From Podarcis pityusensis (lineage: Eukaryota): a stretch of DNA of 64,000 nt. The DNA is taken from assembly GCA_964106645.2 (NCBI GenBank), contig OZ067045.1, one strand, 5' to 3'. The translations under genes were made by a program, and so were the position numbers. This document shows positions 1 to 64,000 of the stretch, piece after piece (the first letter of the stretch is position 1; each line of letters opens with the position of its first letter). The notes beneath the pieces are model-generated. The model made no database searches. It was not told the origin of the DNA and worked only from the letters and a program-made list of their open reading frames with translations.

Positions 1-103
1 TTAGCGCCATTCAGAGGTGGGTCATTTGGCCTCATAATTTCACTGGCTGCGATTCGATGGCGTTGATATATGGTCAATGAGAAAAGAGGGACAGACTGTG
101 GTA

Positions 104-345
104 CAGTGGTACCTCGGGTTAAGTACTGAATTCGTTCTGGAGGTCCATTCTTAACCTGAGACTGTTCTTAACCTGAAGCACCACTTTAGCTAATGGGGCC
201 TCCTGCCGCCGCCGCACCGCTGGAGCACGATTTCTGTTCTCATCCTGAAGCAAAGTTCTTAACCTGAGGTACTATTTCTGGGTTAGCGGAGTCTGTAACC
301 TGAAGCGTATGTAACCTGAAGTGTATGTAACCCGAGGTACCACTG
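104..345. mobile_element. Tc1/mariner-type MITE (TIR CAGTGGTACCTCGGGTTA, TA TSD)
   Basis: Terminal inverted repeats with TA on both sides; about 10 copies in the window. Confidence 0.85.
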
Positions 346-847
346 TATATAGGGTCAGCTGAAGTATATACCCAAGAAGAGCCTTCCAGTTTTTCACCTG
401 TGAACTGGAAAGGGTATAAACTGGAGAGGTGGGGAGGGATGCCTCAGGCCTGGGAGCTGAATGTAACCCACTGGATCGTTGGATCTCAGAACTCTCCCAA
501 GGCCACACTCTGCTTTGTGCCCTCCTTGAGTGCGTTTGTCTGCCTGAGTGCAATGTATCCATGCACTCTGACAATATCTCTTGCTTTTCTGGGAGCGGGG
601 GAGAGAGCGTTACATATGGAAACTAGCCTGCTGTTCAAAGGTAAAATTCGCACCCACTGCTCCACCCACTTATGCCTCTGGCCCTCCCCAGCCTTGGCAT
701 GCGGCCCTCCAGAATGATGCCCAGAAAGGAATGTGGCCTTTGGACTCAAAAAAGGCTCCGCACCCCAAACAGTGTGAGTGATTCCAAGCATTTCAAATGA
801 GAGCAGGAAAAAAATACAATGCATTGACACGAGAGCAGTTGTGATGG

Positions 848-853
848 TTTATT
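848..853 (-). terminator. CTRC polyadenylation signal AATAAA
   Basis: tttatt on the plus strand shortly after the stop codon. Confidence 0.75.
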
Positions 854-906
854 GGTTGCAGTTCTGGATTTTCTCATATTGATCCACAAGGTCACGGTGT
901 GGGCCT

Positions 907-924
907 TCAGTTCTCATTCAGTTT
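907..924 (-). CDS. CTRC: CTRC exon 8 coding part (KLNEN*)
   Basis: Polypyrimidine tract plus TAG acceptor, 18-nt terminal coding segment typical of the family, AATAAA about 55 nt downstream. Confidence 0.82.
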   Translation of the reverse strand, partial: KLNEN

Positions 925-3900
925 CTAGAGGAGGAAAAAGAGACCAAAAATATAGATGTGAATTTGGGCATTAAAATTTAGGTATCAGAATACAGTAATT
1001 GCCAGGATGGGCCAGAAGCAAACAGCTTGCTGAACTCAGTCTTTGTTCCTAAACCACGGCTGACCAAATGCCCCTTCTGTATTTTCGTGTGGGGATTTTG
1101 GCCCCTGATGAAAATAAAACTTACGGTAAGTCATGACTTGACTTAAATCCCAGTGGGTTCAATGGAACCAAAGTTCAATTAATTAATTAAAAAATTTTTA
1201 AATACCCTCTTGGTTTATTTATTTTTTAAAAAAATACCCTTAAGCCTTAAAGCTGTTTGCAAAAAAGAAAACAATATACGGTAATCACCAGTAAGGACAA
1301 CCCCCAAAAAAGCTATTTAAAACATGCAAAGGTTAATTAAAATCAACAATAAACTGAAAACAGATTAAAAGACATGTCAACATTCTACATACCTGGGTAG
1401 ACTTGTCTAAGCAGAAATGTTTTAAGCAGGTGCTGAAAAGAATACAGTGAAGGCACCTGCCAGATGTCAATAGGCAGGGAGTTGCAAAGTTTGGAATTTA
1501 CAGCACAGTCCTACTTATGTCTACTGAAAAACAAGCCCTGCTGAGCTCAAATGGGGTTACTCCCAGTTAAGCGTGTCAATTAATCAGTTGGACTGAATCT
1601 TTCTCCCCCCCAAAAATAAAAAAATAAAACCAGAATATGCCAAAATGTTGATGATTTGACTGGGGACCATCTACTGTGCCCTAAAGCTGGAATGCCACTC
1701 CCAAACTGCTCACAATGAAATGATAAAAGATGCTTCTCAGTTTCTAACAAAACACAAATGCTGGATTTCAGCATTTGGACACTGAGAACTCTTTTGAGTT
1801 CTGAACAAGAAATTATGCAGACGCTAGATGTTAAAGTTTCCCAGACTGGCATTCAAGAAAAAGAAAAGTCAGCTGCACAAGTACGAATTAAGCCTTCCAT
1901 CCAGACCATTGCAGCTTTGCTGGGCAAAAGACGGGAACCTCACCTCACGAATCCAACCAACGTAAGCAGATACACGGGTGAAAACGGTCGGCTTCTTAGC
2001 GGTGTTGCAGCCCAACCCTGATCCAAAGCTCACGATGCCATGAACTTCCCAGTTGCTGCCGCCTTGGCAGTTCAAGGGTCCTCCAGAATCCCCCTGCCAG
2101 AAGAAAACAGGATGCATATACCTCTGTTTCCCTACTATGATCCAAGGGCTGGGCAAAATGGAAGTGGAGTCCTGGGTTGGCAAAGCTCACATTTGTGCTT
2201 GACAGGGTCCATAGGTCTGTGTGTCTGTTTTATGCAGGCTGAACATGTGGCTCTCCAGATGTTGCTGGACCACAACCCCACCCCCCATCATCCCTGAACA
2301 TTGGCCAGGCTGGCTGGGGATGATGGCAATTCAACAATATCTGGAGTGTTAGTGTGTGATGGAGGGGCACAGATTCCCCATCCCTGCCTTACAGCAGTTC
2401 CCAAACTATTTGAATTTCTGCCTGCAATGCAACTTGTAGGTAGGGCTTTCAGGGTTGGTGTTTGCACCCAACATTTCTCCCATATATTCTCTCTGTCCTT
2501 TGGCCCCATTCACCCCTGCCACTATCCAAATCCCCTTAAAAAGAATCCAACACACCTTGTTTCTCCATCCCTGCATATACACCATACGTTTAAAGCACAT
2601 TATAAATGCTGGAGAAAAGCAAATTCATTTCCTTCTCCTGCACTTCTAGATAATGCATGTTTTACTTTAACCACCAGAGGAAACTGGTTGTGTAGCATTC
2701 TAGCCAGCACTAGCTTGTAGCTTCTATGCCTATGTTAACTCCACCCCTAAAAGCTGAGCCATTTTGTTTGTTGCTCTCTCCATACAATATGTCTCTTATT
2801 TTCTCTGTCTCGTCTTCACACATTCCACAAACAGTTCCTGCATGAATAAAGCCTTTGAACTCCAGAAAGGGTAAGTGATTATTCCAATCTAATTCACCTA
2901 AGCTGCAAAGATCTGCTAACACAACTTCCTAAGTGGCTTGGCAAGGGTCACTTGGACTGAGTCGGGATTCAAGCAAGGACCGCTCTTTGTTTTCATGGAG
3001 GAAAATGTGCAAACTAATGAAACCACAAGCAACGTTCTTCAGAGTGAGAAAGTGGGGAAGGCTCTATGAGAAAGGAAGAGTTTGGGGAGACTTACGTTGC
3101 AACCTGAAACGACACCATCGCCTCCTGCGCACACCATTGTGGTCTTGACCATGGAGCCCCACCAGTCCCATTTGGTGCAAGTCTGATGATCTACCACAGG
3201 AAGCAAGGCCTGCTGAAGGTTGTCAGAGATGGGGCCATTGGCTACAGAGTGGAACAGACAGGAAAGTGGTAAGGAGTCTTTCCCAAAGAGTCAAAACCAC
3301 ATTTACACACAATCTGCTTGCCCCCGTATCCCACTTTGATCTGCCTTCTGGCCTTTGCCAGGCTACCTGAATTTATGAAATCAAAAGCTGGCAACTCTGC
3401 ATGAATATTGGGGAACCTTCTTTTGGACAGAAGGTCACATTACTCCTTGGGGTGCTGTTGGGGACCACATTTCAAAAGTGGGTGGGACTAGCCCCCCCCC
3501 CCCCGTGTGCAGGACCAGAAAGCCCACAATCATGCACCCTTAACACACAGACACACAGTCAACAGAGAGACACTTAAGAGTAGGGATGAGGAGGAACTTG
3601 GCTTGGTTTGGATTTTAATGCAAACTTATCTAATTTGCCTTTTCTGAATCAATAGGCAGACTGAAACACAGCTACTCTTCAGTATTCACACTTAATTGAA
3701 AGTTGTATTATAGTTCTCCAAACAAGCGGTGTGCAAAAAAAGTGTATCTTAGGAGAAAGTTTGCATAAAATGCATAGATTAGTAAAAACAACACACACAT
3801 ATATATTCTATTAGGGGAAATGGTTTGGTAAAAGAAATAAATGTGTATGTAAGGGGAAATTGCATCCAAGAATGTGTGTCTTAAGATAAATTCACTCTAA

Positions 3901-5516
3901 AATGCTGATGGTTTTCCATAGGTATTTAAAAAAAAAGAAATTTGCAAACTGATGCGGAAATGTGGAACACTGAACTTAAGACTGTAAAAATGAGAAACTG
4001 AGAGAATCTCAAACTGACAGATTCCTCCCATCTTCTTAAAGGCAGACAACACAGACACTGAACTGCAAAAAGTGAGCCTCCTTCTTAGTGTACAGAGAAT
4101 AATCCTTCGAGAAGTTCTGGGGGAGCTTTGGTACCTTGTATCCAATTGAAGTTGTACTCAGAGTAGACCCAATGAAGTGAATGAACATAAGTTAGTAGTG
4201 TTCATGAACTTCAATAGGTCTACTCTCAGTAGGACTGGCATTGGATGCAACCCCTAAGGTTTTTGTCCAGCTGTTTCCAGAATGCTCATGCCCAGGACAG
4301 GGAGCACCCAACTTACTCCAGAGTCGTCCCCATCCAGTGATGTAGCAGGGGTAATCCTGGGCTAGCACAGCGTCTGCGGCAGGGAGGCAAGAGGCCTGGA
4401 TTGTGTCACTGAACTGCACATGCTCAGCCAGTTTGAGGAGGGCAATGTCGTTGCTGAAAAGTGAAGCCGAGAGGGCACAGAGGTTTATGTTTTCATTTTC
4501 GAAAGCAGCTTTTCACCCAGAGGAGTCAAACTTAATATTCTCCAGCCTTCCCCAACCTCATGCCCTCCAGATGTTCGGACTGCAACTGCCATCAACCCAA
4601 GAGGGTGAAATCTGTCCTTCCCCTGGCAGCTTGCTGAATGATGGGGGGGGGGGAGAGAGAACGAGAGATTGAGAGACAGAAGAAGAGAGAGAGAACGGGG
4701 TGTCAGGAAAAAGGACAGGGAAGGGTGGCAAAAAGAGAGAGAAAAGGGGTGGAAGAAAGAGAGAAATGACTGGTACCACCTGACATGAGCGTATGCACCC
4801 CTGCAGCAGAATACCCACAGGAAATGCAATTCTTGTCAGGAGAAAGGTAAAGGGCCCCTGACCATTAGGTCCAGTTGTGGCCGACTTTGGGGTTGCGGCA
4901 CTCATCTCGCTTTACTGGCCTTGGGAGCCAGCGTACAGCTTCCGGGTCATGTGGCCAGCATGACTAAGCCGCTTCTGGCGAACCAGAGCAGTGCACGGAA
5001 TCGCCGTTTACCTTCCTGCCGGAGCGGTCCCTATTTATTTACTTGCACTTTGACGTGCTTTTGAACTGCTAGGTTGGCAGGAGCAAGGACTGAGCAACGG
5101 GAGCTCACCCCGTTGCGGGGATTCGAACCGCAGATCTTCTGATCGGCAAGTCCTAGGCTCTGTGGTTTAACCCACAGCGCCACCCGCATCCCATCAGGAG
5201 AAAAGGCACGCCATTTCTGCAACACTGCCTGCATTTGTTAAATCCACTTTTCAAGTTTTCTAAGCCAGCAGCCTGTCGGCATGCAGAGGGTCGCAAGGCC
5301 AGCTGGCTAGCCCCAGCTGGGTCGTCTCCTTCCAGCCGTCCCACTGCAAAGACCCATCGGCCTCTGCTCCAACGTAAATCAGCGACCCAGGCTTCAAATC
5401 CAGGGCACACTATATCAGCCCAGCAAACTGCGCACACAAAATAGGCGTGAGGCTTGTGGAAGCATACTACAACTACGGATTTATTAATCATAAACCAGGA
5501 CAAAGAAAGAAACATG

Positions 5517-5563
<47 letters not shown>

Positions 5564-8500
5564 TTTCTCAGAGAGACAGAGAATAGCAAAAGCTATACAC
5601 ACAACAGAAGTTCCCAGCAAGCTGTGCTGGAATGTAAACAGACATGTGACACGCAACAGTTCCATGTCTACTCCTTAAGGTGGAATGGAATATTCCCAAC
5701 ACAGCCATCATCGTATGTCTTAAGGCAGTGCTGGTAATTTGCCTGTCAGCAATGGCAAACCAATTTAACAGGTCATCCCGTAAGCAGACACCCCCCAAAA
5801 AACAACAGCAACACACTCAAGTTCCTATGTGATTTCTCTCACTAGCAAAACCAGATACCAGCAGGAATTATTTTGGCAGGATCAGGACTTGGGCAGCTGT
5901 TGCCTGACTTTCTGGATCCCACGTCAACTTACATGACCAAGAAGGAGTTCCACTTCTCGTGGACGATCAACTTTTCCACACCAACAGCCACAGAGCCGGC
6001 CTCCTCTACTTCCAGGTTTTGTTTGCCCAAAAGGACGCGGTAAGTCCGACTGGAGCTACAGACATAAGGAACAGGCAGTGATGTTGTGTGTGTATGAATA
6101 TCAAATGAAATGCAGATTCCTTGATGCCTTCCCAAAAGCTTCCTTCCTTTGTAAATTGAGTATTTTGTCTTCCTAGAAATGAGCAGGGTCTTTTGGCAGG
6201 GTGTGTGTCTGTGTGTTATTAATGGGCCAAGTTCAAGGTGTTAGCAGCTTAGGACTAGCTTACCTGCAAAATGCCTTTATTACCCAGTTGACTGCTTTGA
6301 TCCACGGAACTGGCACGGTTACAAGCACCATATAATATCTGTTCCACCTGATCAATCTTTTAGTGTGGCAGCACCTACACTGTGGAACTCCCTGCCTATT
6401 GACACCAGGCATGTTCCTTTGCTGTACTCTTCCCAGCACCTGCTTAAAACATTTTTGCTGAGACAAGCCTACCCAGCGATGAAGAATGTTGATGTGTGCT
6501 TTAATCTGTTTTTAGGTAAAGGTAAAAGGACCCCTGACCATTAGGTCCAGTCGTGACCGACTCTGGGGTTGCGGCGCTCATCTCGCTTTATTGGCTGAGG
6601 GAGCCGGCTTACAGCTTCCGGGTCATGTGGCCAGCAGGACTAAGCTACTTCTGGCAAACCAGAGCAGCGGACAGAAACGCTGTTTACCTTCCCGTCGGAG
6701 CGGTACCTATTTATCTACTTGCACTTTGACGTGCTTTTGAACTGCTAGGTTGGCAGGAGCAGGGACCAAGCAATGGGAGCTCACCCCGTCGTGGGGATTC
6801 GAACCACCGACCTTCTGATCGGCAAGTCCTAGGCTCTGTGGTTTAACCCACAGCACCACCCGCATCTAGTTTATAATTAATTTAAATTTTATGAATGTTT
6901 TAAATCATTGTTTTTAATCAAAACTTTATTGTCCCCCTCCCCCTTTGTAAACTGCTTTGAAGGTTGTTGGCTTTTTGTTTGTTTTTTACAATCATGGAGT
7001 GTATAAATTTTTATGAAATAAATAAAACCAACATTTTATTGAAAGACATTTGATTGTGTGTATCACCCCCCCTTTTGAACCCATGACCCTGAGATTAAGA
7101 GCCCCATGTTTGACCGAGTGAGCTATCCCAGATCTCCAACCCCATATTTGCAAAATTCTCATTAGCAGTGATGAGCTATGAATGAACCGCTTTTGGTTCT
7201 ATCGGACATGTCAAACAAAACGCTCTTGACCTGAGAGTGCAGCATGATTTTGTTGGTATTTTTTTCAGCTTGAACAGAGGGACCTTATAGACTCCTTCCA
7301 TCCAGAAAAATCCTGTGGCCATTCTGAACAAGTTCTGAAATTATGTCACAAAAAAGTGACCTCCTGCAGTTGGCTTGCCCATTCTGCATTTTTTTTAAAA
7401 AAAAAAGTCTAAAAGGTTCGGCTCAGGGTTCAGTGGAACACATTGATGTGAAACAAGGAAATTTGAATGGTAGCGTGGGTAGAGCTGCCATATGTCTGTG
7501 TTTTCCTGGACACATCTGGGAATCGGGCTGCAAAAAGTTGTTCAGGTGGGTTTTTGCTGAATCGGCAAAATGTCTGGGAAAACCTGTACATGTGGCAAGT
7601 AAGGCAGTTTTTTGTTTTTTAAATGCTTTTATAACCCCCACAAAAGTCCAAAAACTTAAATGGGGAGGGGGAGATCCCTCCCAAAAAATGCTCAACAACT
7701 TTGTCCAGATTTTCACTTTTGGGAATATGGCAACCCTAAGTGTGGGTGTTCCAGTATTGCTAGGTGACCGCTCCATTGCAACCTCAGGACCATTGCAGCC
7801 TGATGGGTTTCTGCAGTATCCTTGCTGTTGGTGGGGTGCTGCTTACCTGATGCAATGAGCAGCTGTCAAGACCCAGTTGGACTCAATCAGGGTTCCGCCA
7901 CATGTGTGAGCCCAGACGCCGTTCTTGTTGTACTGGAGGGAGACCTGAAAAGCAACCCCCCCCAAAGGCAGATGGCTGTTAGCTGTACGGGTCAAGAACA
8001 AATATTTTGATGTGTCGACCCGGTATCTTTGCCACAATATTGGCCCCACACCTTGACATTTCTTATATATCAATTCACTGCATTTATATCCCCACCTTTC
8101 CCCCCCAGTAATTCAAGGCAGCATGCCTGGTTCTGCAGCCTTCCCCATTTCATCCACACACCAACCCTGCGAGGTAGGTTGGGCTGAGAGGTAGTGACTG
8201 TCTCTCCTCCAAAGCTGGAAATGGGAGGCAGTGGCAACAGCCGACAAACAATTTCTCCCCTTCAGTATATAGATCCAGCCCACCGTGCTGGATCATCCAC
8301 TCTGCTAACAGGCCGTGATAATCTTCCTGTCCATGGCTGGGCCTGAGAACTTCAGAACCTGCAGCCGCTTCTACCACTTCTGGTGGCGAGATGTTCCGCA
8401 GGATGACACTGGGCCATTTCTCCCCTCCTAAAAAGCAAACGTGACGCTTGCACCACACGTGGGGGAAAAACATTGCGGATTTACCTGCCAAGGCCAGCTA

Positions 8501-9301
8501 TGGGGTCTGGCGTCCTCACCTCCGACAACACGGGAAATGTTGGGTGGATAAGCAGATTTGCCACAGCCGTGGGCTGGAAGAAGATAGCAGATGTGGGGGT
8601 GATGAAAGAGAAAATTAGGGAGAGGGAGGAGAGAGACAGAGACTGAGATGAGCATCTTGGGTACTACAAGGGAGCCAGAGCTGGACACATTGGTTTTGTC
8701 CATTATTGGTTTAATGAATCTGTTCATGGCTTTTTGGCAGAAGCATCCTTTTAAAAAAAGCTACCAGAGGCTATTTATTTCATTTATTTCTGAATTTATA
8801 TATTGCTTGATTGTAAACAACAACAACCTCAAAGTAGCTTACAAAAAGAATAAAAATGAAATCACCATTTAAAAAGCAGAACCATTTTAAACTGTCAACA
8901 AATAATAATTAAAACCAATGATAAGCTAAAGACCAGATTAAGCAGGTGTCAACGGTCTACATGTCTCGGTAGGTTTGCCTAAGCAAAACATTTTCAGCCA
9001 GCGCCGAAAAGAGTACAGTGAAAGCTGTTCCTTGATATCAATAGGTAGGGAGTTCCAAAGTTATGTTCATTTTGTGCAAATTTGTATGCTCTTGAACCAC
9101 GACGAAGCTCATCTTGGAGAGAGAGGCTACTTCACCAGAGACAAGAAACTGAATTCATTGCATTTCCAAAGAACTACTTTGGGCTGGGCTGAGTCTTGTA
9201 TCAATGAAAAGACGAATTGCATGCCAAACAGCCCCAACTTAACTGCACCAAAGACACTTACCGTAGCCCAGGATCAAAGCGATGAAAACCAACTTGAACA
9301 T
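907..9301 (-). CDS. CTRC: Chymotrypsin C (caldecrin), 8 coding exons, 266 aa: join(9262-9301,8485-8573,7847-7944,5933-6055,4317-4453,3096-3241,1944-2093,907-924)
   Basis: All junctions are GT-AG and in phase, 801 nt total. Signal peptide, CG...[16 protein letters not shown] activation site and triad motifs AAHC, NDIAL, GDSGG. CTRC-diagnostic segments [33 protein letters not shown] and VVDH. Syntenic with EFHD2 and FHAD1. Confidence 0.9.
1944..2093 (-). CDS. CTRC: CTRC exon 7 (GDSGGPLNC...[30 protein letters not shown], catalytic Ser195)
   Basis: GDSGGP motif, 150 nt, AG/GT borders. Confidence 0.93.
3096..3241 (-). CDS. CTRC: CTRC exon 6 ([49 protein letters not shown])
   Basis: 146 nt, AG/GT borders; absent from the ORF track, translated by hand. 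Confidence 0.93.
4136..4252. repeat. Short palindromic dispersed repeat (related copies near 12664-12776 and 57131-57246)
   Basis: TTGTATCCAA..TACTCAGAGTAGACCCA / TAGGTCTACTCTCAGTAGG..TTGGATGCAA. Confidence 0.6.
4317..4453 (-). CDS. CTRC: CTRC exon 5 ([12 protein letters not shown]...GWGRLW, catalytic Asp102)
   Basis: NDIAL motif, 137 nt, AG/GT borders. Confidence 0.93.
4843..5192 (-). mobile_element. Sauria SINE
   Basis: tRNA-like head with A/B boxes, (ACCTTT)n tail, TSD TCAGGAGAAA. Confidence 0.9.
5519..5559. repeat. (CT)n microsatellite
   Basis: Seen directly. Confidence 0.9.
5933..6055 (-). CDS. CTRC: CTRC exon 4 ([40 protein letters not shown])
   Basis: 123 nt, phase 2/2, AG/GT borders. 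Confidence 0.92.
6514..6866 (-). mobile_element. Sauria SINE
   Basis: Same family sequence and tail. Confidence 0.9.
7847..7944 (-). CDS. CTRC: CTRC exon 3 (VSLQY...[19 protein letters not shown], catalytic His57)
   Basis: TAAHC motif, 98 nt, AG/GT borders. Confidence 0.93.
8485..8573 (-). CDS. CTRC: CTRC exon 2 ([30 protein letters not shown])
   Basis: Propeptide Cys, trypsin activation site, AG/GT borders, 89 nt. Confidence 0.93.
9262..9301 (-). CDS. CTRC: CTRC exon 1 (signal peptide [13 protein letters not shown])
   Basis: ACCATG start, 40 nt, donor G|GTAAGT, TATAAA about 40 nt upstream. Confidence 0.88.
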
Positions 9302-9341
9302 GGTGACCGAGTGATGGTGATCCAGGGGTGAAGTCAGTGTA

Positions 9342-9347
9342 TTTATA
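9342..9347 (-). promoter_or_regulatory. CTRC TATA box (TATAAA)
   Basis: tttata about 40 nt upstream of the ATG; short 5'UTR typical of pancreatic zymogen genes. Confidence 0.7.
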
Positions 9348-10486
9348 ATGGGAACCAGCCTTGACCTAAACCAGGCTTAAATAACAGGCTATATCTGACC
9401 TTGCCAAGTTATCGCTTTGCAAATAGAAAGAATAAGGGGACAGCTTGCTCGAAGGCCCTGACTGGATCCCACACTCTGGTTGCTGAAACATCTCACAGCA
9501 GGGATGTTGTTCAAGTCCTTTGCACAGGCCTGAGACCTCCCCCTTTTATTTTAAGCTTAAATTTTCTTTTAAGCAGCAACAAAAATTGCTTCTAGGGTGG
9601 TGTTCTCTCTGGAAATGAGCCTGAATTTTTCATCTATCTATCTAAATCAGAGGTAGGGAAGGTTTTGAAGCCTGAGAGCCACATTAGTTTCTGGGTCATC
9701 TTCTGGGGTCCACATTCCAGAAGGAAAAGTGGGTGGGGCAATAAATATAGATGCAACCTCTTTGCAGAAGGCTACTTTCTACACACATTCAGCACACCCC
9801 TCATCTATGCAAGGAAGATCAGAGTTCATGGGGCATTTTCCAGCCAGGCAGAAAAACATCAAGGAGGGGGTGAAGCCGAGCTGGTGAGGGGCATTGCCAG
9901 GGGAGAGAAATTTAAATGAAGGTGTCATTAAAAAGAAACATGCCAGTTCAGTCAAAAGGGAAAAGATGCATTCGAGTGGGAATGATTTATTGTCAAGCAT
10001 TGTGACTCTTTTTCAGAGGCAACTGATTTCACATATTCTAAGGACTGGCAGCAGCTCTCCACAATTTCAGATAGGCATCTTTCTTGGCCCTGCCTGGAGA
10101 TGCCAGGGATTGAACCTGAGACATTTCCTCATGCAGAACAGGTGCTCTACCTTTGAGCCCTTTCTCCCAAATAAAATAAGACTATAGTTCTCATGGTCTC
10201 CAAACAGAAGGATGATTTTAAGAAGTTGCCTTTATAGGAAGTCCATCTAGTTCAATATTGTTCACACTGACTGGCAGCAGCTCCCCAGGATTTCAGACAG
10301 GGTTCTCTCCTACTCCTCCCTGATGGTGCTGAAAACTGAACCTGGGACCTTCTGCAAACCCCATGGTCCCTCCACCTGGTCCCAGGACCGGGTGCACTCA
10401 AAGTCTGCCCTGGCTTTGCCAGCTTGCTTTCAACTAGGCTGCCAAGGGCACCACCACACACACATCTTCAGCAGGCATCAAAGCCA

Positions 10487-10509
10487 TGGCCTTGATGGGA
10501 AAACAGGTG
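10487..10509. promoter_or_regulatory. Candidate acinar regulatory cluster: NR5A2 motif + RBPJ(L) TGGGAA + E-box CAGGTG
   Basis: TGGCCTTGA (reverse complement TCAAGGCCA) 10487-10495, TGGGAA 10496-10501, CAGGTG 10504-10509, about 150 nt upstream of the TATA box. Confidence 0.5.
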
Positions 10510-10658
10510 CTTGTGAGACTATCTTGGCATGGCCTTTGGAAAGCAGGAGACAGAAGCATTCCAGTTGCCACGTCTCCCAGTGGCACACAGCCAATGGGGA
10601 CCTTTCTGTTGCTGACAGCATCCTTGGCTGGATCTGCCTCTGATAGACCCACCCAGAA

Positions 10659-10663
10659 TATAA
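10659..10663 (+). promoter_or_regulatory. CELA2A-like TATA box (TATAA)
   Basis: About 60 nt upstream of a GCCATG start. Confidence 0.55.
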
Positions 10664-10723
10664 GATTGGATGGAGTTCATCTGTTGAGAAGAGCTGGACA
10701 CTCCACCCGAGGTGCCCTCAGCC

Positions 10724-10766
10724 ATGACTGGAGTCCTCTTCGCTGCTCTGGCGTTGGCCTCTGGGG
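10724..10766 (+). CDS. CELA2A: CELA2A-like exon 1 (signal peptide [14 protein letters not shown])
   Basis: GCCATG, hydrophobic stretch, phase-1 donor G|GTATGG. Confidence 0.8.
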
Positions 10767-13639
10767 GTATGGGTTGAACTCAGGATAAATAAGAGGATGG
10801 AATCGCCTGGTTCATAGCCACAGGGCATGAGGTGGCCGGCCCCCACTCCTTTAGATGGCTTTCAGAAAAAGAGTATCTACATTATGAATGAAGGAGAACT
10901 CAGCCAAGAGTTTACTGGCCAGGAGAGCAATAATAATAACAACAGAATTTCCACATGCAGAGGCATTCTCTCTCAGAGGTTCTGATACCAGGAACAAACC
11001 ATGGCCTTTGTCTCGTTCATTCAGGCTCCTTAGGGGCCTAGAGACATATCTCTGGGCAGATGGACCTCTGGTCAGAATCTGCAAAGCAAGTGGTGTGTTT
11101 GAATGGGAAGCCTGGAGAGAAGGTCAGACTAGACCGTCCTTGGCAGGCTGGGGAGGTGCTCTCAAAATGCAGCGCAGAGAGGGGGCAACTCAAAATCCAG
11201 CCCTGAGCGATTATAGTCTAGGAATGAAGAATGAGCACCAGCTGATAACAGCAGCAGAGTAGGAATTTTTTTACAGGCTGCTTATATGCTGTTCTACAGA
11301 GCTCCTGCAAGCCTCAAAACAAGATGCCCAATCGATTCTGCCAGGAGATATGGAAAACCTCTCTGGATGCTTTTCTGATATGGATCAGGCACTGAAAGCC
11401 ATTTTGTGGGCTCTGTGTGCAGATATGGTGGGATGGGAAGAAGTGGCAAAGCTACCTGTTCTGGCACCGGGAGCGGCGTACATCCAGGGGCGTGGCTGGT
11501 GTGCACCCCAAGGGGCGTGACACGCATCCCAGGAGGCGTGATGTGCCACCCGCGGGTGTGTGACACATGTGGGGGGGGGGTGCAAGGCAAGCGATGTCAC
11601 CCCCCGGGTGGCACCTGGGGTGGACTGCCCCTCCACCTTCGTCCACCAGTGATGGGGAGGAGTCTGCATTTCCAACTCACCCAGGCTGCATATGCAAAAT
11701 AGCTTTGAAGCACATTTAGAGCACATTTCCCTCCCTCAAAGAGTTACGGGCACTGTCGAGTTGCTGGGAATTGTAATTCCTTGAGGAGTGAACTGCTGTG
11801 CCTAGAATTCTGAGGGGGAGAACATGCTCTGAAGGTCTAGTAGTATGTACACAGCCTGTACAGACTCAGCAAAAACTCATTTTTTTCTCACACACTCTGA
11901 TTTCCAGTAGCTTAGTCACCACCACTCCCTGAAAGGGATGGTATTGGGTAGAGTCAAAGAGGGTTCTTACAACAATATAGGCATGCTAATTTGTAGCCTG
12001 AGCATTTTGCTCCCTGGAGAATCACCCATCTGTTGCACTGAACCTTCCTAAAGTGTCTGCACTGTGTCCTTTTTGCAGCCTTCAGTTGTGGGGTCCCGAG
12101 CTACAAGCCCAAAGCAAGCCGAATTGTCGGAGGAGAGGATGCCAATCCGAACAGCTGGCCCTGGCAGGTAAGAGGCTCTCTTGCAGTGTTTTTTGTACAA
12201 CTAATTTTCTTTCTGTTACGGGAAGTGTTTTTCTCCCTCTCTTATAGGCAGGGCTGGCCCACCTATGAGTCAAGGTAAGGCGACAACCTTGGGCGGCAAG
12301 ATCCATGGGGCCAGCAGACCCCAATGTACCGTAGATCTTTATTCCCTACAGGCGCCAAAATAACTTGGGCCAGCTCTGCTTGTAATGCTAGAACCCACAG
12401 ACATCCCATAAAGCCAAATGTTGGGAGATTCAGGACTGATGTAAGAAATTCCTTCTTGAGGCAGGGCACGGTTAATCTGTGGAACTCACTCCCACAGGAG
12501 GCAGTGATGCCCCTCAACGTGGGTGGATTTAAAAGAGGATGACTACCCATATTTATAATTCATTTCTGCATACTTATTGTTATTCTTGCTGATTTTATCT
12601 GTGCATGATTGATAATTATCGTGTGTGTGTGGTTCTTATTATTGCCTTGGATGGTTATATATGGGGTGTATCCAAGTCCTACTCAGAGGAGATTAACAGG
12701 TCTTAGTGGGTTTATGTTAGTCATACCATTAATTTCAATGGATCTGCTCTGGGTAAGACTAGCATTGGATGCAACCCATTATCTTTTGTACACCAATTAG
12801 AGATTTTAAAATTTATTATTAGCAGTTGTAATCGATCATTTCAGTAGTTTAAATTTTGTTTAGTATTCTGAGAAGGATTTTCAGGAGCAAACTCGTTTAG
12901 ACTCTGATTTGGATAGTGTGACGGGAGGTCCAGGGTCCAGGCTCATCCTGCCTATCATTCCCAGGCTTCCCTTCAATACTCTTCTTCCAGTGGGAAGTGG
13001 CATCACACATGCGGTGGGTCCCTCATCGCCACCAACTGGGTCATGACAGCCGCTCACTGTATCAGGTACGTCAACAGCCAGATGAAAACAACTGCTTTCA
13101 CGTACGACTCTGGGATCCTTTGCAAATTTTGCCTTTTCTGGACCAGGATAAACCTGATTGCTGTTATCCATGTTGCTAGGAAGCTCCAGGCTGGACTACT
13201 GCAATGTGCTCCACGTGGGGCTGCCCCTGAGGTTAGCCTGGAAGCTCCGCCTGGTGCAAATATAGAGGCTATTCACCCCAAATGGAAACAGATTTTGCAC
13301 CAGTGTGTCCATCTCTCTACTTTAGACATTTCCTAGTGTTGTCTCTCACACCAGTGTGACTAAGAAGTAGACACCAGGGTGGCACTATGCAGATGACAGG
13401 ATGAGGATGACGTGGGCCTGATTTTCACGGGGAGATCTGTCCTGAACAGACTGCAGTCTTAGGGTTGAGGTGCCTGTTTCCTATCTCTTTCTGCTCCTTA
13501 GCCCATAACCAAAAGTATGTGTAACTAAAATTATGACACCTTCTTCCTCTTAACCTCTCTACCCCAGTCCCTGGACAAGCTCCTTGGAGCAGGGAATCTT
13601 ATCCTCTGTTATCTGGAACAAACATTCACATTTGCAATC

Positions 13640-13675
<36 letters not shown>

Positions 13676-16600
13676 TCTGATTGCCCACTCCATTTCTTCA
13701 TTTTTTTTTATAGTTCTTCTCGGACCTATAGGGTCTACCTCGGAAAACACAGTCTCTCAGCCAGCGAGAAAGGATCAGTTGCTGTCTCCCCGGAAAAAAT
13801 CATCATTCACCCAAAGTGGGACTCAAGTAGCGTGTCCAGCGGGTAACTTAATAGCTTTTCATGAAACGAGTATAGAAGGAACTAGGATTCCCAACAGATT
13901 TGGCAGGGTGGAGACAGAAGGGATGAAATTGGGGGCATACTTACTTCTGGGAAAAAATATATATCCAGAATTGTTTTTCTTTTAGTACCAAAGCCAGAAT
14001 TTAGAGCTTGCTATGCCCCTTCCCACTATTTTGCCCCCTGAGTCAAGCTTGGGATTTATGAGCAAAAGTCACCATCAGCATTTATTTATCTACTCAGAGC
14101 ACCTGCTTGAATTGCGTAGGCTGCATTTGTTTGCTATGAAGCCGCCTTGTGGAGATGAATCTCAGAGCACCGCTCTGTTTGAAGGGCTGTCAAAGAAGTA
14201 CTGTAAAACAGGAGCACAAGAGGAGCCTTGCAGTTACCCATCAGCAGGCACGTGAACAGCAGGCACCCAGCTCACCTGGTCTTTCCCACCACAGTGGGAC
14301 ACACTGCATTTCTATTTGAATGGCAGTAATTTTAAATCTGCACCTGCACATCTAAATCAGGACATGCCTATTTTATACAAAAATGTGTCCTATTTCTCTT
14401 GGCTCGTTGGTGATGCATTCCATTTCTGCTTAAGTTATTATTTCTAAATGTGCATCTATAGGTAAAGGTAAAGGGACCCCTGACCATTAGGTCCAGTCGT
14501 GGCCAACTCTGGGGTTGCGGCACTCATCTCGCTTTACTGGCCGAGGGAGCCGGCGTACAGCTTCCGGGTCATGTGGCCAGCAGGACTAAGCCGCTTCTGG
14601 CGAACCAGAGCAGCGCACGGAAACGCCGTTTACCTTCCTGCCAGAGTGGTACCTATTTATCTACTTGCACTTTGATGTGCTTTCGAACTGCTAGGTTGGC
14701 AGGAGCAGGGACCGAGCAACGGGAGCTCACCCCGTCGCAGGGATTTGAACCGCCAACCTTCTGATCAGCAAGCCCTAGGCTCTGTGGTTTAATCCACAGC
14801 GCCACCCGCGTGCATCTACATGCATATAAATTAGCATGTGAAAATGTGCTTGCAGATCTCTGATTTCCTCTATTTTGGCACAGCGTCAGTGTGTTCCCCT
14901 ACCTTGAGTGATTTAGCGTATCCTTCTGGAGATGTTTGAGTCAAAGTGCTGGGGTTGTACTTAACATGGTGGTGGGATGTATCTTGTTTTGACTTTGTGG
15001 GAGATCTGGGATACATTGCATTACCATGAGCATAACACAGAGCACCCCATATCTCCCACAGTCAAAAACCAGAACCAGCTGTACCTGCTTTGGGTAAGCT
15101 GAGAATCACTCTGGTGACCTCCAAATGTTTTGGACAACTAACTCCCATCAGCCCCCTGGAGCACAGCCCTTTGAAGCTGGAGCTGATGGGAGATGTAGTC
15201 CAAAACGTCCAGAAGGCACCAAGTTGCAAAAGCTGCACCAGACACCCTGTCCTTTCTCTCTCTCCCTGCGGAAACCAGGAATGATATTGCGCTGATCAAA
15301 CTCTCCAAACACGTCACCCTGAGCGACAAGATCCAGTTGGTGTGTCTTCCAAAGGCCAACAGCATCTTAGCCTCCAACTCTCCCTGCTATGCTACAGGAT
15401 GGGGGAGGCTGCAAAGTAAGTAATGTTATGATTCCCCCCCCACACTGTTTGATGCACCAGATCCATCCTTCTGGGTTGCCACACAGACACGATTCCCTTT
15501 TGGCCCACAGCCAATGGCTTATTCAGCTCCAGTGGAAAAGCAGATAGATTTGGCCAGGAAATAAATGTCCCCACCACGAAGTTCAAAATTATTGAGCTAT
15601 GGAGGGGCAGGACACTAGCGCAAGGGGTGGGCAAACACTCCCCCATCACAAGGGCCATTACCATCGTAGGAAAACTTCTGGCCAATAGTAGGTGCAGTCA
15701 GAGGCAAATGAGGATGGAGCCATGGATGTACAGTGGTACCTCGGGTTACAGACGCTTCAGGTTACAGATGCTTCAGGTTACAGACTCCGCTAACTGAGAA
15801 ATAGTACTTTGTTTCAGGATGAGAACAGAAACCGTGCAGCGATGGCATGGCAGGCCCCATTAGCTGAAGTGGTACTCAGGTTAAGAACTATTTCAGGTTA
15901 AGAACGGACCTCCAGAACGAATTAAGTTCTTAACCCGAGGTACCACTGTATCTCCTACACAAAAGTCAGAGGTTTACACCCGGACACCCCTTTCTGGCCA
16001 GGCATGCAAGAGGCATGATTACAGTTCAAAGATACAGTGGTGCCTCTGCTTACGTACTTAATTTGTTCTGGAGGTCTGTTCTTAACCTGAAACTGTTCTT
16101 AACCTGAAGCACCACTTTAGCTAATGGGGCCTCCCACTGCTGCTGCACCACGGCCACGCAATTTCTGTTCTCATCCTGAAGCAAAGTTCTTAACCCGAAG
16201 TGCTATATTTCTGGGTTAGCGGAGTATGTAACCTGAAGCATATGTAACCCGAGGTACCACTGTATATCCCAGCCTGCCGAAAGCACTTGAGAAAGGCATG
16301 GATTGGACAGGGCCTTCAGGAATCAGCATGTGGAGAGCAGACTGCCCATTGGGTCTCTGGATGAGTCACTGCCCTGGGTTCACCCTGCTTTCCATTAGCG
16401 CCATTCAGAGGTGGGTCATTTGGCCTCATAATTTCACTGGCTGCGGTTCGATGGCGTTGATATACGGTCAATGAGAAAAGAGGGACAGACTGTGGTACAG
16501 TGGTACCTCGGGTTAAGTACTGAATTCGTTCTGGAGGTCCATTCTTAACCTGAAACTGTTCTTAACCTGAAGCACCACTTTAGCTAATGGGGCCTCCTGC

Positions 16601-18172
16601 CGCTGCCGCACCGCTGGAGCACGATTTCTGTTCTCATCCTGAAGCAAAGTTCTTAACCCGAGGTACTATTTCTGGGTTAGCGGAGTATGTAACCTGAAAC
16701 ATATGTAACCTGAAGCATATGTAACCCGAGGTACCAGTGTATATCCCAGCCTGCTGAAAGCACTTGAGAAAGGCATGGATTGGACAGGGCCTTCAGGAAT
16801 CAGCATGTGGAGAGCAGACTGAGCAGACACACAGCTATGGCTTGGGGAGAATCCCAAGAGCCTTCTGACCTGCCCCCTAGATCCCCCAGCCCTGCGGCAG
16901 TAACCCAAGATCGGTTCCAAGAACATCCTCCTTTGCCATCAGCAGCCCCTTGTGTTTGGTCTCTTCCAGCTGACGGTGCGTCCCCGGATATCCTGCAGCA
17001 GGGGCGCCTGCTCGTGGTGGATTACGCCACCTGCTCCAAGTCCAGCTGGTGGGGCAGCTCGGTGAAAAGCAGCATGGTCTGCCCGGGGGGCGACGGCGTG
17101 ATCTCCAGCTGCAAGGTGAGCACCTGGCACGCAGGTGCGGCAGCAGCGGCTGCCCGGTCCCTCAGCCAGAAGAAGCGCCGCATCTTGCAATCCAACTCAC
17201 CGGGTTTGCAAGGCGCAATTTTATCTTGGCGTTCGTTGCCACAAGGTTGAGTTTTCAAAGGCGGCGTGCTTCTGAATACCAGATGCTCGGAGGATGCTTG
17301 AGGGAGAAGGGTGGGTGGTTGCATCTAAACACCCCCCCAATTATCCAATATTGGAAGCAGAAGCAGGATACTGGGGTAGAGGACTTAGAGCCGTGCGTGG
17401 GCTTCCCTTTCAAAGCATTGCATTAAGGGCGCAGATCTGTGGACACAGCCCTGGGCTAGCCAGGATTTATGTTAAGAGGACACCTACTCGTCATCACCTT
17501 CTGTCTGGCTCTGTCAGACAGTTGTTGTTGTTTTATTTCTTTTTTTAAAAGTTGTTTTATTTCTTTTTTAAAAAAAAATTATTTTTTATTCATTTTTGCC
17601 TTTAACAAATATCATCACAAATAAATCACAATCATATAAACATAGGATTCTCTGAATCCCTGGACTTCCCTCCACTCTTCCATGGTTTCCATCGTTATTC
17701 TTTTCCAACTGCATCTTATAATGTTCTCCATCTTTTCTTAATACTTAATTCTCACCATAGTTCTAGCTGTGTTGCAAGTGTTGTTTTTTTAGAATCCTGT
17801 TTTTAATTGTTTACAGTGTTCTTTAAAGTAACTTAAAAAAATTTCCCCATTCTTTATTAAATTTGTTATCTTCTTGATATCTTCTTTATTTTGACCCCAG
17901 GTGCTCAGAAAAATCCTTCAAAATCTTTCTACAATTTCTACTTTAGTATTTTTATTTATTTACTTGATTTATGGAGGGCAGCTGTGCTCCCCCCACCTCC
18001 CTGACTATGCCCATGGGCACTGCCCCATTCTTCTTCCTCACATGGGGTGCCCTCTGGAGGCAGCCCTGTTTAGGTAAGTTTTTAATGTTTTTGTGTTTTT
18101 AATATTCTGTTTGGAGCTGCCCAGAGTGGCTGGGGAAACCCAGCCAGATGGGCGTGGTATAAATACAGTAAG

Positions 18173-18221
<49 letters not shown>

Positions 18222-19603
18222 AGCAGGGGTTCATGACCCAACCCTGGGAGATATAAGCGTCTTCCTTTTTTTGTAAATAGTTTTTATTAAGTTTTACAAT
18301 TTTATATTCGTCACAATCACTTTATCTCAAAAAGAAAAGAAAAAATATAATTCTCCAGTTGCCTCACTCCTCCCCTCACAACTTCCCCTCAACTTCCTCT
18401 TCTGGTTGTTTACATATTAACTTCTCCTGCTTGTTATATTGTACCTTAATATTACATTCTTGAATTGAATATTGTTCTATTCTTGTCATTTAATTATTTT
18501 CAAATTGCTTCATATGCTTTTTTATTTTCCAATTATTATGTCTTAATCTCTGTGTTTGTTTTCTTGATTGTGTTTACTCAAATCCTGCTAGTGAGTCCAC
18601 TTCTTTACAATATTTCTGTAAATACGATGTAAGTGATTCTGGGAGATATAAGCTTCAAGCATGCAGCAGCAAGGGCCATGTAGTTCAAGCAAGCCAAGGT
18701 TAAGCAGGGGGATTCAGGATAGGCCCAAAACGTGATCCAGCGGCAGCTGAGCATGGCTTGGCCCAAATTGCCTGGTAGGCCAGAGTCTCCCCACTTCTGT
18801 CCAAGAGCCTGTCTGGTGGCAGTGAATCAGGCTGGCTGCCACAAAGATGACCGGGCCTTAGCCGCTCGGAAAAAATCAATTTTGATTCCCCAGTCGTCTC
18901 CAAGGGGAAAACTCAGAGCATTCTTCCCAAAAAAGCAGCTCCATCATATTCTGTTTGGTTGTTTCCAGGGGGACTCGGGCGGCCCACTCAACTGCAAACC
19001 CTCCAGTGGAAAGTGGGAGGTTCACGGTATAGGCAGCTTTGTCTCCTCCAGCGGGTGCAACACCTACCGCAAACCCACTGTTTTCACACGGGTCTCTGCT
19101 TTCAACGACTGGATCGCTCAGGTGAGCTCTGCACTTTGAGGCGGCTCAACAACCCTTCCTGCTTAACAGGGGATGCGTTGCAGAGCCAGTGTGGCGCAGT
19201 GATTAGGGCATCTGCCTAGGAACCGGGAGAGACCAGGGTTCAAAACCCCACTCAGCCATGCAGCTCGCTGGCTCAGTCGCTGCCTCTTGGCCTAACCTAC
19301 CTAACAGGATTGTTGTCAGGATGAAATGGGGGGTAGGGTGGAACTATCCAGGCCACCCTGAGCTCTTTGGAAGAAAGGTGGGCTAGAGAGGTAATAAATT
19401 AGTAGTAAACAATGCTCATTGTCATCCTGGTTTGGGTTTCTGGATTTTGTACGTGTTGAGTTTGCGATAGCTTTTAGCTCCCTCCGTTCCTTTGGTTGAG
19501 AGAGCTGTCCCTTCATTACCAAGAGACACCCTCATATTAAAGAAATAATAATAATAATAATAATTTTCCTTTGCATTTTCTGTAGATGATGGCGAAATAT
19601 TAA
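10724..19603 (+). CDS. CELA2A: Chymotrypsin-like elastase 2A-like, 8 coding exons, 271 aa: join(10724-10766,12079-12167,12965-13065,13714-13842,15279-15415,16970-17115,18969-19121,19586-19603)
   Basis: All junctions are GT-AG and in phase, 816 nt, triad intact. Exon 6 ([15 protein letters not shown]...WWGSSVK...GGDGVISSC) and exon 5 (SDKIQL.CLP, GWGRLQT) match recalled CELA2A. May be a paralog rather than the strict ortholog. Confidence 0.8.
12079..12167 (+). CDS. CELA2A: CELA2A-like exon 2 ([30 protein letters not shown])
   Basis: 89 nt, activation site, AG/GT borders. Confidence 0.92.
12965..13065 (+). CDS. CELA2A: CELA2A-like exon 3 ([33 protein letters not shown])
   Basis: His57 motif, 101 nt, AG/GT borders. 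Confidence 0.92.
13640..13670. repeat. (ATT)n microsatellite
   Basis: Seen directly. Confidence 0.9.
13714..13842 (+). CDS. CELA2A: CELA2A-like exon 4 ([42 protein letters not shown])
   Basis: 129 nt, phase 2/2, AG/GT borders. Confidence 0.92.
14460..14810 (-). mobile_element. Sauria SINE
   Basis: Same family; TSD GTGCATCTA. Confidence 0.9.
15279..15415 (+). CDS. CELA2A: CELA2A-like exon 5 ([24 protein letters not shown]...GWGRLQ)
   Basis: Asp102 motif, 137 nt, AG/GT borders. Confidence 0.92.
15731..15948. mobile_element. Tc1/mariner MITE, same family, opposite orientation
   Basis: TIRs plus TA TSD. Confidence 0.85.
16035..16262. mobile_element. Tc1/mariner MITE, same family
   Basis: TIRs plus TA TSD. 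Confidence 0.85.
16498..16739. mobile_element. Tc1/mariner MITE, same family (apparently chimeric copy)
   Basis: TIRs plus TA; 5' part nearly identical to the copy at 104. Confidence 0.85.
16970..17115 (+). CDS. CELA2A: CELA2A-like exon 6 ([49 protein letters not shown])
   Basis: 146 nt, AG/GT borders. Confidence 0.92.
18172..18221. repeat. (GTT)n microsatellite
   Basis: Seen directly. Confidence 0.9.
18969..19121 (+). CDS. CELA2A: CELA2A-like exon 7 ([51 protein letters not shown])
   Basis: Ser195 motif, 153 nt, AG/GT borders. Confidence 0.92.
19185..19400 (+). mobile_element. tRNA-derived SINE (Squam3/L2-tail-like)
   Basis: A box TGGCGCAGTG, B box GGTTCAAAACC, body CTAACCTACCT..CAGGATTGTTGT. 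Confidence 0.55.
19586..19603 (+). CDS. CELA2A: CELA2A-like exon 8 coding part (MMAKY*)
   Basis: Polypyrimidine tract plus TAG acceptor, 18 nt, AATAAA at 19667. Confidence 0.82.
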   Translation: MMAKY

Positions 19604-19666
19604 CACAAGGAGTGTCGGAGTGCAGTGAGAACCTGCCACGAGTTCTATAACAAAAACCGACTGTGG

Positions 19667-19672
19667 AATAAA
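19667..19672 (+). terminator. CELA2A-like polyadenylation signal AATAAA
   Basis: About 65 nt after the stop codon. Confidence 0.75.
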
Positions 19673-19676
19673 CTTA

Positions 19677-19685
19677 CATCCATCC

Positions 19686-19728
<43 letters not shown>

Positions 19729-19740
19729 ATCTATCTCTAT
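19677..19740. repeat. (TCTA)n microsatellite right after the CELA2A-like polyA signal
   Basis: Seen directly. Confidence 0.9.
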
Positions 19741-20382
19741 AGTTTTTATTGTAAGTGCATGTGTGGGCCAAGTTTTTGGCACTTTCAGGGCTTGTTTCTG
19801 TCCAGAGCTCTTCCCTTTTGCACCCCTCTCCTTGCTGATCTATGGTCATTCCACCCTCAATTGTGAGGCCAGCTGCCCATTGCCCACATCCAGAGGCAGC
19901 AGGGAGAAGGTTCTGTAGCCAGAATGTGCACTGAAGCAAGAGCTCAGCTCTTGTTGCATGTTAAAGGACCAATTTTGGAAAATTGGTAGCAACCGCTGAG
20001 AACCAAACAGGTGCCCTCAAACAAAGGAACCCTTCAAGGACACCCACGTCTCAGCCCTATCAGGGAACAAGTGTAGAACCAGCTGGCGGTTCCCAGTGCC
20101 CCCAGCATTGCTAAATATCAAACTGGAGAGCAGCAAGGTGGGAGGGAGAACATTGGGGAAGCCCTTGATCGCCAAAGAAATAACAAATAAATTAGCCTCG
20201 CCAACCTGCGGCCTTCCAGATGTTTTGGGATGTCAACTGCGATCAGCTGGTAGATATGATAGTCAAAAACCGCTGTAAGACGCCAGGTTGGCAAAGCCTG
20301 AAATTAGGGATTAAAGAAGGCATCATTATTTGTTCCACCTTCATGTTGGCCACGTTCAGCATTGTCAATACAATCTTGTTCT

Positions 20383-20987
20383 GTTGTTGTTGTTGTTTAG
20401 TCGTGTCCGACTCTTCGTGACCCCATGGACCAGAGCACGCCAGGCACTCCTGTCTTTCACTGCCTCCCGCAGTTTGGTCAAACTCATGCTGGTAGCTTCG
20501 AGAACAGTCCAGCCATCTCGTCCTCTGTTGTCCCCTTCTCCTTGTGCCCTCCATCTTTCCCAACATCAGGGTCTTTTCCAGGGAGTCTTCTCTTCTCATG
20601 AGGTGGCCAAAGTATTGGAGCCTCAGCTTCAGGATCTTATCCTTCCAGTGAGCACTCAGGGCTGATTTCCTTAAGAATGGATAGGTTTGATCTTTTTGCA
20701 GTCCATGGGACTCTCAAGAGTCTCCTCCAGCACCATAATTCAAAAGCATCAATTCTTCGGCGATCAGCCTTCTTTATGGTCCAGCTCTCACTTCCATACA
20801 TCACTACTGGGAAAACCATAGCTTTAACTATACGGACCTTTGTTGGCAAGATGATGTCTCTGCTTTTTAAGATGCTGTCTAGGTTTGTCATTGCTTTTCT
20901 CCCAAGAAGCAGGCGTCTTTTAATTTCGTGGCTGCTGTCACCATCTGCAGTGATCATGGAGCCCAAGAAAGTAAAATCTCTCACTGC
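20383..20987 (-). mobile_element. BovB (RTE) LINE, 5'-truncated 3' fragment
   Basis: Translation FLGSMITADGDSSHEIKRRLLLGRKAM...YGSESWTIKKA..RRIDAFELWCWRRLLRVPWT...SLEKTLMLGK; (CAA)n tail; frameshifted. Confidence 0.92.
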
Positions 20988-21051
20988 CGCAGAGGGTTTT
21001 AAGGGCTTGACTAATTTGATTGGGTTATATTTTATTTTATTGGGTTATAGC

Positions 21052-21232
21052 CAGTGCTTTCTTTTTCGGGGGGGGGGATGCAGGGGTACACATAGCCCTA
21101 AACATTTTGTGAATCTTTGTACTTATGTCAATTTACTGTATTTATTTTTCCCGATTTGAACTATAAAATGGTGATTTTCTTGAGTCAAAATGAGAGTACC
21201 CCTAAACATTTTTTTAAAGGAAAAAAGCACTG
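21052..21232. mobile_element. hAT-type MITE
   Basis: TIR CAGTGCTTT, 8-bp TSD GTTATAGC; second copy at 56534. Confidence 0.8.
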
Positions 21233-21633
21233 GTTATAGCCAATTCTAGAGTTACTCGGAGTAGACCCATTGAAGTTACGCGGTGTAACTTTTTGGACTG
21301 AGTTTTACTGTTTTATCAATAATTATTTTATACGTACCACTTACCTTTTCCCTATTAAGCTGTCTATAAATCTTTCTGAGTGAAAACAAAACAGGGGCAG
21401 GCTCTTTTTCATAAAGCTCCTCACATTTCCTGAGCATTCGCGGTCTTAAATCCTAGCTTCGTCAATGGTACACTTTCAGATGTGCTTCACAGCAAACTCA
21501 GCCACAAGAACTTGAGCAGCTGGCAAAATTCTAACCTTAAAGTGATATCAGTTTTTGTTTCTCTCCCCCCCCCACACACAAAAAGGAAGTAAACACAGCT
21601 CTGGACCACACAACATGCTTATGAAATATATTT

Positions 21634-21639
21634 TTTAAT
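21634..21639 (-). terminator. Candidate EFHD2 polyadenylation signal ATTAAA (implies a 3'UTR of about 4 kb)
   Basis: U-rich, repeat-poor minus-strand sequence upstream of it and GU-rich sequence downstream; no transcript evidence. Confidence 0.4.
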
Positions 21640-22900
21640 TACTTTTGGTTAAAAAAAATAAAATCATACCACTGAAATGGAACAGCTTTTGGAATCAAAA
21701 GCAGAAACACATTCTTTTCAATCCATCCATTTAAACCTATTTGGTGGGTGGGTTGGTGGGTGGGGGAGGGAAACAGGTTGAGAAGAATGGAAGGGGAGAC
21801 TGAATATAACACTTTCTTAAACCCCCTCCCCACTCTGGACCCCCAACCACCTATGGTCGCAATATGAAAAAATAAACAAAGCCTCTGAGATCAACAGGAC
21901 TTTTGCCAAAAAAAATATAAAGGGAAAGAAAGGGAAGGAGGAAACCGGAGGGGATTTCACATGGCAAATGGGAGAGAATGGACTTCTTCTTTTTTTTGCT
22001 GGGTAACAAAATATATATGTAACAAAATATAATGTCAACTCTCTGGCTTTTAAAGCTCAGCTTTGCTCAGGGAGCTTATTCTGCCAAGGGCACGGACTTC
22101 CCTTGTTGCTGCCTCAAGTCTCAAAAACAAAGTGGTCTATTCAGCATTGCCAACTTCTAAGAAAAATAGTTGCCTGTCCTCCTCCACTGCAATAATCAGA
22201 AATGAGCAGGTCGAATGTGGAATCAAGAAACACTCCGCCCCCTATCAAAGTCTGCAGGTCACAAAATTTTTTACTTTGCACATCCCAAAGGGGGCACTTC
22301 AAGTGTATGGAAAAACACCCCTTCTCTCCAACCCCCCCCCCCAAAAAAAACCCCACCCTGCCATTGGAACCTTTATACAGGAATGCATCCATGGGAATTA
22401 AAAAGTTGGCAATGCTAACTCTATCACTTTCCTTTTCGAGCTTTGAGCTAGAAAAGCATTTTTTTGGAGTAGATTTCTCCCCTTGTCAAACACACTGAGG
22501 GTTTCTGCTTCAGAACCTGAATTTGACAACCGGGGGTTGTCTCTTTCTTTAATGGTCACAGTGCATGCAAAAAATTAAAACAGAATAATCATCCAGATTA
22601 AGCCATTTGAACATTTAAAAGCACTTAGGGGTGGTCTCCCAGCCTGAACATTCAACATGAATATAGACTATTACACTTTTCTTACAAGTTTTGCCCACGT
22701 GGTTCTAGATTTGGGTGGATTTGCCCAGAATGTGTAGGTATGAAAAAGGCTTTTCTTTTTTTAAAAGATAGCTTGATACTTTTCTGCAAGAAGAGTTGCC
22801 TGTTGCATCACAACTTCAGCACTTGGGTTATTGCCATGATATAAAACACACACTCACACATACAGAGAGAGAGAGAGTATGAGAGAGAGAGAGAGAGTAT

Positions 22901-22932
<32 letters not shown>

Positions 22933-22949
22933 AATATGCTTTTTCTGGA

Positions 22950-23064
22950 CTAGCTCAGTTGGTAGACTTGTGGGTTCAAGCCCCACCTTGGGCAAAACAA
23001 GCATTGCAGGGGGTTGGACTAGATGCCCCTTGAGGTCCCTTCCAACTCTACAATTCTATGATTC
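22950..23064 (+). mobile_element. tRNA-head SINE with CR1-type tail (deleted copy)
   Basis: TAGCTCAGTTGG A box, GGTTCAAGCCC B box, ends CAACTCTACAATTCTATGATTC. Confidence 0.55.
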
Positions 23065-24382
23065 AGTGTTATGCTTCTCTAGCAAGAGCCCAACTTACAA
23101 TGCCCTTTGACCCCACTGCCCCATGAAGCATGGTTAAGGCCTTCATCCACACTGCACAAAGTTAAGTTTACTGGAAGTTGAGGGCATCTGTAGATGGGGC
23201 TAAAATAAGATCGGTGGGAGGGGCAACACCGTAAAAAATTATTACTATTATTATTATTATTTCACCAAAATATGTATGTTAGACCACTTTCTTTTTCCTG
23301 AGCAGCAGCACCTTTTAAAATGGCAAACTTACGGAGCGATGAGCTAATCAATAGCAGGAAAATAAGACTTCAGAATGCAAGCCGACAACTTATGAGAGGA
23401 AGGTCCCCTCAGATGTTTAGCTGGGGCTGATGGGACTTCAAGTCATCATCTGGTGGACCAGAGGTTCCCCATTTGCAACTTACAAGGACAAGGCTCCTTA
23501 TCTAGTACAGGTATTTGATGGGAGGCCGAGAGACTCACAGTATTGAGCGAATGCAACCTAGACGCAATGGAATGTGCCAACTTTGTCACAGACTTAGAAG
23601 AAGGCTGCCCTTCAGGGCAATGGGTTTCCTGTATTGGCTATCGAACTTATGAACCATGAGTCTAGGGTGACAAAATCTCAAGGCTCCAGCCTAATTGGGG
23701 GGTGGGGAGGGAATCATTGGTGTGTGTGTGGCCAACACAGCTTTCTCTCCTCAAGTTCTTGGGGACAATAAGGCTGAACCGTAGGCAGTCCTAATACACC
23801 CAGCCCGCTTTACCAATGGTAATGGCCAAAGAGCTAACACAACACCTTCCTGCCCACAGTGTGAGCAGGAGGAAACACAAACCCCTCTCAAGGAAGAAGT
23901 GCGACCCCTCTGCCCAGGTGAGCAAAAATGCAATGCTACAGCGCCCCTCCTCTTAAGATGGGGAAACGCATCAGCCCACCCTCACCTTCAAGCAGCGGTA
24001 ACTGGTGCCCACTGAGACCAGTAGGGTGGAAGGCAGGGAGGCCAACAGTAGGTGGCGCCAGAGACAACGAAAGGCAGTGCCTACTACTCATTCTGGCTTT
24101 GTTGCCATCCTCCTTCCTGTTGATTTCTACAAGGGGCAACATTAAGACTCAGGATAGAGGAAGGACCACTCCTTTGGACTGGCTGTAAGGGAGGCAAGTG
24201 GGGGGCTGGCTAAAATTGGTGGGGAATGGACCAGCCTCTGTTGCATACAAGCAAGGGCAGGGGCACTTGGAAAACACATTTGGTTCAGCTTGCCACAGTC
24301 CTACACCGGTTTGCCATTTTTGAAAGTCTTCATGAAAATTACTCAGCATTTGAGTGCACATTTCCCTAACATTCAGATTTGT

Positions 24383-24594
24383 CCCAGTAGCACCTTAGAG
24401 ACCAACTAGGTTTGTTATTGGTATGAGCTTTCGTGTGCATGCACACTTCTGAAGAAGTATCTGAAGAAGTGTGCATGCACACGAAAGCTCATACCAATAA
24501 CAAACTTAGTTGGTCTCTAAGCTGCTACTGGAAGGAATTTTATTATTTTTTATTTTGTTTCGACTACGGCAGACCAACACAGCTACCTACCTGT
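24383..24594 (+). mobile_element. Penelope-like element terminal fragment with inverted duplication
   Basis: 12-bp TSD ATTCAGATTTGT (24371-24382 and 24595-24606), inverted arms of about 66 bp, hammerhead-like core. Confidence 0.75.
24457..24494 (+). ncRNA. Minimal type I hammerhead ribozyme motif (Penelope-associated)
   Basis: GTAT-CTGAAGA-A-GTGTGCATGCACAC-GAAA-GCT-C-ATAC: conserved boxes, stem II, stem I pairing. Confidence 0.6.
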
Positions 24595-25691
24595 ATTCAG
24601 ATTTGTGTATGCAATTTTGCTGGACGTACCCATTTCCCCAAGCATTTTTGCTCTAGTAAGATGTATTTTGGGGGGAGCTATTTCCATGACGACATGCATT
24701 TTAGGTGCACTTCCATCTAACACATACATGATTTCTTTGGCTGGAGTACTGTATTGCAAAAAGAAGAAGAAAAGAATGCGAATTTCAGAAAGCTGCATTT
24801 CATTTATCATGTTGTTCAGGAAAAGGGCAAATTCTGCAGGCTGGCACTGCAAACCGAGCCACCCTGGAGAGTCTGCAGATTTCCCGCTTTCCAACACACA
24901 CACACACATACACACACCTGATTTTTTGGCAACACTTCAAGCAAAGGGACTTTAACGTGATCAATTAAAGCGTTTTTGATTGGAAGGGATTGCACACGCT
25001 AAAGTTGCATTCTTATTTTCTTTTGCACAAGCACAGCTGTCGGAGCAAGGGTACGTTCAGGCCTTCCCCGCAAACCCCGGTCTTCGACCGTGAGCCAACG
25101 ACCACAGCGATCACCAAACCGGCTGGGAGATGAAATGGTTCACAAGTCGAAAGTGCAAAGCCTGAGCTCAGGACACGCCACGCAGTTACAAAGAGTTAGG
25201 AAACTCCCACCAGACAGACACGACACGCCATTCACAGGTAAAAGACACGGAACTGGCCCACAGGAAAGTGGATGGGAGCGGCAGCCTCTGGGATGTTTGC
25301 CTGTGGTATTTACAGGTCTAGAAGAAACAAGAGAGGTGTTGTTTTCACAGCCCGAGGCCTGAACGACTCCAGATTCAACTGCAAATTCTTTTCCGCATTG
25401 TTCCAAACACAAACCACAACCTAGGGTTGCCAACTGACCGGGAAACCCCTAACTGGGCCTGCTCTTGCGCCTTCAACGGCTGCCTGAGCGGCAGAAAATG
25501 GGAATGTGTCACAGCAGGGAGGTAAACCTCATCACCTGCAGATCAAGCAGCCGCTGAAGGCGTGACTCAAAAGGTGGGAACCGCACAACCGCCGGCAACT
25601 TCGCATCGTTCCCGGTTTCGCTGGAGGACTTTGCTGGGGCGGCCTTCACCGCGGACAAACGTCCCTCCCAGCAACGCTCAGGCTGGCCCTG

Positions 25692-25826
25692 TCACTGCTT
25701 GAAGGCCGACTGCAGTTCTTTGAAGGCTGCTTTCCTCTGCTTCATCTCCTCCGCTTGCCGCCGCTTCTCTTCCTGCTCCGCCTTGATCTCCTCTTCGAAG
25801 CGGCTCGTGACATTCATGGCTTGCAC
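25692..25826 (-). CDS. EFHD2: EFHD2 exon 4 coding part ([44 protein letters not shown])
   Basis: 135 nt, coiled coil, TGA stop. Confidence 0.95.
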   Translation of the reverse strand: MQAMNVTSRFEEEIKAEQEEKRRQAEEMKQRKAAFKELQSAFKQ

Positions 25827-28800
25827 CTGGAAGCAGAAAAACTGGACAGGTGAGATTGGAATGGTCCAAATGGGCAGCTCCTCTCACTACAAACACTTAG
25901 CGCCAGGAAGCAGGAGCAGGAGAAAGAGGAAGGATGAACCAAAGATCCCAGCAGTACAACATCAGAAAAATGCCCGCAACCGAGTCTGCCTATTGGTCCA
26001 CCGACCTCAGTATTGTCAACACGGACCAGCAGCAGAGTTTCCAACAGGATTCTCTCTTCCCCATGCATACCTACCTAGAAATATCAGAGGTTGAGCCTGG
26101 AGCCTTTTGACTGCAAAGCATGTATGTGCTATAAAAGGTAAAGGGACCCCTGACCATTAGGTCCAGTCGTGGCCGACTCTGGGGTTGCGGCGCTCATCTC
26201 GCTTTAATGGCCAAGGGAGTCGGCGTACAGCTGCCGGGTCATGTGGCCAGCATGACTAAGCCGCTTCTGGTGAACCAGAGCAGGGCACGGAAATGCTGTT
26301 TACCTTCCCGACGGAGTGGTACCTATTTATCTACTTGCACTTTGACGTGCTTTCAAACTGCTAGGTTGGCAGGAGCTGGGATCGAGCAACGGGAGCTCAC
26401 CCCATTGCGGGGATTCGAACTGCTGACCTTCTGATCGGCAAGTCCTAGGCTCTGTGGTTTAACCCACAGCACCACCCGCGTCCCTTAACCCTAGGTACCA
26501 CTGTATTAAGCTAACACTCCTATACCACGGAGCTAAAGTCCTTTCTCTAAAAGTGAGGTAAGGTTCTAGTCCATGGGTGGCCAAACTAAGGCCCGGGGGC
26601 TGGATCCGGCCCAATCGCCTTCTAAATACGGCCTGCGGACAGTCTGGGAATCAGAATGTTTTTACATGAGTAGAATATGTCCTTTTATTTAAAATGCATC
26701 TCTGGGTTATTTGTGGGGCCGGCCTGGTGCTTTTACATGAGTAGAATGTGTGCTTTTATTTAAAATGCATCTCTGGGTTATTTGTGGGGCATAGGAATTC
26801 GTTCATTCCCCCCCCCCCCCAAAAAAAATAGTCTAGCCCCCCACAAGGTCTGAGGGACAGTGGATTGGACCCATGTTGAAAAAGTTTGCTGACCCCTGTT
26901 GTTATGTACTGAAGTTCTCACCCTGGGCCAGCAGGGGGTTACTGTAGATAGTTCAGGTCCACATATGCAAATAAGGGATCGAAAGTGACGTTCAGTGATT
27001 GGATAGTTACAGAAAATGGTTACTGTTGTGTTCTAGTGGAGCTCTATATAAGCAGGCTGGCTGAACCCTTCAGTTCAGTTCTGTTCTGGCCTGTGAATAA
27101 ACAAGAGCTGTCTGAAGAATCGCTGTGTCGTCTGATATGTTCACCCACAACTTAACACCTGTCTTCATGGTTTTGAACAGAGGGCTGGTTTTAACAGGAA
27201 ATTGCTTTTTTCTGGTCTATCTAACTCCATACTTGTCAATACTAACTTGGAAGGAGCTTGCCAGGGTTTCAGACAGGACTTTCTGTTTCACATACCTACC
27301 AAAGAATATCAGAGGCTGAGTTCTGGACCGTTTGCATACAAAACCTACCCTCTGCTACTGAGCTGCACCTCTTTTCCATCTGAATATGACCATTCAGTGG
27401 ATTCAGTTGGGAAGGGCCAGTGTGGTGAGTGTCCGACTAAAGCTAGCTTCTGTTAGTAAACTAATAGGAAGAGACAGCGGTCTGAGGACTTCCTTTGCTT
27501 ATTATTATTTTAAGGTAAACTTGGGTAGCTAGAAATGCCATTTCTGACGCACACTCCATAAATGGTGCTGGAATGGCACCCCCTGCCTGCATTATCCGCC
27601 TCTGCTTCTAACCAGGCAAGTTTCTAGTCCCTCTTACCTGTGGAAAGCATGCAGGGAGGATTCTGCCCAATCGCTCCACAATAAGTCACCTTGTTCCCGC
27701 CTTCCACTGCTCTAGCCAATGAGCAGCGAGGCAGCAGGACCGACTGACAAGTGCTTGCCTCCGAGGGCTATTTGTTATGGTTTCAGGGGGATGGAAGCAC
27801 CACGAAAGGCCTCTATGGGCACATAGGCAGCCACTCCATGCTGCCAACCCCTGCCTTGGGCTATGTACAGACGGTGGTATGATCCCAAGGGAACAGAGCA
27901 CCCAGCCGCTCCTTACTTTGGCCTCGAAAAAGCTCTTGGCTCCCTTGACCCCCTCCGTCGAAACGTCAATCTCCGACAGGCGGGCTAAGGCGTGCAGGCC
28001 ACTGTCTTCCTCCAACTCGCCTGCTGCAGCTTTGCGGAAGATCAGAAGAAACTGGAGCCAGGGTGGGGGAAGACAGAAAACACAAACCTCCCGTGAATTT
28101 CATTCCTCCAGAATCCCGTGAGAATCCTGCTTGCAAAAGGGACAGAGTAATACAGCGTGATTGCACCGCAGGCGCATTGAACTCGTGCAATTGCAACCTG
28201 ACACGGTTGAAAGCTGGCAATAATCTCGCAAAATTAAAATGCATGAAAGAAGGAGAGCTTTTAAGCTTCCAGGCTTACTTACCAGGCTCTGGGAGGTTCT
28301 CGTGAGATCTTAAAAGCTCTCTGTCTTGCTTGGGGTGGTGGAAAGGGATACTAAATTGGCTGCGGGGTCAGGGGGCGGGAGTAATATGTGCTCCCCTCCC
28401 TCCACCGTACAAAGCAGAACTGAACCAATATTTCTCAAAAGACATTTTATTTATAAAGAGTCTATGTACCCTGCTTTTCAGCCCCAAAAGGCTCCCAGAA
28501 CAGCTTACACACAACCAAAACACGACCGTCGCTACCCGTAAAGCTTACAATTTAAAAAGAACACGGCGTGCAAAGGAAAACAGACTGGGAGGGAAGAGGA
28601 AAATCAAAACTCCCAAACTGATTTCTTCAGACAGAGAGATGATGAGCTTCAGTTTTTGAAATATGGCAACCCTACTATATGCATATATATCTATATACTT
28701 TTGTATTTTATTAGGAACATTGTTGTTTTTGTCGTTGGGGGGAAGCTGAAGAATGGGGAAAAAACAAGCATGTCTCCTTTAAAATAATAAACAATTTCCC

Positions 28801-31800
28801 GGCCTATAAAAAGGATGGATGATTTTGAGAGGCGTTTCGGATACAGCCCAAGCCCAAAGCAATTCAGGTGGCTGCTTTAGGGCAAAACTGGGGACCTATT
28901 TTGTATCAGAGCCATAGAATCTTTTCCCCTACAATGGTTCCTCGCTGCAGACTTCTCCACCTCCACAAGAAGCTATTCGTGGCAGGGGGAGTGACAGTAT
29001 TATACCATATTTTCCCCTCTATAACACGCAGATTTTTTTCTCCTAAAAAGTAAGGGGAAATGTCTATGCGTGTTATTGAGCGAATGTGTGGTCCCTGGAG
29101 CCGACAGGCGCGAGTGAAGGCAAAAATCAGGCAAATATCAATCGTCCGGAGAAGGGAAGCCTTGAAAAGAGGAAGCTGCTGCTTGGACAGGAAAATTGGC
29201 TTCCAGGTGGAAAGATCCAAATTAGAAACAGAATTGTTAGAACCCAATACTAAGAACTTGTCAAGAATGTATAACTTGCTGCTGAAATGGAATACTCAAG
29301 ATGAAACGGTAAAATCGGCTATGATTAAATGGGCACAGGACGTTGGCCATAACATTATGTTTGCTGACTGGGAACAGTTATGGACCACAGGTATGAAATT
29401 TACGGCATGTAATGCCTTAAGAGAGAATATTATGAAAATGATATACAGGTGGTACATAACCCCAGTCAAGCTGGCGAAAATTTATCACTTGCCCGATAAC
29501 AAATGTTGGAAATGTAAAGAAACTGAAGGTACATTTTTTCACCTTTGGTGGACGTGCCCAAAGATTAAGGCTTTCTGGGAAATGATATATAATGAATTAA
29601 AAAAGGTATTTAAGTATACCTTCCCTAAGAAACCAGAGGCCTTTCTCCTGGGCATAGTGGGCCAAATGGTGTTAAAAAAGGATAGAACTTTCTTTATGTA
29701 TGCAACAACAGCAGCAAGAATACTTATCGCAAAGTATTGGAAGACACAAGAACTTCCCACGCTGGAGGAATGGCAGATGAAACTTATGGACTATATGGAA
29801 TTGGCGGAAATGACTGGTAGAATCCATGACCAGGGAGAAGAGTCGATGGAGGAAGACTGGAAGAAATTCAAAGACTATCTTCAGAAACACTGCAAAATTA
29901 AGGAATGTTAGAGTGATGTTGGACTGAAAACAAGTGGTTTCCAGCTGTACAGGTTAAAGTTAAGGATAGATTAAGATTAAAGATCAAGATTAAAGATGTT
30001 TAAAGAAATGGAAATTTGATAATAAAAGGGAAAAATTTAAAGTTGTATGACATTAAGATCAAGGATTAGGCTTAAAAAAGTTGAAGTTATATATCTTAAC
30101 GTTTTATTAAATTAAAGATTGGGATTAAAAAAGTGGAAAAGAAACTGCTGGACAAACAATGTAGATTGGAATACAAAAGAGGGAGGTTTGAGGAAGTCCA
30201 GAAAATAAGTAATTTAAAATTGGAATTGGAAAAGAGAGTTTGTTTTTAATTGTTATGTTTTGTGTTTTTATTGTTAAGTTTTGTATTGTGTGTGTTGTTT
30301 TTCTTTTTTTGTTTGTTTAAAAATTTAATAAAAAATTATTGGAAAAAAGAAAAGAAAAGAGGAAGCTGCTGCTTTCCTGCATTCTGCCTCAGGGTCTTAC
30401 TGCCCACCTGCTTCTGTTTGTTACTGTGTTTGCTCAAACGGAACAAAGAGCAGAGAAAACCCCTCCCCTCCAGGCAAGCAGAGGGGAAAGCAGAGCGTCC
30501 TTCCTTCTAATTCCTCTCGTGCTCAGGTGCTGCAACATGCAGGTGGGGGAGAGAGAGAGAGCTAGCTGGCTTGGGTGGGTGCGTGGGGGGAACTTTTGCC
30601 TTCCTTTCCTCCCTCCGGTAAAACCCCTCTCCTGCATTCTTAGCCAGCTGCTTCTCCGCACACCCCTCTCGGTGCTCCTTGTCCCTTCTATGTTTTTCCT
30701 TCCCTCCCCACTTAAAACGTGGTTACAAAGCACGGATCCACATGGATCCTCAGGATCTTTGCATAGGGTCACCCCAAATTCACCATCAGATCACATAGCA
30801 ATGATCTGATGCAAAAACAGGGCTGCAATGGTGCAAAAACGTGGTTACAAAGCACGGATCTACATGGATCCTCAGGATCTTTGCATAGGGTCACCCCAAA
30901 TTCACCAAGATCACATAGCAATGATCTGATGCAAAAACAGGGCTGCAATGGTGCAAAAACGTGGTTACAAAGCATGGATCCACATGGATCCTCAGGATCT
31001 TTGCATTGGGTCACCCCAAATTCACCATCAGATCACATAGCAATGATCTGATGCAAAAACAGGGCTGCAATGGTGCAAAAACGTGGTTACAAAGCACGGA
31101 TCCACATGGATCCTCAGGATCTTTGCATAGGGTCACCCCAAATTCACCATCAGATCACATAGCAATGATCTGATGCAAAAACAGGGCTGCAATGGTGCAA
31201 AAACGTGGTTACAAAGCACGGATCTACATGGATCCTCAGGATCTTTGCATAGGGTCACCCCGAATTCACCATCAGATCACATAGCAATGATCTGATGCAA
31301 AAACAGGGCTGCAATGGTGCAAAAACGTGGTTACAAAGCATGGATCCACATGGATCCTCAGGATCTTTGCATAGGGTCACCCCAAATTCACCATCAGATC
31401 ACATAGCATGTCCATGGCTACAGCCTGCACCAAAAAAATCACGCACCCACTGTTGCCTGGGGCTGCAATGGTGCAAAAACGTGGTTACAAAGCACGGATC
31501 CACATGGATCCTCAGGATCTTTGCATTGGGCTACCCCAAACTCACCGTCAAATCACATGTCTGTGGCCACAGCATGAAGCACAAAAATGATACACCCACT
31601 GTTTCATTCAGAATTTTTTTTTCTTGTTTTCCTCCTCTAAAAACTATGTGCGTGTTATGGTCAGGTGCGTGTTATCGAGAGAAAATTACGGTATATCCCA
31701 TTGGTCCTCTCAGCCATGTAGGAAGGAATCAAATGGAAACCTTTCTGAGCTGCATCGCTGAAAAAGGCAGCTCTTTTTCAGGGCACTTGCCCCAGAGCCT

Positions 31801-34800
31801 TTGCCTCTCCACAGAAGCCTTTGCCTCTTTTTCAAAAGGAGAATTTTCCTGCCGTCCCCATTTGAGAAAGAGTTTGATTTTTCTGCCTTGGCTTTATTTT
31901 TATTTCTTGCTTCGGGGCAGAAAAGAAAGAACAAATTAAGAGTCTATTGCAGCAGCCCTACAGAACAGCATCCACTTCCATTTTGGGCTGACCATTGTTG
32001 CGCTTTGCTTTTTAATACAGTGGTACAGTGGTAACTTGAACATACACTTCAGGTTACAGCCTCCGCTAACCCAGAAATAGTGCTTCAGGTTAAGAACTTT
32101 GCTTCAGGATGAGATCAGAAATCATGCTCCGGCGGCGCAGCAGCAGCAGGAGGCCCCATTAGCTAAAGTGGTGCTTCAGGTTAAGAACAGTTTCAGGTTA
32201 AGTACGGACCTCCAGAACGAATTAAGTACTTAACCTGAGGTACCACTGTATATATTTTTTAAACTCCTCCCATCCAAAGTGACTGCAGACATCATTTTTG
32301 CAAGAGGGGGCCCTCTTTTGTTGAGTGGATGGCCATAATTCAAGCCAGTGATTCAACTGGCAGAGTCCTTTTCCTGCCCCCCAAATACAACTTTATCTCT
32401 AAATTACAGTGGTACCTCAGGTCACATACACTTCAGGTTACATATGCTTCAGGTTACAGACTCCGCTAACCCAGAAATATTACCTCGGGTTAAGAACTTT
32501 GCTTCAGGGTGAGAACAGAAATCATGCAGCGGCAGCGGGAGGCCCCATTAGCTAAAGTGGTGCTTCAGGTTAAGAACAGACCTCCAGAACGATTTACGTT
32601 CTTAACCCGAGGTATCACTGTATATGGATGAGCATTTTTTGAAGAATGACGTTTATCTATTCTGGAGGGCCGCATTCCTCCGTGAGCAAGTCTTCCAGGG
32701 GCCAAAAGCAGTGTGGGGTGGAGCCACAGATTATTGTATGGCAGGCTCCGTTCCAGAGCACACGGCCCCTGTGAGGTGGCCCATGAGGGAATGTGGCCCT
32801 CAGATTCCCCATCCCTTACTGAAAGCATTCTAAACCCTAATTTTTGAGTCGGATAGGCTCTCTCGCCGCAACTATTACCTCCCGGAAGCTGAGTTTGCCG
32901 TCAAAGTCTTCGTCCACCTCCTTAATCATGTTTTTCAGCCCCAGGTGTGTTTGAGGAGCCCCGAGTTTCTCCATCATCAGCTTCAGTTCCATCAGGTCAA
33001 TGAAACCATCTTTTCCTGCGTCGTACCTGCATAAAGAAGAAGGAATCTTGAATCTGACCAAAATGCCAACTACGGTTTGCAGGCACAAAACCCAGAACGG
33101 GGTTGCCTCTCTCTCAATAAGTCAAAAACCCTCGTGTCAAAGAGCTTCTAGTCTTTTTTTATATAATCTTTTCAATTAAATTTTTCCAAAAATGAAAAAA
33201 AAAAACCATACAACAAAAAACAACACATAATCCAAATATTGAGATTACTCTGAATCTCCTGACTTCCCCCCATCCCTTCCATGGGTAGTTTTAATTCAAT
33301 TTTCATCTGCTTATCAGTACTTCTCCAATTTCCCTTCTTCCCAAATCAACTATATGTTCTGTTACATTACAAGTGTATTTAAAATCCTGCTAATGTTTTG
33401 ACATGTTTACAATAATTTTGACATGTTTACAGTAATAAACATCTCCCATTCTTTTTTGAATTTCTTGTCTTCTTGATTCCTGAGCTTCCCAGTTAATTTT
33501 GCTCAAAGAGTTTAGTCTTCTCCCTCTGAACCCGCTAAAGAATACCTGTTCAGTATAAAAAAAATAAAACAACTTCGCGCAAGCTCTCTGCTCTTATCGT
33601 TCCCTCAGAGTTTCCATCCACCAGTCTTTAAGGTTATTGTTTGGATTTATGTGGGCCTTTCCTTTCGCTGTACAGTTACAGATTAACTAATGACAGAACA
33701 AGTTTCCTTCTTTAAGCTTCTCCACCCAATTTGCAAGTCAGGCGTGCTGCTTTTCCAAAGTTAATTGGTGGCAAATAAGAGTAACGAAGGCCGCCTGATC
33801 AGTACGAGACGGCAGTTGCTGACGGCTCCAGGGTGGCCCGAGGTCTAAATGGCCGTCAATCCAAGTTAGGAAATGAGTGGGGGTAAGGGTAGTGAGCCTC
33901 TGGGCCCCCAACATGGCATACCTTCAGGGAGAGATGCCCAAAGGCATTGTGGGAGAATAAAAATGGCAGCTGCCGTTGGAACATGAAAGGTTCTCTTAAA
34001 TGAGTGGGGCTGTGTGTTATGTCAACAAATTTTGGGATCCATTGGATTATGAACTTGGCACCACACGAAAAGATCTATATGGATCCCAGCTTGGGCTGAG
34101 CTTCCCGCACTTGTGGGAGATTTGCTCCAGTTTGCATAGCACAAGTTCCTGTAGAAAGATGAAAAGCGGAATTTAAGACTGGAAAAAATGAGAAACCAAG
34201 GAAGCTGAAACGGACAGATTCTTCCCTCTTTAGTATGGACTATCCGGAGACCTCAAAATGGAAGTGGTGCTGCAAAAACCATGGGCCAAAAGCTAGGCTG
34301 GTCTAGGTAGCCTGTTTGATAATGCAACCCTAGTTAAAACTGGATTCCATTAGAAACAACAAATCAAGTCTGGGTGTTCCTGAATGTTCCACAACTGTGC
34401 TTTGGCCACATTTCTTACATAAGGATGTCAAGGAACAGTCCTAAGTCTTCACCAGTTTAGTTTTGTTTTGGCTTCCCAAACTCCAGATCAGAAACCAAAG
34501 AGAAAGCTGAGAGTCTCTTATCTAGGGTTGCCATATGTCTGAATTTTCCTGGACATGTCTGCGATTCCAACGACGGGATAGGCATCCGAGGGGAATTTCA
34601 GGAAATTGGCAAAATGTCTGGGGTTTTGTAACTTTTCCAAAAATAGCTCAACTTTCCCCCCAAAGGTTGGCCTGATTTTTTTACTTCTTGAAATATGGCA
34701 ATCCTACTTTTATCAGAACTGCAAGGGTGTGATTCTCTTTGCATTCCGGTTCCAAGATAGGTCTTATCGTGAAGTCTGCAGCCTTTTTTAAACCAGCCAA

Positions 34801-37800
34801 AGGGCAAATATATGCAGATCAGAGCTTTGCCCTGTGGGTAAGGGCAGTGTGCATTTCTATGACAACCCCGTTTTGCTTCAGGACAGAGCAAACGCATGTA
34901 GTCGCATCAAACTTCTTGCATATTAACCTTCAAAGGTACGCAGTGCAACCTTGGCTTGCAGCCTCTGTGCAGCACTTGATAACTAGAGAATCCTTCAAAA
35001 CTCAGCTTCCCCAACAAAGCTTGCTAATCCTCAAGGGTACAGATAGATGTCTGAGGCACACAGGAAGTGTCTGCAAAGGACGCCAGCACTCCTAAAATGG
35101 AGCTAACCAGAAAGTGCGTGACAACATGTCCTTTGCTCATGTCATAAATATTCAAATAATTTTTAAAAATGTTGCAGAAGACACCTGCAAAAAACCCCAA
35201 CAACTATCCTGTCCCCACCTATCTGGAGGTACCCTTATTTGGATATCAGTTGGGAAGAGAGCAGTTCAGGATATTTTTTTTAAAAAAATAATATAAGTTG
35301 TGTGTCTTTGCTTCTCAATTTGTATGATGTTATTTTATGCACTGTGACTTGCTGTTATTTTTTATGGATTTTATTTTGGAAATGTTTTGTTGGAACTGTT
35401 AGGAGTGAATTTATGTTTAATCATTATTTGCTGGCATTTAATTGTATTGTGTACTAGTATACTAGTCTAATGGATTGTTGAATATTGCTTTATTTGGTAT
35501 GTTGCTTATTTTAAAGTTGTTTTTATTATGGCATTCTTGTATTGGGTCAGATTGTTAAAAGGTGTGCTTCTTCAGCTTGTAAACCACCCTGTGTTTGGTA
35601 ATATAGAAAGGGAGTATACAAATTAAAGGTGAAATGAAATGAAACCTAATTGCAACTAAAACCAGTAGCTGCACTTTAAGTAGGAACTATCTGGGGGCTA
35701 TGGGAGGTTGGGGTCACCCTCCACTTGGCCTCATAGTCCCCTGTTGATCTGGGAACATCTGAAAACTCTCCAACATTCCGGATTTGATTTTTAAAATTTT
35801 ATTTTCAACTCACTAATATTTGCACTGAGTGTTTTCCAAACCGCTGGAGTCATCGCCAAACCGCTAAATGGACCCTGGAGGGCTTTTAGGTTCTCAATGG
35901 AGGTGGTTGCTTTGTACTTGAAAGGATGCATTCAATGCACCAAATTGATGCTTCGCAAACCTGGCCTGCTGCGGTCCAGTGGAGGTCGAGGCTAATGACA
36001 TCCTTCAAAGACTCCCTGACGATACAGATACTTTCAATACAAAGCTTCCATCAAAAGATGACCGCCAAGAAACTACCAAACTCGCTCCCCACAAGAAGTA
36101 GTGATGGCTGCCAACTTGGATGGCTTTTAAAAAAAAGGATTAGACAAATTCATTGAGGATATGGCTACCAATGGCTACTAGCTAGGATGAATATGCTCTG
36201 CATCCATGGTCGGAAGCGTTATGCTTCTGAACAGCAGTTGATGGATGGGAGAGCGGTCTTGTGTTCAAATCCTGCTTGTGGGCTTCCCATTGGAGCACAT
36301 TCTCACATTCCCTTGCATCCCTGACAAGGATCATAGAATCATAGAATTGTAGAGCGGGAAGGGATCCTGGGGATCATCTAGTCCAACCCCCTGCAACGCA
36401 GGAATAGGCAGCTGTCCCATATAGGGATCGAACCTGCAACCTTGGCGTTATCAGAACCACGCTCTAGTCAACTAAGCACACATAAATATGTGATATTTAT
36501 TATTAGGGCATCATCCTCTGTGTGCAGGGATCGCTGGGGCTTGGCCCAGGCCACATGGTGAGTTTGCAGCAGGCCCGAAATTCGAACTCAGGACCTCCTG
36601 ATTCAGTCTTTTCTCCCACTTTCTTTTTTAACCCCAATGTGACAGATATATAGACCTGATTTAAACCCACTCTACCAGCCTTAACCTGCACACAGGATTT
36701 TTTTGGTGCTTCTAAACAGGCGGAACGCTTCCGACATCATTGTGTTTGGTGACTAATTGACAGCTCTGCCTGCGGACCAACTGCAAGAGATTAGAAGGAA
36801 GAGGCCCACTAATCTAACGTAGCTCTTTGCTCCGGGAGCCGGAGATTAACGCCCGCGACTATTCTGCAAAGCTGATTAAAGCTAGATACATGTGTGCAAA
36901 TTGCTCGTACCTGGTTTAGCAGGGGAAATTGGGTTTTTTCTTGGGATGCCAAGGAGAACGGCTGCGTTGCTTTGAGTGCACTGCCACTGAAATCATAAAG
37001 TGCTGCAGCTGCTTTGCCCGGACTTCCGTGATGAGAATTTGAGGAGGAATTAAGTGAGTGTTGAAAGAGGTTCCACTGTGCATGCAATTCCCCCTCGCCC
37101 TTGGCCATATCGGCGGAGACTGATGGAGTCTCCGCAATACCCAGAGGTCCACAGGCCCCTGGTTAAAAGGGGCAGTCTGAGGAATCATGGGGTGGGCAGC
37201 TGAAGGGAGATGGACAACTGTTGTCAGAAGAGTGCTGCATGACAGCAGTGGGCGGGGCCCAAGGCAAAAGTGGGTGGAGCAACAAATGCAGATTTGACTT
37301 AGTAATGTAGGTTAGTTTCTACAAACAGACACACGTCTCCATCCACTGCCAAGGCAAGCGAGAGGTTTTAGCAGAGGTCAAGGGAGCACATTGCAAGTCA
37401 GACACTCCAGGGCTGGATCTACGCTGATTGTAAAATGGACCACTCCTCTACAGAGCCCTCTTTTGGCACCTTGTTATAATGCATTTTTAACATTACAACT
37501 GACCAGTGTAGATTTGCCCCAGGAGCGTGCAAAGTGTAGCTAGGAAGAGTTGTGAGGGCCTGGAGTGCTATGCTCCCTGCCCTCATTCCTGGGCCTGAGT
37601 GGTACCTCAGGTTAAGAACTTAATTCGTTCTGGAGGTCCGTTCTTAACCTGAAACCGTTCTTAACCTGAGGGACCATTTTAGCTAATGGGGCCTCCTGCT
37701 GCCGCCAGCACGTGATTTCTGTTCTCATCCTGAGGTAAAGTTCTTAACCCGGGTTACTACTTCCAGGTTAGCGGCGTCTGTAACCCAAAGTGTCTGTAGC

Positions 37801-39092
37801 CCGAGGTGTTTGTAACCCGAGGTACCACTGTACTTGAAGGAACCGCCCTATCCAGTGGCAGTCTGCTGCTGAATATCAGCTTGGTTTCCAGACCTATTAT
37901 CATCTTGGTCGCCCTCCTCGGTACACCTTCCAGCTTGTCAATATCCTTCTTAAACTGTGGTGCCCAGAACTGGACACAGGACTCCAGGTGGGGTCTGTCC
38001 AGAGCAGATTATCTCCCTTGAACTGAACACTCTACTTTTGTTGTTGATGCAGCCTAGAATAGCATTACAGTGGTACCTCATGTTACATACGCTTCAGGTT
38101 ACATACGCTTCAGGTTATAGAGTCCGCTAACCCAGAAATAGTGCTTCAGGTTAAGAACTTTGCTTCAGGATGAGAACAGAAATCGTGCTCTGGCGGCACG
38201 GCAGCAGCAGGAGGCCCCATTAGCTAAAGTGGTGCTTCAGGTTAAGAACAGTTTCAGGTTAAGAACGGACCTCCGGAACGAATTAAGTGCTTAACCTGAG
38301 GTACCACTGTAAAAAAATTTTTGACACAGCATCACACAGTCGACACATTACGCCTGTGGTCTACTAACTTCTTAGATCAGTGGTTCCCAACCTTTTTTTG
38401 GCCATTCATTTGGAGGAAGCCTAAAAGGCCATTAACTTGGTCTAACTCATTCTCGAATTGCCCCCCTTTAAAAATCAAATTTCCCCCCCTGTGGGGCGTG
38501 TGCCGCACATTGGGGGACACGGCCCTAGATCATTTTTGCATGCACTGCTGTCAAGCCAGCTGTCTCCCATCCTATCTTTGCGTCCCTTGTCTAAGTACAG
38601 AACCTTACATTTGTCACTATTGAAATTCATTTGGTTAGCTTTGGCCCAGTTCCCCCATCTGTTGCGGTCATCTTGAACCCTGGTTCCATCTTCTGCAGCT
38701 TTAGCAATACCCCTCCCAGTTTGGCGTCATCTGCAAAGGCAGCCAAAACTGTCGGAATAAAGCAACTTCCTATGCAGGAGCGTTTTGAGTAATTGTGGGC
38801 TCCAAAGACGTGCCCAACCTTTCCGGGCAGCGGCGCAGCAAATTCGCCACGAAGCCACCCACAGCTCTTGCGAGCTTACCTTTGCAACACATAGCAGAGG
38901 CTGAGTCATTTCCGACACAAAGCCCCGCATCGAGGAGTCTGAGCAAATTGGCAAGCGGCCCAGCGTAGCCCGGCTCAACCCGATCAAACATCCTGCTCAG
39001 ATCGGTGCGGCATTCAGAACAGACACAGGGTGGGGAAAGCAGATTTGGCAGACTTGCTCAAGAGATGCAGAAACTTGTGACTATTTCACAGT

Positions 39093-39136
<44 letters not shown>

Positions 39137-42100
39137 CACTCCCAATCTTATAGATTGGAGGGGTGTTGGTTTACTCATCCACAGTTACCAACCTACTGGT
39201 CTGACTAATTTGCAGAAAGGCAAGGAAGCCGTAAAAGCTTTGTTGCTTAATGCAGAGAGCAGAGTTGTTCCACGGGCTGGTACCAGGCTATGGCACAAAT
39301 AAAGGAAACTTCTTGTTCCTACTCTGGGGGCTGGTAGGGGTGCAGGGGCAGGAAATATTATTGCCTCCATGCAATGCTCTCTGGGCATCAGGCTGGCTAG
39401 TATTCACCTGCCCAGATTAGGATCGACAAACCAAGCAGGAGATGTGAGATATGGTTAGGGTGACCCATCTTAAAACATGACTGCTATGAATCATCCCATG
39501 TTGTCGGTGCCTGAACAAATGAAGGCAGCTGAAAGCACCCTGAATGCACTCAAATTGCCAAGCTGAGAGGTGTGGGTATCTCCCCCACTGCAGGTGGGGG
39601 ACCTTTGGGTGCCTCCAGAGGTTGTTGGACTCCCATCAGCCTCAGCCAACATGACCAATGGGCAGGGATGGTGGGAGTTGAAATCCATCACAGGTGGGGA
39701 CCTCTTTTCAAACCAAGGGCTGCAAAAAGCATTATCAGAGTTCAAGGACAAATCACATTAAGGGGTGTGATTGGGGAGGGGATGTGGCCAGAGGAGGTTT
39801 CTGAGGGCCGGGTGGAGGGGCTTAGAGGGCCACATTGGGTCCCTGGGCCTGAGGATTCCCCCCCTCGTGTTCTGCTAGTACAGTGGTACCTCGGGTTAAG
39901 TACTTAATTCATTCCGGAGGTCCGTTCTTAACCTGAAACTGTTCTTAACCTGAAGAACCACTTTAGCTAGTGGGGTCTCCCGCTGCCGCCACGCCATCCA
40001 AGCACGATTTCTGTTCTCATCCTGAAGCAAAGTTCTTAACCTGAAGCACTATTTCTGGGTTAGTGGAGTCTGTAACCTGAAGGTACCACTGTATATGTTT
40101 GTTCACACATGCAAGCATTCTTCCCTCGACTAACTTGCAATGAACCAAACCAGTAGAAAAGGACTGCATTTGGGACAAGACTATGTCCTGGCAAAACAAT
40201 GCAATCCACGCCCCCCCCCCCCCATCCTCTCTCTGTTAAAAAGAAAGTACGAAATATTCTCTCAAGTGTTCAGCTAAAATCAGGCTGCATGTGACATACT
40301 GCATTACTAAATCAATTACGGAGCCAAGTTGGACTGCAGCCACAGGGAGAGTTTCAGCTGTAGGGGGTGCCTGGAAGAATCTTTATGTCGGGTGGAAAAA
40401 ACCTCACTCCGACAGCCTCCTGCGTCAGCCCGGCTAAATTATTTGCGAGGTCCAGCCACTGTGCATCTCTGCGGAGCCTGCGCAAGATTTGTTTCCTGTG
40501 AATTGCGCTCCTTAGGATGACAGAAGGGCATCGCTGCAGGTTTACAGCCTATTTAATCTATGTGCGGACAGATTCAGGTGCTTTGTAAAATCAGAACAAT
40601 TATCATCTCAGGTCTGCTCTGTGTTAGATGGGTGGGTAGGCAGAGGGAAGTCTCACTGAGCTATATGAGAGGGGAAAGTCATAAAGTACCCTGTGGCATC
40701 TCAAAAGACTCACATATTTGTAATTCCATCATCTTCTTCCTCCCACTATATCTATATTTTGGAAAGTTATTTGTCCATCTGTTCTCTATGCGTTCAGACT
40801 CAAGATATCAGCACCAAATTTGGCATGATGGTTTCATAAAAGAGAAGGTTTGCATTAATGTTTGGATACAATTGGACGCCATTTTGAATCAAGATGGCAG
40901 GTGGAAACTTATAAAACTGGATTGGTTTCAACCAAATTTGGGCAGGATTGCACATTATAGTTTACTCAATAGCATTAGAATGAAAACATGGGTTTTATTT
41001 CCATTTTGAAACTAAAACATTTTTTCCATTTATATATCTTAGTAGTTTTTTGTTCCTTAGAATTCCCAAGCAATGCCAGGTACTGTCTGTTAGTCTACAC
41101 ATTGGAAAATTATCTGTCTGTTTGCTATGCACTGGAATATCCCTTAAGAGATTGTAACCTTTTTTTTTTCAGTTTCTGGGACTGAAAAGCAGGATTTCAC
41201 CTATTTTGGGACACAATTGGATGCCATTTTGAATCAAGGTGGTGAACTGAACCTTCAAAACTGCACTGATATTATCCGCTGATTTCAAATGTTCACTGAT
41301 TTTTTGTTTTGTTTCTTAGAACTCCCAAACAATGCTGTGTACTAGAGTGCATAATAAATAATCTGCTGCAGACCCAGATGCCAATTCTGCCTCCATGTCC
41401 ATCCTGGCAACACTGTCACAGGACCTAATAATGTCATCCACAACATCAGGGGTTAATCCCCCAGCTCATCTTCCAATGTGCTGTCACTTGCATTCTACGT
41501 ACAGCAAACAGGACTGTCTCTACAGCAGGCATAGGGAACCAGTGGCAACCAGTCTGGATGTTGCTAGACTTCAACTCCCATCAGGCCCAACCAGCACAGC
41601 CAATAGTCAGGGATGATGGGAGCTGGAGTCCAGCAACATCTGTTGGCCTGCAGGTTCTATGCAAAGGATAAATGGCCACAAATCTGACATCAAATGGCAA
41701 TATCCAAGAAACTCGGTGGCAAAACATTCCAACCTCCCAGGAAATTCTGAAACTAAAGATGGCTGCAGACTAAAGAAGGGCAACTTCAAAGGGAGAGTGG
41801 AGTGTGAAACCAGTGAATTGCAAAATTCAGGAGGTTCTATGCTATCACTGAGTCGGGATGATGGATTTTTATCACATCACTTGTGTTTGTTGGCTAACCA
41901 ATGCTGGCCTGTTTTTTTTAATGAATGGCCACTGAATGTTTACTTTTCTGCATCTCATTTCCCTTCTGACTTGATTGTACCTTGAAGTACATCTTCCCCA
42001 ATCATTTACATATGTACAACCCCCACTTCCACGATCAGACATACTCGTGTATGTCTTTACTATATAACAATATTGTAAGGCTGTCATCACGCTGCAGTGT

Positions 42101-45100
42101 GCGTGGCCGCTGATAGACAGCCACAGCGAGATGACAGAACAGCAGGCAAGCAAGCAAGAAGTAGTCCAGGCAAACTGTTTAAAGGAAGGAGACTGTGCGT
42201 TTCAGAGAATGTCTCAGCAAACCACTCTCTGACGCGCTCCTTTTCTCAGTTAAACAATGCTATTAAAAGGAGTTGGGGATCAGGGTGAGCTGTGAGGGGA
42301 TGGGCGAGTTGTGAAGGGACAAGTGTGTGACAAGTGTGGGGGAAAAAAGTTGGCAAAGGTGTAGATGGGTTTGGCGAGGAGAGTAAGCAGGCAAAGCAGT
42401 CCCTAGTGTGTGTGAGAGAGAGCACAAACACCTGTCACAAACGATAGTACTTCAAGCATTTGTAGTCCATGAAATCTTATGCCATAATAAATCTGCCATT
42501 CTTTATAATGGTAAAGGACCCCTGACAGTTAAGTCCAGTCGTGGCCGACTCTGGGATTGCGACGCTCATCTCGCTTTATTGGCTGAGGGAGCCGGCGTAC
42601 AGCTTCCGGGTTATGTGGCCAGGATGACTAAGCCACTTCTGGCGAACCAGAGCAGCACACGGAAACGCCATTTACCTTCCCGCCAGAGCGGTACCTATTT
42701 ATCTACTTGCACTTTGATGTGCTTTCGAACTGCTAGGTTGGCAGGAGCAGGGACCGAGCAACGGGAGCTCACCCCGTCGCAGGGATTCGAACTGTCGACC
42801 TTCTGATCGGCAAGTCCTAGACTCTGTGGTTTAACCAACAGCGCCACCCACATCCCCTGCCAGTCTTTAAGGTACCACAAAAACACTTTGTTGCCTTTTG
42901 CTCTAGGTAATAGTTTCTTTCTGCTTTGGCAAAACTAAGCAATGATAAGTGACGGCAAGGTGAGTGCGGAATACTTAAGAGCTCTTGCAGGGAGAAGGTT
43001 GCTGTTTTGAGAGTGTCTGAGCAGGAAAAGCAATTGCAACAAGGGGGAGGACCTCCAGATATGGAAGGCGGCATGGGAAATACTGCAAACTGGCCCCAGC
43101 CAGAAAAGCAACAACTCAGTGTTAATAACAGAAAAGGAACAGGTTGCAATAAGAGGAAGGCGAAAATGCATATTACGGGAACGAAGAGACAGGAAGCCAG
43201 GAAACTTGATAGTTACGGTACGTCTCGTGGTGTCAGATGCAGAGGGAACGCGGTTTCGGGTTTGTCACACCATTGTCCATAAAACAGCAAATTTGGTGTC
43301 ATGTGGATTTGGTTTAATAAGGCATGCTGTGTGTGGTGAGCTTGTTGTGGTTCTCTAAATCTTTTTTTTTTTTTAACCCTCATGAAAATTCTTCAGCATT
43401 TTAGTGCAAATCTCTCTTAAGGAACACAACTTTGTATGCAGTTTTAACTAATGTGCACATTTTGGCAAGCAATTTCCCCCAATAAATTGTGTTTTTGTAT
43501 GTTATTCTCACAGGTATATTCATTGTAGGCACATTCTCTCCCCCCCCCCCCAATATTGGTTGAAGAAGGGTGGTTTCTTTCTTTTTCAGAAAGTGTGAAT
43601 TAGATAAAGTTTGGCTTTAAATGTGAACTGAATTGACTTTCTCCCCCCCCCCCCGCTCCAGATGTTGCTGAACTTCAACTCCCATAATCCCTAGCCACTG
43701 GCTGTACTTGTTGGGGCAGATAGGAGTTATAGTTCAATAAAATTTGGAGGAGTATAGTATCACAGAATTGTAGAGTTGGAAGGGAATTGTCATCTAGTTC
43801 AACCACCATGGGTTCCCTACACCTGGTTCAAGAATAGTCAGCAGGGTCAGCCTGACCCCATCTTTATCTGCCTTCCTGGCTGCCCTAGTAAACTGTAGCC
43901 AAGATGTACAGAATCCGACAATTTGGGATTTCACCAAAGTGATGGGTTTTTTTCTCTTATTCCACTCTTAAGTTCCATTTACCACCTTTCGACATTAGTT
44001 TGTGATTTATTTTTTTAAAAAAGAGCATCACAAAAACCCACTAGCATTTTATTGCCCGTTCCTCCTAAAGCACACATTTCTGTGTGCAATTTTGGCTTAT
44101 ATACACATTTTTGCAAGCAATTTTCGCCAATGCATTTATTTTTATTATGATTTGCCTTGCCGTGCACACTTCCCCCTAACAGATGAATCTTTGTACTCCT
44201 GCCTTTGATGGGAGAATCGCACGGCAAAACTGGGGGACGTGAGGATTTTAAGAGGCGGCTGTGTTTTGGTCCACATTCTGTTTCGGGATGTGGAAATGAG
44301 GTAGTTTCACATTGAAGTGCAAACCTACACCATAGATGATTCCACTTGAGTTGTCCCTTGTAAGGAAGCGTAATGGAACCCTGTAATCGTTTTACATCAA
44401 GTGTATTGTTACTACTGCAGCCTCGCAGGCGCCATACGGAGTCCCACTGCCTGTCTGTTTCTTGCAGAGATCTTTCTCAAAGCATATCCGTGGTTTCACA
44501 CACTCCCTGTTAATGATCCTAAACTTGATGTGGGGAATTGATGGACCTCCAGATGTTGGGGACCCCCTCCCAACTCCCATCAGCCTAGCCTGAACATTTT
44601 TACCTACACACATTCGAACACCTCACTCTATCCAATGCGTCCCACGTTCTTGAGGACCCTGGACCATCCATCTCTGGGCACCACAATTTAAGAAGGATAT
44701 TGACAAGCTGGAATGTGTGCAGATGAGGGCAACCAAGATGATCAAGGGCCTGGAAATCAAGCCTGATGAGGAACGGTTGAGGCAGTTGGGTACGCATAGC
44801 CTGGATAAGAGGAGACTGAGAGGAGATATGATAGCCGTCTTCCAATATCTAAAGGTCTGTCACATGAGAGATGGAACAAGCTAGTTTTCTCCTGCTCCAG
44901 ACGGATCCAAACCAACAGATTCAAGTGACAGGAAAGGATATTTTGTCTAAACATCAGGAATAACTTTCTGACAATAAGAGCTGTTTCACAGAGGCGTGGA
45001 CTCCCTTGGAAGGTGACAGACTCTCCTTCCTTGGAGGTTTTTAAGCGGAGGTTGGATGGCCATCAGTCATGGATACTTTAGCTGAGATTCCTGCATTGCA

Positions 45101-48100
45101 GGGGGTTGGACGAGATGATCCCTCCCAATGCTACAATTCCGTGATTCTATGATCCCTGGGCTACCTGATCATCATTTGCTGCAGCATTTGGGTCATTCAC
45201 ACAACTAACTTTCGCAGGACGTTCCTGTTCAGCTAATATTTGATTGTTCCCTCTTAGCACAGGATTGCAAAAGATAGGTGACACAGTCGCTGCTACGCTG
45301 CTTTGCTACATCTGTGCACGTCCTCTCTGTTCTGCTGCATTTTCACAGCACGGGGTGAATGAATTAGGGCAAGCTTCCTGGGTGCATCAGCCTGCAACTT
45401 CCTCTCTCCTTTTCTGGCCAGCTTCTCATCCGCAATTGCACTCTCAACCCTGCACTGCAGCCAAGGACACATTTCAAACAAGGAAGGCAACTTCAGAGGG
45501 AGTGGTTCAAGCGCTCTGGGACACCCCCAGCCCACTTTATATTTAGAATCATAGAATCATAGAGTTGGAAGAGACCACAAGGGCCATCGAGTCCAACCCC
45601 CTGCCAAGCAGGAAACACCATCAGAGCACTCCTGACATATGGTTGTCAAGCCTCTGCTTAAAGACCTCCAAAGAAGGAGACTCCACCACACTCCTTGGCA
45701 GCAAATTCCACTGTCGAACAGCTCTTACTGTCAGGAAGTTCTTCCTAATGTTTCCCTTGCTAAGGACAGATGCTGCCTCTTTTACCACAGAGGACCTTGG
45801 CTTGACATCTGCAACAGACACAGGTAGAGAAATTTAGCAGCAAGAGATTCTGACCCAATGCAGGCTCCAGCGTGATTCCAGATTTCAGGTGCTGAAAAGG
45901 CTGGATTTCAAAAGAGAAACACTAAACACGGTTCACCTGCCCGCTGTCTCTTTGCAGCTTCTGTAATTTAAACCAGAAAGATCATCTCCCGCAGCATATT
46001 CTACTTTCTCCAGCTGGAGCGGTCATTTATAAGTCTGAGTTAAACTGCAGCCTCCTTGGGGCAGGGGACCTCTCTTGCCCTATGAAGAAAGACTAAAACA
46101 CTTGGAGCTTTATAGTTCAACAACAACACTGAGGATCCAACTAGACACGGCACTAAACATCCCAGTTTAAACACCCATAAAATAACAATTATAGAAATAG
46201 CAATAGCAGCAGCAAGTGACTGGAGTGGGGCACTCCTGATTTTCAACATGAGAGGGGTGGGATTTGCACCAGGAAGGCAGCAGTGAAAAGGTTAAAGCTT
46301 CACATGTCAGAGAGAGTCAACGTGGTACCCCTCCAGATGTTGTGGACTACAACTCCCATAATTCCTGAGCACTAGCCATGCTGCTGTGGCTTTGGGGATT
46401 GTCATCCACAACTGTTCTTCCTGTTGCAACCAAGCAATCAACTAATAAACCTGTAATTAAATATAGTTTCCTGTATTTTTCTACGCTAGGAAACAAGAGT
46501 TACCCACTTAGGAGCAAGCCAAGGCATTAAGCCAATTTCAAACTGTGGTTTTATATCCTGGCTTATTCTGAAACTGCTAACTATAATTTCCTGGTTTGGA
46601 CGAAACAGGAACCGATATGGAATTAAGAGACTTCCTGGTCTGATTGCACATGTCAGAGAGGAAGTGGAGAAATGGACTGTGTGTGACAGTGAAACTTGTT
46701 CTGTCTCAGCTTCTGAAGCTGATGAACTAATAATAATAATAGCGCCCTGCCCATCTGACTGGGTTGCCCTAGCCACTCTGGGCAGATTCCAACAAAGTAT
46801 AAAAGCACAGTAAGACATCAAACATTAACATTTTCCCTATACAGGTCTGTCTTTTTCTTAAACACATATAGTTGTTCCATCATCAAATCCTTAGCCATTG
46901 ACCAAGCCCAATCTTAGCTCATTCTAGCCCAGACAGAGAAGAGTCTGCAGTGACCACTTCCTATTCCATGGAACGTTAAGCTGTTTCACTGCAAACCAGC
47001 ATGAGTGGCTTTGAGTTTAGAGGGTGAGGGTTTTGGTTTTTTTTTGGTGGGGAGGTGAAGGATGAGGCCAGGGATCTAAAGCAAAATACATTTCATAGCC
47101 TCTCGTAAGAACACACTGCAGATCAGCTGTAAAGGTGGTGCAAGGCACGAGGGCTTGAGTGCGCTTGTGACTGCATTGTACAAGGACAGAAAAGGACAAT
47201 TTGTGATCGAGTTGTCTAGGGACCTGAGGGCTTGTGCCTTCGTAGGCAGCTTACAGATGTTATGGACTAAAATGCTCATCCCTGATTGCTGGCTGGGACT
47301 GAAGGGAGATGCAACATCTGGATGGCAACACACTGGCTACTCCTGCCTGAAGCCAAGGTCTTATTTTGTGCCATTTGTTAAGAGCAACCTTGCTGAAACA
47401 GGTCAAGGTAGGTCCATCTGCTTCCAACAATTATCAGATGGAGATCTATGGCAAGAAGACGACAGCTGTCACAACTTGTTCACCCCCAAAATCTGGGTCT
47501 GCTGCACCTAATAAGGGAGCTTTATTGAGCTATCACACCTAACAGCCATTGGCAGAGCTGTCCTCCTATGTGACTTATTCTCCTGGAACATTTTCCAGCT
47601 TTGGGTCCTCAGATGTTGGGTTTGTTTATTTATTTGACAAGTATATAAACTGCTTCACAGCCCTTGAAACAGTGCACAAGAAAAGGTAACAATGAAGCAG
47701 AATACAAAAAAAGTACACAATCTCAAAAACAAAACCATCTCCACAATTTTTGTTCCTCTATGATTATCATTCTATCTTACTAACTATGCCATTATTATTC
47801 CTATTCCGATTATTATTATTATTATTATTATTATTATTTACTATTTACTGCCCAGATAAAAACATAAAAACCTATCATACAACATTGTTAAGATTCAGGA
47901 TAATTAAAAACACACAATCAAAGAATCCCATTACGACATTAAAATCTATATGACCATTTCTAAAGATGTACAATCTGTAGCTGAACCACAGCTCGCATCA
48001 CCTTTTACTATTGGCCATAGTCCAGATGTTGGACTATTGGCTGATGCGGTACAACATCCGGGGACCCAAGGCTGGGGCTACCAAGTTACTAAAGAATTTA

Positions 48101-48872
48101 GCACATGGCCTGCACAAATGGAAACTGTGCAGAGAGCCCAAGGGGATCTCCATTTTTATCAGACATGCAGGCAACTGATCTGGATCAAAAAAGCACAGCA
48201 GTCCTCTGAGGGCATGCCCTGGGATTCTTGCACCCAAAAACTAGCCCAGAATAGGACTGTGGCAGAAGAAAAGAACAGGGAGCTGGGAAAGGTACGGCAG
48301 TCCTTGCTGGGTCCCTTTGCCTCTTGCAACCCAGCTCTTCCAAAGAGGAAATGCCTTTACAAACAGAGAAGTCATGTCTGCCGGGAAAGTAGGAGCAAGA
48401 TGTCTCTGGTTTTACATTTGCAGCATCATAGGGGCTTATTACTCTGGGGCTGCCCAGGTTTCAGAGATGTACAGTCTCCCCCCTTGGGACTGGTTTGGTG
48501 GGCATCACTCAACACTGAACAGGAAGTGTTCCTGTTTGGAAATGCCTTTACATGGAGAAGGGCATTGCAGCCCAGCAGTAGAGGATCTCTGCTTTGAATG
48601 CAGGTCTCAGGTGCGTCTCCAGGTAAGGTGCATCTGCCAGACACTGCAGACAATCCTGAGCTCGATGGACCCATGGGCCGACTTTGCCCAAGTGTTCCTC
48701 TCTTCTACACAGAGAGCCTTTGCAGGGTGGGGGTCACCTTTACCTTGCCCTCCTAGCCTCGAACTACAGCGAGCTATGGTTCCTCAGTGGTGAGCAAAGA
48801 GCACTCTGTACATGCCCACCTGCCCCATCTCCAGTAAATCTAGTGCTGAGGCCTGGCTCACGTTAGTCTCTG

Positions 48873-48929
<57 letters not shown>

Positions 48930-50644
48930 AGCATGCCTTTCAGGAAATTGAGAGGGTTCATTCCCACATGCAACTGCACCCTCCTGATGTTATTGTGTGT
49001 GTGTGGAGGTTTTCTGGATTTTCTTTCTTTGCAAAGAGAGAGAGAGAGAGAGAATTCATTTTATTTTTCTGATCTGCACATTGCACAAAACAGTTCGGGG
49101 TTTGCAGCGCTGCAGGAAAACCGGAAAGATTTAAGGCAGCACATTTTCACCCAGCCAGCCTCTGCCCACCCCTGCCTGGATTTCCCTGCTCCTGGTGTGG
49201 CTCAGAATACTAATGACTCCCCTTCTTCTGTCAAAAGGGAGCAGAATTTAGTGGTGGTGACGTGGTGGTGGGAAAGGGGGAGGAGCAATAAGGTTTCCAG
49301 ACAGGTAAGGAAAACAAGGGAAAATCCCCTCCGTGCTCCCCACCCACCCCACAATACAGCTGCAGTCTCCGCAGGTTCCATTCATACATGAAAACTGGGC
49401 GGTGCAAATGAACTCATGCTCATGAGTGTACAAGGGGAGTGCATACAAAAGGGTGGGGGAGATTTAGATTTTCTGTATCTGGCATCCAAATGTCTTAAGC
49501 CCTGGCACCTTGGTGAAGTGGGGGGGGGGAGGAGAGAGAGAAAGAAGAGGGCACTTGAGAGAAATGGTGGCACCCCAAAATCTTTGCCCCCAGACCAGGA
49601 CTTGAATTACAAGTGGTTGTTGTTGTTGTTTAAAAAATGAAGTTCTAGAGAAGGCATAGAGGGGAGCCATCAATGGAACAGAACCATTGGGTGTGGGAAA
49701 GAGAAGAGAATGGGGGTCACTGGGGATTTATTTATTTGTCACTCAACCTCTCCCCAACCCCAGAATCCAAGCACTGCCCCAGACTTCAAACTTGCAGACG
49801 CAGCGCTGTAACAAAACACCCCATTTCTCTAGAAGTGGGGTTCTCCGCAACCTCTCTGTATAACCTTAAAAATACCTCTGACATGTTGATGTCGTACAAA
49901 GAAGGGCAGATCTCAAATTGTGGAAGAAAAGGTGTGTCTATGTGGGAGTTTATAGACCCCCGACTTCAACCCCTAATTTTAACCATATCCTATCTCCTCC
50001 CTGCGACCTTTTTAACGCCCCCACGCCCACGCTGTGGGGACCAGCATAAAATGTAAGGCAGCCCCTTCCATCCAATCGAACGGGGTTTCTCCTTCGGCAA
50101 CCAGAAATACCAAAGCAGACAAGCAGCCCCTGGAACGTACGAAACAGAATCAGAAAGGCTCCTGAGCTCGTACAGAGCGCATTTCTGTAGAGGGAGAGAG
50201 GGAAAAGGCTGCCCGGGTCAGAGCGAGGGGTGGGGCGGGTGCAGGAAGAGAAATTCCCCCATCGCAGCCTTTCCAGAGGGGGAAAGGAAAGCAAAAGCGA
50301 GAAGGCACTCTGCTCATGCTCAGAGGCCTCTTTGCCACTCACTGTCGAAAGAGCCGCTCCATGTCCTTGATCTGCCTCCGGGAGAACTCGCGGAACTCGG
50401 TGTAGGGGCTGAAGACGCGGTGCTGGGCGCCGCCGCCGGGCGAGAGCTGCGCGGGGTCGTTGAGCTCGGTGCGCCGCTGCAACTTGGCGCTCAGCTCGCC
50501 GTCGGCGCCGCTGTCCAAGGCCGGCGGCTCGGGCTCCGGTTCGGCCTCCGGGTGGTGCTCGGGCGGCTGCTGCTCGGCTTCGCCATTGTGCTCCTCCACT
50601 TGCAAGCGGCGGCTCAGCTTATCGGCCAGCTCGTCGGTGGCCAT
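25692..50644 (-). CDS. EFHD2: EF-hand domain family member D2 (swiprosin-1), 4 coding exons, 239 aa: join(50343-50644,32879-33026,27917-28051,25692-25826)
   Basis: [16 protein letters not shown]-terminus, [17 protein letters not shown], two EF hands, C-terminal coiled coil; 720 nt in phase; lies between FHAD1 and CTRC. Confidence 0.95.
26134..26484 (-). mobile_element. Sauria SINE with extra captured sequence at its 5' end
   Basis: Same family, full length. Confidence 0.9.
26572..26898. mobile_element. hAT-type MITE with internal duplication of about 60 bp
   Basis: Termini CATGGGTGGCCAAACT and AGTTTGCTGACCCCTG. Confidence 0.6.
26900..27157 (+). mobile_element. Solo LTR (258 bp)
   Basis: TGTTA...TAACA termini, 5-bp TSD CCTGT, TATATAA at 27045, AATAAA at 27096. 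Confidence 0.85.
27917..28051 (-). CDS. EFHD2: EFHD2 exon 3 ([45 protein letters not shown])
   Basis: 135 nt, AG/GT borders. Confidence 0.95.
29185..30353 (+). mobile_element. 5'-truncated L1-clade LINE (ORF2 C-terminus, 3'UTR, A-rich tail)
   Basis: Open frame to 29911 with the CWKC...HLWWTC zinc-binding motif; AATAAA near 30327; 21-bp TSD GAAAAGAGGAAGCTGCTGCTT (29164-29184 and 30354-30374). Confidence 0.9.
30714..31555. repeat. 122-bp tandem repeat array, about 6.5 units
   Basis: GTGGTTACAAAGCA recurs at 30719, 30841, 30961, 31083, 31205, 31327 and 31481. Confidence 0.95.
32018..32248. mobile_element. Tc1/mariner MITE, same family
   Basis: TIRs plus TA. Confidence 0.8.
32407..32620. mobile_element. 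Tc1/mariner MITE, same family
   Basis: TIRs plus TA. Confidence 0.8.
32879..33026 (-). CDS. EFHD2: EFHD2 exon 2 ([49 protein letters not shown])
   Basis: EF-hand loops, 148 nt, AG/GT borders. Confidence 0.95.
36330..36477 (-). mobile_element. tRNA-head SINE with CR1-type tail
   Basis: B box GGTTCGATCCC on the minus strand, (ATTCTATG)n tail. Confidence 0.65.
37598..37830. mobile_element. Tc1/mariner MITE, same family
   Basis: TIRs, left end slightly degenerate. Confidence 0.8.
37880..38735 (-). mobile_element. Degraded CR1 LINE fragment interrupted by MITEs
   Basis: Reverse complement of the CR1 segment at 44672 (TGGGCACCACA.TTTAAGAAGGATATTGACAAGCTGGAA). Confidence 0.6.
38068..38309. mobile_element. 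Tc1/mariner MITE, same family, inserted in a CR1 fragment
   Basis: TIRs plus TA. Confidence 0.8.
39097..39131. repeat. (GT)n microsatellite
   Basis: Seen directly. Confidence 0.9.
39881..40091. mobile_element. Tc1/mariner MITE, same family
   Basis: TIRs plus TA. Confidence 0.8.
42510..42857 (-). mobile_element. Sauria SINE
   Basis: Same family; imperfect TSD CTGCCA(T/G)TCTTTA. Confidence 0.9.
44672..45153 (+). mobile_element. CR1 LINE 3' fragment
   Basis: End of ORF2 ([13 protein letters not shown]) and (ATTCTATG)-type tail. Confidence 0.8.
45544..45753 (-). mobile_element. CR1 LINE 3' fragment
   Basis: (CATAGAAT)n tail; translation [33 protein letters not shown]. Confidence 0.85.
48880..48929. 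repeat. (CT)n(CA)n compound microsatellite
   Basis: Seen directly. Confidence 0.9.
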
Positions 50645-50810
50645 CGCGGACGAGAGGCGACCAGGAGACGAGCTGATCCGGCCCGAGCGCGCCTCCTCCC
50701 GCTCGCTCGCCCGCCAGCCGCCGGCTCCGCCCCGACCCGCTGACTGGGCGCGCCGCGGCGCGGATGGGCGGCCGCCGGACGATGCCTGCGCAGGAGACGC
50801 CCAGACAGGC
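50340..50810. promoter_or_regulatory. CpG island over the EFHD2 promoter and exon 1
   Basis: Very high GC and CpG density compared with the rest of the window; GC boxes (GGGCGG) near 50720-50770. Confidence 0.8.
50343..50644 (-). CDS. EFHD2: EFHD2 exon 1
   Basis: GCGATGG start in a CpG island, 302 nt, donor CA|GTGAGT. Confidence 0.92.
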
Positions 50811-50846
50811 GGGCATGGCAGCAGCAGGAGGAGGGGGTTTCTGCTA

Positions 50847-51245
50847 AGGCTTACTCCCGAGTAAGCCTGTAGGGAATCGCAGTGCAAGGAGGGAGAGGGA
50901 AAGCAGGGCTTGTGGGCAGCAGTGCTGGGGGGATGGACTCCAATGCGCCCTCTGCGGCTTACTCCCGAGTAAGCGTGTAGGGGATCGCGGTGCATGGAGG
51001 GAGGGAGAGAGGGAAGGAAAGAAAGAGAGGAGGGACCCACAAAATCCACCAGGGCTTGTGAGCAGCAGTGCTTTGGAGATGGACAAGAATGTGTCCTATG
51101 CGGTTTACTCCTGAGTAAGCGTGTAGGGAGTGGGGGGCAAGGTTGGGGAAACCCCACAGAATCCACCAGGTCTTATGGGCAGCAGTGCTTAGGGGATGGA
51201 CTCCAATGCGTCCTCTGCGGTTTACTCCCGAGTAAGCGTGTAGTA
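50847..51245. repeat. Degenerate tandem repeat with palindromic TTACTCC(C/T)GAGTAA core, 4 copies
   Basis: Copies near 50850, 50958, 51104 and 51221. Confidence 0.7.
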
Positions 51246-52959
51246 GGGGATGGAGTGCAAGGCTCTGGGGAGAGGGAACTCCATCCTTGAATTCTCTGGG
51301 ACTGCTTCCCTAGTAAACACGCACCCTGGGGTGCATTGCTTGGGAGTGATGGCTTTCTGTGAGGCCTGCTCCCAAGTATATGTGCAAAGGATCCGGGTGC
51401 AAGATGGACAGGAGCCCCAGAGAACCCGCTAGGGCTGGTGGACAGGGGTCAGGCTGCAGTGCTTGGAATGGGTGGCATTGTGTTGTCTTGGGTTTTGCTC
51501 CCCCAATAGGTGTGCAGTAACGAATTACCTCTTTGCAAGGCAGAGCATGCAAGGATTTGGGGGAGCTGCTGACACCCCACCAGGCTGCAGCATGGGGGTC
51601 AGGATGGAGGCAGGTCACAGCGTCCCTCCATAGCTTCTTTGGAAGAGCGGGCTGGGCCAGAGCTGACACTCAAATGGGCTAAAGTGGCCCAATCTAGCCT
51701 GATCTAGCCTCTGTATAGATGGAACATCCAGTAAATCCTCTCCATCAGATCTTGGTCCATGTTGCACTATCATCAAGGAGGGGATCTTCCTTCTTCATCA
51801 CAGGCCTCAACCTTCACTCAGCAAGAATAACCAGCCACACCCCAGTAGGACATTTGTCAAGATGATGGTGTCCAAGATCATATGGGGGAAACCAGGTTGC
51901 CGAATCTCAGAAGAATGTCCCTTGCAATTTACAAGTGTCGGAGGTTAAGAGCACGGTGATGAGCTTGCTGCATCAGGCCAATGACCCATCTATTCAGCAT
52001 CCTTTTCTCAGTGGCCAACCAGATGCCCTGTGGGATGTAGCAGCAGCAGCAGATTTGTAGGAGATATTATCAAGCCAGCGCCATCCGCTGACCTTTTCCT
52101 TGGTGACATTTGTACAATCTGTCTGGAGACTCATCAGTGGGCATCTTGTGGAGTGGGTTGGGGGTGGGGGTGGCGAAGATGGGGCAGATGTTAGTATGCA
52201 GAGATGTAAAACTGCTTACAAGCCCTGTCCGTGCCCCCCCCCCCAATTATTTCTTTTAAACTACAATGGAATCCTCAGTCCTGATTGTGAAAGAATTTTT
52301 TTTTAATGTTAAGGAAATTAATTGCTTGCAGAGCCATGGACTCAGTTTAAATACTTGAAAAATCAGTGCTTTTTTTTTGAGAGGAGGGGCAGCTAAATAT
52401 TAAAGCCTCTGGCACAGCTTTCTAGCTTCCATACTCTAGTGTAGGATCCCCCAAGATTCCTGCATTGCAGGGGGTTGGACTAGATGACCCATGGCGTCCC
52501 TTTCAACTCTACAGTTCTGTGTTTCTAACATGATACTTGTGGGCACAAAGGTTCCTGGATGATTGTCACCCTTTCTCACTTCCTCTTCCAGTGCAATGTG
52601 CTCTTGGAGGCTCAGGCCAATTCTGCCAGAACCCATTTCCACGCGGAACTGCAGAATAAATGAAGTATCTGCGTGCTTTTCTTACATTCTCTCTTACATG
52701 TCTCTCTGCAGGGAGAGAAGTGGCTGGAAGTTCGGAGCCCCCCCTCCTTGCACTTGCTCACCTGGCTATTTGGGGTGGGGTGGGGGGCTGGATTCAGTGT
52801 GCTCTCCCTCATTTGCTGTCAAACATCTGAGTGGCAGAATCAGCGATGGATGCCCTGCTAATTTAGTTGATTAATTCACAGAATAATCAGATTAACGCCA
52901 CAACAGATACCTAACTTCTAGGTAACAGAAAAAGCAAAGGAAGTAGTGTTAGCTTAATA

Positions 52960-53179
52960 CAGTGGTACCTCGGGTTAAGAACTTAATTCGTTCTGGAGGT
53001 CCGTTCTTAACCTGAAACTGTTCTTAACCAGAAGCACCACTTTAGCTAATGGGGCCTCCCGCCGTCGCTGCGCCACCACTGCGCGTTTTCTGTTCTCATC
53101 CTGAAGCAAAGTTCTTAACCTGAGGTACTATTTCTGGGTTAGCGGAGTCTGTAACCCGAAACGTCTGTAACCCGAGGTA
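52960..53179. mobile_element. Tc1/mariner MITE, same family, right TIR truncated
   Basis: Left TIR plus TA; ends at CCCGAGGTA followed by SINE-tail-like AAGGGTAAAGGTA. Confidence 0.8.
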
Positions 53180-53721
53180 AAGGGTAAAGGTATTGCCCTA
53201 CTATGGATTCTGGACTAATCCAGTTAAGACTACAATCTCCTCCTACGTGATGTCTTAAGACCCTGACAAAATGCAGTCTTCGCAGCATCAACATCAAGAA
53301 AGCTTTCTGCCTATTTCCCTTTCTTCACTGCTTTTCCTGATGAAGAGTTCTGGAGATATTGAAATCTTGCTTGCAGTTTTTATGATAGATGAGTATTTTG
53401 ACTGGGTATTTTGGTGTTTTTCTAGATATCGAAGTCCGACGGATGCACCAGAACTACTCTGTAGAAAGCAGTTGAAGTCATCCGTGTGCACATTAGTATA
53501 TCTTGCTGGGCAAGATAAAGCAAACGGCAAATTCAAGAAGTAAGAATAACGATAAACTTCCTTTTCAAGCGGTAGCAACCAAACTTGTACACACACAGTC
53601 TGTTCCAAATGTGGCCACATCATAGATCTGAATAAGGACATTTACATACAGTATATGCAGTATTTTTATTATTTATTTCAGAATAATTCCTAACAGTAGC
53701 ACAATTATACATGCTCAGAGG

Positions 53722-53812
53722 CATAGCTGTCAACTTTTCCCTTTTCTTGCAAGGAATCCTATTCGGAATAAGGGAATTTCCCTTAAAAAAAGGGGAAACA
53801 TTGACAGCTATG
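53722..53812. mobile_element. 91-bp hAT-type MITE
   Basis: TIR CATAGCTGTCAA, 8-bp TSD CTCAGAGG. Confidence 0.75.
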
Positions 53813-56533
53813 CTCAGAGGAGGCTGGCTGTTGAGCCTCTGCATGCATTACTGCTCTGGGCTTGCAGTCACCCTCTGTGGGGTCATTGTGGTCTCCACAT
53901 CAGGAGTGGTATCAGCGTCTAATCACTGCAGATATGCAGCAGGGTGACAAGCCCTCCTTCAAAGGCAGCCAGATACATGCTCTGCCGTGGATCTGGGCAC
54001 ACACAAAGGGCTTTTTAGTGACATTAGGGCATATGGTGGTAATGATTGCAGGGGGCTCCTTGGATGGGGAAGTGTTTTTGCTTGGGAGGGGGGACACAAA
54101 ACAGAGGCAGGCAAATTGCTTTAAATTCCACTTCGCCTATCCACTGCCTCTGACATCTGAGTTCTGATGAGCTTTCTCCTTTCCAGCTCAGCTTCTGTTT
54201 CCGCTGGAATCCCCTGCAGCGGTTATAATCCTCCGTTTGTGACACAGGAGCCTTTGCTGTGCAAGGGATTATGACGTCCCAGCGCTGGCATTCTTAATAC
54301 TGATTGCCCTGGCAGAGCTGGGTCACGCAGGAGAAGCGGCACTGCCAGCCTCGAGGGTTCAAAACCATAGTTTAGGCTGTTTGTGCATGATGTCCTTATT
54401 TGACAGCGACAGCCCTGATTTTTTAATGCTCGTCTCCAGAGAAATCTTTCTTTTGTCTTTTTGTATCCCTTGCTATGCTTTTGTTAGTGTATCAAAATAA
54501 GACAGGGCATTAAATGCATCCTTAGAAAGTGCATTGAAATAAAAATCGTAAGTGCAGAAGGGGAGATTTTCATTGGGGCTTAAAAAATAAATAAAATTAA
54601 TAATAAATACATAGGGGTGCCATTTTCTTTGGGACCACAGTGCATATGGAGGGGAAGTTTATGTCTTCCCTCCCCAGCTGGGATCCCAACAACCCACCCA
54701 CCCCTGGTTCCACTATTAGCCTTAAAGTAAAAGTCCCCTTTCCTTCTTCTTGTGGGGAAAGAACATAGGCACTTAGGAAACTGCCTTTACACTGAATGAG
54801 GCCTTCGGGAGAAATGTGCTCTAAAATGCTGACCATTTTTTTGTGTGCACACTTAAAAACAATAGCTGCAAATTGCTGTGGAAATGTGGAGAACTGAACT
54901 TAATAAGAACGGAACTGAAAAAATGAGAAACTGAAATAATATGAAATTGACATATTTCTCCATCTCTGTGCTGGAAACAAGCCTTTGATAAGGCGTTGTT
55001 ATGAGTACTGCCCTGAGGGTTTTTAGCATTGCCACTCCAGCCCTCTGGAATCAGTTGCCAATGGAAAGGGGACAAGTGCCTGGTGTTTTTGACATCTATT
55101 GGAGATGTTTTTGTTTAAGAAGACTTTCCCTGAAGGATGGCCTAGTCATTTTACGGAATTAATTGTACAACTGTAGAGATAGTATTATTGCTTTTAGGTA
55201 ATTTACTATGTAATCTTTTGTAGTCTATCTTGGTTTTATTATACATGGGTATGGTAACTTTTGGTTGCAAAACAGTTTAGGAATCTGCAAATAAAAAGTA
55301 AAAAATCCCATTTGGACTTGTGCAAAATGCTCACCCCTGTAATCGTACAGCTTGATCCCTTCGCAATCGTGGCAAACCAAGATTTGTACCCACACAGATC
55401 TGAGTCCAGATGGAGACGTGCTCTTCTAAATAATGGCTTTCTGGATTTCACAGAATGTTCATAACTTGGGCGCTGTATTTTTGAGATTCCTGGCAATATG
55501 CATTATTTGGATAGCTTTGATTTGTGCTTGTTGCTGCCTATTTTGACAACACCGAGGACGGTAACAGGTTGGTTCCACATGGCAGTTCTGGAGAGTCAGT
55601 GATTTCCTAAGAAAACAAGCCCCCCTGTCTTCATGATAGGAGGCCAATCTGGATGAGTGGGGGATTTTATTTTATTTTATTTAAGGATGGTGGTTTAATC
55701 TGTTTTGATGGATGACTGGGAGTGGTGGCAGTGAAAATGGGAAGAAAACCCTTTTCTGTAATTGAAAGTGTGAAGCTTTTCATTAACGTAACAGATTGTT
55801 TTATGGATGGCGGAATTATCAGAGAACATTTTGAATGGTATTAGAAGAGCAAAACTCATCTACAGCAAAAGAGGGAGATGATGTCAACGTCTCACTTAGA
55901 GCCTCAAGACGCAGATGCCAGGAGTTGGCTGCTGGCAAGGTCAGCTCGCGGAATTGCTGGGAACTAACGGGGGCCAGCAAACGGTTATTTTTGGAGGGTG
56001 TAATTAATGCTAACGGAACATGAACAAATTACTCCAGAATTTCTACTGGGAAGATCTGATGCCAACCAGTCTTCGCAGAACAGATGGGGATGGCTGTTGC
56101 AAAATGTTCCGAGGCAGAGGAGACGTGCAAGGTTGTGCGCTGTCCTGAAATAAACCCTTGTATATTGCAGAAAGAATGCAGATGTAGCCAAAGGGGCTCT
56201 GGAGTAAACCAGAAAGGTTCTTGGTTATCAGCACATCTGTATGTAAAACATCCTAATGATTTCTCCCAGGAGATCAATTCCCCTGGTCTTTCCCTGGGCT
56301 TCCCCCAACTGCGAAGGCAACAGTTATCAGTGACACAGTTCCATCTTTTATATGTGCTTTGTATGCCACATGTCTTTTATCCTGTCCAAGCACTGACCAG
56401 GCTCCGGCCTGCATAGGAACACAGGAAGTTAACCCCTTCCACCTTTCGCAAAGTTTAGGAACATGGGAAGTTTCCTTATACCAAGTCACACTGTAGATTC
56501 ATCTTGCTCAGGATTACCTACAATGGTTGTGGC

Positions 56534-56711
56534 CAATGCTTTTTTGGGGGCGGGGTATGCAAGGGTACGCATAGCCCTAAACATTTTGTGAATCTTTGTA
56601 CTTTTGTCCATTTACTGTATTTATTTTTCCTGATTTGAACTATAAAATGGTGATTTTCTGGAGTCAAAATAAGAGTACCCCTAAATATTTTTTTAAGAAA
56701 AAGAAGCACTT
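56534..56711. mobile_element. hAT-type MITE (same family as 21052)
   Basis: 8-bp TSD GTTGTGGC. Confidence 0.8.
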
Positions 56712-57549
56712 GTTGTGGCTCTTCAGGGTTGAGGACAAAAGACTTTCCCAACTTTATGTAGAGATGCCTCTGAATGAAAAACTTTCCCTTTGTAGGACTT
56801 ACTAAAACTCTGTTGACTCCAGATCAGCATTTAGCCAACATTCAAAGCTACTCCTTTGTGAGCTTGGTGCTTGGTATCTCCTGTTTTTGCTAGCTGTGGT
56901 CCTGGTCACCTGCTGTCTAACTTGGTGCCTTTTCCCATGCTTGGCCGAAATACTCCCGCAAACCTGCGTCTAAGATGGGAGGCAGATTTGGAAGAGACCT
57001 CAAGGATCATCTAGCTCAACCTTCCCACCATGCATGCATGCATAATTAAATAAATAAAATCTGTCAAATGATGATGTACAAAAGAACCAGGTCCACGATT
57101 CCAAAAGATGGGATTCCAGATTGGACAAAAGGTTGCATCCAACCAAGTCCTACTCAAAAGTAACACACTGAAATTCATGGACCTAGGTTAGTCATGACTA
57201 CCGCCATCAATGGGTCTACTTTGAGTAGGACTAACACTGGATACAATCCACCTCTCTTCCCTCCCCCACAAAAAAAACCCTGTTACAGGTGTCGGAAGAT
57301 CTTAAGAATTTATACATAATTTTGAGTGGAGTCTCTATACATTTCTCGTAATCAAGATACAATGTACCATATATGAGTATCATCTGTACAAATAAGTCTA
57401 TACATATATGTATATAAATAAATTCTGTATAATAAGACACCAGGTGTTTTATGCAATGTTGTAGCAGCATCTTCTATTTACAAGCTTAGACAAGGAGCTG
57501 GCCAGAATCTTCCTTCTCTGTCGCTTTCCTTGGGTAAGCAGAATTGTTC

Positions 57550-57645
57550 CTACGCAGAAGTGCTGCAGTGCACTCGTTTCTTACAGGTTGCTCCTGGCCC
57601 CGCAACCACCTGCTTTTCAGGGAATGGTTTCTTAGGGGCTGCCGT
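57550..57645 (-). CDS. FHAD1: FHAD1 candidate terminal exon (TAAPKKPFPEKQVVAGPGATCKKRVHCSTSA*)
   Basis: Strong polypyrimidine acceptor, phase 0; homology not recognisable. Confidence 0.4.
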   Translation of the reverse strand, partial: TAAPKKPFPEKQVVAGPGATCKKRVHCSTSA

Positions 57646-60600
57646 CTGCAGACAGAGAAGGGAAGATACAGAGCAAAACGCATGTGTGTGCTTCTACATT
57701 TATACTTTAGCAAAAACGGTGAGTCAAATGCCTGTCAAAAACCAGCTTGCAGGGATAGGGGCAAAGAGCAACCGAGTAGGATTGAATTCTCCACAAAGGG
57801 TAACTTGAAGGGTTTCAGTCCTGCTTTCTGCAAGCTCTCAGCACACCAGTGACTTCCCTGTGGATGTACTCAAACCAAGCAGGGTTAAACTCTCTGCCCA
57901 TCATCAGATGAACTCAGGGATGGGCGTGCCAGCAGGCTCCTCCCGGGGAAAATGCTCACACACCCAAACCAAGCAGGACCAAAATCCTTGCCTATCAGAT
58001 GATGTGCGAGGAGCTCGATCTTGCTGCTGCATTCCTACCTGCCCCACACTGGATATCACATATGACGCCAGTTGTGGGGCAAGTGGTGTGGTTTGGGGAA
58101 AACAGCCTGGTGGGCCAAGAACACACAAAACAAATTTGAAGGCTTTCTGAAAAAGCAAGCAGGTTTCCACCAATGATATCCCTGCTCTTCAGGACCTCCC
58201 CCTCCCCACTTATATTATCCAACTATCTTCATTTATGTCTTGTCGGCTAAGAGGCACTCTTACTACACTGGCCGGGCAATTTCCTACCTTCCTATCCCTG
58301 AATTTCAGAGTGCAGGCGTAACATGACGAAATCTCACTCTTCCTCTCCTCTAACTGATTCTAGGGTGGAAACAGCAAGGAACAAATGGCAAATCTCTCTC
58401 TGGCAAAGCAACAGAGCTAAGAAACAATGCAGCCTTTGCTTTTCTCCAAGCTGGGTTGGTTGAGTGCGCTGGAATAAGTCTCTGTGTTTTCAGTTAAACT
58501 GGCAGGGATGTAAGTCAGTGAAGGGCTGCAGCCTAAAGCAATTAGGAATGTACACTTGTGTATATAATTGTCACCAAACTCAGTTTGCAAGTCAAGCCCC
58601 AGCAACCTGCTGCCTTTAATAAGAGAGAGAAAGATGCCCTAACAATACTCCATCTCTAGCATCGGGGATTAGGACAGAACTCGATGGCGTGTGACTATGG
58701 GTTTCTCCAAGTACAGGGATTTCTCATTCCTTGCTCCTAAGTGATGCCTCCAAGTCTGTTCACCCTACAGAAATGCAGAAAGAGAAAGGCTGCTTCCATA
58801 CTAAGGTCTCCTTAATGCTGTGGAGGAGATGCTTTTCAGCAGTCAAGCTGAACGTGGAACGAAAATGGCACTTAAGATAGTGCCAATAGATCTGGAAATG
58901 TCTATCCTGGTGCCCAAGATGCTTCTATCATGTTCGTTCACAAGTAAGTTCCATTCTGCAAAGGTTGCCTGCAACTTAAAAGCTTTCCCTGCTTGCGTTG
59001 TTACTCATACCCTGGTTCAGTGCAGCCACAGGATTATTGATCAATCCCCCCCCCAATTAGCAAGTTTAACAGCATGAAGGAAATAAATAAGGAGAGCAGA
59101 CCAATAAAACCACTCTCCAGGGAACAGGAGCTCATTAATTAAGCAGCAACTAGTGCTGAACAGGAAGCAATTACAGGGGGCGAAGCTGAAAGAAGGAAGT
59201 TTCTAATTAGAGGAACAGAAAGTCCTGAAGGCCCTCAGCAGCACTTTCCCAGTCAACTGGCACTGCAGTTACATTTTAAAAGGAGGGTGGTCATCGCAGA
59301 TCAGGAGAGAGACACAGAATGCAACATATTGGTGATGGCATTGTATGACTTTTCTGCAAAAAATGACTGAAAGGGGGGTAGTAATTTCAGCTGAAACAGC
59401 TAGTGTAGACAAGGCAGTTCTGATTGTAGCAGAGTGCTTTACATGCAGAAGGTCCCAAGCTCAACCCCTGACATTTTCAGGTAGGGCTAGGACAGAGCCC
59501 TGTCTGACACTTTGGACAGCTGCTGCCAGCTAAGGCAGACAATACAGAACTAGATGGACACATAATATGATTTGGCATACAATAAGCTTCCTTATTGGGA
59601 CATGGGTGGCACTGTGGGTTAAACCACAGAGGCTAGGACCTGCCGATCAGAAGGTTGGTGGTTCGAATCCCCGCGACGGGGTGAGCTCCTGTTGCTTGGT
59701 CGCCGCTCCTGCCAACCTAGCAGTTCGAAAGCACGTCAAAGTGCAAGTAGATAAATGGGTACTGCTCCAGTAGGAAGGTAAACGGTGTTTCCGTGCACTG
59801 CTCTGGTTCGCCAGAAATGGCTTAGTCATGCTGGCCACATGACCCGGAAGCTGTACGCCGGCTCCCTCGGCCAATAAAGTGAGATGAACGCCGAAACCCC
59901 AGAGTCAGTCACGACTGGACCTAATGGTCAGGGGTCCCTTTACCTTTAAGCTTCCTATATCCTACAGTGTGCTGCTGAATGGTAAGACAATCTGTTGCAT
60001 AGTGGCCTTAGCTGGCATTGTCTTGCTTAGTGGGCAGGTGGTCTACAGACTGGGCAGAGCAACCCACATGCCCCTGAAACTGAAAATCAGATGGCGGCTC
60101 GTGCAACCAGGAGGATCCCCAATCCTGATACTCGTGGCCATGGAAGACAAGCAGACCAGGAGAGTCTTCCTCTTCCCAAAACTCACCCTTACATTTAAAC
60201 ACTAGCCTGGCAGCCACAGGCGACCAGGGGTAGCATGTGGGTGAGCACACAGAGTTCCATGCAGAAGAGTGAGAGGCTGGCAGGAGAATGTTCCATCCCT
60301 CCTCTACAGCCAATGTGGAAAACAAGTGGGATGCTAGGGGAAAAAAGCCCCTTCCTTGGCACCCAAGAGACACAGCTCTCCATTACCCTTTCTGCTAGCC
60401 CCTAGCAGGGAAGTAGTATCTTTCCTGCAGTCTAGGAACTTGATGGGGGCGGGCTTACTTACAAGGCTGCTTGAACTAGCTTCTGTGCAAAGGGTCCCTA
60501 TGTGAAAAAGACTTTCTCTGTCCCTTCTGCCTCCTGCCTCCTACCCCCAATTGACTGAATCCTGTTCTCCTTTCGCCCCGTGAATGAAGCTAAGCTGCAT

Positions 60601-63568
60601 TCTCCCCCTGGGATGATGGCTACCCTTCAAGATCTGGCCCTAAGGGGAAGGCACACACACCCTCCCCATTGCTCAGCCAGTTTTCCTCCCCAAGGGGCAA
60701 GCAAAATACAAACACAGCAGCTGCCTGGAAGATGCTGTCAAATGACACCTGCCCAAGTGCAGAGGTTGCTAAACGGCCTTCACACCGGCAGTGTAGCTGT
60801 GCAGAGGTTTGCCAGTGGCGCTGTGGATCTCTGTTACCTACCTTATGCTGTTTGAGAGCCCTGTTCAGCTTCTTCTCCTGAGTCAGCTGCAATTTAGTCC
60901 TCTCCAGAGCTTCTTTCAGCAAAGCCTTCTCTTCAGCTTCTCGGTAGATCTTGTCAGCCAATTTGGCCAGCTCAGACTGGCAGGCTTGCAGAGTCTGCTT
61001 GTTTGTCCTGTACAATGAGACAGACAGGGTAGCTGGAAGTTGGTGTGTTGCAAACCGCATTATAAAAGGGAAACATCACCCTGAAGCTTACAATAAGCGA
61101 AATCTGTAAGTCCTTAAAAGTTACTAATCAACAAAAACTTAGTAACCAGTGCTTGAAATTCCCCAAAGCACTCCTGCTTGGTCATCTACAGGAACTCTTT
61201 ACTCGCCTATAGACAATGTTCAGGCATGAGGCTATATTTAACTGCACTAAGGACACCGCTGAGTGGATGGTAAAGAAACACCCAGAAAAAATGAATACAT
61301 GCCACCACCCCTCATAATAAATGGAATGAGCTTCAATCATGACAAATTTATCAAGCACTATCTTATCTATTTCATTTCGTTTCTGAATCCCTTTCCATGA
61401 AACAGTTCAAAATTAACAGAAACATGATAAAATCATTAATTAAAAAATGAAGAATAAAAATACATATACAAATAATTTCAAATCCAAAACAGACGCAGAC
61501 TAAGTTAATTTATCAGGCGTCTCCCCTTAATTAAAGGGCTGGTGCCATGCCATTTTTATTGCAATCATCTGTTTTTTAAAAAAGATATTTCATATATATA
61601 TATACAGAGAGAGAGAGAGTTTTAATTCTATTAATGTTTAGTTGTTTTTGAATGACTGGTTTCCTGCTCCCCTATGTTTTTAGCTGTTCTTATTTTATCT
61701 ATAAGCTGACTTGAGTCCGTCAAGGAAAAAGGCGGGGCATAAATCAATACAAAAGGCTCTTTGAAAAAGAAAGGTGCCCCAAAGACAGTGTGTGCGCGTG
61801 TCACCTTTGTACCTGAACTGCCCGACGTCCCTTTCGTACTCTTTCAGCAGCGACTCTTTCCTCTCGAGGCGATCCTTGAGCTTCCTGATCTTGTCAAAGA
61901 GCAGCCCGAGGTCCTTCTGCCGTCGCACCCCGAGCTTCTCCCTCTCATCGTAAGGAAGGTGCTTTACCGTCTGCATCCCTGTCAGCTCCTTGACGTTCAC
62001 CAGGTTGGCGAGATCCTGGATCAGGCTGAGGTACTGGAGGGAAAGAGCAGGGAGCAAACTATCGGTGAGAATGGCAAGATTTTCCCAAGCTGGAAAAAGA
62101 ACCCCCACTCTGAAATCAAGCAGATGTCTTCGCTTTGCATTACCACTGGAGATGCAGAGCTAAGCGAGCAACCCACTTGTGTTCCTGATTCACCCACCTG
62201 TAATCCATAGGAGGGCTATGATCAGTACTATGCAGTCTCGTAAACCAGAGGCAGGGTACCTTTTTCAGCCTGAGGGCCGTACTCCCTCATGGGTAACCTT
62301 CTGGGGGCCACATGTCAGCGATGGGTAGGGCCAGAGGCAGAATTGGGTGCAGCCACAGATATGACTCTTACCCTTGTTATGTCAGAGGTTTCTACACACG
62401 GCCGACCCTACATACATCTCCCTGTATAGTCCACCCAGGCAGACACACTTGAGCCAGAGGAAGGAAGCGGAGGTGGCCTGGCAGGAGTTCAGGTAAGAGA
62501 AGCCTGGAGGGCCACATTTGGCCCTCTGAGTCTGAGGTTTCTCAGCCCTGATGCAAATGAAGGTCAGTGTCAGCTTCTGGCACCTTTGGGAATTTGCTGA
62601 AGCCAAGCTGCCCTGGAAGGGCATGCCCATCTAACCCTAAGCCATGGTGGTAGAGGATGGTTCTGGGCATTGTGGTAGATTTTTAAAAAAACTTTTAGGT
62701 TGCTCACAGCCACGTCCTGCAGACTGCAATGCGGCTGCCTGCTGACAGTCTTGCCACCATCATGGCAAGGGTAAGCCTGCTGAAGGCAGGGGATGTGGTG
62801 GGTACTTGAGGGCACTCGCTGATGGGCGGGCTCAAACCTGACACCATCACTGATGTACGCGCATGGTAATAACAGTATTTGTAGCATCCTCTCTTGGGAG
62901 CACATCTCTGCCCCTAGACACAGATCAGGAGAGGACTGCATGCTGTGATGTCCTCTGCAACATAAAGCCCCCCCCCAAGTACTTTAACACATTCTTCATT
63001 TTCATACCATGTTCTCACTGAGGTCTAAAGCGTCAGCCATTTCCAGCTTCGCAGTCCTCTCTATGGTCAAGTTGGGATCTGTTCTGGAAACACTGCTTTG
63101 AAGCTGGGAGGGTAAAGGAAACAGAATCATAGCATTGTAGCTCCAACCCCCTGCAATGCAGGAATCACACCTAAAGAATCCATAGCAGATGACTGATCCA
63201 CCCTCTGTTTAAAAACCTCCAAGGAAGGAGAGTCTACCACCTTCTGAGGGAGCCCATTCCACTACCAAACAGCTCTTACTGTCAGAAAGTTCTTCCTAAT
63301 GTGAAATAATGTATTCTGAAATATTCAGAATAGATTATTGAGGTGGGAGCTATGGCCAAAAAGACATCAACAAATATTCTTCCTTCCTTTCATGACACGT
63401 TTTCTAAAAAAAGCATCACCAGGATACCGTGCATTGTTCAGTTTACCTGATTAGCATCCGCTGCTGTCATCAGGGTTGTCACCTGCTCCTTCTCTGTTCT
63501 TTCATCTCCCTTCTCAGCTGGGCCTTTTTTAAGCACTCTAAGTGGCTCTCCAATTCTCTCTTCAAAAC
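57550..63568 (-). CDS. FHAD1: Forkhead-associated domain-containing protein 1, 3' part (gene continues beyond the window end)
   Basis: Six phase-compatible coiled-coil exons. Segments AKLEMADALDLSE, DLGLLFDKI and IYREAEEKALLKEALER match recalled FHAD1 C-terminus. Synteny upstream of EFHD2. Confidence 0.8.
58288..58359 (-). CDS. FHAD1: FHAD1 probable penultimate exon (NQLEERKSEISSCYACTLKFRDRK)
   Basis: 72 nt, phase 0/0; Cys-containing motif resembling recalled FHAD1 C-terminus; alternative in-frame donor 24 nt further. Confidence 0.55.
59597..59947 (+). mobile_element. Sauria SINE
   Basis: Same family; TSD TAAGCTTCCT. Confidence 0.9.
60842..61007 (-). CDS. FHAD1: FHAD1 internal exon (TNKQTLQACQSELAKLADKIYREAEEKALLKEALER...LKQHK)
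   Basis: 166 nt, AG/GT borders. Confidence 0.85.
61813..62033 (-). CDS. FHAD1: FHAD1 internal exon (YLSLIQDLANLVNVKE...LLKEYERDVGQF)
   Basis: 221 nt, AG/GT borders, coiled coil. Confidence 0.85.
63008..63103 (-). CDS. FHAD1: FHAD1 internal exon (LQSSVSRTDPNLTIERTAKLEMADALDLSENM)
   Basis: 96 nt, phase 0/0, AG/GT borders. Confidence 0.8.
63122..63302 (-). mobile_element. CR1 LINE 3' fragment
   Basis: Similar to 45544-45753. Confidence 0.7.
63447..63568 (-). CDS. FHAD1: FHAD1 internal exon (FEERIGEPLRVLKKGPAEKGDERTEKEQVTTLMTAADANQ)
   Basis: AG/GT borders, open in phase 1 to 0. Confidence 0.65.
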
Positions 63569-64000
63569 CTGAGAAAGAGAAGTCGTACTGTGCCACTTCC
63601 CGTTTCACTTGAAACTCACATTAAACACGTTTTGCACAGGATGAAAGATTCCAGGGAAAAGAGGGCGAAGACTATGGGGTGGAGTGCTTGGAACTAGGGC
63701 ACAACAGGACAGGGCCAGGTTCAAATCTCTGCTGAGCAGGAAAGCTCATTTGGTGATATGGACTAGACACTTTCTATCTCACACGATTCAAAATTCAACT
63801 GGAGAAGTGGTGAGCAGGTGTTTAATCCTTTACACACACACAATGGCAATTCATTAAATTGCTCTCTTTCTATTAATTCACAGAATGGGGCAGGGAGTCT
63901 GAGGGCCACCTGCCAGTGGTGGGTGGAGCCAGAGGCTGAAGGGGTTGGAACAACAAATGTGAATTTTTACCTCTTTGAGTATCTGCAGACACTTGCACCA

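Follow-up and report, generated by a model that had tools for sequence, protein, structure and literature searches.

An inverted CELA2 duplicate with a CELA1-like pocket loop in Podarcis pityusensis, a lizard with a decayed CELA1 gene

The genome of Podarcis pityusensis contains an intact, inverted second copy of CELA2 whose pocket loop resembles that of lizard CELA1, while CELA1 itself is broken. The copy lies in the window analysed here, a stretch of 64,000 nucleotides. Judging by its sequence, we somewhat favour the view that it encodes a trypsin-activated, basic protease for small and branched aliphatic residues that stands in for CELA1.

Gene structure and position

The duplicate is inverted with respect to the ordinary CELA2A, which lies 26 kb away on the other side of CTRC. 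It was initially annotated at 16970..19121, an interval that does lie in the gene; the true extent is 10724..19603 on the plus strand, where eight exons with AG/GT at every junction form a single open frame of 271 codons. CTRC and the duplicate stand head to head, with 1.4 kb between their start codons, and the neighbours of the FHAD1-EFHD2-CTRC-CELA2 locus were seen around them, the flanking genes being presumably EFHD2 and FHAD1. The features of the region are as follows.

1944..9301, minus strand: neighbouring gene CTRC, exons 1-7 located, Gly216/Thr226
10562..10578, plus strand: weak PTF1-like pair of E-box and TC-box, 162 bases upstream of the ATG
10657..10663, plus strand: TATA-like box, letters identical to the ordinary CELA2A copy
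10724..10766, plus strand: coding part of exon 1, signal peptide
12079..12167, plus strand: exon 2, with Cys1, the propeptide end Arg15 (12120-12122) and the mature N-terminus Ile16
12965..13065, plus strand: exon 3, with catalytic His57 (13055-13057)
13714..13842, plus strand: exon 4 (99-loop)
15279..15415, plus strand: exon 5, with catalytic Asp102 (15283-15285) and Cys122
16970..17115, plus strand: exon 6, with Ser189, Ser190, Lys192 (17113-17115) and Pro183 (17083-17085)
18969..19121, plus strand: exon 7, with catalytic Ser195 (18975-18977) and Gly213 (19032-19034)
19035..19100, plus strand: the 22 codons of Ser214-Ala233, with Val216 (19041-19043), Ser218 (19050-19052), Thr221A (19062-19064) and Thr226 (19077-19079)
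19586..19603, plus strand: coding part of exon 8 and stop, followed by AATAAA at 19667-19672

The promoter boxes hint at expression in the exocrine pancreas. The pair at 10562..10578 follows what we take to be the pancreatic PTF1 site pattern, in a form that is not preserved in the ordinary CELA2A copy. Exon 3 contains an inserted Ser, a single residue missing in the compared relatives. RefSeq already lists the gene as a second 'CELA2A', and the names seen carry no remark on the pocket. In two presumed RNA runs exon 7 lies under one contig each, at depths of 7 and 2, and one of these contigs extends 57 bases into intron 6; exon 6 is covered by neither of two such runs.

Protein integrity and charge

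The encoded protein retains the catalytic triad His57/Asp102/Ser195, Gly193, Asp194, Ile16, the Arg15 site and all 10 cysteines, including the Cys1-Cys122 pair. The P. muralis ortholog matches the Pfam Trypsin family (1.6e-69), and its model (pLDDT 89.9) is closest to 1bru (rmsd 1.2), an elastase with Gly216/Ser226. By sequence and model, the duplicate would belong to the chymotrypsin-fold (S1A) proteases, with the triad, Asp194, Ile or Val at position 16 after a basic propeptide residue, and a trypsin fold. Between the four Podarcis copies, 3-6 of the 271 residues differ (1-2% of the protein), and the comparison with the ordinary copy gives a dN of 0.115 and a dS of 0.58, a dN/dS of about 0.2.

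The mature chain of 242 amino acids has 16 Lys and 6 Arg (22) against 10 Asp and 4 Glu (14), in agreement with an earlier hand count, and a pI of 9.04. The switch to cationic character that had been read from this count does not hold: the ordinary CELA2A copy has a pI of 9.02 and an equal net charge. Squamate CELA1 proteins have pI values of 8.1-8.6, and CELA3a and CELA3b of 5.3 and 5.2. Since both CELA3 genes are acidic, the duplicate, at 9.0, is the sole basic pancreatic elastase with Val216/Thr226 found in the P. pityusensis genome.

Pocket residues

Val216 (GTC) and Thr226 (ACT) were confirmed at the codons given above, with a numbering that fits alignments to solved elastases, and the motifs originally quoted from exons 5, 6 and 7 are all present. 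The duplicate is 80% identical in protein to the ordinary CELA2A and differs from it at six pocket-area residues: Gly213, Val216, Ser218, Thr221A, Thr226 and Lys192 replace Val, Gly, Leu, Tyr, Ser and Asn. The first five are also found in the P. muralis, P. raffonei and P. lilfordi copies, and the pocket state is therefore neither chance nor error.

Instead of the open CELA2A pocket (Gly216/Ser226), then, the duplicate has Val216/Thr226, and this is not the normal state of sauropsid CELA2A. Of 96 CELA2-type relatives, 90 have Gly at position 216, 3 have Thr, 2 Arg and 1 Val, and at position 226, 94 have Ser, 2 Phe and none Thr; a motif filter had kept these 96 of 108 matches, the 12 dropped being 7 with Gly/Ser, 2 with Gly/Thr and 3 fish proteins with Val/Thr. 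Ser218 occurs in 0/96 of the relatives and Lys192 in 1/96. Pro183 is private to the P. pityusensis assembly, three Podarcis species and two further close relatives having Ala. Gly213, Lys192 and Pro183 were missing from the initial annotation.

Val216 and Thr226 narrow the S1 pocket, and the P1 preference of the duplicate would shift from Leu/Met/Phe to Ala/Val/Ile. As far as its residues tell, a preference for Ala and Val only is too narrow for the duplicate, given Gly213 and Ser190, which probably make the pocket roomier than that of porcine elastase 1.

CELA2 descent and the origin of exon 7

The identification of the gene as a CELA2 duplicate was upheld by its grouping with CELA2A in the tree, by homologous promoter and introns and by its position in the CELA2 locus. 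It shares with the ordinary copy the exon layout, and with CELA2A (1bru) also Cys1-Cys122, the Arg15 site and the basic charge. The tree of exons 2-6 supports CELA2 ancestry (99/95), and the exon 7 protein tree places the duplicate on the CELA2/CTRC side (95/94; the per-exon tree comprised 48/68 rows). Neither exons 2-6 nor exon 7 group with CELA3, and the chain is not acidic as in CELA3.

For the pocket, either convergence or an exchange of exon 7 had been proposed. Exon 7 DNA is 80% identical to the CELA2A copy versus 70-71% to the two CELA3 genes, and alignment of the introns on either side gives z of 10 and 8 with the CELA2A copy and of 0 to 2.7 with CELA3. Together with the tree, this rules out an exchange of the whole exon with CELA3, and convergence is the better of the two origins.

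Fourfold differences from the ordinary copy are unevenly distributed over exons 2-7 (1/9, 1/16, 6/16, 10/15, 4/21 and 14/22; heterogeneity p 0.0002). Exon 7, at 14/22, is more diverged than the intron sequence beside it, at 31/160 (p 4e-5), where gap placement biases the mismatch count downwards. Point mutations in a long-standing duplicate may have produced the pocket changes, and the 5' part and exon 6 would later have been evened out by gene conversion between duplicate and ordinary copy, leaving exons 5 and 7 distinct. The protein tree leaves the age of the duplicate unfixed (AU p 0.27-0.28 for an origin in lacertids or lacertoids). No ortholog from Lacerta or Zootoca was among the matches listed; the duplicate looks older than these genera.

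Likeness of the loop to lizard CELA1

Residues 214-233 match CELA1 at 21/22 positions in eight of ten squamate proteins and in the tuatara; the remaining two give 20 and 19. The ordinary copy matches at 18/22, and the CELA3 genes at 18 and 16, so that the closest match is lizard CELA1, not CELA3 as had been suggested. At three of the four loop positions changed from CELA2A the duplicate has the CELA1 residue, and Thr221A fits neither gene. As Val216 and Thr226 recur in CELA3, in fish elastase-3-like proteins and in gecko copies, Ser218 alone is specifically CELA1-like.

The duplicate has the Val216/Thr226 pocket on a basic chain that characterizes CELA1, but it is not a CELA1 ortholog. Overall identity is only about 55%, the locus is not the GALNT6-adjacent one of CELA1, Cys1-Cys122 is absent from CELA1, and Ser190/Lys192/Gly213 stand against Gly/Gln/Thr in CELA1 (lepidosaur; porcine 1est). 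A PDB search likewise gave E 1.6e-114 for CELA2-type versus 2.5e-88 for CELA1 structures. CELA3, or proteinase E (G000 C8:79.35 and 79.38 Mb; 1pyt_C), also has Val216/Thr226, and 1pyt_C is the top PDB match for exon 7 alone; the CELA3 proteins are, however, 56-58% identical to the duplicate, acidic, without intron homology, and different at residues 217A, 218, 222 and 223.

Loss of CELA1

CELA1 in P. pityusensis is a pseudogene of two decayed exons (G000 C2:8918680-8921423). Exon 4 is frameshifted, and exon 5 is truncated, with Trp141 changed to Arg; the decay count is 11/67. The pieces match CELA1 at 13/19, 12/18 and 26/30 positions, versus at most 5, 6 and 18 for other elastases of the genome. 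The remnant sits downstream of a GalNAc-transferase exon. The expected neighbour BIN2 was not seen on C2 in a search for BAR domains, so the synteny is that of the GalNAc-transferase side only. No intact CELA1 exon 7 was found in 93/93 scored candidates or with frog and skink CELA1 queries (140/257 and 144/309 candidates scored), and tblastn, blastn and a profile search of the 100 kb surrounding the remnant did not recover exons 2, 3, 6 and 7.

A loss in all squamates was rejected: CELA1 is intact in geckos, a skink, a cordylid, iguanians, an anguid and a monitor, and also in the tuatara. For Lacerta and Zootoca, no CELA1 was present among the best 120 of 1082 matches or in 9 clusters; the 50%-cluster search returned chiefly multi-domain proteins and one CELA1 protein.

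Probable replacement of CELA1 and alternative explanations

With CELA1 broken and the loop matching lizard CELA1 at 21/22 residues, the duplicate likely took over the digestive job of CELA1. Trypsin cleaves after Arg15, and Ile16 pairs with Asp194. The basic surface would enable elastin digestion, at which the acidic CELA3 enzymes would be poor. The duplicate may have made CELA1 dispensable or have replaced it, in either order. Loss of CELA1 is not required for the pocket change, as geckos keep CELA1 and yet have CELA2 duplicates with Val216. Two CELA3 genes with Val216/Thr226 are present in the same genome, a counterpoint to replacement. According to excerpts of PMC7366634, ordinary human CELA2A digests elastin, so the need for a CELA1 replacement is not obvious.

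It is rather unlikely that the gene encodes an active enzyme whose pocket has shifted yet takes a broad range of aliphatic residues (Val/Ile/Leu), as another CELA2 change at residue 216 that would be unlinked to CELA1 loss. Duplicates changed at this position have Val in geckos, Thr in primates and Arg in turtles, and the duplicate has Gly213 and Ser190 where CELA1 has Thr213 and Gly190. The gecko duplicates (Eublepharis XP_054858004, Paroedura XP_077168177, Heteronotia XP_060115633) are basic, with Thr226 in two of three, and coexist with intact CELA1 in all three genera, unlike in P. pityusensis. They differ from the Podarcis gene in Ala213, Asn192 and, in two of three, Gly190, and group with gecko CELA2A. 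A single clade of gecko and Podarcis duplicates was rejected (AU p 0.002, protein without the six pocket columns), a result that is not decisive under concerted evolution, as conversion within geckos would produce it too. Residue 216 alone does not fix P1, since a rabbit chymase with Thr216 is a strict Leu-ase (excerpts of PMC6941018). Against a change unlinked to CELA1, three of the four changed loop sites have the lizard CELA1 state, including Ser218, and this in the sole genome here shown to be CELA1-less.

We consider it improbable that the 66-base loop is a transplant rather than a product of convergence, copied from CELA1 by short gene conversion before CELA1 decayed. Ectopic conversion would then have placed the loop in a CELA2 duplicate on another chromosome, where the lost function would survive, and selection would since have shielded the exon from conversion by the ordinary copy. 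No site in 214-233 favours CELA2A over lizard CELA1, exon 7 is CELA2-like on either flank of this stretch, and the change of Leu218 to Ser (CTT vs AGC) takes at least two amino-acid-changing steps. Multi-step changes also occur outside the stretch (22 codons), however, fourfold divergence is 7/11 both within it and in the remainder of exon 7, and Thr221A is foreign to both CELA1 and CELA2A. The two genes are on separate contigs, with proteins about 55% alike (porcine CELA1 used), and the donor exon no longer exists in the 100 kb surrounding the CELA1 remnant, which precludes DNA comparison.

Similarly improbable is a poorly active or inactive duplicate with a non-catalytic role or in slow decay, like human CELA2B. 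Primate CELA2B, likewise a duplicate of CELA2A in the CTRC region, shares Ile212-Gly213 and a branched side chain at 216 with the Podarcis gene and is reported inactive in excerpts of PMC5187948; it differs in Thr216, Leu215, Ser226, the Met16-Leu17 start and a separate origin. Turtle CELA2 duplicates with Arg216/Phe226/Trp193 suggest that silenced CELA2 copies recur, and Lys192 and Pro183 are odd residues in the P. pityusensis protein. Decay is countered by the retained triad, Asp194, Gly193, Ile16 and cysteines, by the low dN/dS and the small differences among the four Podarcis copies, and by the Ala at 183 in close relatives; changes that rebuild a working CELA1 loop are also unlikely during decay.

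Derivation of exon 7, in whole or in part, from a CELA3 gene is very unlikely: there is a weak cluster shared with CELA3b in Ile212-Val227 (permutation p 0.004-0.03 for all sites and 0.02-0.07 for synonymous sites, 12 tests, uncorrected) and a CELA3-type third letter at Thr226 in two runs of one organism, but the whole-exon version is already refuted, the test is blank for CELA3a synonymous sites and for CTRC, Tyr222-Arg223 (TAC CGC) in mid-patch equals the ordinary copy and differs from both CELA3 genes, and the synonymous match at 19040, one of five, arose recently, relatives from four runs having the CELA2A letter.

Significance

If the duplicate did replace CELA1, it would be a natural replay of elastase-1 replacement, in a CELA1-less vertebrate where an elastase-2 scaffold bears a pocket of the elastase-1 type. 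Duplication of CELA3 was reportedly proposed as compensation for CELA1 by Boros et al. in 2017. The lizard would be an independent case by another route than in humans, where pancreatic CELA1 is silenced (excerpts of PMC5187948). The two Podarcis enzymes, 80% identical and equally basic, with six pocket-area differences, would allow the effect of the pocket on elastin digestion to be told apart from that of charge, with the geckos that have both CELA1 and a Val216 duplicate as a control.

In the literature searched we found no prior account of a Podarcis CELA2 duplicate with a CELA1-like pocket; in an excerpt of PMC9834058 the elastase case is a mammalian CELA1 row. The reach of the finding is modest, as pocket switches at residue 216 are already known in the protease family. 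According to excerpts of PMC6941018, a change of Gly216 to Val in one of a duplicated pair produced an elastase in rodent alpha-chymases (mMCP-5/rMCP-5 type); these genes differ from the Podarcis case in their mast-cell locus, in an extra Val190 and in a switch proven biochemically.

Structure and conservation of the CELA2 duplicate

The segment first noticed at 16970..19121 corresponds to exons 6-7 of an eight-exon gene, which shares the window with three neighbors:
10724-19603, plus strand: CELA2 duplicate, eight exons, all junctions canonical, with an uninterrupted 271-codon reading frame (the window gene)
1944-9301, minus strand: CTRC gene, start codon at 9301, head to head with the window gene, Gly216/Thr226, pI 5.8
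~25700-50644 (EFHD2 start codon at 50644) and 60600-62200, minus strand: exons on the other side of the window gene, which we take to be EFHD2-like and FHAD1-like

The encoded protein has a signal peptide, Cys1 and a propeptide ending in Arg15, followed by Ile16, and contains His57, Asp102, Asp194, Ser195 and ten cysteines. The initial annotation had correctly placed Val216 (19041-19043) and Thr226 (19077-19079), and its count of 22 Lys/Arg against 14 Asp/Glu was reproduced. Orthologs from Podarcis raffonei, P. muralis and P. lilfordi, recorded as 'CELA2A', differ at 3-6 of 271 residues, and the overall dN/dS against the ordinary copy, the Gly216/Ser226 CELA2A of the same genome, is ~0.2. The P. 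muralis ortholog (P0009, six differences) stood in for the window protein in full-length database searches and folding; its model is confident (pLDDT 89.9), with 1bru as the nearest structure (rmsd 1.2). Pro183 is private to the examined assembly, the three Podarcis species and two close relatives having Ala. Base 17083, which adjoins a G run, is C here and G in the contigs of two close relatives; Pro183 is possibly an assembly error or a rare variant. The window gene is a real and conserved CELA2 duplicate, probably neofunctionalised, in a genome that has lost CELA1.

An unusual but recurrent pocket

The possibility that Val216/Thr226 is the normal state of sauropsid CELA2A is excluded. Among 96 CELA2-type relatives (108 matches minus 12 removed by a motif filter), 90 have Gly216 and 94 Ser226, while Thr226, Ser218 and Thr221A each occur in 0/96. 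Exceptions at position 216 are primate CELA2B (Thr in three proteins, two with Gly213), one gecko copy, and turtle proteins P0197 and P0229 (Arg216 with Phe226 and Trp193), in which both the S1 pocket and the oxyanion hole seem obstructed and which are probably pseudo-enzymes. Two further second copies from geckos, both with Val216/Thr226, came from cluster look-ups. All three gecko copies have Ala213/Val216 and two have Gly190 and Thr226; in that of Heteronotia Gly197 is replaced by Ser. These copies converge on the pocket of CELA3 and fish elastase-3-like proteins. The pocket is thus abnormal for CELA2A yet recurrent among CELA2 duplicates.

Origin of exon 7 and charge

The loop (residues 214-233, a 22-codon stretch of exon 7 carrying Val216 and Thr226) resembles lepidosaur CELA1 most closely, a likeness that escaped the initial annotation. 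Identity is 21/22 with 8/10 squamate CELA1 proteins and tuatara (skink 20, monitor 19), compared with 18/22 for the ordinary CELA2A, 18 for CELA3a and 16 for CELA3b. Since CELA2A and CELA1 already have 18/22 loop residues in common, the signal is limited to four sites: Val216, Ser218 and Thr226 match CELA1, and Thr221A matches neither gene. Ser218 is the sole CELA1-specific site; Val216 and Thr226 recur widely. Transplantation of the loop from CELA1 is unlikely: fourfold sites within the loop are as diverged as those outside it (7/11 in either part).

The suggested exon-7 exchange with CELA3 is contradicted by DNA identity, flanks and trees. Exon 7 shares 80% of its bases with the ordinary copy, as against 70-71% with the CELA3 genes. 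For the 60 bases on either flank, the alignments to the ordinary copy score z 10.1 (48/64) and z 8.1 (41/61), and none to CELA3 or CTRC is convincing (z values between 0 and 2.7). In trees (48 rows) exons 2-6 fall inside CELA2 (99/95), and exon 7 belongs to the part that holds CELA2 and CTRC (95/94); it lies there outside the group with Gly216, next to the gecko duplicates but without a resolved branching order. A small exon 7 patch from CELA3b is very improbable: its uncorrected synonymous-site support is weak (p 0.02-0.07), a pair of codons that match the ordinary copy exactly breaks it up, and it loses 1/5 matches because relatives have another letter at 19040.

Nor was there a cationic switch, the ordinary copy being equally basic (exons 2-7: pI 8.96 and 9.02 for the two copies, net charge +6.4 in both). 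A basic chain (pI 8.1-9.3) is found in most squamate CELA2A proteins, and the CTRC and CELA3 genes of the same genome are acidic (pI 5.2-5.8). The original interpretation stands in part: the CELA2 duplicate, a pocket abnormal for CELA2A and convergence as the better origin hold, and the exon exchange and charge switch do not.

Loss of CELA1

CELA1 is broken in the examined Podarcis genome (G000), which the initial annotation had missed. CELA1 exon 7 was found in none of 93/93 scored candidates, nor by frog and skink CELA1 queries, for which about half of the candidates were scored. The skink query identified a fragment:
G000 C2:8918680-8921423: pseudogene remnant of CELA1, consisting of exon 4 with a frameshift and part of exon 5, in which Trp141 has become Arg

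For each of the three remnant pieces, CELA1 gives the best match. The remnant lies downstream of a GalNAc-transferase exon; human CELA1 adjoins GALNT6. The surrounding 100 kb contain no trace of CELA1 exons 2, 3, 6 and 7. In the remnant, 11/67 residues occur in none of ten intact squamate CELA1 proteins, and changes since decay began amount to roughly 0.08 per site, a crude figure. Intact CELA1 is present in geckos, skink, cordylid, iguanians, anguid and monitor. No lacertid CELA1 occurs among the best 120 of 1082 matches or in nine clusters, which is suggestive only.

Likely function

By the accepted rules for S1 pockets, Val216 and Thr226 should keep aromatic P1 residues out. The exact preference of the window enzyme is uncertain because of Gly213 and Ser190; by our own estimate it would be Ala/Val/Ile. 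According to the accessible text of PMC6941018, a natural Gly-to-Val switch turned rodent alpha-chymases into elastases, and a Thr216 chymase became a Leu-ase. Human CELA3 enzymes have the Val216/Thr226 pocket yet digest elastin poorly, acidity being the probable cause, and human CELA2A digests elastin (PMC7366634, accessible sections).

No other pancreatic elastase found in the genome combines a basic chain with Val216/Thr226. Since CELA1 is lost and the two CELA3 proteins are acidic, the best reading is that the window gene may serve as a CELA1 stand-in, towards which we lean with some reserve. However, geckos have such copies yet keep CELA1, and elastin digestion may already be provided by the ordinary copy; a broad aliphatic enzyme unconnected with CELA1 loss is a small but real possibility. 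Gly213 with a branched residue 216 is also common to human CELA2B, called inactive in the available part of PMC5187948; an inactive copy is improbable.

Full-text searches of open papers, covering listings and abstract openings, turned up no account of this gene's pocket or of lacertid CELA1 loss. CELA1 is kept in 39/40 mammals according to the available part of bioRxiv 10.1101/138776, where the word 'lizard' is absent. In the accessible portions of PMC9834058 (text and three supplements) the convergence reported concerns mammalian CELA1 alone, and those of PMC7914634 add nothing on residue 213.

Locus and history

The ordinary CELA2A lies beyond CTRC, ~26 kb upstream of the window gene on the opposite strand, a position that matches the mammalian gene order; the window gene is therefore the inverted duplicate, between EFHD2 and CTRC. 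An exon 4 DNA search recovered these two as the sole copies. The last coding exon of the window CTRC gene was not located.

Fourfold-site differences between the two copies in exons 2-7 are 1/9, 1/16, 6/16, 10/15, 4/21 and 14/22 (p 0.0002), and their flanks show 6-9% mismatch around intron 1 and are unalignable around exon 5. We read this uneven divergence as the mark of an ancient duplication, followed by gene conversion in patches. Exon 7 diverged more than its own flanks (p 4e-5; flank figure biased low), which would fit selection blocking conversion across the pocket codons. In protein trees the window gene falls outside the lacertid-plus-Rhineura CELA2A group; a lacertid origin is kept by the AU test (p 0.27-0.28). 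One clade with the gecko duplicates was rejected (AU p 0.002). No Lacerta or Zootoca ortholog is among the matches listed.

Two CELA3 genes lie 13.5 Mb from the window gene:
G000 C8:79340770-79379386: tandem CELA3 pair, both Val216/Thr226, acidic

The database models P0003 and P0002, from gecko and king cobra, also show tandem CELA3 pairs, in fused form. A degraded CELA3-like exon 7 fragment at C11:19125571-19125678 no longer has the catalytic motif or Cys220. A further elastase-like gene at C5:77918220-77922827 (Gly216/Thr226, exon 4-5 fused) is distant from CELA1, 2, 3 and CTRC (50-63% identity in pieces). Intron 5 of the window gene contains a ~300-base near-duplicate (~16030-16370 and ~16500-16820), consisting of a common repeat and adjoining sequence.
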